Of a DNA stretch of 64,000 nt, positions 1 to 64,000 are shown piece by piece. The notes below the pieces were generated by a model. The model was not told the origin of the DNA. It searched no databases and saw nothing but the letters and a program-made list of their open reading frames with translations. Source of the stretch: Anthoceros angustus (Eukaryota; Plantae; Anthocerotophyta); the NCBI GenBank assembly GCA_010909165.1, contig VJWM01000025.1, forward strand, positions 1 through 64,000, read 5' to 3'. Position 1 is the stretch's first letter; each line of letters starts with the position of its first letter. The position numbers and the translations under genes are program-made.

Positions 1-104
1 ATGTGAACTGTGTGCATAGGACCATAGCCCTTAACGGGCGTGGCAGGGAACCGGGCGCCAAATAGTCGATCGCGACGCGTGCGTGCGCCGGCCGGGTGGG
101 TCCC

Positions 105-200
105 ACCACAGTGGCTGAACCAGCCACCGCGGTGGCCAAACCCACCACGGCGGTGGCGGAATCCACCACGGCGGTGGTCAAACTTACCATGGTCGTGGGC
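105..200. repeat. Degenerate ~21-bp tandem repeat with palindromic CCACCGCGGTGG-like core
   Basis: Units such as ccaccgcggtggccaaac, ccaccacggcggtggcggaat and ccaccacggcggtggtcaaac; about 5 copies. Confidence 0.6.
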
Positions 201-2782
201 TCGGACACGGTAGTTGATTATGGTTGGGTAGGAACTGATTGTAGGAGGACTAGAATCCATAGTTTTGGAACATCTTGACACAAAACCATTCCCTTGGGAT
301 CGAATCCTAGGACTATAACGACATAGAGGGTAAATGTGGCCTCTTTGGCCTTCGGATGCAAAACCCATTCCACACCACCCACCGGTTGTCTTCTCGCACT
401 AGCCCATGCACCCACAACCCCATACTCATTCGCCATCGGCAGGGTTTAACTCAACTTAGGACCCATAAACCCCAAATAACCACCCCTACCCACATATATA
501 GACCTTGTAGTGGATATCCGAGGTCCATGGGCCAAGGAACACGAGTTTCCCGACCATTTATTATCTAACCTGAGCAATAAAACAAAAGAACTCCATAGGC
601 CAAGGACATTTTTACTATGAATATCCCCAACCACCGTCAATCAATTTATTTTCACACCACTCTCAAAAAAAAAAAAAAATTCCTGGGGCACATTTTAACA
701 GGGGTTTCCGAGACTAGATCGTTTACACACCCTCATCACAGTTCACCATGGACTTATCTGTATGCTCCACCGTCCTTCTGTGATGTCCTTGAGTTCCCTT
801 CACAGCACCTCGCCTGGCTAAGTCAGCAGCCACCTTTGCTGTACGCCGCCGCCAGATCCAGCTCAAGGGATTGCTGATGTGCAAAATTTCATTTCAGCTT
901 GGATGTAGGATCCAACTCGCTCATCCACACTTCCCAAGAGCTGTCGCTGTCCAAGGAAACTTCGTTATGCTACGTTGGGATCCGTATGGTCGCCTCCTAA
1001 CAAACATCAACAATCCGCCGGCTGCTGCTTGCTATCTTATCGCCTAAGTGCTTGGCGCGCCTTCTCTCGCCGAATCACGGGTGCTCGCGCCTTGACACCT
1101 CCTCAAAAGAGGGAGCCTCCCGAACGCTGCTCTCAATAATTCCGCGCAATTACGGGTGATCACGATTTTGACACCTGCTACCCACACGCGATTTGTGGCC
1201 ATCCTCAGAACTCACAGACGCGTTCAGCATTGCATGCACATCCGGATGCATGCCACCATGCATGCATGTCCATAGCGGACATACATTCATGCACATGCAT
1301 GCACCCACATACCCCTTCACCGAACACAACACCAGGGTGTCATGACAGCTGCCTGCTGCCTAGCAACCTCGGCCCTCTTCACATCCAGAAGTTTCTCCAT
1401 TTCATTAAGCGTAGCGAAGACAGCTTCAACCTGGTCAGCTAGCACGGGAGCAGTGGGAGGTCCTCCGTGAGCCCTGGCTCTGCGGCGAGGAGCGCTCTCC
1501 ACTTCCTCATCCGTGGAGTTTGGAATTGGGTCCAAATCTGTCAAGCTGGGTCTGGATGCTTCGGAGGAATCGGAAGACTCCAGCTCTATCACTGGACCGA
1601 TAGGGTTGCGAGGAGGCAGAGCGGGTGCTGGTGCCACTTCAACTTGTGCAGCGGCCGCGTACCGATGGGCGCTGGACGCCTGCCTCGCCCCTCACACATA
1701 CCGCCATTGTTGGCCTTCTTCATCCTTGTGCGTCTTGGGCTAAGGGTGGCGTCAGCACTGGGTGTAGCTCTTGTGCGCGTTCTCATCTTTATGTGTGTCA
1801 CCGCTCTTCCGAACAGGTAGCATGCGCAACATAAGAGGAACGTGGTCAAGAGCTCCATGTGATGTACTTTGTCACTCAACTGGTAGCTGGGGCGTAATGT
1901 TTCTAAATGATCGTTGCCTGTGCGGAGTAAAGTGTGTAAACCTCGTTTGGGTTTAGTGGGAGTGTTGGGGGATTAAACCCAACACTAGTTTACTCAAGAT
2001 AGGTTAATCATAGGTTAATTTGTCTAACTCAAAAGACACTTACAATTTTCTATATAAGGACATCTTTATTCTTTTATTAAATATTCGTTTAGAGTCTTGC
2101 TCTCTAGCCTAGGTGTTCTAGGTAATTGCAAGATATATTTAACAAGGACTTCGCACCTCCGCCGTTTGTGGCGCGGAAGGGAAATCATTGCAAATACACC
2201 GAAGGATTTGCAACTATAGATCTTGTCAGCTACGCGGCACAAAGCCTCTTAATTGTTCTCTCCACATTGGTATTAGCATGTACGGCTTTTGCCTTCTGGC
2301 ACTAGGGGTCCTCAAAATAGCCCTTCATTTAAGCATGGTTTTGAATGATAATTATGTTTAGGGTTACCAGCAAATGCACATGATGTCACCCGAACGGGGT
2401 TTCATACTCCCAGTTCGAAGTGGAGAGTAATCCAGAGCAAGATTTAGCACGTTGAGTGAGCCGTCAACGTGTCGACTTGTTTAGGGTTGCGCACTAAGAC
2501 AAAGACCTCGATGCTTTTCCCAAGACGAGACCAGACAAGCGTTCATCGGGTCCGCAATTTCATCTTCGCCGTTACCATCTCGCCTCCCGGTATGCACCCC
2601 CTTCTGCTGTTGACAAGTGCATCATGCCGTGCTAGCCATACCCCCAACCTGATGCAAGGCCTAGTAGGAACTGGCCCTTATTTGTCACTGATCCATTCCT
2701 ATCCTATCAAAACCTTATCCTTGCAAGTGATCCCTATGCTGCATAGGGCATGCAAGTGTCCCTAGTGTGAGACTTGTGGCAT

Positions 2783-2783
<1 letters not shown>

Positions 2784-2872
<89 letters not shown>
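2784..2872. repeat. (TTA)n microsatellite
   Basis: Uninterrupted TAT/TTA run of about 89 bp. Confidence 0.98.
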
Positions 2873-2873
<1 letters not shown>

Positions 2874-2974
2874 GCTTTCCCTTTTGACTATGCTTCTCCG
2901 CCAACCCAATACTGCACTGCCAAGCTCTAACGGACCTTGACTCTCGGTGTCAGTGACAAGGACGTTGAGGCTTA

Positions 2975-3285
2975 GTTGAGCTTCTTATTCTCCCAAACTT
3001 TGCCCACACTCTGACACTTGTTCCAATGCACACACGGCAGATGCCAGTTTTAAGTTGAGCTCTTTATTCTCCTAAACTCTACCCTCACTCTCATGCTTGT
3101 TCAATTGCACACATGGTAGAGACCAGCTCTGAGCTAAGCTTCTTGTTCTCCCAAACTCTGCCCTCACTCTCACGCTTGTTCAATTGCACAAATGGCAGTT
3201 ACTAGCTTTCAACTGAGCTTCTTGTTCTCCCAAACTCTTGCCCTCACTCTCATGCTTGTTCAATTGCACACATAGTAGATACCAG
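2975..3285. repeat. 79-bp minisatellite, ~4 copies
   Basis: Unit (g/a)(t/c)t(g/a)agcttcttgttctcccaaactctgccctcactctca..cttgttcaattgcacac recurs at 2975, 3054, 3133 and 3212. Confidence 0.9.
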
Positions 3286-3290
3286 TAGGC

Positions 3291-3388
3291 AGCGTTGAGT
3301 GCAACTCATACGATGGAAGTTGGAACTTGCCATCGTAGTAGCGTTGAGTGCAACTCATACGATGGAAGTTGGAACTTGCCATCGTAGT
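3291..3388. repeat. Exact 49-bp tandem duplication of a double-hairpin unit
   Basis: agcgttgagtgcaactcatacgatggaagttggaacttgccatcgtagt occurs twice; internal stems are tgagt/actca and tacgatgg-aagtt/aactt-ccatcgta. Confidence 0.9.
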
Positions 3389-3959
3389 TAAGACGTTGCG
3401 GTTCCAAGGACTTTTCGAGCAACTGTATGTAAACTAAAGGTTTTACGGGTGTTGAGCGGATGGACTGGGAGAAAGCGAGCGCAATGTCATACTTAACCTT
3501 ACTAATTGTTATAAGACAAAAAAATTCGTAGCATAAGAGCTAAAATAGTGTCAAAATTATCTTCGTTGGGACCCCATTGGCCAACGCCAGCTCGACTATA
3601 CTCAAGCAACAAATGGCCACCTGCCACTTGCATGTACGATCGACCATGGGTATCACTTAATGTGAATAATATCGAATATTATTAAGCAATCTAAAAATTT
3701 ATAGGTGAAATTTTTCCTCCCAAAATTTTCATTGTCGCAAGTAGGTCGGTACAAATAGCATGGTAACGAATCGAGTTCCCTACGTTTACAATGCCAAATT
3801 GCAGGTCCAACGGTGGCCATACACTAGCTGGTTACATGGTGAAACAATACAACCTCACGCACGGGCAAAACATTCCCGGGATTCGACCACACACGGGAGG
3901 GTCCCAAAGAAATTGCATTTTGGTGAATTAACCAAGATTAGGTGTAATATATAGGTACA

Positions 3960-4200
3960 GTGAAAAATTGTTGCCACTAGTGCTCCTGCCTCTGAAGTGG
4001 TGGCGCTTCTCTGAAGTGGTAGGTAGTGCTTGTCTTCTTACACTGTTGCACCTCGTTCGGACTCCTCGAGGTGAGATGGGCGGGAGGACCTGGTAGAACC
4101 CATGTACGCGCACCAAGTGCAATTTGTCAGGTCCACTACGGGTCCGGAAGCCATAATGTGGCCATCATTCCGGGCCCGCCGTCGGAAGACGAGTTTAACG
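3960..4200 (-). pseudogene. Diverged relic of the PPR gene 5' leader and start of the PDF module
   Basis: aaaaattgttgccac..gtgctcctgc and gtccactacgggtccggaagccataatgtggccatc align to 7342-7620; stops in the MATVWQ-equivalent frame. Confidence 0.7.
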
Positions 4201-4564
4201 ACCGACCATGTCCGAATGGATGCCCATGAATTGTGCACGACTACTCCCCCCCTACACCACTCCCTGTCGGAAGATGAGTGTAACAACATCAGCGTTGAGG
4301 AACCGCTATCTGAAGATGAGTCTACAACATCCAGGGGCCGCTATCGAAAGATGAGTCTAAAATGAATGTCTGAAGTGGAATGTGACAGAAAGAGGGTTTC
4401 ATTCGATTGTGTTGTCCTCTGTTATGACGACAGGTGGATCAGTGCTAGCGATCTACCGGTAAGTCCATGTCCCAGTTTAGAAAGGGATGGAGTTAAGGAA
4501 GCACATTCATCCCCAAAGACGAAGGCAGTATTCTCTGGCGTGCACACTTGAGACTTGGTTGTTC

Positions 4565-4969
4565 TCAAGGCCGACCCTTACAACTGCAACAACCATTTGC
4601 GAATCGATGCAAACGGTACCCATCCCTTACCACAATGTCTCTCTTTTCAAGCCTTGACATAATCTCCGTGGAACTGTGGCAGTCACTGCACATGCGTAGA
4701 TTCTTCGTTACCACCAGAGGTGTCCCACCCGGAGTGTTCAACAGACCAAACGCTAGAGCTAACTTCTCAGCATGCCCACAAAGCACATCTTCCTTTTCCT
4801 TCTCAGACAGTGGCTTCAACACCAACTTTGTGTGAGGTACGTGGCCTCCATCCTCCTTCAGACGAGCATTTGTGCTCTCTACCTTGAGCGCAATATCCTC
4901 TCTCCTTTCTCCCACCAGAAATCTGTGTACCTGCTTATTCACTTCAATGGTCGCAACTGCAGGTTTCTT
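4565..4969 (-). other. DYW:KP (KPAxA/GRP) deaminase-like domain of copy A
   Basis: KPAVA replaces the PG box; HAE and CxxC zinc ligands are intact; GRP replaces DYW. Confidence 0.93.
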
Positions 4970-7590
4970 GTTAGCTCCAACTAGCCTTCTCTGTGTTTCA
5001 ATCCTGTCAGCATCGGTCCACCGACCTGCATCTGCATAAGCATTGGCCATGAGCACATACGCAGACGCCCACTGAGGGTCCAGCCTAACAATGCTTTCAA
5101 AACACCAAATCGCCCTTTGAAGATCTCCGTGACTCTTGCAGGCGTTCAGCAAAGACATCAATCCCACAACATCGCGTTGGCACTCGCATGATAAAAGCAT
5201 GTTCACAGCCTCATCTACATGACCTGCACGCCCAAGAAGATCAATCATGCACGTGTAATGCTCAACAGTAGGTTTGATGCCATGCTTTTCAGCCATGGAA
5301 TCAAAGTGTTTGCGACCCTCGTGGACCAGTCCCTCATGACTGCATGCTACTAGAAGGCAGGTAAAAGTAGCATCATTAGGCTGAACACCGGCAACTAACA
5401 TCTCCTCAAAACAAGCTAGTGCCTTGTGACCTTCATCACAAGTACCATACCCAGATATCAGGGCGGTCCATGTCACCACATCCTTTGTGGCCATGCTGTC
5501 AAAAACCTGGCGTGCATCTTCCAGTTCACCACATTTTGCATACATGTCCACCAGGCAGTTGCCCAGCACTACGTTATTCAGCAGTCCCCTTTCCACAAGC
5601 TGTGTGTGCAGCTCCCTTCCCTTCTGTAAGGCACCAGTGCTTGCACAGGCCTTCAAAAGGCAAGCAAAAGTAACATGGTTCAGCCAAAATGAGGCCTCTT
5701 GCTCCATTTGTCCATACACAACAAGCGCCTCTTGGCGAGTCCTTGCTGTGCATACCCAGCAATCAGGGCATTCCATGTCACCACATCCTTTGTGGCCATG
5801 CTGTCAAAAACCTGGCGTGCATCTTCCAGTTCACCACATTTTGCATACATGTCCACCAGGCAGTGCCCACCACGTCATCCAGCAGTCCTCTTTGACAATC
5901 TGTGAGTGCAGCTGCCTGCCCTTCTGTAAGGCACCAGTGCTTGCACAGGCCTTGAGAAGGCACACAAAAGTAACATGGTTAGCCAAAATGAGGCCTCCTC
6001 CATTTGTCCATACACAGAAGCGCCTCTTGGCGAGCCTTGCTGTGCATACCCAGCAATCAGGGCATTCCACGTCACCACATCCTTTGTGCGCATGTTGTCA
6101 AAGACCAGGCGTGCATCTTTCAGTTCACCACATTTCGCATACCCAGCAATCAGGGCATTCCATGTCACCATATCCTTTGTGGCCATGATGTTAAAAACCT
6201 GGCGTGCATCTTTGGTTTGGCCACATTTTGCATACATGTCCACCAGGCAGGTGCCAACAAACAATCCAGGAGGAATGCCACTGAGCAACAAATCACAGTG
6301 CACTTTTCTGCCGGATTCCAAGTCGGCGGCAAAGGCACAAGCTTGAAGGGCAGCTACATAGACGTGGGCATCTGCCTTCACTCCTGACCTGCACATCTCA
6401 TGGTACAGTTGTATGGCCTCGCGAGGTTTTCCATGCTTAGCGTATGCCGAAATTATGGAAGACCAGGTGAAAACATCTGGTTTGCCTACCCTGGTGAACA
6501 CATCCATGGCCTCCTCTAGCCTTCCTCCACATGCATACATGCGCAAGATATGGTTCCCCAAGTATGCATTCGACTCGTACCCAAGTTTGACACTGAGATT
6601 ATGAACCCGTCGCCCCATAACCAAATTCTTCTTAGCTGTACACAGTTTTGCACAGTGTAAAACAGAGACAGAGAAATAGCAGTCTGTCTGCCAGAGATTC
6701 CAGGGCTCCAACGGCCTCAGAAAGCTTCCCTGCTGACATAACGTGCTCACGGTTCCAGACGACGCCCATTTCCGATCCTGCACGCCTGCCAGGTTCAGGC
6801 TTATCCGGAGCTGGACTTGGAAGGCACCATGACCCATCTGCATATCCAAGGAAACGAGCTGCTCATCAACCCAAGCTGGCTTGAACATGTTGCTTAAACA
6901 CAGGACCTCGCCGGACCCCTTACGCCGGAAGTCAGGCAAACTCTTCTTATCTCGTCTGTTATCCCACCACATGGTAGGGTCCAGAAAAAATAGTTGCCAC
7001 AAGTGCTCTTGCTCCTGGCGACGACCGCCATCGTTGGAAACCCTGTCCCAAGCCATACTTTTTCTTGGTAGTGGAAGTGCTGGGCTCCTTGCACTGCTGC
7101 CCCTCGAGCCCGTTTGCGATTCTGCAAGCCTCCCAGGTTCAGGATTATCTGGAGAGCTCGACTTGGAAGGAGAGGGACCGTGACGCATCTGCACATCCAA
7201 GGAAAAGAGCTTCTCATCAACCCAAGCTGGCTTACACATGTTGTTTAACCACAGCACCTGATCGGACCCTTTTCGGCGGAAGTGAGGCGAACGGAAGCTC
7301 TTCTTATCTCGTCTGCTGTCCCACCACATGGTACGGTCCAGAAAAAATTGTTGCCACAAGTGCTCCTGCTCCTGGCAAAGACTGGCATCGCTGGAAAACC
7401 CGTCCCTACCCACACATGTTCTCGGAAGTACAAGTGCTGGACTCCTTTCACTGCTGCATCTGGAGGCTTTGTTTAGCATAGGTTGACTCCCTAAGATGAG
7501 GTGAGCGGGAGCTCGTGGTAGAATCCCTGTACACACCCCAATTCCAATTTGTTGGGTCCACAACGGGTCCGGTTGCCATACTGTGGCCAT
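4565..7590 (-). CDS. PLS-class PPR protein with 2 N-terminal OSB-like PDF motifs and C-terminal E1-E2-DYW:KP (GRP-type) domain; putative organellar U-to-C editing factor (copy A, frameshifted in this assembly)
   Basis: ORFs 5875-7590 and 4565-5776 are joined by frameshifts. P/L/S motifs: VTWNALIAGYA, HVTFACLLKAC, CLVDMYAKCG. C-terminus: KKPAVATIEV, HAEKLA, KNLRMCSDCH, CSCKGRP*. Start codon uncertain. Confidence 0.92.
6840..7370 (-). other. Two tandem OSB-type PDF motifs (357-bp module duplication)
   Basis: LWQQFFLDRTMWWDSRRDKKSFRSPHFRRKGSDQVLWL..PAWV..L..LD and LWQLFFLDPTMWWDNRRDKKSLPDFRRKGSGEVLCL..PAWV; these match the OSB consensus LW..FF..P..WWDNR..K.....PDF..K..GE.LWL. Confidence 0.85.
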
Positions 7591-7930
7591 CGTTCAGGGA
7601 CCGCTGTTGGAAGATGACTTCAACAAAAGAAGGCTAGGCAGGATGCCCGGATACTGTGTATCGTCACCATACCACCCCACAAAGCAAAACAATAATACCG
7701 TAGTCTAACAAGGTTGCCAAATAGGTAGGATACTCTGGTGCAGCGAGGATGCCATGTCTCCGACACGCTCTTTTGGTACATCCTCAAGAGGTGCATCGCA
7801 GAAGAAGTCTGTCTGTGGTGTGGACTTCGATTTATACTTTCAAATATGTGTGAAGTTTCCGATCTCACTAAAACAAAGATGTCATCACGGGAGCCATATA
7901 CTGCATTTTAAGGGATTCACCTGGCTCTCG

Positions 7931-8595
7931 CCACAGCACCTCGCCGGACCCTTACGCCGGAAGTCAGGCGAACGGAGCTCTTCTTATCTCGTCTGTTGTC
8001 CCACCATGCGGTCCAGAAAAATTGTTGCCACAAGTGCTCCTGCTCCTGGCAAGACTGGCATCGCTGTTGTCCCTACCACACATGTTCTCAGAGTACAAGT
8101 GCTGGACTCCTTTTCACTGCTGCACCTGGAGGCTTTGTTTTAGCAGGGTTGACTCCTAAGATGAGGTGAGCGGGAGCTCGTGGTAGAACCTATTTTACCA
8201 TTCCAATTTGTTGGGTCCACAACGGGTCCGGTTGCCATACTGTGGCCATCGTTCAGGACCGCTGTTGGAAGATGACTTCAACAAAGAAGGCTAGGCAGGA
8301 TGCCCGGTACTGTGTGTCGCACTGCACCACCCACAAAGCAAAACAATAATACCGTAGTCTAACAAGGTTGCCAAATAGGTAGGATACTCTGGTGCAGCGA
8401 GGATGCCATGTCTCCGACACGCTCTTTGGTACATCCTCAAGAGGTGCATCGCCAAGTCTGTCTGTGGTGTGGACTTCGATTTATACTTTCAAATATGTGT
8501 GAAGTTTCAGTCTCACTAAACAAGATGTCATCAGGGGGCCATTTTCGTGCGGATCTGCGTTGCGTGGCCTATTCACCTGGCTCTCGCCACAGCAG
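7931..8595 (-). pseudogene. Duplicate of the PPR leader plus a partial PDF motif
   Basis: Aligns to ~7250-7940 with small deletions. Its PDF DNA (cctcgccggacc..gaagtcaggcgaacg) resembles copy B more than PDF1 of copy A. Confidence 0.8.
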
Positions 8596-8689
8596 CACAC
8601 AGTTTCCTCAGGCGTTGTAAGGATCTTGTCTTGACATGAGCAGACTGTCTCTGCTCCCCCTCAATCAGTCACCTCCAGGGCTCGTAGGG

Positions 8690-9110
8690 AATTCAAATAT
8701 GACCTGCACGTTCACACGAGCCCCAAATGACTTGGACCATGCTGCCCTGCCGCAGCATTGTTGAATTGCAGCACCTCCCGATTATCGCTATGTACTAGAA
8801 GTCGGCAGGCTCCTCTTAGGTGGGACACACGCAAATGCTGAGTCATCCCTAAGTTTCGAATCGGTCATTTTTCTGCCACTGCCCAGATGGGTTACCTGAT
8901 GCGCGCACCTCAAGCATGGCATGGTCAGCACCAAGAGCTTTTTTGTTGTGCGCTTTTTTCCTTTTCAAGTTTCCCGAGTTTCAAGTTGAGGGGCCGCGTG
9001 CGTTTAGGGGGCTTGGCCTGGCCAGGACCTATGCACCTACCTCCAAACTACCCAATCGCCCCTGCCCAATGGATCACCTGGCCAAACTGCCATAGTCTGT
9101 TGTTTTAGTC
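8690..9110. repeat. ~430-bp dispersed repeat, copy 1 (paralog at ~11445-11880), possible gene fragment
   Basis: gagccccaaatgacttggaccatgctg...gagtcatccctaagtt...ctgccactgcccagatggg is shared by both copies. Confidence 0.8.
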
Positions 9111-9182
9111 TTTTCGTTTTCCACCACCGGACATCATCCGGTGTCTCTGCTGTAAAGCTGAATATAGTAGACGTTATTAATA

Positions 9183-9527
9183 CCGTACCTCGAAGGGTGG
9201 TTCAACAGGATAATGTCGAAATAATTATTTTTTGAAAAAAACAAGGTTCAACATAAATATTTATATTTTTCAAAATTTCAACATTTACAAAAAATAATTT
9301 TATCAAATTTCAATATTTATTAAAATATATAGGTATATATAAAACTAATGGATATGTATAGATCTCCCTAAATAGGCCCTAATTTTCCACACAAACCCTA
9401 GTTTCCTTATTTTCGATCATAAACTCATAAATTTTTACCTATTCAACATTTTAAGTATAATAATTTCTGAATTTTCAACTTTTACTAATTTTAATTAATT
9501 AACGCTGAATCATCCCTTGGGGTACGG
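9183..9527. mobile_element. Tc1/mariner-like MITE
   Basis: Imperfect ~23-bp TIRs (ccgtacctcgaagggtggttca / tgaatcatcccttggggtacgg), TA on both flanks, AT-rich non-coding interior. Confidence 0.7.
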
Positions 9528-9529
9528 TA

Positions 9530-11155
9530 GACCGAGAAATTTCATCTACCCCCAAAGTCCGAGGAGGAATAACCCAAAAAGGGCTTATGGTAAAAAGGGA
9601 AGTCCTAGTCCCCTCAAATGCCTTTCCCGTAACTACCTATTGTACCAATGATACCGTGATCAGGGATGATGAAGGGCCTACCTACCACCTGTGCTGAATA
9701 AGCATATTGTACACCTCAAGGATGATGAAGGGCCTACCTACCACCGGTGCTGATCAAGCATATTGTACACCAAACCGTGCATCAACCCAGGAATCTTCAA
9801 CCAAACACCAAGTCCGATCCAAGCAACTTGCAGGATTTGTGGATGAGTGAAAAGCGATCCCAGCCACCTAAGATGCTAGCAACAACCAACAAGATGCAAG
9901 AAAAGAGGACAAGATGTGGGACCAGTATATCTTTCTTTATTAGCAGCAAGATAATCTATTAGACAACAATGACATGTGCAAATCCAATTTCTAATGCCCC
10001 CAGGCCCCACATATCTAGCCTCTGGCTGCTCCTTATCTCGCTATCGCATTTCCTTTATCTCGATATCACTTGCTAGATAATATTTATATTCTTCTAGATA
10101 TCTATTCAATAACTATCCCTTGTCCCTTTTATATTAATCATAATATTCTAAGACTAATATCTATGGATAAATCCTTATGTCCATGCCCATCCACATGCCA
10201 CATGCCATACATCCATCCACATGCCACATAACATACATCGGTCACATGCACATACACATGATGCACCCATGGCATCATCTATCATGCCATCCTCGTTACA
10301 CAACCTACAGCTTTATTAAATACAGAGCCTCTTGTCATCCATGCCATGACACAGGCCTTCACTCCAAACACCACGGACTCAGAATCCCTGACCATCAATT
10401 GAAATTGAGATGCGCTGAGAAGGGAGCAACATTGAAGGCAAAAGTTTAAAGCATGAATGCTTTCCCAACCACGAGAGGACGCACACCAACGTCCGGGGAA
10501 GGATTCTCCATAGCAACCAAGCTACTACTTGGGAAAATCTGGGGAGGTGTCTTGCTCCGAGCCACAAAAGCATCTAGGAGAAAGAGCTTCGGAATACCAC
10601 TAGGAGAGTCTTGTAGGAGAAAAAGGTCTCTAAGTTGCTCGAACATATAATGGAAAGAAGACTTTATTATAAAAAATATGGGAAAAACCAATCCACCCCA
10701 AAAACAAAAGGGGAAAAACCCAACTAAGGGCACCATGCCAGGGGACTAGCCCCATGATCGCGTATTTCAAAACTACCAACCGCCCCAAGAACTTCGTGGG
10801 CAAGGATGTGGAAAGGCCTACCTACCACCGGTGTCGAAGAAGCTGCATGATGTGGAAAGGCCTACCTACCACCGGTGTCGAAGAAGCTCGTGTAAGAAGT
10901 CGCATCTCCCGCGTCACTGCCGTTTCCATAGCCATCAATACTCGAACAAATTTGATGAAAGACACGGGTCAAAGAGAGCTACGGAGACGCCAGGTTCTTA
11001 TCAAACTAGTTTTCCAGTATGCATTTTCTTTGTCTTATGCATTATCTTACTAAACTTTAAACCTACTTGGATCTTTCTACTTTTAATTTAACAAAGTCTC
11101 CTTGTTGAATTAAATAAGTTGTAAATTTATAACTTGTAGGCTGATCACAACAACA
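9530..11155. mobile_element. Possible solo LTR or retroelement non-coding segment
   Basis: Repeated ggcctacctaccacc motif (~9673, 9731, 10815, 10859), a TATA-like stretch, and a ...caaca end; no 5' TG or TSD confirmed. Confidence 0.3.
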
Positions 11156-11444
11156 TTTTCTTCCCCTTCCCCTCGCGTGCTCACTGCTGTAGTGCCCGGT
11201 TGAAATCATGGTTTGAAGTTGCAGCATTTCAGAAAACAAAATAAAAAATAAAAAAAAGAACTATGGTTTAGCCAGCGACTTGGAGCTAGGAGTGGCTGCA
11301 GCAATGGCAACCTACAAGAAGTGCTGATACATTGTCAGGAGGTGGCATCCCTGGATCAACATGCGCTGTGATGCCACACACTGATCAACGTTAATGCCTA
11401 GGTACTTGGTTTGGATTTGCAGACTGCATAGGGCCCATAAGAGA

Positions 11445-11880
11445 TTTAAAGATGACCTGAACATTCATACGAGCCCCAAATGACTTGGACCATGCTGGCC
11501 TGCTGCAGCATTTGATGAATTGCAGCAACTCCCGATTATCACTATGTAGAAGTCGGCTGGCTTCTCTTGGGTGGGACAAACGCAAATGTTGAGTCATCCC
11601 TAAGTTCCGGATCGGTCATGTCATTTTTCTGCCACTGCCCAGATGGGTAACCTGATGCCCGCACCTCAAGCATGGCATGATCAGCACCAAGAGCTTTTTG
11701 TTGCGCGCTTTTCTTTTCAAGTTTCCCCAAGGTTCGAGTTGAGGGCCGCGGGCGTATAGGGGGCCTGGCCTGGCCTGACTGGGTTCCAATGCCTGGCCTG
11801 CGCACCTACCTCCAAACTACCCAATCGCCGCTGCCTAATGGATTACCTGGTCATACTGCCGTAGTCTGTTGTTTAGATTC
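11445..11880. repeat. ~430-bp dispersed repeat, copy 2
   Basis: Aligns to 8690-9110. Confidence 0.8.
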
Positions 11881-11897
11881 ATCTTCTTGGTGGACAA

Positions 11898-12080
11898 AAG
11901 ATGCTCGCCGAGTTTTCAAAAGCTTTGCCACGCAGGATGTGGTGACATTGAATACCCTAATCGCTGGGTGTGGTACTTGTGATCATGGTCAGAAAACACT
12001 AGCTTGTTTTGAGGAGATTTTAGTGGCCGGTAGTTAGCCTGATGGTGATACTTTTACTTGCCTTCTAGCGGCATGCAGAA
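11898..12080 (+). pseudogene. Inverted PPR fragment (S/P2/L2 region)
   Basis: DARRVFKSFATQDVVTLNTLIAGCGTCDHGQKTLACFEEILVAGS*PDGDTFTCLL matches DARQVFDSMATKDVVTWTALISGYGTCDEGHKALACFEEMLVAGVQPNDATFTCLL of copy A. Confidence 0.85.
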
Positions 12081-13159
12081 GCCCCGCAACTCAGCCCCAC
12101 TCTGATGCGTACAATGCACATGAAGAAATCAGAAGCCAAGAGGCATCAAGTTGAAACCGGTGGTGATCCTGCGGAGCTTCTGAAGATTCCCAGGGCTACA
12201 GGGATGGTCGATGGGGCACACTGGCTGGGCACTTGGAACAACTCAGGCAAGGAGCATGGTAGTGCTGACAATATTCAGGTATGTCCTGGTGCTTGCTTTC
12301 GTACTTCTCAAATTGCACAGTTTTTCTTACTGGCGGGAGCACAGTCTGAGGACAGTGTTATTGATTTCAAGAGAGAGTAGGTAGGTCTTCGAATGCCTAA
12401 GCTAGGGCTGCTATCTACACATGGACTCAGGTGTACCATGAGTGTTCGGAGGATTCAAACTGCACCACTAGCTTCACCAGATTTGTGAAGGTGTGGAGGC
12501 GTTGGGTCGTAAAGGATCCTGTTTGAACGAGCTGCAGCCCACCAACCACGCCGAACTCCAAGCATAGCTAGCGGAGCTTAGGCAGTCTGGCAGAGTATGG
12601 GAACTGGTAGAGCCTTATCCTGCCATTTACTTCCATTTGGGAGAAGGACATCAATTTTAAAAATGGAGTTCCCAATGTTGCTGTTGCTGCTAGAGACCAA
12701 GCCTTGTGAGAACAATGTGACAAGGATCCTGTCGGTGGAAGCTGGGCGGGATGAGGATTTAGGGCACACGCAGAGGGAGCCTGAACTTTTCAAGGAAGTA
12801 GAGGAGATCATCGGTAATTTCGCAAATCTAATGAGGGGGTTCATAACAACCAGCTGGAGGCGAGGGGGAATCTTTTGATGCTGCGACATCAAGGTAGCTG
12901 GCTGGTAGGCGATGGGGTAACCTCATCCCAAGTGTATGTTTTCAGAATCAGGGGGAACTATGTGAACCCTCTCAGCTGTAAGCAGGTTAGCACTAATCGA
13001 AGTTGCTGGCTGGTGGGAGTGTTGGTGCTCATGAACCTTTTTATCAGGATTGGAGCCCATGGGGCTCATGTCGTTGAGACTTGTGCGCGGTGTTGACCGC
13101 CTCCATCGCTCTTTAACCTTATATCCTGCCGACCCCTCTCCATCATCATCAAGTATCTG

Positions 13160-13270
13160 CTGCTAACACCTAGGCCTCGTGGCGGATCCAAAGTCGTGGG
13201 TCGATCATCAGGCCCTGCTAACACCTAGGCCTCGTGGCGGATCCAAAGTCGTGTGTCGATCATCAGGCAT
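13160..13270. repeat. 55-bp tandem duplication
   Basis: ctgctaacacctaggcctcgtggcggatccaaagtcgtg.gtcgatcatcaggc occurs twice. Confidence 0.9.
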
Positions 13271-13558
13271 CTTTTCCCTTGCATCAGAGTCACTCTACTC
13301 GCTACTGGTAGGCTGTCCCAGGAATTCTTGGTCACCCATCTCTCAGCATGTGTGCAAATATGTTGGGCCCGAGTTCAGCGGAGTCGTGTATTGTCTCTCC
13401 TCGAGCCTGTCTTACCCTCGATACTAAAACCTATTCAACAGTGCTCATGTCTCAGTTTAGACGAAGATGGAGCTGTTGAGTAATCTTCACCCCCAAGAAA
13501 AAGGAAATATCATCTGGCCTACACACAGGCCTGGGCACTGGCTAGATCTTCAGTATTC

Positions 13559-16500
13559 TCACGGTCGACCCTTACAACTGCAATAACCATTTGCGAATCG
13601 ATGCACGCGGTACCCATCCCTTACCACAATGTCTCTCTGTTCAAGCCTTGACATGATCTCCGTGGAACTGTGGCAGTCACTGCACATGCGTAGATTCTTG
13701 GTTACCACCAGAGGTGTCCCCTTTGGAGTGTTCAAGAGACCGAACGCCAGAGCTAGTTTCTCAGCATGCCCACAAAGCACATCTTCCTTTTCCTTCTCAC
13801 ACAGTGGCTTCAACACCAACTTTGTGTGAGGTACGTGGCCTCCTTCCTGCTTCAGACGTGCATTCTGTGCTTCTACCTTGCAATATCCTCTCCTTTCTCC
13901 CACCAGGAATCTATGTACCTGCTTATTCACCTCAATGGTCGCCACTGCAGGTTTCTTGTTAGCTCCTGCTACCGTTCTCTGTGTTTCAATCCTGTCGACA
14001 TCGCTCCACATACCTGCATCTGCATAGGCATTGGCCATGAGGACATAGGCGGTCGCCTCCTCGGGGTGCAGCCTAACAATGCTTTCGAAGCACCACCTCG
14101 CCCTCTTTATATCCCCGTGACTTTTGCAGGCATTCAACAAAGACGTCAAGCCCACAATATTGCTTTGGCCCTCGCATGATAGTAGCATCTTCTCGGCCTC
14201 ATCTAAATGGCCTGCACGCCCAAGAAGATCAATCATGCAGGTAATGCTCAATAGTAGGTTTGATGCCATGCTGTTCAGCCATGGAATCAAAGGCTGACTC
14301 CTGGACCAGTCCCTCATGACTGCATGCTACTAGAAGGCAAGTAAAAGTAGCATCATCAGGCTGAATACCAGCAACTAACATCTCCTCAAAACAAGCTAGT
14401 GCCTGTGACCATCATCACAAGTACCATACCCAGATATCAGGGCATTCCATGTCACCACATCCTTTGTGCTGTCAAAACCTGGCGTGCATCTTCCAGTTCC
14501 ACATTTTGCATACATGTCCACCAGGCAGTTGCCAACACTACGTTATCCAGCAGTCCTCTTTCAACAATCAGTGAGTGCAGCTGCCTGCCCTTCTGTAAGG
14601 CACCAGTGCTTGCACAGGCCTTCAGAAGGCAAGCAAAAGTAACATGGTCAGCCAACCAGGCCCTCCTGCTCCATTTGTCCATACAAACAAGTGCCTCATG
14701 TCCGAGCCTTGCTGCATACCCAGCAATCAGGCATTCCATGTCACCACATCCTTTGTGGCCAAGCTGTCAAAACCTGGCGTGCATCTTCCAGTTCACCACA
14801 TATCAGGGCAGTCCATGTCACCACATCCTTGCTGTCAAAACCTGGCGTGCATCTTCCAGTTCACCACATTTTGCATACATGTCCACCAGGCAGTTGCCCA
14901 CCACTACGTCATCCAGCAGTCCTCTTCCACAATCAGTGAGTGCAGCTGCCTGCCCTTCTGTAAGGCACCAGTGCTTGCACAGGCCTTCAGAAGGCAAGCA
15001 AAAGTAACATGGTCAGCCAAAATGAGGCCCTCCTGCTCCATTTGTCCATACAGAGCGCCATGTCCGAGCCTTGCTCATACCCAGCAATCAGGGCATTCCA
15101 TGTCACCACATCCTTTGTGGCCAAGCTGTCAAAACCTGGCGTGCATCTTGCATACCCAGATATCACCATGTCACCACATCCTTTGCATGCTGTCAAAACC
15201 TGGCGTGCATCTTCCAGTTCCACATTTTGCATACATGTCCACCAGGCAGTTGCCCACCACTACGTTATCCAGCAGTCCTCTTCGACAATCTGAGTGCAGC
15301 TGCCTGCCCTTCTGTAAGGCACCAGTGCTTCCACAGGCCTTCAGAAGGCAAGCAAAAGTAACATGGTCAGCCAAAATGAGGCCCGCCTCCATTTGTCCAT
15401 ACACAAGCGCCTCTTGGCGAGTCCTTGCTGTGCATACCCAGCAATCAGGGCAGTCCATGTCACCACATCCTTTGTGGCCAAGCTGTCAAAACCTGGCGTG
15501 CATCTTCCAGTTCACCACATTTTGCATACATGTCCACCAGGCAGGTGCCCACCACTACGTTATCCAGCAGTCCTCTTTCAACAATCAGTGAGTGCAGCTG
15601 CCTGCCCTTCTGTAAGGCACCAGTGCTTGCACAGGCCTTCAGAAGGCAAGCAAAAGTAACATGGTCAGCCAAAATGAGGCCCTCCTCCATTTGTCCATAC
15701 ACAACAAGCGCCTCTGAGTCCTTGCTGTGCATACCCAGATATCAGGGCATTCCATGTCACCACATCCTTTGTGGCCATGCTGTCAAAACCTGGCGTGCAT
15801 CTTCCAGTTCACCACATTTTGCATACATGTCCACCAGGCAGGTGCCCACCACTACGTTATCCAGCAGTCCTCTTTGACAATCTGAGTGCAGCTGCCTGCC
15901 CTTCTGTAAGGCACCAGTGCTTGCACAGGCCTTCAGAAGGCAAGCAAAAGTAATCAGCCCTGCTCCATTTGTCCATACAAACAAGTGCCTCATGTCTGAG
16001 CCTTGCTGCATACCCAGCAATCAGGGCATTCCATGTCACCACATCCTTTGTGGCCATGCTGTCAAAACCTGGCATCCTTCTTTGCATACCCAGCAATCAG
16101 GGCATTCCATGTCACCACATCCTTTGTGGCCATGCTGTCAAAACCTGGCGTGCATCTTCCAGTTCCACATTTTGCATACATGTCCACCAGGCAGGTGCCC
16201 ACCACTACGTTATCCAGCAGTCCTCTTCCACAATCAGTGAGTGCAGCTGCCTGCCCTTCTGTAAGGCACCAGTGCTTGCACAGGCCTTCAGAAGGCAAGC
16301 AAAAGTAACATGGTTAGCCAAAATCAGCCCTCCTGCTCCATTTGTCCATACAACAAGCGCCTCTTGGCCGAGTCCTTGCTGCATACCCAGCAATCAGGGC
16401 ATCCATGTCACCACATCCTTTGTGGCCATGCTGTCAAAACCTGGCGTGCATCTTCAGTTCACCACATTTTGCATACCCAGCAATCAGGGCATTCCATGTC

Positions 16501-17650
16501 ACCACATCCTTTGTGGCCATGCTGTCAAAACCTGGCGTGCATCTTCAGTTCACACATTTTGCATACATGTCCACCAGGCAGGTGCCCACCACTACGTTAT
16601 CCAGCAGTCCTCTTCCACAATCAGTGAGTGCTGCCTGCCCTTCTGTAAGGCACCAGTGCCCACAGGCCTTCAGAAGGCAAGCAAAAGTAACATGGTTAGC
16701 CAAAATCAGCCCTCCTGCTCCATTTGTCCATACAAACAAGTGCCTCATGTCCGAGCCTTGCTGCATACCCATATCAGGGCATTCCATGTCACCACATCCT
16801 TTGTGGCCATGCTGTCAAAACCTGGCGTGCATCTTTCAGTTCGCCACATTTTGCATACATGTCCACCAGGCAGTTGCCAACAAACAAGTTAGTAGGAATG
16901 CCACTGTGCAACACATCACAGTGCACTTTTCTGCCAGATTCCAAGTCGCGGCAAATGCACAAGCTTGAAGGGCAGCTACAAAGACGTGAGCATCCGCCTT
17001 CACTCCTGACATACACATCATATCGTACAGTCGTATGGCCTCCTTGGGTTTCCCGTGCTTGGCGTATGCAGAGATTATGGAAAACCACATGAAGGCATCT
17101 GGTTTGCCCACCCTGGTGAACACATCCATGGCCTCCTGCAGCCTACCTCCACATGCATACATGCGCAAGATATGGTTCCCCAAGTATGCGCCCGACTCGT
17201 ACCCAAGTTTGACAGTGAGGTCATGTACTCGTCGGCCCAAAACCAGATCCTTCTTAGCTCCACACAGTTTCAGCACAGCGTAAAAGAGAGACTGAGAAAT
17301 AGCAGAGTCTGTCTGCGCCAGAGATTCCAGGGCTCCAACGGCCTCAGAAAGCTTCCCCTGCTGACATAACGTGCTCACGGTTACAGCCGTAACGACGCCC
17401 ATTTCCGACCCTGCACGCCTGCCAGGTTCAGGCTTATCCGGAGAGCTGGACTTGGAAGGAGAGGCACCATGACCCATCTGCATATCCAAGGAAACGAGCT
17501 GCTCATCAACCCAAGCTGGCTTGAACATGTTGTTTAACCACAGGACCTCGCCGGACCCCTTACGCCGGAAGTCAGGCGAACGGGAGCTCTTCTTATCTCG
17601 TCTGTTGTCCCACCACATGGTAGGGTCCAGAAAAAATTGTTGCCACAACG
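13559..17650 (-). CDS. PDF-PLS PPR-E1-E2-DYW:KP (GRP) protein, copy B, with an expanded array of ~7 near-identical PLS triplets; 5'-truncated and multiply frameshifted in this assembly
   Basis: WQQFFLDPTMWWDNRRDKKSSRSPDFRRKGSGEVLWL at the 5' end; repeated HVTFACLLKACASTGALQKGRQLHS and CLVDMYAKCG; KKPAVATIEV, HAEKLA, CSDCH, CSCKGRP*. The 3' flank is homologous to that of copy A. Confidence 0.88.
14430..16880. repeat. ~300-360-bp tandem PPR triplet repeat array inside copy B
   Basis: ctgcccttctgtaaggcaccagtgc recurs at ~14585, 14950, 15304, 15602, 15896, 16251 and 16635. Confidence 0.95.
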
Positions 17651-18340
17651 CTTGCAAGCCTTACTTGGTTTTGTTGTCCTCAAACACCTAGAAGGGAAGC
17701 TATATTTCGCCAATCAAATGAACTTTAGCATATGCTCCAATTGCGCCGTCAGAGTCTTTTCCACGGCCGTCGAATGAGCAATTTTTGTATCCTCAAACGC
17801 CATGCCTCCTCCTTACGTTGTTGCCGCAATAATGCTCCTCTTCCGATCCGCCTCTCCATCTCCCATTTTTCCTTCTCCACCGTAGTTTAGATTGACTTTC
17901 CTCCCTAGAGAGCTCCATTTTCTCGAATCAAGACGACGCTTGCTGCGATAGCGAAGACCGTAAGAGCACACTGCAAACAAAACATTGCTTCTTGCATGTA
18001 TTTGTTGGTAGCTGTAACGACTTACATTCATTTCAGAATTGTAGCATCACGATAGCAAGCAGAAAAGCGGATGCCCCACGCTAGGCCCGATCCGCCTTTG
18101 GAGGTGCCTTGCGCTCATCAAGAGGGTGTTGTTCGCACACGCCTGCATAAATGGAGAAGCGGCGAGTCTCGTTGTTTCTTCTTCCGATATGGAAAGCCTC
18201 CCACCATCAACGACTTCACTGGTGGCAGCCCCTCATTTAAGTTCATCTCATGCCTAATATGGAAAGCCTCCCACCATCGTGGGACTTCACTTGGGAAAGC
18301 ATTGTCCTCATCTAAGTTCATGTAATCTTGAGGTTGTGAT
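17641..18340. repeat. Displaced duplicate of Harbinger interior 20160-20882 that truncates PPR copy B
   Basis: tgccacaacgcttgcaagccttacttgg...gaggttgtgat aligns to 20161-20883; the junction lies at the shared ttgccacaa. Confidence 0.9.
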
Positions 18341-18855
18341 GAATTACGCCCAGAGACAGGGCCACACCCGTGATGGCAAACAGCAAGCAACGAGGACGGA
18401 ACAGGGGGACAAAGTTGCAGGCTCGTGAAGATTTGTCGGGAGGTAACAGGGGCACTTGGGTTGTTTTTTTTTTTTTTGACCCGAAACTGATAGAATCTAG
18501 CCATGAGCAGGTTGAAGACAGTTCTAACGGGCCTCGGAGGACCGAACGCACGTATGTGGCAAAATACGGGGCTGGCTAATAGGGGGTTTCAAACTTGTGC
18601 AAAATGGAGCTGATATGGAAATACGAACCCAGATGTATCCGACGAGTATTTGTAAAGAAATGCGAGCTGATATCGCGAAATCATATCCAGCAGGGTCGCA
18701 CCTGCTGGATTTGTATATCAGCCCTGGACGGCTCACGATATCAGCTGGCGTTGCCGAGACGGGCAACTGCAATCCCGTTTGCTGGGCTTGCGCGCACGCT
18801 TCAACCTGAAACGCAAGTCTGGGTTGTGGTCACTGCGGAACATTTGAGAACAACC

Positions 18856-20100
18856 ATGCCTTACAAGTCTGAGAGGCAAGAGTTTTTGAGCGACCTTTCC
18901 AGGTGGATTGCGTTCGCCTCTGTTGAGGACTCATCCTTTGAATCGTCATCCTCCGAATCGTCTGATGGAGATGAGGCTGTTGACCTTTTCTTTTTTTCTT
19001 GTGCCTCTCGCTATTTGTCTGCTCGAGAGCCCAGACATCGTCCTGTGCACTTCTTTCTCGATTCTTTCTCCATGATTGCTGACGAGGAATTTAGGCAACT
19101 ATTTCGCACCTCCCGTCGGGGCTTCTTGTCACTCTTCACAGTCCTTGAGGGTCATCCGGTTTTCAACAATGGTTCTCAGTGTTCCCAAACAGCTTCGGCT
19201 TGGCAATTGGCTTTGACCCTATGTAGGTTGGGTGCTAATGGCAATGGAGCTAGCGTCGGCAAGATGCAAGCCATATTTGGGGTTGGGGCAGGAACTGTTT
19301 GCCTATTTACCAACCGAGTGATAGAAGCTATACTTGCTCAATTTGATGGTTGGCTAGAGTGGCCTGCTGCAGGAAGACGTCAAGAGCTTGGACGTGTCAT
19401 GCAAGAGGAAGGTTTCCCAGGCTGTGTGGGTTTTATAGACGGCACCACATTACCACTATCACAAAAACCAGGTGTGGATGGCGAAGTGTACTTTGATCGT
19501 AAAAGAAGGTATGCTACAATATGTGTTTTGAGGGCTTGCTGTAACCCAAGACACGAGTACTAAGCTTGCACTACCTCTCTTTGCCAGGTATTCCATCAAC
19601 ATGCAAGTGGTTTGCGATGTTGACAAACGAATCACTGCCCTGCATGTGGGTTGTCCTGGTCGGTGTGCAGACTCGTTTGTGTTCCACCGGATGAAACTGT
19701 ACAAGGATCCGCAAACTCACTTTTCAGCAGGGGAGTACATACTTGCAGATTCTGCCTACGGTTTGTCTACCGTATACTGCATAAGGCTCCCGCTTCAAAT
19801 GTGCCGGAAAATGCGAATTCAATTTTGCCTTGCCAAAAGTAGAGTTAGGAATGAGCACGCATAGGTATTTTGAAATCTTGGGCCTCCTTGAGAAATGAGG
19901 CAGATAAGATGTCCTCGGATATGCGGGAGGTAGTCCATTGGGTTGCGACATGTTGTGTTCTTCATAACATGTTAGCTCGCCTTGGTGATACATGGATGAC
20001 ATGCTTCGAGGAAGGTGACCAAGTAGAGTCTTCCGTGAAGTTGTTGGGGCTAGTACCATTCACGAGAGTTTTCGTGAGTCTCAAGATGATTACTCTTGGA
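18856..20100 (+). CDS. Harbinger DDE transposase (DDE_Tnp_4/HARBI1-like); intron 19509-19587; 3' part frameshifted
   Basis: FRQLFRTS, FPGCVGFIDGT, spliced DRKRR|YSINMQVVCD, YILADSAY, RVRNEHA, CCVLHN; GT...AG intron. Confidence 0.88.
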
Positions 20101-20299
20101 CAAATTACGAACGTGGAGTTCTTCCTTTGTCTCGTCGACCAGAAGCATGAAGATATCATTTGCCACAACGCTTGCAAGCCTTACTTGGTTTTGTTGTCCT
20201 CAAACACCTAGAAGGGAAGCTATATTTCGCCAATCAAATGAACTTTAGCATATGCTCCAATTGTTCATCGTAGCCCTTTTTCCATGGCCGTCTGAATGA

Positions 20300-21500
20300 G
20301 CAATTTTTGTATCCTCAAACGCCATCGCCTCCTCCTTACGTTGTTGCCGCAATAATGCTTGCTCCTCTTCCGATCGCCTCTCCATCTCCCATTTTTCCTT
20401 CTCCACTGTAGTTTAGATTGACTTTCCTCCCTAGAGAGCTCCATTTTCTCGAATCAAGACGACGCTTGCTGCGATAGCGAAGACCGATTAAGAGCACACT
20501 GCAAACAAAACATTGCTTCTTGCATGTATTTGTTGGTAGCTGTAACGACTTACATTCGACTTCGTAATTGTAGCATCACGATAAATGCAAAAGCATTTCG
20601 GATGCCCCACGCTAGGCCCAAGATCCGCCTTTGGAGGTGCCTTGCGCTCATCAAGAGGGTGTTGTTCGCACACGCCTGCATAAATGGAGAAGCGGCAGTC
20701 TCAGAACGTTGTTTCTTCTTCCTGATATGGAAAGCCTCCCCACCATCAACGACTTCACTTGGCAGGGCACTGTCCTCATTTAAGTTCATCTCATGCCTAA
20801 TATGGAAAGCCTCCCCACCATTAGGGACTTCACTTGGGAAAGCATTGTCCTCATCTAAGTTCAGGTAATCTTGAGGTTGTGATTCACATTCTTCAGGAAT
20901 TTGAGATTCATCGTCGTTTGGACACTGTGAATCTCCTTCAGTTAAACCAAGGGAGGTGTCAGGATCTTGAATACTTGCGATGGCGAGGTAGGAATTCTCC
21001 AATTAAAGGAGCTTGCGCTGGCCTCCTGTTGCTGCGGTCCAGTCTAGCTCAAATAATGGCTCCACATTTGCTTTGGCTCCAAACAAAGAGTCCATGCGTT
21101 CAAACCAGGCACACATGGTGTCCAATTTATGCGCAACAGTAAAAATACCATTTTTCTGGTCCTCTACAGACACACCAAAACCTGTATTGTCCCTTGCCTC
21201 TCTCGCCTTCATGTACCTTGCCTTGTAAGTAGCAAATCTTTCCTTCATGCTTTTCGCACCAAGACATAAGCGCCCCTTACTACCTTTGCTTACCACATCT
21301 GCCAGCATACTGAAGCCCTTCACTGAATTGCGTAGTGGCTCACCAACACTTGTCTGGCCAGGCACACCAAAGCATGCGTAATTGGGCGGATGCTCTAGCC
21401 AAGTGACAATATGCTCATAATCTTCTCTCTGCAAATTTGGTTTCTTCCCAACAGGAAGGTTACTTTTCTTCTTCCTTGAAGTGACAACGGCTATACACAC
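20300..21500 (-). CDS. Harbinger ORF2, putative Myb/SANT-like DNA-binding accessory protein (frameshifted)
   Basis: Lies inside the TIRs, convergent to the transposase. Contains IVTWLEHPPNY...MKERFATYKARY...CAWFERMDSLFG and an acidic/charged C-terminus with a 25-aa internal duplication. 3' end approximate. Confidence 0.65.
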
Positions 21501-22129
21501 GCTGAGGGCCTGGCACGCTTAATTCTGCCATTCAGGAGAGCAGCAGACAGCCGCCCCGAGCACCGCAGATGCAGCAGAAGAGATGGCTGTGCCGCCCCGT
21601 CGCTGCCCCGCCGGATGTGTATGCTACAGCATCCCCCCAGGCAGCTGTGACACCACTCACCCTAAACCCTACACCCACTGTAGCCTCGCTTCTGATCTCT
21701 CTCTTACAGCACCAACAGGCTTCACAAGCCAACAAGACAGTCCGCAGCAATGCGCCCCGGCTGTGACGGGATAGGCAGAGGGGCACCAGCTGCGAGCGGG
21801 CGGTCCTGAAGTGGGGGCGAGGCAGAAAGGAGCCGGGGGAAGGAGGGAAGCGGGGGGAAGGAGGGACGTGTGGGCAAGAGCAACGGAACAGGGACATGAA
21901 ATGGGAAGCAAGGGCAGCGCGGGAAACAATGGTACAAACAAATACGCCACAACCCGGCCCCGATTTCAGACGGGGAAGTTAAGATTGAATAGACTGATTC
22001 GCTCTGGTATTGCGAGGTTCATATGCGGGGGTAGGCAACCTCGAAAAAGGGCGGATACGCTGTTGTCGACATCCTAAGTTTGAAACCCCCTAATCGCTGG
22101 GGTGAAAGGCCAACCAAAATCGCGACATA

Positions 22130-22706
22130 AGTAACACCCCCTCAACGGGGTGGGGAAAACCACGCAGTTAGAAGCAAAAACGAGAGTAATAAATTAGCAC
22201 TAGACACAGCACTAGGCCTCCAAGTAGCCCGCCCTCTTCTTCTAGGAGGACTCAGACAAAGACCTTGTCACCGCTTCTTATTCTCAAATCACGAGTCAAC
22301 AAGAACATACAGTGGAGGCTAGAGAGAACTCCCCATCTTTGCCTAAGCTAGGAGCTTAGCTCTCTTCACTTGACCTCCTCCACAAAGCTCCTTCACAAGA
22401 CTCCCCTTCCGTGCTCATGCCCAAGCAACAAGTGCTCTCAAGGCATAGCCCAAGCATCAAGTGCTCTCAAGGCGCAACCCAAGCAACAAGTGCTCTCAAG
22501 GTTGAACTGCTGCCTTTAGCCTGTATAGGTCTCCTTTATACTCAAGCCCTAGCTACAATCTTAGTAACTACTTACTTAAGCTTTAAGCTATTATTTACTA
22601 CCACACTTCCTAGGGCTGCATGCTTAACATGCTCTTAGTAACTGCTCTTCTAAACATGCCTCTGCATGGAGCTTTCTTGCAAAGCACTCAAGCCAACTTT
22701 GTTACT
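22130..22706 (-). repeat. Gypsy 3' LTR
   Basis: Shares ggggtggg.aaaaccac, cactaggcctccaagtagc, ctagctacaatctta and aaagcactcaagc..ctttgttact with 56525-57136. Confidence 0.85.
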
Positions 22707-22739
22707 TTCTCCCCCACTAAGAAGAATCACTGCCCTCAG

Positions 22740-25700
22740 TGATAACCAGCGTAACGAGCAATCATCGAAGAGCCTTTCTGGATATCCTCTAGTGTTACCC
22801 AAATCGGTATTGAGATCCCACGCAACTTCACCATGTATTGTGGTAGAGGTCCACGTTTCGTAGCCACGCTACCTTATGCAAGGAATTCTTCAATCTCCCG
22901 CAGGCCTTGATCATGCTGCACGAGGATACTGTACTTCTTCCTGTCCATGTCCTCTTTCTCTTGCTCGCAAATGGCTTCGATTGATACATGAAACACATTG
23001 TGTGCAAAAATCCAACAGTAAGTCCAACTTATAAGCGACTTCTCCAATGCGCTCAGGACAACATAAGGACCTCCATACTTTGGCCTCAACTTTAGAGACA
23101 AACCTTGGGGCGTGTGAAATGCTTCAATTTCACCCAAACCTTATCCCCAACATTGAAGATGCTTTCTCGTGCTTATCAAGATATCTCTTGACGTTTGAGC
23201 CTTGGCTAATATCTTTTGGCAATCTCATGCCTAGCCTTCAACCGCTCAACAAATTGGCGTGGATCTCCGTGGTAGTATCGAAAACTTCAGATTTAGCATG
23301 GATACTACATCCTACCGAGTTCCACTCATCTCAAAGGGACTATATCCCAGGGAGCTATGTACTGTGTTATTGTAACAAAACTCCGCATCATCAAGATGAT
23401 CAGCCCAATCTCTCTGATCAATCTGCACATAGTGCCTCAAGTATTCTTCTTGGATTCGGTTGACTCGCTCTGTTAACCCATCAGTATCTGGATGGTATGC
23501 AGTACTCATGCATAACTGCACATTCAAACTTCTCATCAAGTGTTGCCAAAATTCTCCTGTGAATCTTGGATCTCTATCACTCACAATCTGCACGGGCAAG
23601 CCATGATACTTGTACACATACTTCTTGAACAAGTTGGCTGCCTCAGAAGCGTCACTCGCTTCTTGGTGGGGATGAAGTGCGCTTGTGTGAACCTATCCAC
23701 CGTCATGATAGTATATAACCATTATCGGGAGGCAAAGGCATGATGAAGTCCATAGAAATACTTTTCCATGGCCCTCTTGGAATAGGTAGGGCTGAACAAA
23801 CCTCTTGGTTTAGCCTGTTTCTACCTTATCCTCGACAAAAGACACGCACGACATAGTCTAATGTATCTTGATACATTCCTCACAACTTCTTCAACTTCTC
23901 ATAAGTTGAATCACCTCCACGACCAAAGACTTGGCACATCATGACATTGAAGTAACTTCTTCTTCAAGCCTACAGAGTTAGGAATCACAACTCTCTCGCT
24001 TGTATATCAACAAACCATCTCTGAGTTTAAACTTGCTTCCTTTCTCGCCACCCCATTCATCCACCGCACTTGATCTTGCGAGATAAGCTTCCTTAATCTC
24101 TTTGTGAGTATCCACAGGCTCAATCACAGTTGCCATTGCCTTCAGGCCTAGACTGTTTGCGACTCAACGCATCTACAACCTTATTCTCCTTTCCGTTTGT
24201 ATTTGAGTCACATCATACATAGCTAGGAATCACGCCATCTAGCTTGCCTCGCATTCAACTTCAATTGGTTGGAGAAGTATATCGATATTATCGATTATAC
24301 ACAAAAGACCTACCCAAGAGATAGTGCCTCCAAGCCTTTACATGGATGATCATTTCCTTCTCATAGGTGGGATACTTCATCTCATAAGGATGCAACTTCC
24401 TTGACTCAAAAGCTAACGGCTTTTGGTCCCGCATCAAAACTCCACCTATAGCCATGTCCGAGGCATCACAATACACTTCTACATCTTTCTTGGGGTCATA
24501 CATTCCCAACACGAGTAGTACTCAACTTTTCTTCAAGTATTCAAAGGTCTTGACAATCAAGATCCCACTTCCAAGCTTTTGATGTCTTCAAGAGGTCGTT
24601 ATGGGGCTATCTTAGCAAACATATGTACAAACCTCATACGTAAGCCAAACCCATAAAGCTAACCTCATGAATGTTCCGAGGTGCCAATCTTGAATGGCTT
24701 TAACTTTATCAGATCCATCCGATGCCCTCAGAGACAATAAAACCTAAGAATGGAATCTGTCTTGAAAAATCACACTTCTTGATTGCCAAGAACAAAGAAT
24801 TCTCTCTTAGCTTTTGTAACACTTCTCTTAAGTGTTGACATGTTCCTCAAGGTATGGCTAAAGATCAAAATGTCATCCGGATAGATTACAACACACTTGT
24901 CCACGGATCTATGAATATAGTATTCATAAGTATGCGAAATGTGGCGGTGCATTAGTAAGTCCAAATGGCATGATTCAAAAGCCCCATACACCGGTCCTAC
25001 AATGTTTTGTACTCATGCCCTCGGCAATCCGATAGTACCGCCATCGGATCCGGCTTGGTGAAATACTTGGCACCCTTCAACTGTTCAAACATATCATCCA
25101 TTCTAGGCAAAGGATATGCATTCTTGATTGTAATCGATTCAGCTCGTAATCCGGACACAATCGAGTCCTCCATTCTTTTGCGTGAACAATACGGGCGCAC
25201 CAAAGGAGACTTAGAAACTCGACATATCCCTTTGCCAGGTTGGATAGTTGTCGCTGAGTTCTTGCAACTCATCCTGACAATCTATACGGTGCTCTTGAAG
25301 GAGGCGTACTCCGGCTTCAATTCAATCTCATGATCTGCCTCATCGGCTCATGTACTACTTCTTTTGGGATGTCTTTCACCTCTGTGGAATCTTCTTCTAG
25401 ACCATCCTCTAGTCCTTGGAGTACAACTAAGTATAGCTCCTTCTTTTCCCGAGATCCTTCTTAAGCTCTCTTTTGAAATCAACATCTTGATGGAGTCTCA
25501 AGCTTACAGCTAACACTAGCACAACTCACCTTGTGCTTCTGGATATCTCAATAGTGCGAGACTTAACATCCATATACACTTCATTGGATCTCATCCACTC
25601 CGGGCCTAAGATGATATCATGGTCATCCATCTCGACATTGTGAAACTCTCATTTCCTTGCCATGCTTCAACTTGCAGCTTTACTCCATGCAATTCACCCG

Positions 25701-26805
25701 AAGTGCGAGTCCCTTTAGCTTGCTTGATTCCATATGGCGTGGAAGTTTATCCATTCAAGACCAAGCTCTCTTGCCTTACTAGGAGTTATAAAATTGTGGG
25801 TGGTGCAGAATCCAACAACAACTCTACATCTAAGCCATTCATCTTCCCACATATATACATGAGATCTCCACCTTTCCTCATTATAGTGTCATCCTTGACA
25901 CTAGATGACTCACCACATGTCTTCACAACATGTGGCCCCTGGCGTCACCTGGGCTCCTCAGGAAGTTCTTGAATCCTGGCTCTTGGAACAGGTGGATTGG
26001 CAGCAAGCAAATTCAAGTTGGGAGCTCCAACATGTGGACAATTCCTAGCAAAGTGTCCCTGTTCTCCGCAACTGTAACACACACCTGAGCTAGGCACTAT
26101 TCGTCGTCTTCCACGACCCCTGTTATCTCCTCTAGCTCGGCCTCTACCAGTAGTCTCATTGGTTCCACTATTCATAGTGGTGGTAGCTCGTCCTCTCCCT
26201 CTAGATCTACCCTGAGACCTAGGATATCTTCCTCTTGATACGGTGCCTCTTGAATAAACATATCATAGCATCTGCTGCTGCCATGGCCTCTTGCAGTGTT
26301 TGAGGATTAGTCAAAGCTATCCTATTTTGAACCCATCTCTTAAGGCCAGTGATAAACTTGTGGAGTTTGTCCTGCTCATGCATCTATGGACATTGCAAGA
26401 CAACAGAGCTAAACTCACTCACATACTCCCGCAAAGTTCCAGTATGCTTGACATTGTCGAGCATCCTTCGCGCCAAACTCGTTGCATTAGCGGGTTGGAA
26501 ATGGAGTTGCAGCACTTGCTTGAAGTCTACCCATGTGAAGATTATGGCTCTGCGATTGCCTTGCCTTACGCTCTCAACGTAACTCCTCCACCAAGTAAGA
26601 GCATAATCCTCTAAGAAATTCGTGACATGCTTTAGGTACTCATCTTTGCGGCTCCATGATTGTATGCTTCAAAGAAAACCAAGAGCTGATTTTCTCTACA
26701 TCGCCTTTAAGTCTTTGGGGCTGTGTGCTCGGCCTCAACTTCTTAGACTTTTGGCGGGGTTGCTCAGAACTCGGGCCCACTTCTTCCGGCTCTTCTTCAA
26801 CGAGC
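22740..26805 (-). pseudogene. Degenerate Gypsy gag-pol: gag, CCHC knuckle, protease, RT, RNase H, integrase, chromodomain
   Basis: CYSCGEQGHFARNC; LLDS; [22 protein letters not shown]; VIYPDDILIFS; YCDASDMAIGGVL..LAFESRKL; HGLPVQIVSDRDPRF..STAYHPDTDGLTERVN; KLRPKYGGPY; EIEEFL..QYMVK..W. Confidence 0.92.
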
Positions 26806-27059
26806 TCAAGGATCGTGTAGCACATGATGGTGGAAAGAGGAGAGGAGAGGAGGTGGTGTAGCTCTCTTACATTGAGATGAGGCTTGGAGGGTATTTATAC
26901 CCTCCATTATAGGCCCCACAAGAAGCTCCACAAGAAGCTCCTAGGAAGGAGCACAAGAAGCTTCCTAGTGATTAGCTTGCTAAACTAATGATACTTAATC
27001 GACACCTAACTTAGACTAAGTGTATTAGTCTAAGTACATTGGGCTTTAATACCCTTACA
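26806..27059 (-). repeat. Copia 3' LTR (contains the 11-bp hairpin acttagactaa/ttagtctaagt)
   Basis: Near-identical to 56008-56252; ends ...cccttaca. Confidence 0.9.
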
Positions 27060-27099
27060 ACCTCCCACTTAAAGGCCAATTTACCTCAGAGAATGGACT

Positions 27100-28171
27100 A
27101 TCTCATGCCCATCGTTGTCCGAGCTTGTGCAAATTGTCCGTAGAGAGTCCCTTGGTAAGAATATCTCAGGTTCGGGTGTGAACCTTGACAAGTTGTACCT
27201 CTTGTCATCCAACACCTCTCGAATGAAGTGATATCACATCCACATGTTTAGTCTTCGCATGAAACATCGGATTCTTTGCCAATTGATAGCACTGCTATCA
27301 CAATGCAACAACAAACAACCTTGATCCCCAAGTCTCCCACTAAACGAGCAAGCCATATGGCTTCCTTGCAAGCCTGTCGCAACATACTCGGCCTGTGGTA
27401 GATAGCGAATGCACGATCGCAAACGAGATCGCCATGAGATCGCCTCCAAAGGCACATGAAGACATAACGATGTGGACCTCCTTTGTCCATATCCTCGATA
27501 ATCAGATCTGGTACCCAACCACATGCATCTTCACTACCAAAACATATGCACAAAGCTTTTGTACCATTCAGATACCTCATAACTCCTTTTATCGCCTCCC
27601 AATGCTTCTTGCCGTGGTTTGACATAAACTCGCTAACCACTCCCACCGCAAAGGCAATGTCGACGTAGCAATCATTGCATACATCAAACTCCCTACATGA
27701 TGAGTATGGGACCTTCTCCATTTCAGCTTTTGTCCTCCTCGTAGCTTGGGCAATCCGCTTGAAAGTTTCACATATGGAGGCAATGGAGTACCCAATGGCT
27801 TCTTCTCCATGTTGAAACGTTGAAGCACCCTATTAATGTATTCCGTCTCGAGACAAATAAAGCGGAGCTTATGCATTCCGCGAATCGCATGCCAAGTATA
27901 TGGCTCGCCTCTCCCAAGTCTGTCATTAAAGTGAGCATTCAACTTTGACTTCAACGAAATCTCATCACTGCTTTGAAGCATAGCATATCATGCACATACA
28001 GGATCAAAATGAGCAAGCTTTGACCCTTAGCTTGCTTTGTATAGAGACAATGATCCTCTTCGCTACGTTCGTAGCCTTGAGAAAGCATAAATGAGTGGAA
28101 CTTGTGATACCACTCTCTGGGTGCCTGTTTCAAACCATAAAGGCTCTTCCTCAACCTGCACACCAGATGCT
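27100..28171 (-). pseudogene. Copia RT 3' part and RNase H
   Basis: HLVCRLRKSLYGLKQAPREWY; LILYVHDML; VGSLMYAM; KHWEAIKGVMRYLNGT; ISWRS; EAIWLARL; LHCDS. Confidence 0.92.
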
Positions 28172-31100
28172 TGTGGTTTGGGAAAACCCGGGGCACTCCC
28201 GAGGTCCTCCCACTATAGCGGCCACACTTATCCCCAGCCTTACGTCGTTGGGTTTCGTCCCATGAGACTTGTGTGAAAGTTCGAGGCCTTGTGATCCGAT
28301 CGCTACTGCGGAGACACAACTTCTCGCCTTCTAAACAAGCAAGGCGCCTCTACTCTCCCTCTTCTGGCAGTGCACCACTTGCACCGCTCAAAAATCGCCA
28401 ATCCTCGACCTAGCGACACAACACAATTGCGAGTCACCTCGGCGAGCCTATCACGGGCGCCAGGGACCCCAGTCCACACCGCGATTTCGTCCCTACTTCT
28501 AAGACCACTCTTCTCCACTCGGGGCGCTCTTTTACTTGCAGTTGGGATTCGTCCCTTAGGCTCACTGTGGCCTTCCACTAACACCTACACCTCTAATCCT
28601 CTACTCATCTTCTCATCTTCTCAACCTCTTCCTCCTATTCTAACCTCGATTCGGGCTTCTTGGTTTGACTCGCCCTTACGGCTGGCTGCACAGGGTCGGC
28701 CTCCACCAGCAAGTTCTTCCTTGGGCGGTTGCTATGAGTTTGACACACGGTGAGAACCTCCAGTCTTTCCTGTAGTCTACCCTCAAGGAGTTCACAGGCA
28801 TTGCCACACACCCAAAGCAAAGCAATTTCACGGCAACCATTCACAAGGGGAGCAACTCGTTTAGGCACTTGCAGAGCAAGTCCTCCACCAAGCACTCCGA
28901 CCACGACTTCCTCTCAGACTGCGTTGGCTCACGGCACGAAATTCCTCTGTAATGGCAAAGGACTCGATGAGGGTGGGCGCAAGACATGATACTTTACTTT
29001 GTGAAATCCTCCTCCTCTTATAGGAGGCCTTCCACATACAACCTCCCTTGGGTGACCCTCTGCGGTCACCTTTTCCAATTTTCTATTATTTCCTACACTT
29101 GACATTTAATGCACCTAAATCTATTACGATCCTTGGTAAATTCTATTCTAGTAACTTCACCTAAGTCATCCTTGAAGGATGTCGTTACATCACCTATCCT
29201 TCTATTCTTCTATCTAGCATTTATGGTCATTGACCATTCTAGTCTTCACCTATTTGGGGTGGGGCATGTCTTGTGGATTGGCTCCTCGCCTCCTTTTGCT
29301 CTTGCCCCTTCCCTTTGTCCTTCCTAATGTGTGGGGCAAGTACAATCTTGCCCTTCCTCCATCTCCAGCGCCTGGATTCCGGTCCCCGGCAATCGCGCCC
29401 CGCGCTCTTTCTTCCTCTCCGCTGGTGGCCCGTTCATCGCACCCTACGCGGTGATCAGCGGACTAAAGGTGGTGACTTCTGGTAGTGATGCGCCCTATCT
29501 CCTTCTTTCTCCATCTGCTTCCTCTTGGGTTGGATCTTCATTGCTCTTCCTCTGTTTGATTTGTCCATACCTATCATGAGCATTAAATTCTTCCCCCCAT
29601 CTGGTGCTAACTCTCGGGCCCTTTTGCGTTGGTCTCCTCCCACAGCCTGGCTCCTCCCCTTCAGGTGGGGAGGTTCTCACCCTCCCCTTCCTCGGGGTGG
29701 ACCGTCCGTCTCTCTCCTCCGGTGGGGTTGTCTCCCACCACCTCTCTCCTCCAGGGGTATACTCGGACCCCGGCTCCTTCATCCTCGGCCGGCCTCGCCC
29801 GACTCCCCAGGCTCACGCCCGGTGATGCAGCGGACTACGGCGTGGTGTCAGTCTACCAGTGATGGCGGACTACGTGGTGGTGGTCACCTCGTGGTAGGTT
29901 GACCCCGGAGGTGGGCTTTCCCCCCTCCTTGCTCTCATCTTCTCCTTCCTCGGCCGCTCCTCTCCGACTCCTCAGTTCCTCGGAGTCCATTTCGATGGCC
30001 TCATCAAAATCGGAGGCCTCTGCACATGCGGCTCCTTCGTCATCATCATGAGGACCCAATGTCCTCCTCTTGGCCAAACGCAAGATCTCATTGTTGGCCT
30101 TCAAAATCTGTGTGGAGGTGAGCCCCAAGCTATGATATTGCATTTGGAGATCATCAATCTCGTGGGCCACTCTCCATCTTCACACCTACCTTGTAGGCGT
30201 CCCTTGAGGTGGTCAATTCCCCACCTTGACATGGAGGTCACATTCTCCTCCTCACTTCCTTTTGGTTGGCCAATTTTGCTCAAGGGCATAGTCCGCCCAA
30301 AATCGCTTCTCACCACCATTGTGCACCACCTTCTTGTGGCGCTCCTCCTCTTGGAACCTCCTTTGTTCCAATTTATTCTTGGCAAGTCTTTCCTTCTCCA
30401 CTTGCCACTCTTCCTCCGCTCAATTCTTGTTTGGTCTTGAGCCTGCTCGCGCTCTCCTCCAAATTGAACTGTCCTTCTCTTCTTCCATGTCCGGATCTTG
30501 ATGGCTTGGTAGCCATCACCCATCTTGTCCAATTCTTTGGACCGCTATCTTCTCCCTAGAGCCTCTGTTTTGCCCTTTCGTCTTGCTCTAATTGGGCAAA
30601 ATGCTCCTCCCTTTGTCCATGAATCCCGTTGGGTGGTTGCCGAATGGCTCTTTCTTGACTGCGACAACCTTCCCTCAGGACCTTCTCGCGCTCATCCATG
30701 AGGTCGCGTTGGAGCTTCTCTGACCTTTTCCTTGGCTGCCTTTCATCGGACTCCATGGCCTCCAATTGCCATTTGGTCCTGCCTTCCTCCGGCCATGTCT
30801 TGGGCCTTCACTTCCTCTTGCATGCCCACAAGGAGGCTGCTAGGTCCTAGCCCCTTCAAATCCACGGTGAGTGCTTCACAAGCACCAGCAATTCTCCTAG
30901 GGGTCCTAATTCCACCCTCTCTTCTTCTTCTTGGAAATTTCCAGCTCTCCACCTCTCGGGCCATCGCCGGGCGGTCCCTTCCGTCGCTCCATCCGCTCTC
31001 CCCGGTAGCGGAGATGGTGGCCTCGGCGCCGCGCGCCTCGTGCTTCTCCTTCCGAGAGCCTGCTTTGCCCTTTCGTCTTGCTCTAATTGGGCAAAATGCT

Positions 31101-34100
31101 CCGCCTTGCTCCATGAGTCCTGGGTTGTTGGTCGAATGGCTCTCTTCCCTTCCCTTCTAGACTTCTCCGCTACCGCTCATCCATGAGGTCGCTGGAGCTT
31201 CTACCCAGCTTCGCTTTTCATCGGACTCCATGGCCTCCAATTGCCACTTGGTCCCCGCTTCCTCCGCCATGTCTTGGGATTTCCTCCTCTTGGCATGCCC
31301 ACAAGGAGGCTGCTAGGTCCCTAGCCCCTTCAAATCCACGGTGAGTGCTTCACAAGCACCCAAAGAATTCTCCTAGGGGTCCTAATTCCACCCTCCGCCT
31401 TCTTGCCGGAAATTTCCAGCTCTCGCACTTCGGCCATCGGGGGGTCCCTTCACTGCCGCTCCATCCGCCTCCCACCGCGGAGATGGTGGCCTCGGCGCCG
31501 CGCGCTCACTGCTTCTCTTCCCTTCCGCCAGAGGCTGCCCGCCAGGCGGGGTGCCTCCACCGGTAGGTCGCTCCCACTGTGGTAGTCCGCCTACCTACCA
31601 TGGTGGTGGCGCCTACAGTGATGCCCACCCTTGGGTGGCGCCTCCCTCTGGGTAGTGCGGGTGCCTCTCTCGTAGGCACAAATGAGATGGTGGGGACTCC
31701 CCACCCTTGGGGCATCACCCCTCTGTAGTCCTTCTCTCATAGACTACCATTCGGCCTTCGGCGGTTCTTCTCCCTTGCTTGCTCACTGTGGGGAAAGATT
31801 CCCACTAACCTTGTTGCCTCCATCTCCTCTTGCTTCTAGCATGCTTGTGGAGTCGACCTCCCGTCTTCTCAATGCAAAAGGCAAAGGCCTTTCCAACTCG
31901 GCTGGAGATGGATGACCTCAAAGGATGCCATGCATCTTCAAGCTCCTTGCTTGTGAGAAGTCCCTCGGTTTCCCATAAATGCACCAAATAGGTGCTAAGG
32001 TAGCGAGGGGCCTTCCTTCCTCATCCACCGAATTTGGCTTGAGGAGCTTCTCTGGTGGATGTACGCTTCATACATGATGGTTCCCCAATCGGCTTGGCTC
32101 CCATGGAAATCTTCCACAAAATTGGAGGAAGTTGGTCTTTGAAATAAGAAGTGCGTTGGTAATTTACCAACCCGGCACAATCTTTGCGAAGAGCCTCCAC
32201 TTGACTCCTTGATGCTCTCTTCCTCCGGCCATTCTTGGCGTGGGCCTTCACTCCTCCATCCATCATGTCGAGAATTCTTGCGGAATATCGGAGATGTCCT
32301 CTTCCCTCCATTTGACCTTTCGAGGAGAGCAATTCCAGAGCTCTCTTCCTCCGGTCTCCGTACACCTGTCGAATGCTCCTTACGGTCCAGCGGGATCCGT
32401 TCAGCATTCCCTTCCGTGTAGCGGCGAGGCTGCTTCCGATTGATGGAGGTTGATGTAACACTCCTCAATCAATTCCAAATTGGTGTAGGCCCATTGGCGC
32501 CATACACCCATCCTAATTGGATGTTGTCTTCGCCCAGAAAATCCACTAGATCCACAGGGTTGGGCCACCAAAAGCACGTAAATTGAGGCATTAAAAGTTC
32601 GCCTCACGGCGATCCCTCCACCCTTGTTGCCCTTTTCCCTTCGAGGAGGAACCTTTGGCGGTGGCTCCTTCTTCTTGCCTTTCCCTTTCGAGGAGGAACC
32701 TTTGGCAGGTGGCTCCTTCTTCTTGCCCTTTCCTGCTCGAGGCATGGCGATGCCTTCCTTTCCAAACGCTGCTAGGGGAGTAAATTACCTCCCAACTGGC
32801 AACCTCAAGACTTTGTTCTCAACGCTCCTTCTTCTCAAGTCCGGCAGCAAAACCTTTCTTAACACCCAATTTCAACGTTAGGCTTGGTGATGCTTCCCAG
32901 CTGTTGCAACTTTTCTTCGCGATTTCTTCTTCGAGACGCACCGGCCACATGGTCCTCGCTCGCTCTCAATTTTCTTATCCTTGCGCGCTTCAAGTGCCCT
33001 GGGCCAGTGCCTCCGCTCTGTCGACTCAGATTCGTGACACTGGCGCTCTCCCATGTATCTGAGGCTTGGAGGTCTCAATGCCTCGAATGTTTGGCGCTTT
33101 CCTCTTCTCCAAGTGCTTCAAGGAAGGAATTACTTTCAATTGGAGTTTCAAACTCCACTCCTAAACACACTCCTTCCACGGTTGTGGCAACAACACTCAC
33201 TCGCAATACACGTTAGCTCCGGCTTAAGTTCTCCATTCGCCAATCTCTTCTCCGTGGTCCTTCTTAGGCGGGGCCGCATTGTTCACGCTCTTCGCCTCAA
33301 TCTTTCAGCCACAGCACTTTGAGTGCGGCGCCTTTCTGGCTCCGCTCCACACCTTCTTCTTCAATAACCCGAGACGTGTGAAGAGCTCTTCCTCTTCTTC
33401 GCGGCTTTCTGCGTTTTTTACCGGTCGCTCGCGCCTCGTGGTTGGGTCCGGTTCTTCCTTTATGAAGCGCGCGCAGCCTTGCCTCGCTCCCAGCCTGCTC
33501 GCAGTGATGGCAGCTCCCCTCTCCTCGCAGCGATGGTAGCCTTCCTTTCTTTTGCGCTTACGCTCCAATTCCAGCTCCAGCTCTAGCTTGATGCCTCGAT
33601 TCGAAGAGAGTTTCGCTGTACTTTTGCCCTTCTTAGATGTCTGCCACCTGGCGGCTGCACAACCCTAGATTGGGTTCATCATTCCAAAATCTTAATTCTA
33701 TCTAAACTACTTATTTTCCTATCCTGCCCGCTATTCCTAATTAACCGCTTCCTAATTACTCTATATAGCTATTTCCCTATTGTGAGCATATATAGTGGAT
33801 ATCCCCCCCGCTATTCTAATTTCCCTTTTTGGCCGAGACGCCTTCAGCCTACCACGGTAGTCTTACCGCGTAGCCTGCTTTCCTTCTCAGCCTACCGGCT
33901 GTGGTGTGGCAGCCTACGGTGGTAGTCTGCCAGCCTACCAACCCTTCGGACCGCCCTCCTGCCTTATCTGGGGGTCGTTTTGACCCGTTTTTCTTCCTGG
34001 GATATCCCTTTCACTTCCCTAACAATAGTTTACAACTTCAGCTTCAAGATCCTCATAAGTTTTCCTGGCATGCTCTTCCTCAATTGTTTCTAGCCAAAAA

Positions 34101-34162
34101 AAATCAAACTTGTCCATCTTTTGGCCAGTCTGGACCGGTTGCCCAAACTTTTACGTTCCACA
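28172..34162. mobile_element. ~6-kb insertion with TG...CA ends and 5-bp TSD; solo-LTR-like, no gag/pol
   Basis: ATGCT|TGTGG ... CCACA|ATGCT; removing it restores Copia RT ..EKGKEHLVC.. Confidence 0.85.
29853..33570 (-). pseudogene. Degenerate long ORF(s) of unknown function (basic N-terminus, coiled-coil C-terminus) within the 6-kb insertion
   Basis: Chain of minus-strand frames: KGKKKEPP repeats; WRQWAYTNLELIEE; YLVHLWETEGLLT; charged heptad segments ..AHEIDDLQMQYHSLG.. Confidence 0.5.
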
Positions 34163-37100
34163 ATGCTCTTTGCCCTTCTCAACAAAACCTTCTGGTTGCT
34201 GCATGTCCCTACTAGAAAAGGGCACCCTATGTTACACTTTATGTTAAGATTTGGACCCCTGGATGTAACACTCATGTTGCAATTTTGGGGTCATGTAACA
34301 CTTTTTGGGCCCCTTGTTACACTTTGGCTTGGAAACCATACCACGGCCGTTGTTGCAATCATGTTGCAATGGTGTTGCAATTATGTTAAGATGAAGTGAG
34401 AGGTGGTTTTGCCTCTCTCAAAATTGCAACATGATTGCAACATCTAAAGTGTTACAAGAGAGGTCTTGTAACACTTTTGGAGGCTTGGTACCGAACCTCC
34501 TCCCCATCCACTATTCCTTTTACTTTTGCCCTTGCAATACCACGTTTACTTGGTAGTTACCATGTCGCCCTTCAATACGACCATATATAAAATACATCAA
34601 TACATCCTTATACTATACACATGTAGTCTACGATAAATGTAATATATTATTCTAAGTGCTATAAGGCGTATTCAATTTCATATAAAATAAGTTTGTATAC
34701 TATGTATTCCATCGTACCTACATATTCATGATGCATACTATGTATTTACTATACGTGTAAATAGCGCGCTCTTTCTACCCCTACTTTATAGCATCGGCGC
34801 GGTTTGTCCTTCCACGTCACCAATAGCCAGCGGCTTCATAGCCCCCACCTATCACCTTATTGTGACGCATCACGTGAGGTTATGCCCCTACAAGATTGTC
34901 TTTGTGCGGAGGAGTTTTGGTATGCTCGGCTTATGCTTTTACGCCTCCATGTAAGGCACTTCCTACTCGTCATCGTATGCACCCTAAAACTTCCGCCCTC
35001 CGTTCGATTCCCAATTTTCTTCTTCCTCCGCTTGCTCGGAGGCAAGCTTTGCCACTTCTACCGCTTCCCTCCACCGCCTGCACACGTTGCACATACAAAC
35101 CAACATGGCCATCATGAGTTACCCAACGTTAATGGGTGTACCAATCACCAGTGACCATTTGCCTTACCTTCCTCGGTCCCTCCTCGTATCTTACGCCCTT
35201 CTTGGTGGGCATTTCCTCGTCCGTCCTTCTTCTGTCGCGGCCGTGCCCTTATCGCCAGCCGGCCGCCTCTACTCCTCCTCCTCTTTTCCTCTTTCGCGCC
35301 ACCCCTTTATCGCGGTGGCGTTGCCTCAGCGGGCTCCACTATGTAGGTCCATGCTCTCGGCATCGGAGGCTGCAAGATATGTGTCTGCACGAAATTAGGC
35401 ACATCGTCCTCTTGACTGCCTCTTGGATCGTCCACATGTCCATGTCCCCGTCTGTCCCCTTGCCTCGCATCATGCCTTTTGGCCTTTGCAAAGGCGCACG
35501 CATGCCCTCTTGAACCTCCTTCATTCTCTCTCCCCACGACATCGCCTCATGCTAGTGCGCCTTTTGGCCCCGCCCGAGCATGGATGCCGGGTGATCCTTC
35601 TTGTCGTCCCCCCACCCGCTCCTCCTACTCCCCTGCGTTTTGGCTGTCCATAGCACACAAGTGTGTTTCCTCACAGTGACGGATCGGTTGCCCCCTCGTG
35701 GTCCACCACCCGACTCACGCCTCCACACTCATTGTTCACGCCATTCAGCGTCGTCAATCCATCGATCCCAACGGCCTCCACCCTCCGCAAACATGGCGTC
35801 ACCTTGGGTCTCGGGCACTCCTCCACCTCTTCTCCATTGCTTGCTGCCCACGTGACCCTGACCTCTGCCTCCAATCACACCATTCCCATGCGGCTTCCAC
35901 CAAACACAGGCGATCGTGGTGTCGCGGGCACCACAATTTAAATCCTCTTGTCGATCGTTTCCCCTCTGCTGCCTCCCCTCACCTTGCGCCTCGTGCGCGT
36001 GGCCCGTCTCCACTTCACCGCTCTTGTTTCATTCGCCTTTCCCCCTTCCAATACGTGTCGCCTCCTCTCCTCCTCCCCAAGCCCCTTCCGCCATGCATTC
36101 CTTCCTAGCCTCTCCACGTCCACGCCACCACGTGCTGCTCCTCCACCCCTTCCTTCCGTCGCCTCGGAAGGCCACCATATCGGGATCCATCTCCAATTCA
36201 ATGTCATTAAGCAAAATGGTCATTTCCTTGTTCTCCTTGCAATGGCTGAATCTACGGTGTCTTGTCATACACTCCACCTTACCCAGTAGGAACTCGCAGA
36301 ACCCCCACTATCGCGGACCGCCCAGGCGCATGGAAATCCTCTTCAACCTCCCATACTCGCCTCTTCTTCCGTTGGAAACCGCCATCTTGATTCTCAAACC
36401 TCACCACCCAGCCAGACGCCTCCCTTTCCCCATGGGTTTGGACCCATCCCCGTTTTGGCTAGCCTCTCTTTTGCTGCGATTTCGTACTTGATGGCTCAAA
36501 CTTCCGTTCCTCTTCAACTCCATCCGAGCCCATGCAAGTGCATCTTCCCACTCTTCGTCATCCACCATGCTCGGTTTCTTCCCATGTCCTCCCCTCTACC
36601 ATTTCCCCGCTCGCATCTTCCACACATCGAGAATTGCGTGTCCGCGTCATCTGCGAAGTGTCGGCTTATCTTGGACTTGACCACGTGCACCACCGCTGCC
36701 TCCACCCCTTCCTTCCGTCGCCTCGGAAGGCCACCATATCGGATCCATCTCCAATTCAATGTCATTAAGCAAAATGGTCATTTCCTTGTTCTCCTTGCAA
36801 TGGCTGAATCTGTGTGTCTTGTCATACACTCCCGCCTTACCTCAGGAACTCGCAGAACCCCCACTATCGCGGACCGCCCACAGGCGCATGGAAATCGTCC
36901 TCTTCAACCTCCCATACTCGCCTCTTCTTCCGTTGGAAACCGCCATCTTGATTCTCAAACCTCACCACCCAGACGCCTCCCTTTCCCCATGGGTTTGGAC
37001 CCATCCCCGTTTTGGCTAGCCTTTTGCTGCGATTTACTTGATGGCTCAAACTTCCGTTCCTCTTCAACTCCATCCGAGCCCATGCAAGTGCATCTTCCCA

Positions 37101-38449
37101 CTCTTCGTCATCCACCATGCTCGGTTTCTTCCCATGTCCTCCCCTCTACCATTTCCTCTAGCGCGCCCGCAGCCTTCCACACATCGAGAATTGCGTGTCC
37201 GCGTCATCTGCGAAGTGTCGGCTCTTGGACTTGACCACTGTGCAGGAATGCTTGACACGGATTTCACTAAGTGCTTTCTCTTCTTTGAACGTCCGCCATC
37301 TTGCGTACCCGAGTTCATTCACAACCTTCGTCCTCACGGATTAATGCCTTCTTGCTCGCCACCCAACAACATGAGTCCCTCCCCGCTTCATGTGGTTTGC
37401 ATGGCCTCCTTGACCATTTCACCCCATGCTTGTTTATCAAGGCTTTAACGCATCGTTGTCCACCGCACTCACCGCGCGCCAAGATCAGACTGTCATCATC
37501 ACCGCGGTTAGAACACCACCCCTTTAAAATTGATTGCGCCATTCGAGATCAAGTGGCGTCATCCGTCTCACGCTCGCGGCTTGTCCGCCTTCCACGATTC
37601 CACTTTCCCTTCTTGCAATCGCCACCGCCCGCCTCGAAAGGTTGCCTCCCTTGTCCCCATGCTTAAACACCGCCAAGATGCGGTGCTCTGTTACCCGTTT
37701 GTCCACCATGCCCACTCACCCAGCAAACCGTGTGCACACTTTGCGTCACTTGCGGCAAAGTGTGCACTTGGTGCACACTTTGCCGCATCACTTGCCGTTA
37801 AATCGACTCGCGACAACCAACCTCATCCGACGTAAATAGCTCCTCCTCTATGTCGTTCAATTCTTGCACGCAATGCTCCAACTCCGCATCCGTGGGTGGG
37901 AGGTTCAGATCTCGGCGTCGTCAAAATCAACTCCTGCTCAGACCATCTCGCCCGCCTCTTACCTTCACCTGGCCGGTCTTGAGGAGGCCGCTTCGCCGAT
38001 GTCGAATGAAGACCGCGGTGCGGGGATGAGCGACCGAGGCCGGTTGCCCCCATCCTCCCCACCCGGGACACGGTCCATCGTCGTCGACGCGGCCGCCCGT
38101 GGTGGTGGCCAGACCGACTCGCCCGAAGCCTCCGCCATACTCTCCACCTTGAACCGGTTGTCCACCGCCGTTCCATCAAGGCAATGGCTTCCTCTCGGTG
38201 AAAGGCCATGAGTCCCTAGTGCATTCAAGACAGCCATTTTGAAAAAGCTTGTTTTGCAAAGGCCGAGCAGGTGGTCATTTACTGCTATCGGCCGGGACCA
38301 GCGCGCTGCCTGTGCACTTGCTACTTGCCCATAATCACAACAGTTTTCTGACCACAACCTCGACAGACTGTGGAGCAATTTTCATGTCCCATTGGTTACG
38401 TTGTGCGTTACTCGTGATGTATGATATTGCCCAAATGGCGCAGCGCTCT

Positions 38450-41400
38450 CAATGCCCCCATTACTCCATTTTAACAGTAATCATCGACTTCCTCTGACCA
38501 TTCCCACACGTCACTTGGGTATTGGCACATTCCGCCATTGGATCTGCTTGTTTGTTTGGAAATACTTTAATGCCCACTTGGCATCTGGTTTTGCCCCCAT
38601 CCGTCACTACTCAAACGACATGCCACAATCTATGTGCCACGCATGGGTTCCTCCTCTCTCCATCCCTCGCCGGAGTAGGCACGGCCAAGGCCCACCCTGT
38701 TCCATCCACCTCCGGATGCATGCATTGAGTTACTGCGATGGCCACACAAATGGACCATCGATGGAGTGCACTGCACGGAAACCTTCTCGATTCACAAGGT
38801 CAAACCCGGTGTCGACTTCGCGATGGCCTTGTCCTCCCGGCCGACACTCGTACCATCCAACCTTCAACGAATGGATTATACTCGAAGCGCATCCGCAGAT
38901 TTGCTCTATGTGGCCGTAGAAGACGCTCCTCTTGAGCTCCCGCAGCCCTGTCCCACCCATGATAAACTTTGCACCGCACTATCTTTTGTGCTCCGCCGTT
39001 GTCCGCCTCACTGCTCGAGGTGGCTGCCTTTGTTCCACATGTGACTATGTGCGCAACGCGGGCCATCCATTATAGCCCTCACTTGGTCATAGCAGGATGC
39101 CCCTCCCAAGCGCTCACCGCCCTTCTTGTGCACCCACCTCTTGAAACTTCGTTCCTCATGTGCACCGTACATCCTCACCTCTTCGTCGTACATGTCCAAA
39201 AACGGCTGCATCACCTTCGTGTGATACAGCACATAAGTATGGGCCTGGCGCACCTCAACGGCATCCATTGTGTATGACGGCCGACACCCAACTTTTCTCC
39301 CACGGTCCTCGGGACTCCATGATCCACCGACGTGACCATAGTAACGCGGAGGAATGACATGCCGAAATGCATACTCTCCTCTCTCATATACCCCACGGCT
39401 ATCTTGGACTCGGTTTGTGGCGCATGCCCGCTTCTGGATCCTAAGTATCTCTCCACCGGGTACATCCACCGGTGTGCAGGGCTCACCACCTCGTCCACTA
39501 AATGTATTATGAGGTGGGTTGATATATCAAAGACCTTTGGAGGAATTGCTTTTCCAGAGAGCACATCACCCGCACAGCCTCTTCTCGTTGTGCTTGAATT
39601 TCATGGCCCGGTATTGTCCGCTGGCAAATCCATCTGTACAGTCGACCCAATTTCACAACCGCCTTGTACACCTCTGGGTCTATGCACCCCCGAAGGACGA
39701 TGGGGAAGATGATTTCCAGCATGATGTGCCAGTCATGGCACTTCAAGCTGCCCACTTTGCCCCCCTCTAATTTCGCTCCTATGTTAGACCCATAGCCTGT
39801 GGGCAGCTTTATGCGTTTAATTCCCTCTATGACTTGACGGAGGTCGTCTTTCGCCAAAACGTAAGACGCCTCGGGGCAATGGCAGTCCTCTCCTACCGGC
39901 CACAACCACCTTTTCCCTCCATTGGCTTCCATGTCCATCCTTGATGCTAGGTCGCCTCGCTCCGTCAAAGTGTGCCATATGGCCTCTGCATTGTTCTTTT
40001 CCACGTGCATGACATCCTTTGGCGCCATCACAAGAGGTGACGCCAATATGGGAGCACCCTAAACAGAGAAGACATCCGCGCGTTCCAAAATTTCCTCATT
40101 GCGGATCTCGGCGGTGGCACCTTCTCTCATATACCCCACGGCTATCTTGGACTCTGGTTTCTGGCGCCTTGCTTCTGGATCCTAAGTATCTCTCCACGGG
40201 TACATCCACAGTGTGCTGGGCCAATGCGACCACCTCGTCCACTAAATGTATTATGAGGTGGGTTGATATATCAAAGACCTTTGGAGGAATTGCTTTTCCA
40301 GAGCACATCACCCACTCTTCTCGTTGTGCTTGAATTTCATGGCCTTGTCCATTGGCAAATCCATCTGATCGACCCAATTTCACAACCGCCTTGTACACCT
40401 CTGGGTCTATGCACCCCGAAGGACGATGGGAAGATGATTTCCGGCATGATGTGCGATCATGGCACTTACCACTTTGCCCCCTCTAATTTCGCTCCTATGT
40501 TAGACCCATAGTGGGCAGCTTTATGCGTTTAATTCTCTATGACTTGACGGAGGTCGTCTTTCGCCAAAGCAGGCGCCTCGGGGCAATGGATCCTCTCCTA
40601 CCACAACCACCTTTTCCCTCCATTGGCTTCCATGTCCATCCTTGATGCTAGGTCTCGCTCCGTCAAAGTGTGCCATATGGCCTCTGCATTGTTCTTTTCC
40701 ACGTGCATGACATCCTTTGGCGCCATCACAAGAAGGTGGATATGGGAGCACCCTAAGCAGAAGACATCGCCGCGTTCCAAAATTTCCTCATTGCGGATCT
40801 CGGCGGGTGGCGCACCTTCTGCGTACCATATCTGTCACCACATCATCAAGCGTTGGTGGTGGGGACGGAGTTCCGTCCATCGTATCCATGTCTTCCCACC
40901 GTCCGCTATCTCCGGGCAACCACCTCTGCCAACATAAACCTGCTTTTTAATTGATGAGAATAGCGGGAATCCAGTCCACCGAATCCACACACGCGGGTCC
41001 CTTTCACTTGCAATCCATCGGTGCCCAACCACAGGTAGTCGGCAATGACGCGTTCTGACACGCGCACCTAAAATGCCTCCTAGGATCGTTCACGGTATTG
41101 AAAAGTCTTCCATGTCCACCCCTCTCCACAACTCTTCCGGTTCTTCTACCGGGCGCCATATAAACATCAAAATTTTTACCATGCCCGGTCTGGTACAATG
41201 AGAGGCATGATGACATGGGCGTCCTTTGTGCAAGCCTGTGGAGGCATGTTGTGAACGAATAGCATAACGGCCATATGGACGTGTTGACGGACACTGACCA
41301 AAGGGGTTGAAGCTCGTGCATAATGCCAACCTCAAGTTGCGAGGTTCATCCCGAACCCTTCAAGCGCATCAAATACTCTCCATGTTGGGGTGTCGCCATC

Positions 41401-41900
41401 ATGGACATGTCCCCATTCTCGCTTTGCCTCCCGACGTACCAAGTCATCATCATGCTATTTCGGCATTCGAACATGCGTTTCAATCGCGTCTTAGAGGAAA
41501 TGCCGGAGGACCTCGGGAACAGATCTCGCTCATCAAACCCTTCCTTGTACCGCGTGCCACATCGAGGGCAATGGACGCTGCCGCGTACTCACCACGAATA
41601 GAATACAATCTTTTCACAAGCATGGATTTTCACGTATCTTGGCCCAAACATGTGCAACATCGACTTTGCCTCGTACATGTCCTTGACTTGTTGGGCCGCA
41701 AAATATCCACACTTAAGAGCTTTAAAAGTGCCGTCATGACGCCATCGATGTCATACATCGTTTGCCAAGAACAAGTGTTGCGCTTAGCCCGCTTTCTTTC
41801 GATTGGACTTCCTCTTCAATGTGGTATAACGGCGTTTCGCCGCACAAGCCGCGACTCCATCCTCGCCGCCTTCGCAACATCCGTGGCTTCCAAAGAACTC
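38450..41900 (-). pseudogene. En/Spm TnpD transposase (Tnp2/Transposase_21 and DUF4218-type regions), frameshifted and partly duplicated
   Basis: RLALCT.FNPFG; SIWP; KNFDVYMAP; DVMHVEKN; IKLPTGYGSN; LKCHDWHIML; PPKVFDISTHLIIHL; RWMYPVERYL. Ends approximate. Confidence 0.88.
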
Positions 41901-44900
41901 GTCACCGTGTGCACCGGGCATATCATCACCTCCGAACCCTCATCCATACTTTCGTCGTCGGAACTACTAGTGTGGTCGGTAGGATGGCCACCGCCTGTCG
42001 GACCCATCCGAGCCGTATCCGAATCCCTGGTGCGGAGGCGCCGTCAAGACGGCCGCTCTTCTATGCCTCGTGTCTCGCCGACCGCAAAAGCCACCTTAAA
42101 GCTAGAATTGGAGTGCATTTGCTGGCCATTGATGCGAGAGAACTCACGGCCACGCGGTGCTCGGAGTGGCGGCAGTGAATTCTTGAAATGTGTAATACGA
42201 GCTGCGAGCTCGCGACATGGCGGCGGGGACAATACATGTACACCGTGACCGCATTTCGTGGCATCCTCCCTGTGGTCGTGATCGGTAGGCACGGCAACCA
42301 CAAAGACAGCAAAGGTGGTACATCCGTTATCCGAACGCCCGTCCCACGCTAATCATGACTTCATGACCCATAAACACGACGACACGTAGGACTGGAACGT
42401 GCTTGCGAAACCATGGACGGAAGCACAAACGCCACACCGCTTATGGAGATCCCGTCGTGATGACCCACCGGCGGTAAGTCGACCGACGATCGGGGCAAAG
42501 CGCTACCGAGGCGATGCACGATCGAGAAGATCCGGGGGACAAGAACCTCGCGCCTGGACATGAGCAGCGAATTTGCGCAGAGGAGCCACCACCGTCTTCC
42601 AATCCCAACTCGGCGACAGAGCACGGTTGGCGAGCACGCCATCGGATGCACGCAATGTTCGCGACGGCGTGCACGCTGCGGCGTGGAAGCTGCCGGGCGT
42701 TATGTCAGCGTGGTAGCCGACTCTTCCGACGGGCGGAGATTGGGCGAGTGTAGGGGTGACACCGCAATGGAAAGGGAGGATACCGCTAGCTTGGTCGGCA
42801 CCAGCGGGATGGTTGACACGTATCGTCATTGCATTTGGGGATGCGTGTTTTGATTTAAAGTTGATTACACACAATCCGAAGTTCGACAACGGCCTTGATC
42901 GTCCTAAGCTTGCAAGCAAATGCGAACAAAACGCGTTCGAGGAGGCGCCTTCCCCTTGGTGTAAACAACCTCCTTCATGTCCACTTGCTCACGGCAAGGA
43001 ATAGTGTTGAGCTCATTGTCTCAAAGTCTCGACAGCTCCCATGTTGCGTCGCCATTCTGTGAAAGGGCATCGAACCCGGTGCCCGCAGAGTGCGTTCCAT
43101 GCCGTCTCGTCCAACGCATCCCAATTCCATTCTGTGAAGTGTAGCCACCACGCACGGCCGGACGTGAAGCCCCACATCGGCAGCTTGTTCTATCGAAAGC
43201 GACTCAATTTCGCAACCTCCTCCTTGGATCGTGGCCTCTGCAGAAATTGTAGCTCCGAATGCGGTTCGCCTCTTCTTCCCATGGAGGAAATGTGGCTTGA
43301 CCGGCACTCCGAGCGCCCGGATGCGCCGCCGCCAGCGATTGCTCCTCCACTTTCCTCTTGCCCTTCGCATCACCCGGGGCGGATCGGTCCCTCACGGGAG
43401 GGTGGCGTGTACATCCGCTTACCCTTCTCTCTCAATCTCCTCTCGCCTTCAACTTCCGAGGCTTGCAGCGACCGCAATCCTTGCCAATTCTCTCCATCGA
43501 GGTATGCAATGGACCGGAATCTAGAGAATGCCTTGTGCATCTAGGAGGAGAAGGCAAAGAGCTATAGCACCAATCACCATACTTTGTTTATTACGCGTGA
43601 CTCGGAAGGGGCGTAGCGGTGACTTGTCATGTCCGGTCAACGGTATGAACGGGCACCAAACCATACCCATCCATTCCGCCAGAGTGAGGTCATCGAGTTT
43701 TATTGGGTGACGATGAGAAGTACACGTAGTGATCAAAGAAGAAGGACTTTCCCATCCCAGCGTTTAATTACGGTAATCATATACCCCACATTGTGAGGTA
43801 TAAACCGTCCCTAGTCACACGACGACTGCCGTGATCCAGAGACGGCAAGAGCCAAGGGCGGGCGGCACTCCATACCAGGTCCTTGATGGCCGACAAGAGG
43901 AGAGCAACCTCCCGTCCATCATCCTTGATGGCCATCGTCATTGACAGGGAACTGCAGCCCTCGTCCTTGATGGGCATCGTCGGTTTCCAGCACCAGGCAA
44001 CAACGATGTGCAAACACTTCTGCAATGATCCACAAACAGACAGGGGTGAGGGAGCGGAATGTTGCGGGTTCGTCAAATGCGGATTCCACAACAACTTCAC
44101 ACTGCAGGCATGAACTTGCAGGTTGGAGAAAAGGGCCAAACAAAAAGTGTTCACATGCGGCGCCTCCCCACCGAGCACCAATCCATACCGCAGCGGTCAC
44201 CGAACACCATGCCCGCACTGTAGAAGGGACCACCTCGCTAGAGAAGGAACCACCTCGCCACCGAACGGCAAGACGCCGTGAGGATAGCAAGAGGAGACTC
44301 CACGCCGTGAAGGCGGGGACACCGCGCCCAACATTCCCATATGATCCTTGATGGCCATCGATTTGGGCGGCTGAAGATGGAGACATGCACACACGCCTCG
44401 TCTTGCGAGCTACCGGTGGATACCCACGGTGGTTTCGACAAGCTCGCGGCATACTTGCACATGTCCGTCATAGACGGCACAAGGTAGAGCGGCGGCGAGG
44501 CGTGTCACTGGAAGACAAGCTCGCCTCGGATGCGAAGATGACCAAACAAAGGTAGTAGCGTGAAGCGAGGGCAAGGTGGTGACATTTAAAGCGGAACACG
44601 ACGACCTTAGGCAGCCTCTTGTCCTCCGTGCCACATCGGGTTGCGGATGAGAGGATCTTGAATTTCAGCCGCCTTACATGTGAGAAAAGGAGACATGGCA
44701 GTCGGCATGGCCATCTCAACAGCGGTTGGCGGTAAATTCATGGAGGGCGGTGGCGCGCGGGGGCCGAGCGCCGAAGGTAGATGTCATGTCTCCCAAGGTC
44801 CGGATATCCTTTGCGGCGGACGAGTGACGCCGTGAGGCCACATTGGCGTCCCGCCGAAGGTGTGAATACATGACACGTTACGCCATGTGACGCGTTTGAT

Positions 44901-45639
44901 TGGTGGACTGCATAACGGAGTCTCGAACGATGCACATCATTATATGGGAGAACGCGAATTGGCATATATATGGCAAATTCACATACACGGTCCTTCATTC
45001 ATGGCATAATGAATGGGGCATTTAGTTTGCTTGAATGGCTCTCACGTGCCACCTACCGTCCTTGCACAATGGTGTAGAAGAAGCGATATCAAACAGAGAA
45101 GGTCAATGCACACGACCGACATGGCATGTTTTCTACCATGCCCGGCTTTTCAAATATTAAAATGGCTTCACCACACCTTTCTTGGACAACGGTGGAGAAG
45201 ACAAGTTTATGCGAGAGATAGGGAGCCATTGTCTTTGGTTCATGGTAGAAGGCCATGACATTGTCATGGCCTTCAACATAGGGGACCATACATGGCATGC
45301 ATGGAGGAATGGCATGCTGACAAGGGTGACATACAACAAGTATGCGGTGAAGGCGCCATGGCAAGCCAAGGTTGCGGTGGCATGGCACGAAGTCTCCTCC
45401 TCTCTCTTCCTCCCTCCCCACCGCACCGCGCCGCCCCACGCACCACCACTCCCCACACCATGGCCACCGTCCGTCACCACGGCTCCACGGAATGTGGTCG
45501 CGACATCGCCGCATCGCTGGATCGGTAGGCAATGTGGTATGCGAGAACGGGCAAAGCATAAAAATAGCAAATTAACACATGCATGGTCCGTGGAGCATGG
45601 CGGGTTCTAAGTCTTGCCCTTGAATGGCATGCTGGGCAT

Positions 45640-46790
45640 TAGACGAAATGGCATGCAACACTTGTCCTTGGGTCAGGGGATGATTAAATGCAAATTGTCT
45701 TATTGGAGGAAGATGGCATTGCGAACACTTGTCCTTGCCAGGATGATTAAATGCAAAATTGTCTTATTGGAGGAAGGTGCACAGTGGAATCATTTGTCCT
45801 TGTGTCAAAAATGGTAATCCACAAAGGGCAAATTGTCCTTGGCTCTCCAAATGGTCATCCGAATGGCCAAAATTGACATGAGGCAAAGACATGGTCATGA
45901 CGAATGAGGAACATTTGTCCTTGGGTCACGTGATCATGCATGATGGGAATGTATTGTCCTTGGACCACGAAGTCTCCTCCTCTCTCCTCTTCCTCCCTCC
46001 CCACCGCACCGCGCCGCCCCACGCACCACCACCACACACCATGGCCACCGCCATACCGTCACCACGGGCTCGGAATGTGGTCGCGACATCGCCGCATCGC
46101 TGGATCGGTAGGCAATGTGGTATGCAGAACGGGCAAAGCATAAAAATAGCAAATTAACACATGCATGGTCCGTGGAGCATGGCGGGTTCTAAGTCGGTCT
46201 CTTGAATGGCATGCCACATCCGTGCATTACCGACGAAATGGCATTGCGAACACTTGTCCTTGGGTCGCCAATAGGGATGATTAAATGCAAAATTGTCTTA
46301 TTGGAGGAAGGCGCACAATCATTTGTCCTTGTGTCACAATGGTAATCCACAAAGGGCAAATCCTCTCCAAATGGTCATCCGTAATGGCCAAAATTGACAT
46401 GAGGCAAAGACATGGTCATGACGAATGAGGAACATTTGTCCTTGGGTCACGAAGTGATCATGATGGGAATGTATTGTCCTTGGACCACGAACGGTAATGA
46501 ACAATGGCAAATTATTGTCCGTCGATCGAAAATGATCTTCCATAATGGGAAACATTTGTCCTTGGCTCAAATGGTCATCCGTAATGGCCAAAATTGACCG
46601 AGGCCAAGCATGGTCATGACAAATGAGGAACATTTGTCCTTGGGTCACGAAATGACCATACATAATGGGAATGTTTTGTCCTTGGACCACGAAATGCGCA
46701 TGAGCAAAGGGAAATTATTTTCCTTCGATGCGATATGGTAATCCATAATGGGCTAAATTTGTCCTTGGATGACGAAAATCATAAACACGG
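45640..46790. repeat. Degenerate ~41-42-bp tandem array inside the En/Spm element
   Basis: ttgtccttgg core recurs at ~46436, 46474, 46515, 46556, 46634, 46677 and 46759. Confidence 0.75.
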
Positions 46791-49700
46791 ATGCCTATAT
46801 ATGCCAAACATGCATGGATGCCATATGCATGTAATGGTGTGGTGGACAATCAAGTTGCGCGTGTTTTAGGCATGTGAATGCCACATGTACACATATAGGT
46901 GGTGGGCGCAAACTCCGAGTTTGTGCCCGCAAATCGGCATGCATGGCACATGAGCCACCGGCATGCCCTAGGACTTGCGCCCGCCTCTTCTCCTCTTGCC
47001 CTCTTCCCCATCACCAGGGTTACCTCACCGCCTTGTCGCCATCGCCACGGAGTTCTGCTCACTTTGTCGCGTTATCGGTTGTGCATGCGGTGTGACTCGG
47101 TTGGCCTTCCTCGACCATGGTTTGGGACGTTGACTTTGAGGATTTGTCCGCTTAAGCTCGAACAACGCCGCCAATCCGCCGCGGATGTCGGTGCCCATAA
47201 CGTCGCCGGGAAGGAGGAGTGGGGGCCCATCGACGGCTTGCGCCATGCCGAGAGGAGAGGCCGAAGCCGGAAAATGGTCCACAAGGGGACTTGGCGCAGA
47301 GCGAGACGGCGCCCAACGGCCGGATGGAAGCACGCACGGGATGGTGGAAGCGGCAAGTGAGGTGGGCGGTCGTGGAGAAAGCCGATTCCACCAAGTGGAG
47401 GGTGGATGCCCATGGCGTGGCGGAAGCGGCGAGAGGTGGAGGTGCCGAGGGAGAACCTTCATACAGGAGTGGAGTCTGCCAAGAGGCGGGCGATGCTCGG
47501 CGCGGCGGGAGTGGTGTCTCCAAGTGGGGAGCTAACGCCTGCTTTCTGCAGGAGAGATTCCAAAGTCGGAGGAGGGATTCGCCAGGCGACATCCGGAGGG
47601 AACGAGGACATTGGCCTTAGTCTGGAGCTTGAGGGTGTCCAACTTGAGGAGCATGGTGGTGGTGCACAAGAGGGTGACCCTGCCGAGAGATGGCATACGT
47701 TTTGTGGACCTTCCGCTGGGTGGCGGACAACCCCAACAACGTGGCGGAGGGAGCCTTTGAGGGGAGGAGACTCTGCGGTGGGAGTGGAGACCGGTCTCTG
47801 GGTGGACGCGGCGGAGGAGGGCCAAGGAGCGCATGCCTATGATGGTGAGGAGGGCGGTGAGGAGGAGGACACCAGCGCGAGGATGGGGAGAGCGGGAGCG
47901 AGGAGGAAGATGTGGAGATGGCGGATGCCGAGGTCGAGGAAGACATGCCGACTACATTGCCAGACATGAAATTGGAGAATTGACGAGCACCGGCCGGTAA
48001 GCCATTAGACGCGATGTCATAGCCGTGTTGTGTGCTACATGGCGTGGTGGCGTGTACATGGCGTGAGCCGGTTATGCGATGGAGGGTGGATAGAGAATGA
48101 GGAGGAGGATGAAGAGTCGTCCGATGAGGAAGGACGAGTGAGGAAGGCCTTCCACCGTGTGTTGGAGCTAGTGTGTGCAAAATGGAGTGATGTGCCATGG
48201 TCGAGCCACGACGAAAGTTTGCGAAAGGCGGTGAGGAAGGTAGAGTATGAGTTTGCAAGTATAGAGCGCGAGGATATTGTGGCCAGTTTGCGGTGCATCG
48301 CGGACAAGGAACCACAATGTGGGCAAGAAGGTGCGGTCGCAATGTGGAGGAGAAGGGAAGGATGCAAAATGGTTGCATCCGCCTAATGTGAGCACGAAGG
48401 CATGGAGAAAGGTGGCAGCAAGCCGTGGTGACGTTAAGCATGGGGTGTGTGGCCAACACGCGCGCCGCAACGCAAGAACGAGCATGGGACGAATCCCTTT
48501 GGTCCGAGGAGCAAAGGAGTTCGAGAAACGTATGTCCAACGCGGGAGGGAGCGCAACTGGATGAGTTGAAGTGGGCAGCAAGGCATGGAATGGACCGAGT
48601 AATCTTGGAGTGGTAAAATAGTCGTTGACTTAATGGAATGCTTGGTTGTGATATGTAGGTTTCGCTATGTAGGACGTGAGTGGGTGTCTCCAGTGGGGAG
48701 CTAACGCTACTTTAGGAGAGATTCCAAAGTCGGAGGAGGGATCGCCAGGCGCGACATCCGGAGGAACGAGGACATTGGCCTTAGTCCGGAGCTTGAGGGT
48801 GTCCAACTTGAGGAGCATGGTGGTGGTGCACAAGAGGGTGACCACAGCGGCTGCCGAGAGATGGCATACGTTTTGTGGACCTTCGCTCGGTGGCGGCGGA
48901 CAACCCCAACAACGTGGCGGGAGGGAGCCTTTGGAGGAGGAGACTCCTGCGGTGGGAGTGAGACTGTCTGGTGGGCGCGGTTGCGGAGGAGGGCCAAGGA
49001 GCGCCTATGATGGTGAGGAGGGCGGTGAGGAGGAGGACACCAGTGGCGAGGATGGGGAGCGGGAGCGAGGAGGAAGATGTGGAGATGGCGGATCGAGGTC
49101 GAGGAAGACATGCCGACTACATTGCCAGCATGAAATTGGAGAATTGAGCACGGCGGTAAGCCATTAGGCGATGTCATAGCCGTGTTGTGCTACATGTGGT
49201 GGCGTGGTGGCGTGTACATGGAGTTATGCGATGGAGGGTGGATAGAGAATGAGGAGGAGGATGAAGAGTCGTCCGATGAGGAAGGACGAGTGAGGAAGGC
49301 CTTCCACCGTGTGTGTTGGAGCTAGTGTGTGCAAAATGGAGTGATGGTGCCATGGTCGAGCCACGAAGTTTGCGAAAGGCGGTGAGGAAGGTAGAGTATG
49401 AGTTTGCAAGTATAGCGCGAGGATATTGTGGCCAGTTTGCGGTGCATCGCGGACAAGGAACCACAATGTGGGCAAGAAGGTGCGGCAATTCGAGGGAGAA
49501 GGGAAGGATGCAAAATGGTTGCATCCGCCTAATGTGAGCACGAAGGCATGGAGAAAGGCAGAGCCGTGGTGACGTTGCGAGCATGGGGTGTGTGGCCAAC
49601 ACCACGAAGGCCGCAACGTCGGCAAGAATTAGCAGCATGGGACGAATCCCTTTGGTCCAAGAGGAGCAAAGGAGTTCGAAACGGTATGTCCAACGGGAGG

Positions 49701-52193
49701 GAGCGCAACCTGGATGAGTTGAAGTGGGCAAGGCATGGATTGGACAGATCTTAGTAATCGAGTGGTAAAATAGTCGTTGATTGATTAATGGAATGCTTGG
49801 TTGTGATATGTAGGTTTCGCTATGTAGGACGTGAGTGTAAGTGATGCGTGTGCATGACGCAGGGAAGAAGGGAAGGAAAAGCGGTGGAAGGTGAAGGCCA
49901 GTCGTGAAGGAAGGCATGAACCTGGAGAGAAGGAAGATGGAGGGAAGGTGCCAAGGAGCGCCACCGTCAAGTGATGCCGGAGGCAACGTGGATGGTGGGG
50001 ATCCCGGAGGTGTGATGGCCCACCGACAAGGCGTATCACACGATCCGTGTCAAAAGCGTGAGTAGGGTGGCAACCCGATCGAGAGATTGAATGCTATTCG
50101 CTTGTCTGTAATTGTGGAAGTGGTGATTTGGCAGCCTATGGGGCCGGAGTGAAGGGGCTAGCCATTGAGGCTAGTGGGTCGAATGCCAGCCAAAGGTGGA
50201 CCACACGACGAAACGAGGAGGTGCCGAGCGAAGAGGGTCAAGCAAAGACAACGGTGTTGAAGCAAGAGGAGTCCGAGTCGGACGGTGGCGAAGGGTGTAG
50301 GCGCAAGTGACATAGGAATGGTTGGTACCGATCTATGGGTAGGGGCCGTTTGTGGAGGGGAATGTAAATGGTCGAGATGTTTTCCTGGACGATGGAGTCG
50401 CGCATGGGTGGACCGGTGATGGTCAATTAGCAACAAACAAGAGGGAATTGGTCCGCCCACCTTTGTAGCCCGGCATTGACATGTCAGAATTGTGAAAGTG
50501 GTTATAGAGGTCATGGATAGGTGTAGGAAGATGTGGAGGAACCTCGAAACCATTGGTGTTGGTCTCAAGAGTCACCAAGTGACGCCGCCCGCCCGCCTGA
50601 GGCACATGTTGGTGGTGCACGCGACGCATATGCCCATATCACGTGGAGTTCGTATTGCATCGGTGGAAACAAGCAAGGGATAGAGGACGATTGAAGTGTC
50701 CAAAAATTTGATTTAAATTGTCAATAAAATCAAACACTTAGATATGTAAGGTATGAGAGTGACGTAAGGGTTAGCACATATATATTATTATATAAACAAG
50801 TCTTGATGCCTATATACACGTATACACGTATACAAAGAGGCAAATACACTAATATAATAGAAGTATAATGGATGGATGTGTACATATAAACGCATACATA
50901 CTTATGTCTTGAAGCCTACAAACATATATATGTATATTGAGTATATGCAAAGGAGGTAAAAGGAAGGAAGGACAGCAGAGAGAGGTCATTGTAACAAGCA
51001 AGTTGAAAGAGGAATAGTGGAAGAGTATAAAATGGTCGAGATGTTTTCCGGACGATGGAGTCGCCATGGGTGGACCGTGATGGTCAATTAGCAACAAACA
51101 AGAGGGAATTGGTCCGCACCTTTGTAGCCCGGCATTGACATGCTGAATTGTGAAAGTGGTTATAGAGGTCATGGATAGGTGTAGGAAGATGTGGAGGAAC
51201 CAAACCATTGGTGTTGGTCTCAAGAGTCACCAAGTGACGCCGCCGCCCGCCTGAGGCACATGTTGGTGGTGCACGCGACGCATATGCCCATATCACGTGG
51301 GACATTGCATCGGTGGAAACAAAGGTGCAAGGGATAGAGGACGATTGAAGTGTCCAAAAATTTGATTTAAATTGTCAATAAAATCAAACACTTAGATATG
51401 TAAGGTATGAGAGTGACGTAAGGGTTAGCACATATATTATTATATAAACAAGTCTTGATGCCTATATACGACGCATACATACGTATACAAAGAGGCATGT
51501 AAATACACTAATATAATAGAAGTAACAGATGGATGTGTACATATAAACGCATACATACTTATGTCTTGAAGCCTACAAACATATATATGTATATTGAGTA
51601 TATGCAAAGGAGGTAAAAGGAAGGAAGAAGCAAGGAGAGAGGTCATTGTAACAAGCAAGTTGAAAGAGGAATAGTGGAAGAGTATAAAATGGCGTGATAG
51701 GGGAGGTCCTTCTCACGGTCATGAAGGAGGAGGAGAAGTGAAAGAGTATAAAAGGGTGTGATAAGGGGCAATAAATAGGAGGGTGAGGGGAGAGGAGAGA
51801 CCAAGTATTGTGTTAAGATGGGGTGAGAAGTGGATAAGAAAAGGACACCTTGAACACCAAGCCACCATAAAGTGTTGCAATATTGAAGTGGTACATGAAG
51901 TGAGAGACCAAGCATTGTGTTAGGATGGTGGGAGAAGGAAGAGAAAGAATGGACCAACTTAACACCAAGCCATCAAACCATGCCGAAGTTGGAAGTGGAA
52001 ATTATTAACAATGCTTGTGAGAGAGGGGTAGTAAGGGGAGGGGGAAGAGATAGTGTCGTTCGTGTTAAGATGGCGCACAAACGGGACAGAACTAACAAAC
52101 TTAATACCAACCCTCCAAAACATGTTGCAATGTGGAAGTGTAACAAAAAATTGCAACATCCACTGTAACATAGGGTGCCCTTTTCTAGTAGGG

Positions 52194-54830
52194 TGTAGAC
52201 GTCCTCTTGAAGGTCATGCAAGAATGCCGTCTTGACATCCATCTGTACCAGTTCCATATCATCCCTCGCAACCAAAGCAAGAACACATCGCAAAGTTGTC
52301 ATTTTGACTCTTGGTGAGAAAATCTCATCAAAGTCAATGCGTTGTTGCTTGAAACCCTTAGCAACCAATCGTGCCTTGTACTTTGGTTTGCCATCAAGGG
52401 TATGACCTTCATCTTGTACACCATTTGCACGGTAGTGCCTTCTTATCCTTAGGCAACCAACCAACTCCCAAGTTTGGTTCTTATCGGAATTCATTTCGAT
52501 CGCATGGCCTTCTCCCACTTCTTGTTACTCATTGACATGGCCTCTTTGTAAGAAGAGGGTTCCCCAATCTGTCAAGATACATAATCCGAGATGGATCATA
52601 CCCGCTGGGAGGTCGTAATCCCGCCTCGACCCACGGCATGTGCACCTCTATAGGTGCTTGTTCGACTCTTGGTTCATCTATCGGTGGAGGAATGTGCTCG
52701 CACATTACCACGGTATCAACCGCCCATGATGATCATGTCCATCTTCTTGGAAGATCACCCTTCGCACCTCCACAGCTTGGAGTAGGCTTCTGCATCTTGT
52801 TCTCATTGAAGAACACGTTAGTACGAACAACCTTTCTAGCCTCTGGATCCCACAAACTATCCCATCTCACGAATCACCATAGCCAAGAAAAATACATTTC
52901 TTGGACTTAGGTGCCAACTTGTCCCGAAACTCTTTTGGAACATGGCGGTATGCCTCACAAACACTCGCAGATGCTTGTAGGATGGTTTCTTTCCGGACCA
53001 TAGCTCCTCTGGAACTGCTCATCAATTTTATTAGGAGATCATTAATAAGATGAATGCAGAGAGACATCGCTCGCCCAAAACCCATTAGGCAATCCGAGTT
53101 TGACAACAAACTCGCATCCTCTCACGAATGGTTACATTCATCCGCTCGCCACACCATTTTGTGGAGGAGTATACTACGTAATCAATTCTCTTTTGATTCC
53201 CTTGGAATAGGAAAGCTTTATTTCCACCATTATCTCGCCCAGACACTTCAATCGGTGGCCGATCGATTCTCTACAAGGGTGACAAATTTCAAACACCGTT
53301 AACTTCATCCTTTTTCCTCAAAGGATAAACCCACACCTTGCGTGAGAAATCATCTATGAAAGTGACAAAATAGGAGGCACCGCCTAATGATGCGATGAGC
53401 ATAGGTCCACATACATCACGTGAACCAACTCAAGAGGTTTACTCTACTTTTACCTCGTGTTCGATGTGATGATTTTGTCTGCTTCCCATATAAACAAAGG
53501 CTCACACATCGAGAGATCGAGAAGTTAAACGAGGATATAACCGTAACGAGATAAAACCTTCATTCCCTTGAGACATATGTCCTAACCGCAATGCCACAAG
53601 GAAACATTTGGTCTCTGTCACCGATCACATGATCTTTGATGTTTACAAGTGAGTACAAAGTGCCACACTTGATCCACGAGCTAACACAAGAGAACCTTTG
53701 GAGATCTTCCAAGAGTGATCCCCAAAACCAAAGAGTGGTAACCAAAGATCATCCAACCGTCTGCGCTAATCATGCTCTTTGTCAACTTGAACATGGCGTC
53801 CTTGACATGAATGAAGATCCGTTGTCAAACTTGAGTTGCACATCACCTCGCTGCGATCGCATGCATAGTTATTTCCAAGCCTAACGCATCCTTTCCTTGT
53901 AGCATCATACGTAAACCACTCTCTATGAGGAGTAACATGGAAAGATGCACGAGTCAATTATCCAATTGCGTAATAAATGACTATCCACGGTCAGCAAAGA
54001 TTCAAGTAAGAAGAGATAAGGACATCTCCGTCCTCAACGAGTTTAACTCTTCCAACTCGATGACAAGTCGCCTTCTTGTCGCCCCGCTTCTTCTCTTTTC
54101 CTTGGTCCTTTTGAACTTCTCGCACTCTCTTTTGAAGTGACCCTTTTGTGACAATAGTGACACTCCACATTCTTGTTACGACTACGAGATTTGCTACGAG
54201 AGAAGCTCCGGTTGCTTCCCTTCGCAGCGGACCTCCCTCTCACTATGAGGCTTTGGAACCTTTGGAAGGTTCCATGTTTTCCTGCTCACCTCCTCGCCAA
54301 TGTGCTACCTTCTACATTTACAATGGTAAGACCACTAGCGCGTAATTACTAGTCGCACGAAAGGTGTCCCAACTCTCGGTAATGTGACCAAGTAAACATA
54401 GCTCTCACTAACTGGGAACGTGATACCTTGAGATGAGAGCTGGCTGAAAATGGTATTGAAATCATTCGATGATCGGACATCCTCGTCCCTTCCTTCATCT
54501 TCAAGTCCACCACCGTTTCAACCAATACACCGAGAAGCCGCACTTTGCTTCTCATACAGTCACCTTCCGCCACACCAGTAACTCGTGGTCTTATCTTTCA
54601 CATTGAAGTACACTTTTTGACAATGTTAGCATGATAGTAGATCTAGCAAGCTCATCCAGTCCGCCACTCATCCAGTCATACTATCCGGTTTGACGCCTAA
54701 CAACTTTATGGGCTTGATCCGCTTTTTCGCACTAGAACATTATACACTTGTTCTTTCCAACGGAAGTTAGTACCATCTAACTTCTCGATATTGAACATGA
54801 CGCTTTCGGCGATGAAGACATCATGACTCA
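52194..54830 (-). pseudogene. Copia gag, protease, integrase and RT 5' part
   Basis: CHYCHK knuckle; SFHVTPHREWF; KLAPKSKKCIFLGYG; KYKARLVAKGF..DFDEIFSP; QMDVKTAFLH. Confidence 0.9.
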
Positions 54831-54939
54831 AAAATCGACACTGAAAACACTACTGCCCTTTAGTGTCAAAGAAGAAATCCACCGTGCGTCTGTATTTTGC
54901 CGTTGACTATTCCACTGGTTTCCGCAATATTTCGTAATT

Positions 54940-55925
54940 GCCACCGTCCGGCTCGGCTCACGGCCGCCGTGCCTTGCGCACGCGCTCGCCACCGCGCCTC
55001 ACGCCCCGCCGCGCCTGCGCTGCCGCGCCGCGGGCCACACGCACGCCCCGCTGCTACAAGGCCGCGGCTGCTGCCGCCACGCCGCGGCCATGCGCGGTAG
55101 CGCCGCGCGCCCGCGCGCGCCCGCTGGCGCCACTGCCCACGCCAGGCGCCACGCGGCGCGCCGCCGGCGCGCCAGGCCGCCACGCTGGCTGCAAGGCCCG
55201 CGCCTCGGCGCCGCGCGGCTGCTGCGCCCGGGCGCGGCGCGCGCGGCCCGCGGCCCACAGCGGGCGCGCCTCAAGGCGCCCGCGGCTGGCGGCTCGCGCT
55301 GCCTGGGCGCTCCGGGCCCGCGGCTGCGCGGCTACCGCGCCTGGGCGGCCGCGCGCGCCTGCCCGGCGCCTGGCGGCCCGGCGCCCCGCGGGCGCTGGCG
55401 CCGGCGCACCCTACGCCAGGCCGGCGGCTGGCGCGCTCGCGCCCGCTGGGCTCGCTGGCGCGCCGCGCGGCCGCCGGCGCGCCCCGCCAAGGCCCGCGCT
55501 CGCGGCCCGGCGCACCGCGCTCCGCCGCGCCGCGGCCGCGCGGCCCCGCGCCCGCGGCCAAGGCCGCGCCCGCGCGGGCTTCGCGCCGCGCGGCCTCAAG
55601 GCGGCTGCGCGGCGCGCCAAGCGGCGGCGGCGTGGCGCTGGCTCGCGCCGGGCGGCGGCGCGGCGCGCCCGCTGGCTCGCCACCGGGCGCGCTGGCCCAC
55701 GCCCGGCGCACACAAGGCCCGCTGCGCGGCGGCAAGATGGCGCTCGCGGCCGCCGCCCGCTGGCGGGCTCAGTTTGCCGGCGTTTCTGCCGCCACAGGCC
55801 CGGCTCTGCCGCCTGGGCCCCTGCGGTCCGCAGACGCCCGAGCGGCCTCAGCGCGCACGGCCCCGCTACAAGTCGTTTGCCTCGCCAATTGCCCCGCCCG
55901 GCGCCGCGGGGCTCGCACTGCCCGA
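54940..55925. other. Extremely GC-rich low-complexity tract in the Copia 5' leader
   Basis: About 1 kb made up largely of gcgc/gccgc/ggcc, lying between the gag start and the PBS. Confidence 0.85.
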
Positions 55926-56007
55926 TCTGGATCACTGCAATTCCACGAGCTCCACCAAGAAAATTCTAGCATCACAACACAACCAAACCAAAGCTGCTCG
56001 ATACGCT

Positions 56008-56252
56008 TGAAGGATCGAGCACACATGATGGTAAAGAGGAGAGGAGAGGAGGAGGCAAGTGTAACTCTCACATTGAGATGAGGCTTGGAGGGTATTTATA
56101 CCTCCAATAGGGCTCCTAGAAGCTCCACAAGAAGCTCCTAGGAAGGAGCACAAGAAGCTTCCTAGTGATTAGCCAAACTAATGATACTTAATCGACACCT
56201 AACTTAGACTAAGTGTATTAGTCTAAGTACATTGGGCTTTAATACCCTTACA
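56008..56252 (-). repeat. Copia 5' LTR
   Basis: TGAAGG...CTTACA; matches 26806-27059. Confidence 0.9.
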
Positions 56253-56524
56253 CTTTCGCCTACGTCTCACAGTCTCTGATCCATATCAAGTCTCCTCGCG
56301 TCTTTTAGGTAGTCCTCGTATGGTATAGTGCGGTCCTGCATAAGTTCAGCCTTCCTTTATTTCCTCACAACTTGCAGGCTACTTTGTGGCTCTCTTCCGC
56401 GGTAGCTTGATGGCAGGGCCTTATCAACTTCAATGACGTGCCCTTTCCACTCTACTCGGCTCGTGGGATGTACCCTCACCACTAAGCGTACTAGATTAAG
56501 ATACCTCAACTAATAACAAATACC

Positions 56525-57136
56525 ACAACATGCCTCCCTCAGCAGGGGTGGGAAAACCACCATGGTTAGAACCAAAAGCAGGAAGTAGCCAAATTAACTA
56601 GACATGACACTAGGCCTCCAAGTAGCAGCCCCTCCTCTTCTAGGAGGACTGCAGTGACACCAGCACGGCTGCTCTTTATTCTCAAATCACAGGAGTCGGC
56701 CTTAAGAACAATACAAAGCTGAAGGGCTAGAGAACTCTGCCTCATCTTTGCCTGAAGCTGGGAGCTTAGCTCTCCCTTCAGCAAGCACCTCCACCACAAA
56801 GCTCCTTCCATGGCCTCCTTAGGTGCTCAGTAAGCAACAAGTGCTCTCAAGGCCGGCCGAGAGCATCCAGGTGCTCTCCAAGGGCTGTAGCCTAAGCATC
56901 CAATGCTCCTCAATTTGGCCCCATCACATCAACAGCCTAGAAATGAGGTCTCCTTTTACTACTCAAGCCTAGCTACAATCTTAAGTTAACTACTTGCTTA
57001 AGCTTTAAGCTATTATTTACCTACACTTCCCTAAATTTTTAATGGCTTAACATGCTCTTAATGCTTCACTCTTCTAAACAGCCTGCCTCTTGCATGGAGC
57101 TTGCCTTACAAAGCACTCAAGCTTGACTTTGTTACT
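56525..57136 (-). repeat. Gypsy 5' LTR
   Basis: Homologous to 22130-22706; preceded on + by ..tacca (complement of a TGGTA PBS start); left boundary approximate. Confidence 0.8.
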
Positions 57137-57424
57137 CATAGCTGGTTTTCCAGCGAAATCCCCATTGGGTGAAGTCTTGATGTTTACATAATATGAGGTA
57201 GAAATGCTTGTACTTACCACATGACTGTGATAGGCGACAAAGTGCTGGCTTCCTAGAGTGAGCAATCACGGATTAATTCACTCCACATAAAAGACTTGCA
57301 CAATTGTCAGCTCTCAATCTCTACCCGCACCAACATTAGGTTCCAGTAGCTTCTTAGTCAATTGACACTCATAAAACCACCTCCTCGAAGTGTTGCTCTT
57401 TATTCACATTATATAGACTTGAGT

Positions 57425-57535
57425 CTGGCTATCTACACTTAACTAGCTATTGCCCTTGGCTATCTACACTCAACTAGCTAGTGCCCTTGGCTATCTACAT
57501 TCAACTCTATTGCCCTTGGCTATCTACACTCAACT
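57425..57535. repeat. ~31-bp tandem repeat, ~4 copies
   Basis: tgcccttggctatctacactcaactagcta units. Confidence 0.88.
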
Positions 57536-57699
57536 TCAGCTGTTGCCGCCAGCTCACTTGACCGCTTGCTTGCTAGGGTCTCCACCCAGCTCTCAACACA
57601 GGCTTACAGCATTAAATGAATTGAATGATGGTACTCAAAGCCTTCTTCTGACCTATATATTCCTACTAGAAATCATTGTCCATGTTAAGGGCTGATATA

Positions 57700-58075
57700 C
57701 CTGCATAAGGATAGTGGATTTCAAAAGAGTGCGATTATTCCCTCTGCTTTATGTGCCGATCCATTCAGCCTTCTTGGCCCTTTTTGCCCTTGACAACGCC
57801 TGAGCATCCTGCAAGATCTGATCCTTGAAGTCACGGTAGCAGGTTAAAGCTTCATCCACCAAGAACATGCTCATCTTCCTCAGCGCCATTTCTGGTATGA
57901 ATTCAGACTTGTACTTGAGCACCATCTCATCAATCGTCCACCTGAACTTTTCTTCAAAGTCGGCAAGAGAGATGTTGCCTTGTCTACCAGTAGACACATC
58001 ATTTTTGCTAAGAGCTGCTTCATACTTCATTCTTGCCCAGAAACAACTCTCCTCGAACTCTATGGACCGGATAGG
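57700..58075 (-). pseudogene. Possible retrotransposon gag-like fragment
   Basis: ..LADFEEKFRW..MSMFLVDEALTCYRDF.. loosely resembles gag helices; no other domain seen. Confidence 0.3.
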
Positions 58076-58861
58076 ACTCTGATTCTACTCAAACTAACCG
58101 CCTATTCTACGAATCGAGGGGAAGCCGGACAGTGGTCGCGGTGGTCGCATAGCTCTCATGACAAGAGTTATGTCAAGGATTATGTGAAACCATACCCAAC
58201 CCCGATTAAGATAAGTCAGGTCACCCGCTTAAAAACAATAGTACCAACGTAAAATGTATTCTTCTCTATTCCTCAACAAAAACCCTCACTTTCAGCTAAA
58301 GTCATTTAAAGAACCCTTGGGATCCGTATGGCCGCTTCAATCGAATGCAGACATCGAATCCGCCTTCCCACGCGCCTATGCCCCTTTATCACGCACGCCT
58401 TCTTGTCAATCCTTGGTCGCCGGGTGCCGTGATGCCCAATGCTGGGATCAGACACCGCCTGCTGCATTGCGGTGATTGGGCAATGATGCCGCCGTGACCC
58501 ACAGCTAATTTCAGGTCTTTACGTCCGTTGTCCTCACACACAGCACACATACATCATACACGTCATACATGCATCATACATGTTATGCACGCATGCCGTG
58601 CCACACTGTGCGCATGGGTGCATACATGATCATATCAGCATGACATCTACAGATGTTAGGATACATGACCCTTTACGTTAGGGTTATGTATGTAATAAAC
58701 GTACCTACTGTTAGTTGCCTAGTAGGTAGGTTATAGTGAAGAGACATGACTCTTGGATATTCTATATTAAACACCACGTTGTGCTTCAATTGATTATCTT
58801 TAGTTTTGGCAATTCCATGTGTGTTCATGTCTTAGCACACATGCCTTATGTAATTTTGACA

Positions 58862-58873
58862 TGGTATCAGAGC
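58862..58873 (+). promoter_or_regulatory. Primer-binding site (initiator tRNA-Met)
   Basis: TGGTATCAGAGC immediately after ...TGACA. Confidence 0.9.
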
Positions 58874-60846
58874 ATTAGGAATTATGTTTTTTCTGGGTAC
58901 ATGATTCAATGTTTTCTTTATTCGCAATTGTTTCTAGCCTGATGCTCTAGATGTGGGTAGCAAAACGGAGTTGGAGATTAAAATCCGAGCCCACAATTTT
59001 GTGGCTCTCGGATCGTGGTTCCGATTTCGTCCCTCACCACCGCACGATAGCATAGATAGGCTAGACCTTACAATTGGCAGATAGGAAAACATGGAAAATT
59101 TCCGCTGTGCAGATCAGGCTGCTTCAGCGCAGCAATCTTTTTACTCTGAACTAGCTAAGGATGCCTCGACGGGGGCAACCTCATGCTCAGCATCCTCCAC
59201 TTGCATCTTGCAATCATTACAGAGAGAGGAGTCAGGCCACAAGAATTTTCCGTGACCCTGTAATACAGGATCAGAGCAAGACCTGAACTCAGCGGTCACA
59301 CACCTGATCGTGCACACTTTGAACATCAAGCTATAGCACGATTTGGGAGAGATCTTTCGACGCAGAGCCCCTGATCTACCAGAGATTGTTGGAGCTTCTG
59401 ACAATCGGCTTTCAGGGGAAATAGCTCCCACCGCCTCTCTCCGCAGGTGACTTTCACGGCATCGAGGTCTTGAGGCATCCGCCGCTACGCAAATGCATAC
59501 ATCGTTAGTGGAAGATGCGGAAGCCATGTAATCAATCACCGCGCCGATTGGGTCCAAATTATCCTCTCTACGAGTTGCCGCGACGCATGGCTCCCGTGAG
59601 AAGCCTGAATCACAACTGCCACCAACAGAGCGCGCCACTCAGGCACCCCGGGCTCTCAGCTGTGATGCGCCTTCTCCTAGGTCAGGAGTTCCCAAAGTAG
59701 CGAGGTCACGGCCGCACTGCACCTTCCCAAGGCCGTCGCTACTCGCAAACACCTTCTCCTGTGTTAGCATTTGCCCAGTTCCACCTCCCCGCGCCCTAGC
59801 TTCCTAGGTCACTGACCCAGTCTCACCACCTTGTTTAGCTTCTCCGGCATCCCATTCTCTTGGTTATCTTCGACTCCACTTTTGAAGATGACTCGGCCCA
59901 CTGATCACACCTGGATTAGTGTCTTCTTCACAAAGTAGGTTAGCATGGCCTCATGGTCTGGGGGAGGAGGAGGAGGGGGTGGAGGAGAAGGGGGTGGTGG
60001 AGGAGGAGGGTATCCGTCTGTACCTGTTCCTCAGCCCTCCTATTCGGTTGAATTGGTTGGGATCGCCCAATGGCATGAAGTTCGATGGAAGGTGCGATGA
60101 TGACGCCCGCAAGCGAGGCACGCTTGGGGAGTTGTCACGCACGCTTAACCCGCTCATCCGCCACCGGAAGAGAAGGACAAGTGGGCAAACTCAATTATGT
60201 TGCTGGTCACAAGTGTGTAATAAATTAGACTCCTCTCAGGCATGTTTTCTTGACCAAAGCTGAAGAAATTTGGACTCTCCTCACCCAGACATATGAAGCT
60301 AAAAATATCCTTACCATGTGTGTGTCAGGTGAACTCTTCTCTTTTGCCTCAAGGAAGGCGGGTTTCCCTTTGTCATGCTTTTGGCCAATCGGGCTCAACT
60401 TATTCACCTCGGCTCTCAATTCCTGAGCTTGATGTCAGTCACCGACCACCGCCTCCCACTATCGTGACTTTTGTTTCTAGCTACGGAGTAACCGGCCTGA
60501 TGCCGTATGTAAATGAAAGCAGCAGCCACCAACATCAACCTAGCAGATGTCATTGGTGCCCTGCTACAAGAACAAAGCCGAAGTCATTCCACTACCAGCA
60601 GTGGTCGCACCAAGGCTGATAAAGTATTCTATTCCCAAGGACGGAATAATCACTAAGTCTACATTCAAAGTGTGTGCAGGCTCCTCAAACCCACCTGCCA
60701 AGAGAGTCGCTGAATCGTGTGGGCGTGGCCACTGGAACGGAATGAGAAGAAGAAATCAGCCACGAAGTAGAAGCCTCCTGACAGTCAAGCACATGTGTCG
60801 CTAAGGATCGACCACGCCGACTTCTCCAAAGAAACCACCAATCATA

Positions 60847-63013
60847 ATGGTTTGCCTCGCATCTTCTGCCACCTTCTCCCCACAATGCTGGTATTTGGAT
60901 TCAGGAGCTACATCTCACATCTGTAATGATAAGTCATTGCTCAGCCATTTTCGGTCATCTAAAACCTCAGACAAAGTACTGTTGGGCGATGAGCTTACCC
61001 GTACAGGTTTGCAGATAGAAGGTTCTGGCTCATGTCGTTTCTCTCTGCATGATGACTCAGTCCTTCACCTGGATAATGTCCTCTATGTGCCACGAATGGC
61101 TAAACACCTGCTTTCTGTTAGCCAACTTATGTCCTTACGCACATTTGACTTGCTCTTCACTTCTTCCCGCTGTGAGCTTAAGAAGAGGGGGGAGGGAGGT
61201 CAGGTTGTTGCTACAGGACACATAGTCCATGACTTGTACCAGCTTGATTTAAAGGCCATACCTGTAGACGCCGTCCATGTTGCTCAACCTTCACAAGCTG
61301 CCCAAGCCAGTCTCTGGCATGCACGCTTAGGTCACGCCAATCGTGACAAGCTTATTCAGATGTCCCACCAAACCTGCTATCGAGAACAGCTGCCAAGATG
61401 TTTTAAAGACTTGCCTTTATGTGATGCTTGTGTCATAGCCAAACAAAAGGAAGTGCCTTTTCCAAAACAGGCAGCACATCGAGCTTCACAGGTGCTGGAG
61501 CTGGTGCATGCAGATATTTCTGGCAAGATACACATACCTTCTTTGGGAGGAGCCCTGTACTATTTTACACTTACCGATGATTTTAGTCGGTATTCTTGGA
61601 CCTATCCCATGCGTCTCAAGACAGAAACTTTTGAGCTTTTCCAAGAGTGGTCATGATTGTTCAGAGATGTATGTTGTCTTCATGCGATGATAATGGCACC
61701 GAGTTTACTCATGGCCATTTCAATCAGTTTCTTCTTGATCAAGGGATACTTCGCCAGTTGATTGTGCCCTACACTCAGCAACAGAACGGGGTTGCTGAGC
61801 GACGTAACCAAACCCTGCTTGGTATGACACGCAGCATGTTAGAATGGTCTGGTCTCAGCAAAGCCTACTGGGCTGAAGGGGTGGTCACAGCAACTTATAT
61901 TCTCAATCGTCTACTTACCCGTGCTGTGGACGGCATGACTCCTTATGAGGTTATTTGGCGGCGAAAACCTAGCATCCTTCACCTTCGTGTTTTTGGTTCT
62001 CCAGCGTATGTCTATGTACCTGCGGAGAAGAGGAAGAAGTTAGATAATCGTGCTAAACCCCTGATTTTTGTGGGCTATGTGAAGAAGCTAAGGCATACAA
62101 GTTTTATGATCCAGTCACTAAGACAGCCGTGTTTGCAAGGAGTGTTACTTTCTTCGAGCTTACAAGTCCAGCAAGCCATATTTCGATTACGTATCACATA
62201 CCCAACCAACATGTTTTAAATGCCCCAGATGACGAGGATCCGTCTGAGTTTCCACAAGATGATTTTTAAGGCAGATGGTATGATCGCTCGCCAGGCCTCC
62301 TCGTGCACCTCGCTTATGCCGATCTCCATTCAGCTCCACCAAGACGACACAATAACGGCTGAAATGGCAGAGGATGCTCTAGACCTACCAACAGTTGAAC
62401 CTGCTCACGTCCTCGCAGATGACTTACCCCATTTGGGTTCACTTGAACATCAGGAGGCTGAATTTCAACACCCAGATGAGCACTTTCGGTGGTGAAGATA
62501 ATGCAAGAGACGTCAGATCAATTCGTTGCAGATGACGATGATGAGCCACTCCCTGTCCCTCCAGTTGAGCCGATATCCTACCCGTGAGAGACTGCCACCT
62601 GCCCAGTGGAAGGAGCCTCCTTATCAATCTGTTGATTTCAGGCGTCCTAGGGCCGGTGTATCTCTCAAGCATGATCCACCTGAGCTGTCTTTCCTTAAGC
62701 CTGAGCCCAGGACCTATACCGAAGCTACTACTGGCGCTGATAAGGCATACTGGATACCATCCATTAAGGACGAGTATGATTCCCTTATCAAAAATGGTAC
62801 CTGGGAACTCTGTCCATTGCCTGCAGACCGCAAAGTTGTTAGCTGCAAATGGATATTCAAGCACAAACTTAATGAAAAAGGGGAAATCGCCAGGTACAAG
62901 TCTCGTCTCGTTGCCAGGGGTTTCACCCAAGTTCCTGGTGTCGATTATACAGACACTTTCAGTCCTGTCGTTAAAACCCAATCTGTCAGGATGATTCTCG
63001 CTCTTGCAGCAGC
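60847..63013 (+). pseudogene. Copia pol: protease, GAG-pre-integrase, integrase, RT N-terminus
   Basis: WYLDSGATSHIC; LWHARLGH; LELVHADISG; DNGTEF; QQNGVAERRN; KNGTWEL..CKWIFK..YKSRLVARGFTQ..DTFSPV. Confidence 0.93.
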
Positions 63014-64000
63014 CACTACTAGGAAAAGGATACTTTTACAACGGAAATTACAACGGGCATTACAACGCCTTTACTAAGTCTGTAGTAAAAACCCCCGTAG
63101 TAAACACACCTTAGTAATATCCATAGTAAAAGTATATACGCATACGAGGGCTATATTATGTATTGAATACGGTATTGTCCAACCCATACGGTATTGTCCA
63201 ACCCATACGGTGTATGGCTTGGATGGTCCGTACACTGGTTAAACTTTACAACGGAACCCCTTTACAGCGGACATTACTACGGTACACTTACAACGCATTT
63301 TACAACTTCAATAACCATGGTTAATATACTAGAGTTAAGTACTGTTGACCGCAGTTTATTAACTGGGGTTAAGTAACTGGATTCCGATTACCACAAACTA
63401 GTTGGCGTTAGTTAACCATGATTAACCTAACTGAATGGCCGTTGTAATCGTGCGTAACTTTCGCACGAGCCCTGTTGTAATAAGTATGTACCTTTACAAC
63501 GGACCTTGTTGTAAATGGACCCTGGTGTACAGGGTTCGTTTAAAAGTAGCTTTTCATTTACAACGAAACCCGTTGTAAAAGGCTCTCGTTGTAAAGTTTC
63601 GGGAGTAGAGATAGGGGTCCGTTGTAAACTGAATGCGTTGCAATGAAGCAAGTTTGTTGTAAAATCTACAGAGGTCTGTTGTAAAAAACTCCACTACCGC
63701 TATCTTGGCAAAGCCTACTACACCATGCATCCTACAATCGGTAGTAGATTAGTTTGTCAAGCGGCCTCCATTTGACAAAGAATCGCCAACCCTCTTTCAC
63801 AAACATACAACTGCATGAACAAAGCCCACATAACGAGATGAACTTCAACAATTACGGTTGAAGATTACATGAAATTACAGTGGAAGTGCAAGCTCTATTG
63901 TCTGACCTGAACTATGGTGAGGCTTTCTTAGCCTTTTTCGCAACTGTCCGGGGAAGAAGATGTTCCACCATGAAACCTTCATCCCGGACCCTCTTCTTCA
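63014..64000. mobile_element. Left end of a CACTA transposon
   Basis: Begins CACTACTAGGAAAAGG where the Copia RT homology stops; many direct and inverted ttacaacg/cgttgtaa subterminal repeats at 63035-63690. Confidence 0.85.

Follow-up and report, generated by a model that had tools for sequence, protein, structure and literature searches.

Two GRP-type PPR genes on the same strand

The window, a 64,000-nt stretch of contig VJWM01000025.1 from the hornwort Anthoceros angustus, carries on its minus strand a PLS-class PPR gene with a GRP-type DYW:KP end (17657-13559), here called gene B. Its paralogue and comparator, gene A (4565-7590), lies on the same strand about 6-10 kb away and consists of PDF motifs, an S-SS pair, two P1-L1-S1 cassettes and a tail running from P2 to DYW:KP(GRP), whereas gene B has seven such cassettes. 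The N-terminal part of gene B (16888-17657), recognised from the translation of the ORF at 16836-17657, Pfam PPR matches and alignment with gene A, contains a single OSB-type PDF motif (about 17648-17500) as well as the first PPR motifs, which are not part of the repeat. One nucleotide present in gene A is missing near 16948, and a tblastn search with P0003, the closest intact homologue (a 3.7-kb Logan contig from run SRR33208242), covers 17654-16977 in a single frame. No ATG was found upstream of the PDF motif in the frame or the gene A alignment, and by our own reading a TAA stop lies directly upstream of the frame, at about 17660; homology between the two genes ends at the PDF motif, with nothing alignable further upstream.

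The C-terminal tail of gene B (13559-14458) was delimited by Pfam and alignments as P2-L2-S2-E1-E2-DYW:KP and ends in ...CSCKGRP and a stop codon. Pfam matches DYW_deaminase (3.6e-34) and E_motif (1.7e-11) in the tail, and PPR, PPR_1 and PPR_2 on ORF pieces of the gene. A KKPAVA box and the CSCKGRP end are present in both genes and align with the GGRP-ending homologues P0003, P0034 and P0080, while an E+ type homologue, P0072, has KKPGVS in place of KKPAVA; the HAE and CSDCH motifs of gene B likewise align with intact GRP-type homologues. Compared with gene A, the tail has a 1-nt deletion (about 14404), a 2-nt deletion (about 14242) and two net 6-nt deletions.

Hornworts are known to have a GRP subgroup of PPR-DYW:KP proteins (PMC9478123). 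Its members are candidate factors for U-to-C editing (Gerke 2020, Gutmann 2020, as cited in PMC9478123), an activity known only for designer GRP proteins, which carry it out in E. coli (PMC9478123). Gene B shares with this subgroup the arrangement (P1-L1-S1)n-P2-L2-S2-E1-E2-DYW, with its tandem P, L and S motifs, E1/E2 and DYW deaminase, as well as the KP box KKPAVA replacing the PG box, the zinc-binding HAE and CxDCH motifs and the terminal GRP. It differs in its N-terminal PDF motif, in its frame, which the assembly shows broken, and in its near-identical central cassettes, whereas inspection of the P0003 protein by eye revealed diverged triplets and no near-identical cassettes. Judged by its motifs, gene B is a member of the hornwort GRP subgroup, whose genes are candidate organelle U-to-C RNA editors. 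The assembled sequence lacks a continuous ORF with a start codon and an organelle targeting leader, possibly through assembly error.

An array of near-identical cassettes

Between these two parts lies an array (minus strand, 16887-14459) in which a 306-nt P1-L1-S1 cassette is present in seven copies, together with an eighth S1 and four 93-nt SS motifs (S1 x8, SS x4, P1 x7 and L1 x7 in the segmentation), in agreement with the roughly seven PLS triplets of the initial annotation. The cassette is made up of P1 (36 codons), L1 (35 codons) and S1 (31 codons), with the respective consensus motifs VVTWNALIAGYA..., HVTFACLLKACA... and VVVGxCLVDMYAKCG.... In Tandem Repeats Finder the stretch 14447-16073 shows periods of 297 and 365 nt at 90-91% matches. 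The SS motif, found in four of the units, joins the head of P1 to the tail of S1 at a common TATGCA. Partial repeats of 76-91 nt were at one point considered microhomology junk, a reading that was rejected because gene A carries the same 93-nt unit in frame, which identifies them as SS motifs.

Unit 1 (16596-16887) opens with an S1 (16887-16796; codon 5 AAC = N) whose 5' half is diverged and resembles the first S of gene A, followed by P1 (16795-16695; N5, last residue N) and L1 (16694-16596). Unit 2 (16209-16595) has S1 (T5), SS (16505-16415; N5), a P1 with damaged codon 5 and last residue N (16414-16313), which the alignment shows to combine two P1 haplotypes, and L1. In unit 3 (15856-16208), S1 (T5) precedes an SS with a 16-nt deletion (16118-16043), a P1 whose 3' end including the last codon is deleted (16042-15952), and L1. 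Unit 4 (15559-15855) comprises S1 (T5), P1 of the LAKEALVV haplotype (15763-15664; N5, last residue D) and L1 (15663-15559), the only motif copy in the array with its full in-frame length (105 nt). Unit 5 (15264-15558) has S1 (T5; codon 27 TTG), P1 (15466-15366; codon 5 ACT = T, last residue D) and L1 (codon 12 GGA). Unit 6 (14908-15263) has S1 (N5), an SS (15177-15110) in which deletions of 7 and 17 nt have removed codon 5, P1 (N5, last residue D) and an L1 ending in GAC (D). Unit 7 (14543-14907) contains S1 (N5; 9-nt deletion), SS (14824-14748; codon 5 ACT = T, 15-nt deletion), P1 (N5, last residue D) and L1, and the eighth S1 (14459-14542; N5) is the final repeat ahead of the P2 motif.

Variation at the RNA-reading codons

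Compared over ungapped columns, the motif copies within the array are 98% alike for L1, 94% for S1 and 89% for P1. The earlier description of the triplets as near-identical thus holds for L1 and S1 but not uniformly, P1 being divided, in an alignment inspected by eye, into the haplotypes LGHEALVL and LAKEALVV. The code codons themselves read as the initial annotation had listed them. S1 codon 5 is AAC, ACC, ACC, ACC, ACC, AAC, AAC and AAC at 16875, 16583, 16196, 15843, 15546, 15251, 14895 and about 14530. The last P1 codon is AAC at 16697 and 16315 and GAC at 15666, 15368, 15014 and 14649, and is deleted in the third copy. Codon 5 of P1 and SS is ACT at 15454-15452 and 14812-14810 and AAT in the others, apart from two copies where deletions have damaged it (16402, 15165). 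The alternatives seen at code codons are only N/T and N/D.

The annotation had proposed aligning the triplets and asking whether changes are enriched at positions 5 and last, and they are, with nominal significance: by our own curation of the aligned motifs, five of the eight code codons vary compared with 17 of the 125 others (one-sided Fisher p = 0.003), with p = 0.008 when SS is merged into P and S and p = 0.017 when only the P and S code codons are counted. About five events in a single broken copy underlie this enrichment (p about 0.003-0.02), with two genes compared. In addition, PPR families vary most at their code positions (PMC5075784), so a dedicated mechanism does not follow from the enrichment alone.

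The arrangement of the variants bears on how they arose. Along the array they lie in blocks, S1 codon 5 as N|TTTT|NNN and the last P1 codon as NN?|DDDD, and at the latter, N and D go without exception with the two states of a synonymous CTG/CTC site that lies 12 nt upstream. Moreover, the code-codon alleles of gene B also occur in gene A, so new mutation is not required for them, and shuffling of existing variants would account for them as well as new mutation does. The codons had been described as toggled by single-base changes in a TALE-like array, but about five block-arranged events suffice, and the label sits poorly with variation that is not confined to code positions: repeats identical except at their specificity residues would not show about 17 variable non-code codons beside five code codons, or P1 copies only 89% alike. 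A working module of that kind, in which new U-to-C specificities come from cassette duplication together with single-base changes favoured by positive selection at positions 5 and last, could draw on the enrichment and on the substitutions private to one unit: of roughly eight that we read from the alignment columns, three fall on code codons (codon 5 of P1 in unit 5 and of SS in unit 7, and the last L1 codon in unit 6). We nevertheless consider it improbable, given the variable non-code codons, the blocks and linkage that point to few events, the presence of the same alleles in gene A, the general variability of code positions in PPR families and the lack of an intact frame as assembled.

Recent amplification, probably by recombination

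The flanks of the array differ between genes A and B at dS 0.25 (omega 0.25). Since the cassettes are 89-98% alike while the flanks have diverged to this extent, their similarity indicates that the cassette was amplified recently. It is a fair inference that unequal crossing-over or gene conversion was the route, because there are seven cassettes against two, their similarity exceeds that of the flanks, and one P1 copy is a mosaic. The locus thereby presents the features of a recombination-driven PPR cluster: tandem paralogues, changed motif number and a chimeric unit (the P1 at 16414). The suggestion of unequal crossover or gene conversion plus point changes stands as regards recent multiplication and the mosaic P1, but not as regards recurrent point changes, which lie in blocks instead.

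We favour, with moderate confidence, the reading of gene B as a GRP-type gene with recombination-multiplied cassettes and block-shuffled code variants, in which the frame-breaking deletions are mostly consensus errors. The cassette would have reached seven copies through unequal recombination, both among repeats and between the tandem paralogues. The few substitutions that distinguish cassettes fall preferentially on RNA-reading codons, the positions at which otherwise homogenised motifs differ in PPR families. The code variants would have been inherited and shuffled as blocks rather than made by repeated toggling.

A reading frame broken by deletions

As assembled, the array is not an ORF. 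Of the 26 motif copies, 25 are shortened, by a total of 65 deletions, which remove 178 nt, with no insertions at all, and the minus-strand ORFs of gene B are fragments of 30-273 codons. By our own count about 31 of the deletions are distinct, and such a set without any insertion has a chance of about 1e-4 if insertions make up a quarter of natural indels. The distinct deletions are about as many as the variable codons (about 31 against 22), whereas we would expect natural mutation to yield a far smaller share of indels. At GGACTC, GGGCCTC and GAAAGAGG most copies, in gene A as well as in gene B, have the same deletions, yet each site is intact in at least one copy; G and A runs are hit repeatedly in the two genes. 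Gene A has about 16 deletions (own count), all in stretches close to gene B, and its frame is broken only there; about 1300 nt of its diverged sequence, where the C-terminal 403-codon ORF is intact, have none (p about 6e-6).

The deletion-only spectrum, the repeated hits on G and A runs of genes A and B alike and the restriction to near-identical stretches argue for long-read consensus errors. In that case the small deletions that destroy the frame would mostly stem from a noisy long-read assembly of sequence too repetitive to polish. Short-read polishing fails in repeats (10.1101/2021.10.14.464465). Published Anthoceros assemblies combine R9 Nanopore reads with racon or wtdbg and Pilon.

Several observations run counter to an origin in assembly error and would instead suit a genuine, decaying pseudogene, the chief alternative, which we regard as possible though doubtful. 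All 12 copies of CAGGTTTTGA, one in each S-type motif, have TTTT where in-frame QVFD needs five T, including two edge copies that adjoin less repetitive sequence, while the S motifs of gene A have TTTTT in a local context that reads the same; such uniformity is in keeping with a real frameshift spreading across an array already dead. A T-run frameshift would then have arisen in one S-type motif, and the dead array would have been amplified and homogenised neutrally, the other deletions being real and the code-codon variation a relic of functional ancestors or imported by gene conversion from functional paralogues. Gene B has no start codon or leader before its PDF motif, where gene A homology begins; its C-terminal part, at 9% divergence from gene A, has uncompensated 1-nt and 2-nt deletions; the array has multi-base deletions (4-17 nt), several of which (7-17 nt) are not homopolymer errors; and the GRP subgroup is under-represented in transcriptomes (PMC9478123). 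Against decay, 65 deletions without an insertion, at about one deletion per substitution, are unlike natural mutation, the deletions follow repetitiveness rather than position, and gene A, with an intact C-terminal ORF under purifying selection (omega 0.18-0.30), carries these deletion alleles too. Furthermore, comparison with gene A revealed no stop codon made by substitution anywhere in the gene B flanks.

Searches of other sequences bore on the same question. Word-index protein searches with the 571-codon ORF of gene A, the 90-codon ORF of the array and the C-terminal 252-codon ORF of gene B returned no protein or transcript of the same species; the best matches of these queries were 49-63% identical and from other species, with none in its length range for the 90-codon ORF. 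As for a single-copy gene to serve as frameshift control, Pfam searches of eight other window ORFs of at least 200 codons yielded only a retrotransposon fragment.

One may also argue that the number and order of the cassettes are themselves an assembly artefact, in which reads from paralogous cassettes were collapsed or mis-joined so that the array and some of its variants are not real as drawn. A hybrid in gene A, GCTGAACC at 5683-5676, holds both the GAC and AAC versions of the last P1 codon, the middle of the second SS copy (16118-16043) is garbled, and deletion density in the array is very high. Yet 2.4 kb is usually spanned by long reads, the units form orderly blocks (pairs 2-3, 4-5 and 6-7) like successive duplications, and the array flanks join cleanly to the unique N- and C-terminal parts, which makes such an artefact highly improbable.

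Under our preferred reading of mostly technical deletions as well as under decay, the sequence at hand gives no demonstration of a working generator of specificities, because the array is riddled with small deletions and untranslatable as assembled. The proposal that the locus is a rapid generator of new RNA specificities meets a gene with no intact frame and no start codon upstream of the PDF motif, whose frameshifts reach into its less repetitive C-terminal part. Whatever the origin of these breaks, the variants may themselves be errors, one of the grounds on which the annotation would have had its proposal fall.

Known systems and implications

The closest parallel in mode of evolution is found in the RFL clusters of P-class PPR genes in angiosperms (PMC5075784), which share with this locus tandem paralogues of high intra-cluster similarity, unequal crossing-over or gene conversion that changes motif number and creates chimeric genes, and variation concentrated at RNA-contacting residues. 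In contrast to these P-class proteins, gene B is a PLS-class editing factor, and its repeating unit is a three-motif cassette of 306 nt rather than a single 35-residue motif. TAL effector arrays are likewise built of tandem near-identical repeats whose specificity comes from one or two residues per repeat, but the likeness is an analogy only: fold, target (RNA in gene B) and kingdom all differ, and the array of gene B has 17 variable non-code codons, no alternatives other than N/T and N/D, and no intact frame. In the literature searched, which missed some primary descriptions of the GRP subgroup, nothing was found on concerted evolution or internal duplication of PLS triplets.

Hornworts have many organelle sites edited in both directions and very large numbers of PLS-class PPR genes, and cassette amplification would bear on the question of where their many editing specificities come from. 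As a speculative proposal, which we hold to be rather unlikely, the GRP-type U-to-C editing genes of this hornwort may evolve as a cassette system in which 306-nt P1-L1-S1 units are kept nearly alike across paralogues by gene conversion, their number is changed by unequal crossing-over, and diversity is kept or selected at the RNA-reading codons, so that new specificities arise quickly. With its broken frame and an assembly of doubtful base-level accuracy at this locus, gene B alone cannot carry this claim, and for PPR repeat arrays in long-read hornwort assemblies in general, accurate reads are needed ahead of codon-level inference. If the proposal is true, the locus would be one product of such a system, possibly defective or badly assembled. 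A cassette route in the DYW:KP (U-to-C) class would carry over to editing factors a mode of evolution known until now from Rf-like P-class genes, and would provide natural near-identical scaffolds that differ at code residues, such as designers of synthetic PPR editors build by hand.

Gene B and its family

Gene B, a PLS-class pentatricopeptide-repeat (PPR) gene at 17657-13559 on the minus strand, was recognized by Pfam and by its motifs, and pieces of its reading frame match PPR, E_motif (1.7e-11) and DYW_deaminase (3.6e-34). Its C-terminus has the KP box KKPAVA in place of the PG box, carries the zinc-binding motifs HAE and CSDCH, ends in the residues GRP, and shares 64-71% aligned identity with intact homologues whose ends are GGRP or DRH. 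The DYW:KP proteins of hornworts form two subgroups, GRP and DRH, and are candidate U-to-C editors; GRP proteins are under-represented in transcriptomes, and designer GRP proteins have achieved U-to-C editing in E. coli (PMC9478123). Gene B has every sequence feature of the GRP-type PPR-DYW:KP family except an intact frame. A close paralogue, gene A, lies on the same strand at 7590-4565.

OSB-type PDF motifs (..WWDNRRDKK..PDFRRKG..LWL..KPAWVDEQL) are found in frame, N-terminal to the PPR tract: one in gene B (17648-17500, minus strand) and at least two in gene A (7371-7189 and 7020-6860, minus strand), with a further copy at 8033-7931, about 440 nt upstream of the gene A ATG. The closest intact homologue, P0003, also has one PDF motif. 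Between genes A and B, on the opposite (plus) strand, an isolated PPR fragment of 60 codons (11897-12076) is 52% identical to residues 635-694 of P0003 and has 81% DNA identity to gene A at 5520-5340; it is likely the remnant of a further paralogue. In addition, a dispersed 320-nt repeat (87% identity) occurs upstream of gene A (8998-8677) and downstream of gene B (11750-11430), and possibly delimits the duplicated segment behind the two genes.

Elsewhere in the window, a plus-strand ORF at 60847-61656 with Pol beta-barrel and GAG-pre-integrase matches (Pfam, 3.5e-21 and 6.2e-11) is a Copia-type retrotransposon fragment. Strand composition shifts strongly at 28-40 kb (GC skew to -0.36, AT skew -0.2 to -0.3) and at 46000-52000 (GC skew peaking at +0.40 at 48-50 kb), and 54000-56000 is a block of 65% GC. 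ORFs of at least 200 codons in 28000-40000, 46000-52000 and 54000-56000 gave no Pfam match.

Architecture of the array

Tandem Repeats Finder reported periods of 297 and 365 nt with 90-91% matches. Cut into motifs by three anchors, with each motif class then aligned separately, the array (16887-14459) consists of 8 S1, 7 P1 and 7 L1 motifs plus 4 extra SS motifs of 93 nt. The alignments span 93 (S1), 93 (SS), 108 (P1) and 105 (L1) columns, and the consensus of each class, computed from the window's own copies, translates without a stop into 31, 31, 36 and 35 residues, respectively; therefore, a full P1-L1-S1 cassette measures 306 nt. At the DNA level, SS consists of the opening 36 nt of P1 followed by the last 57 nt of S1, joined at the shared TATGCA (G/M-Y-A). 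This junction suggests a route by which such motifs originate. The SS motifs here look like products of out-of-register recombination between P1 and S1. The SS copies, all on the minus strand, lie at 16505-16415, 16118-16043, 15177-15110 and 14824-14748 in gene B and at 6171-6079 in gene A, the latter being older and in frame.

A broken reading frame

As assembled, the array cannot be read through in one open frame. The ORFs listed on its minus strand are fragments of only 30-99 codons, and, measured against the in-frame column set, 25 of the 26 motif copies are too short, with 65 deletion occurrences (about 31 distinct by our own count) that remove 178 nt and are accompanied by no insertion. 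All 12 S-type motifs contain CAGGTTTTGAC, which leads to a stop; the gene A counterpart is CAGGTTTTTGAC, translating to ARQVFDSMATKDVVTW. Compared with gene A, gene B also lacks 1 nt near 16948, 1 nt near 14404 and 2 nt near 14242.

We lean towards a technical origin for most of these deletions, on evidence internal to the assembly. A spectrum of 65:0 deletions to insertions (about 31:0 for distinct alleles) has a probability of ~1e-4 if one quarter of natural indels were insertions. Distinct deletions (~31) are near parity with variable codons (22), where natural mutation is expected to give roughly one indel per ten substitutions. Moreover, identical deletions at GGACTC, GGGCCTC and GAAAGAGG turn up repeatedly, in most copies and in both genes, and each of these sites is intact in at least one copy. 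The C-terminal 403 codons of gene A form an intact ORF (omega 0.18-0.30 against gene B), and the deletions of gene A, about 16 by our own count, all fall within the stretches closest to gene B: 8 lie in ~370 nt with only ~16 substitutions relative to gene B, versus none in the next 400 nt with ~34-50 substitutions, a distribution with a chance of ~6e-6. Published Anthoceros assemblies used R9 Nanopore reads with miniasm/racon or wtdbg, plus Pilon, and errors in repeats survive short-read polishing (10.1101/2021.10.14.464465).

One may argue that gene B is a true pseudogene, a reading that is compatible with technical deletions but that we consider rather unlikely. Its homology to gene A begins only at the PDF motif, and it has no start codon: a search upstream of this motif found no ATG, but a stop codon immediately upstream instead. 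Frameshifts also lie within its 9%-diverged C-terminal part, and several deletions of 7-17 nt are unlike homopolymer slips. In addition, TTTT is present in 12 of 12 S-type copies, both edge copies included, where gene A has TTTTT and the local sequence reads alike; the edge-copy argument is weakened because gene A may not be the nearest relative of gene B among the paralogues in the genome.

In gene A, GCTGAACC (5683-5676) combines the two versions of the P1 last codon, GAC and AAC, and its extra base regains the frame that is lost 17 nt upstream; it resembles a consensus made of mixed reads from different cassettes.

Variation at code codons

The initial annotation described a TALE-like array toggled by single-base changes at the RNA-reading code codons (PPR position 5 and last), and a codon-level check found all the codons it named as stated. 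Along the array, S1 codon 5 reads N, T, T, T, T, N, N, N and the P1 last codon N, N, (deleted), D, D, D, D, while P1/SS codon 5 is AAT except at 15454-15452 and 14812-14810, where it is ACT, and in two deletion-damaged copies. Variation is nominally concentrated at code positions: in this one window, with about five events, 5 of 8 code versus 17 of 125 non-code codons vary in hand-curated columns (p = 0.003), 5 of 8 versus 18 of 125 under a conservative filter (p = 0.004), and 4 of 6 versus 14 of 96 with SS merged into P and S (p = 0.008); counting P and S code codons alone gives p = 0.017.

Thus, the proposed enrichment holds nominally, but the 17 variable non-code codons set the array apart from TALEs in the strict sense, as its repeats are not "identical except at specificity residues". 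These codons are P1 8, 9, 17, 18, 20, 23, 30 and 32, which form two haplotypes (LGHEALVL and LAKEALVV), L1 12, 13, 28 and 29, S1 3 and 27, and SS 8, 9 and 27, which repeat P1 and S1 changes. In PPR motifs, which are conserved elsewhere, the code positions are the ones known to evolve fast (PMC5075784); an excess of variation there is therefore an expected signature of the family and no proof of a special mechanism.

Recurrent toggling fares less well. The changes are blockwise (S1 codon 5, N|TTTT|NNN; P1 last, NN?|DDDD), and N/D at P1 last is in complete linkage with a synonymous CTG/CTC site 12 nt upstream, so about five events would suffice and repeated toggling would be needless. Furthermore, the gene A cassettes share array alleles (S1 T and N, L1-last D, P1-last N), and the P1 copy at 16414 is mosaic, combining both P1 haplotypes. 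Exchange of already existing variants would explain this pattern.

Origin of the array and evolutionary implications

In the flanks, the dS between genes A and B is 0.25 in the C-terminal and 0.21 in the N-terminal part; omega is about 0.25, and no substitution has created a stop. Both genes therefore spent most of the time since their split under purifying selection. Cassette identity is far higher, at 98% (L1) and 94% (S1) inside the array and reaching 96-99% when the two genes are compared. Gene B has 7 cassettes versus 2 in gene A, and by our own reading units 2-3, 4-5 and 6-7 are paired, sharing SS presence or absence and the same variants. Together with the mosaic P1, these features form the pattern that recent unequal crossing-over and gene conversion leave in tandem repeats and tandem paralogues, which fits the earlier proposal of unequal crossover or gene conversion.

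Both processes are known for Rf-like P-class PPR clusters (PMC5075784), which share cluster structure, motif-number change and mosaics with genes A and B; selection is only a putative component of that mode here. Neither concerted evolution nor near-identical PLS triplets turned up in the literature searched, key hornwort PPR papers lying outside its reach. The gene B array thus appears to be a variant of a known mode of PPR evolution. It is improbable, though conceivable, that across the family 306-nt units are homogenised by gene conversion while diversity is retained or selected at RNA-reading codons, in which case new editing specificities would arise quickly.
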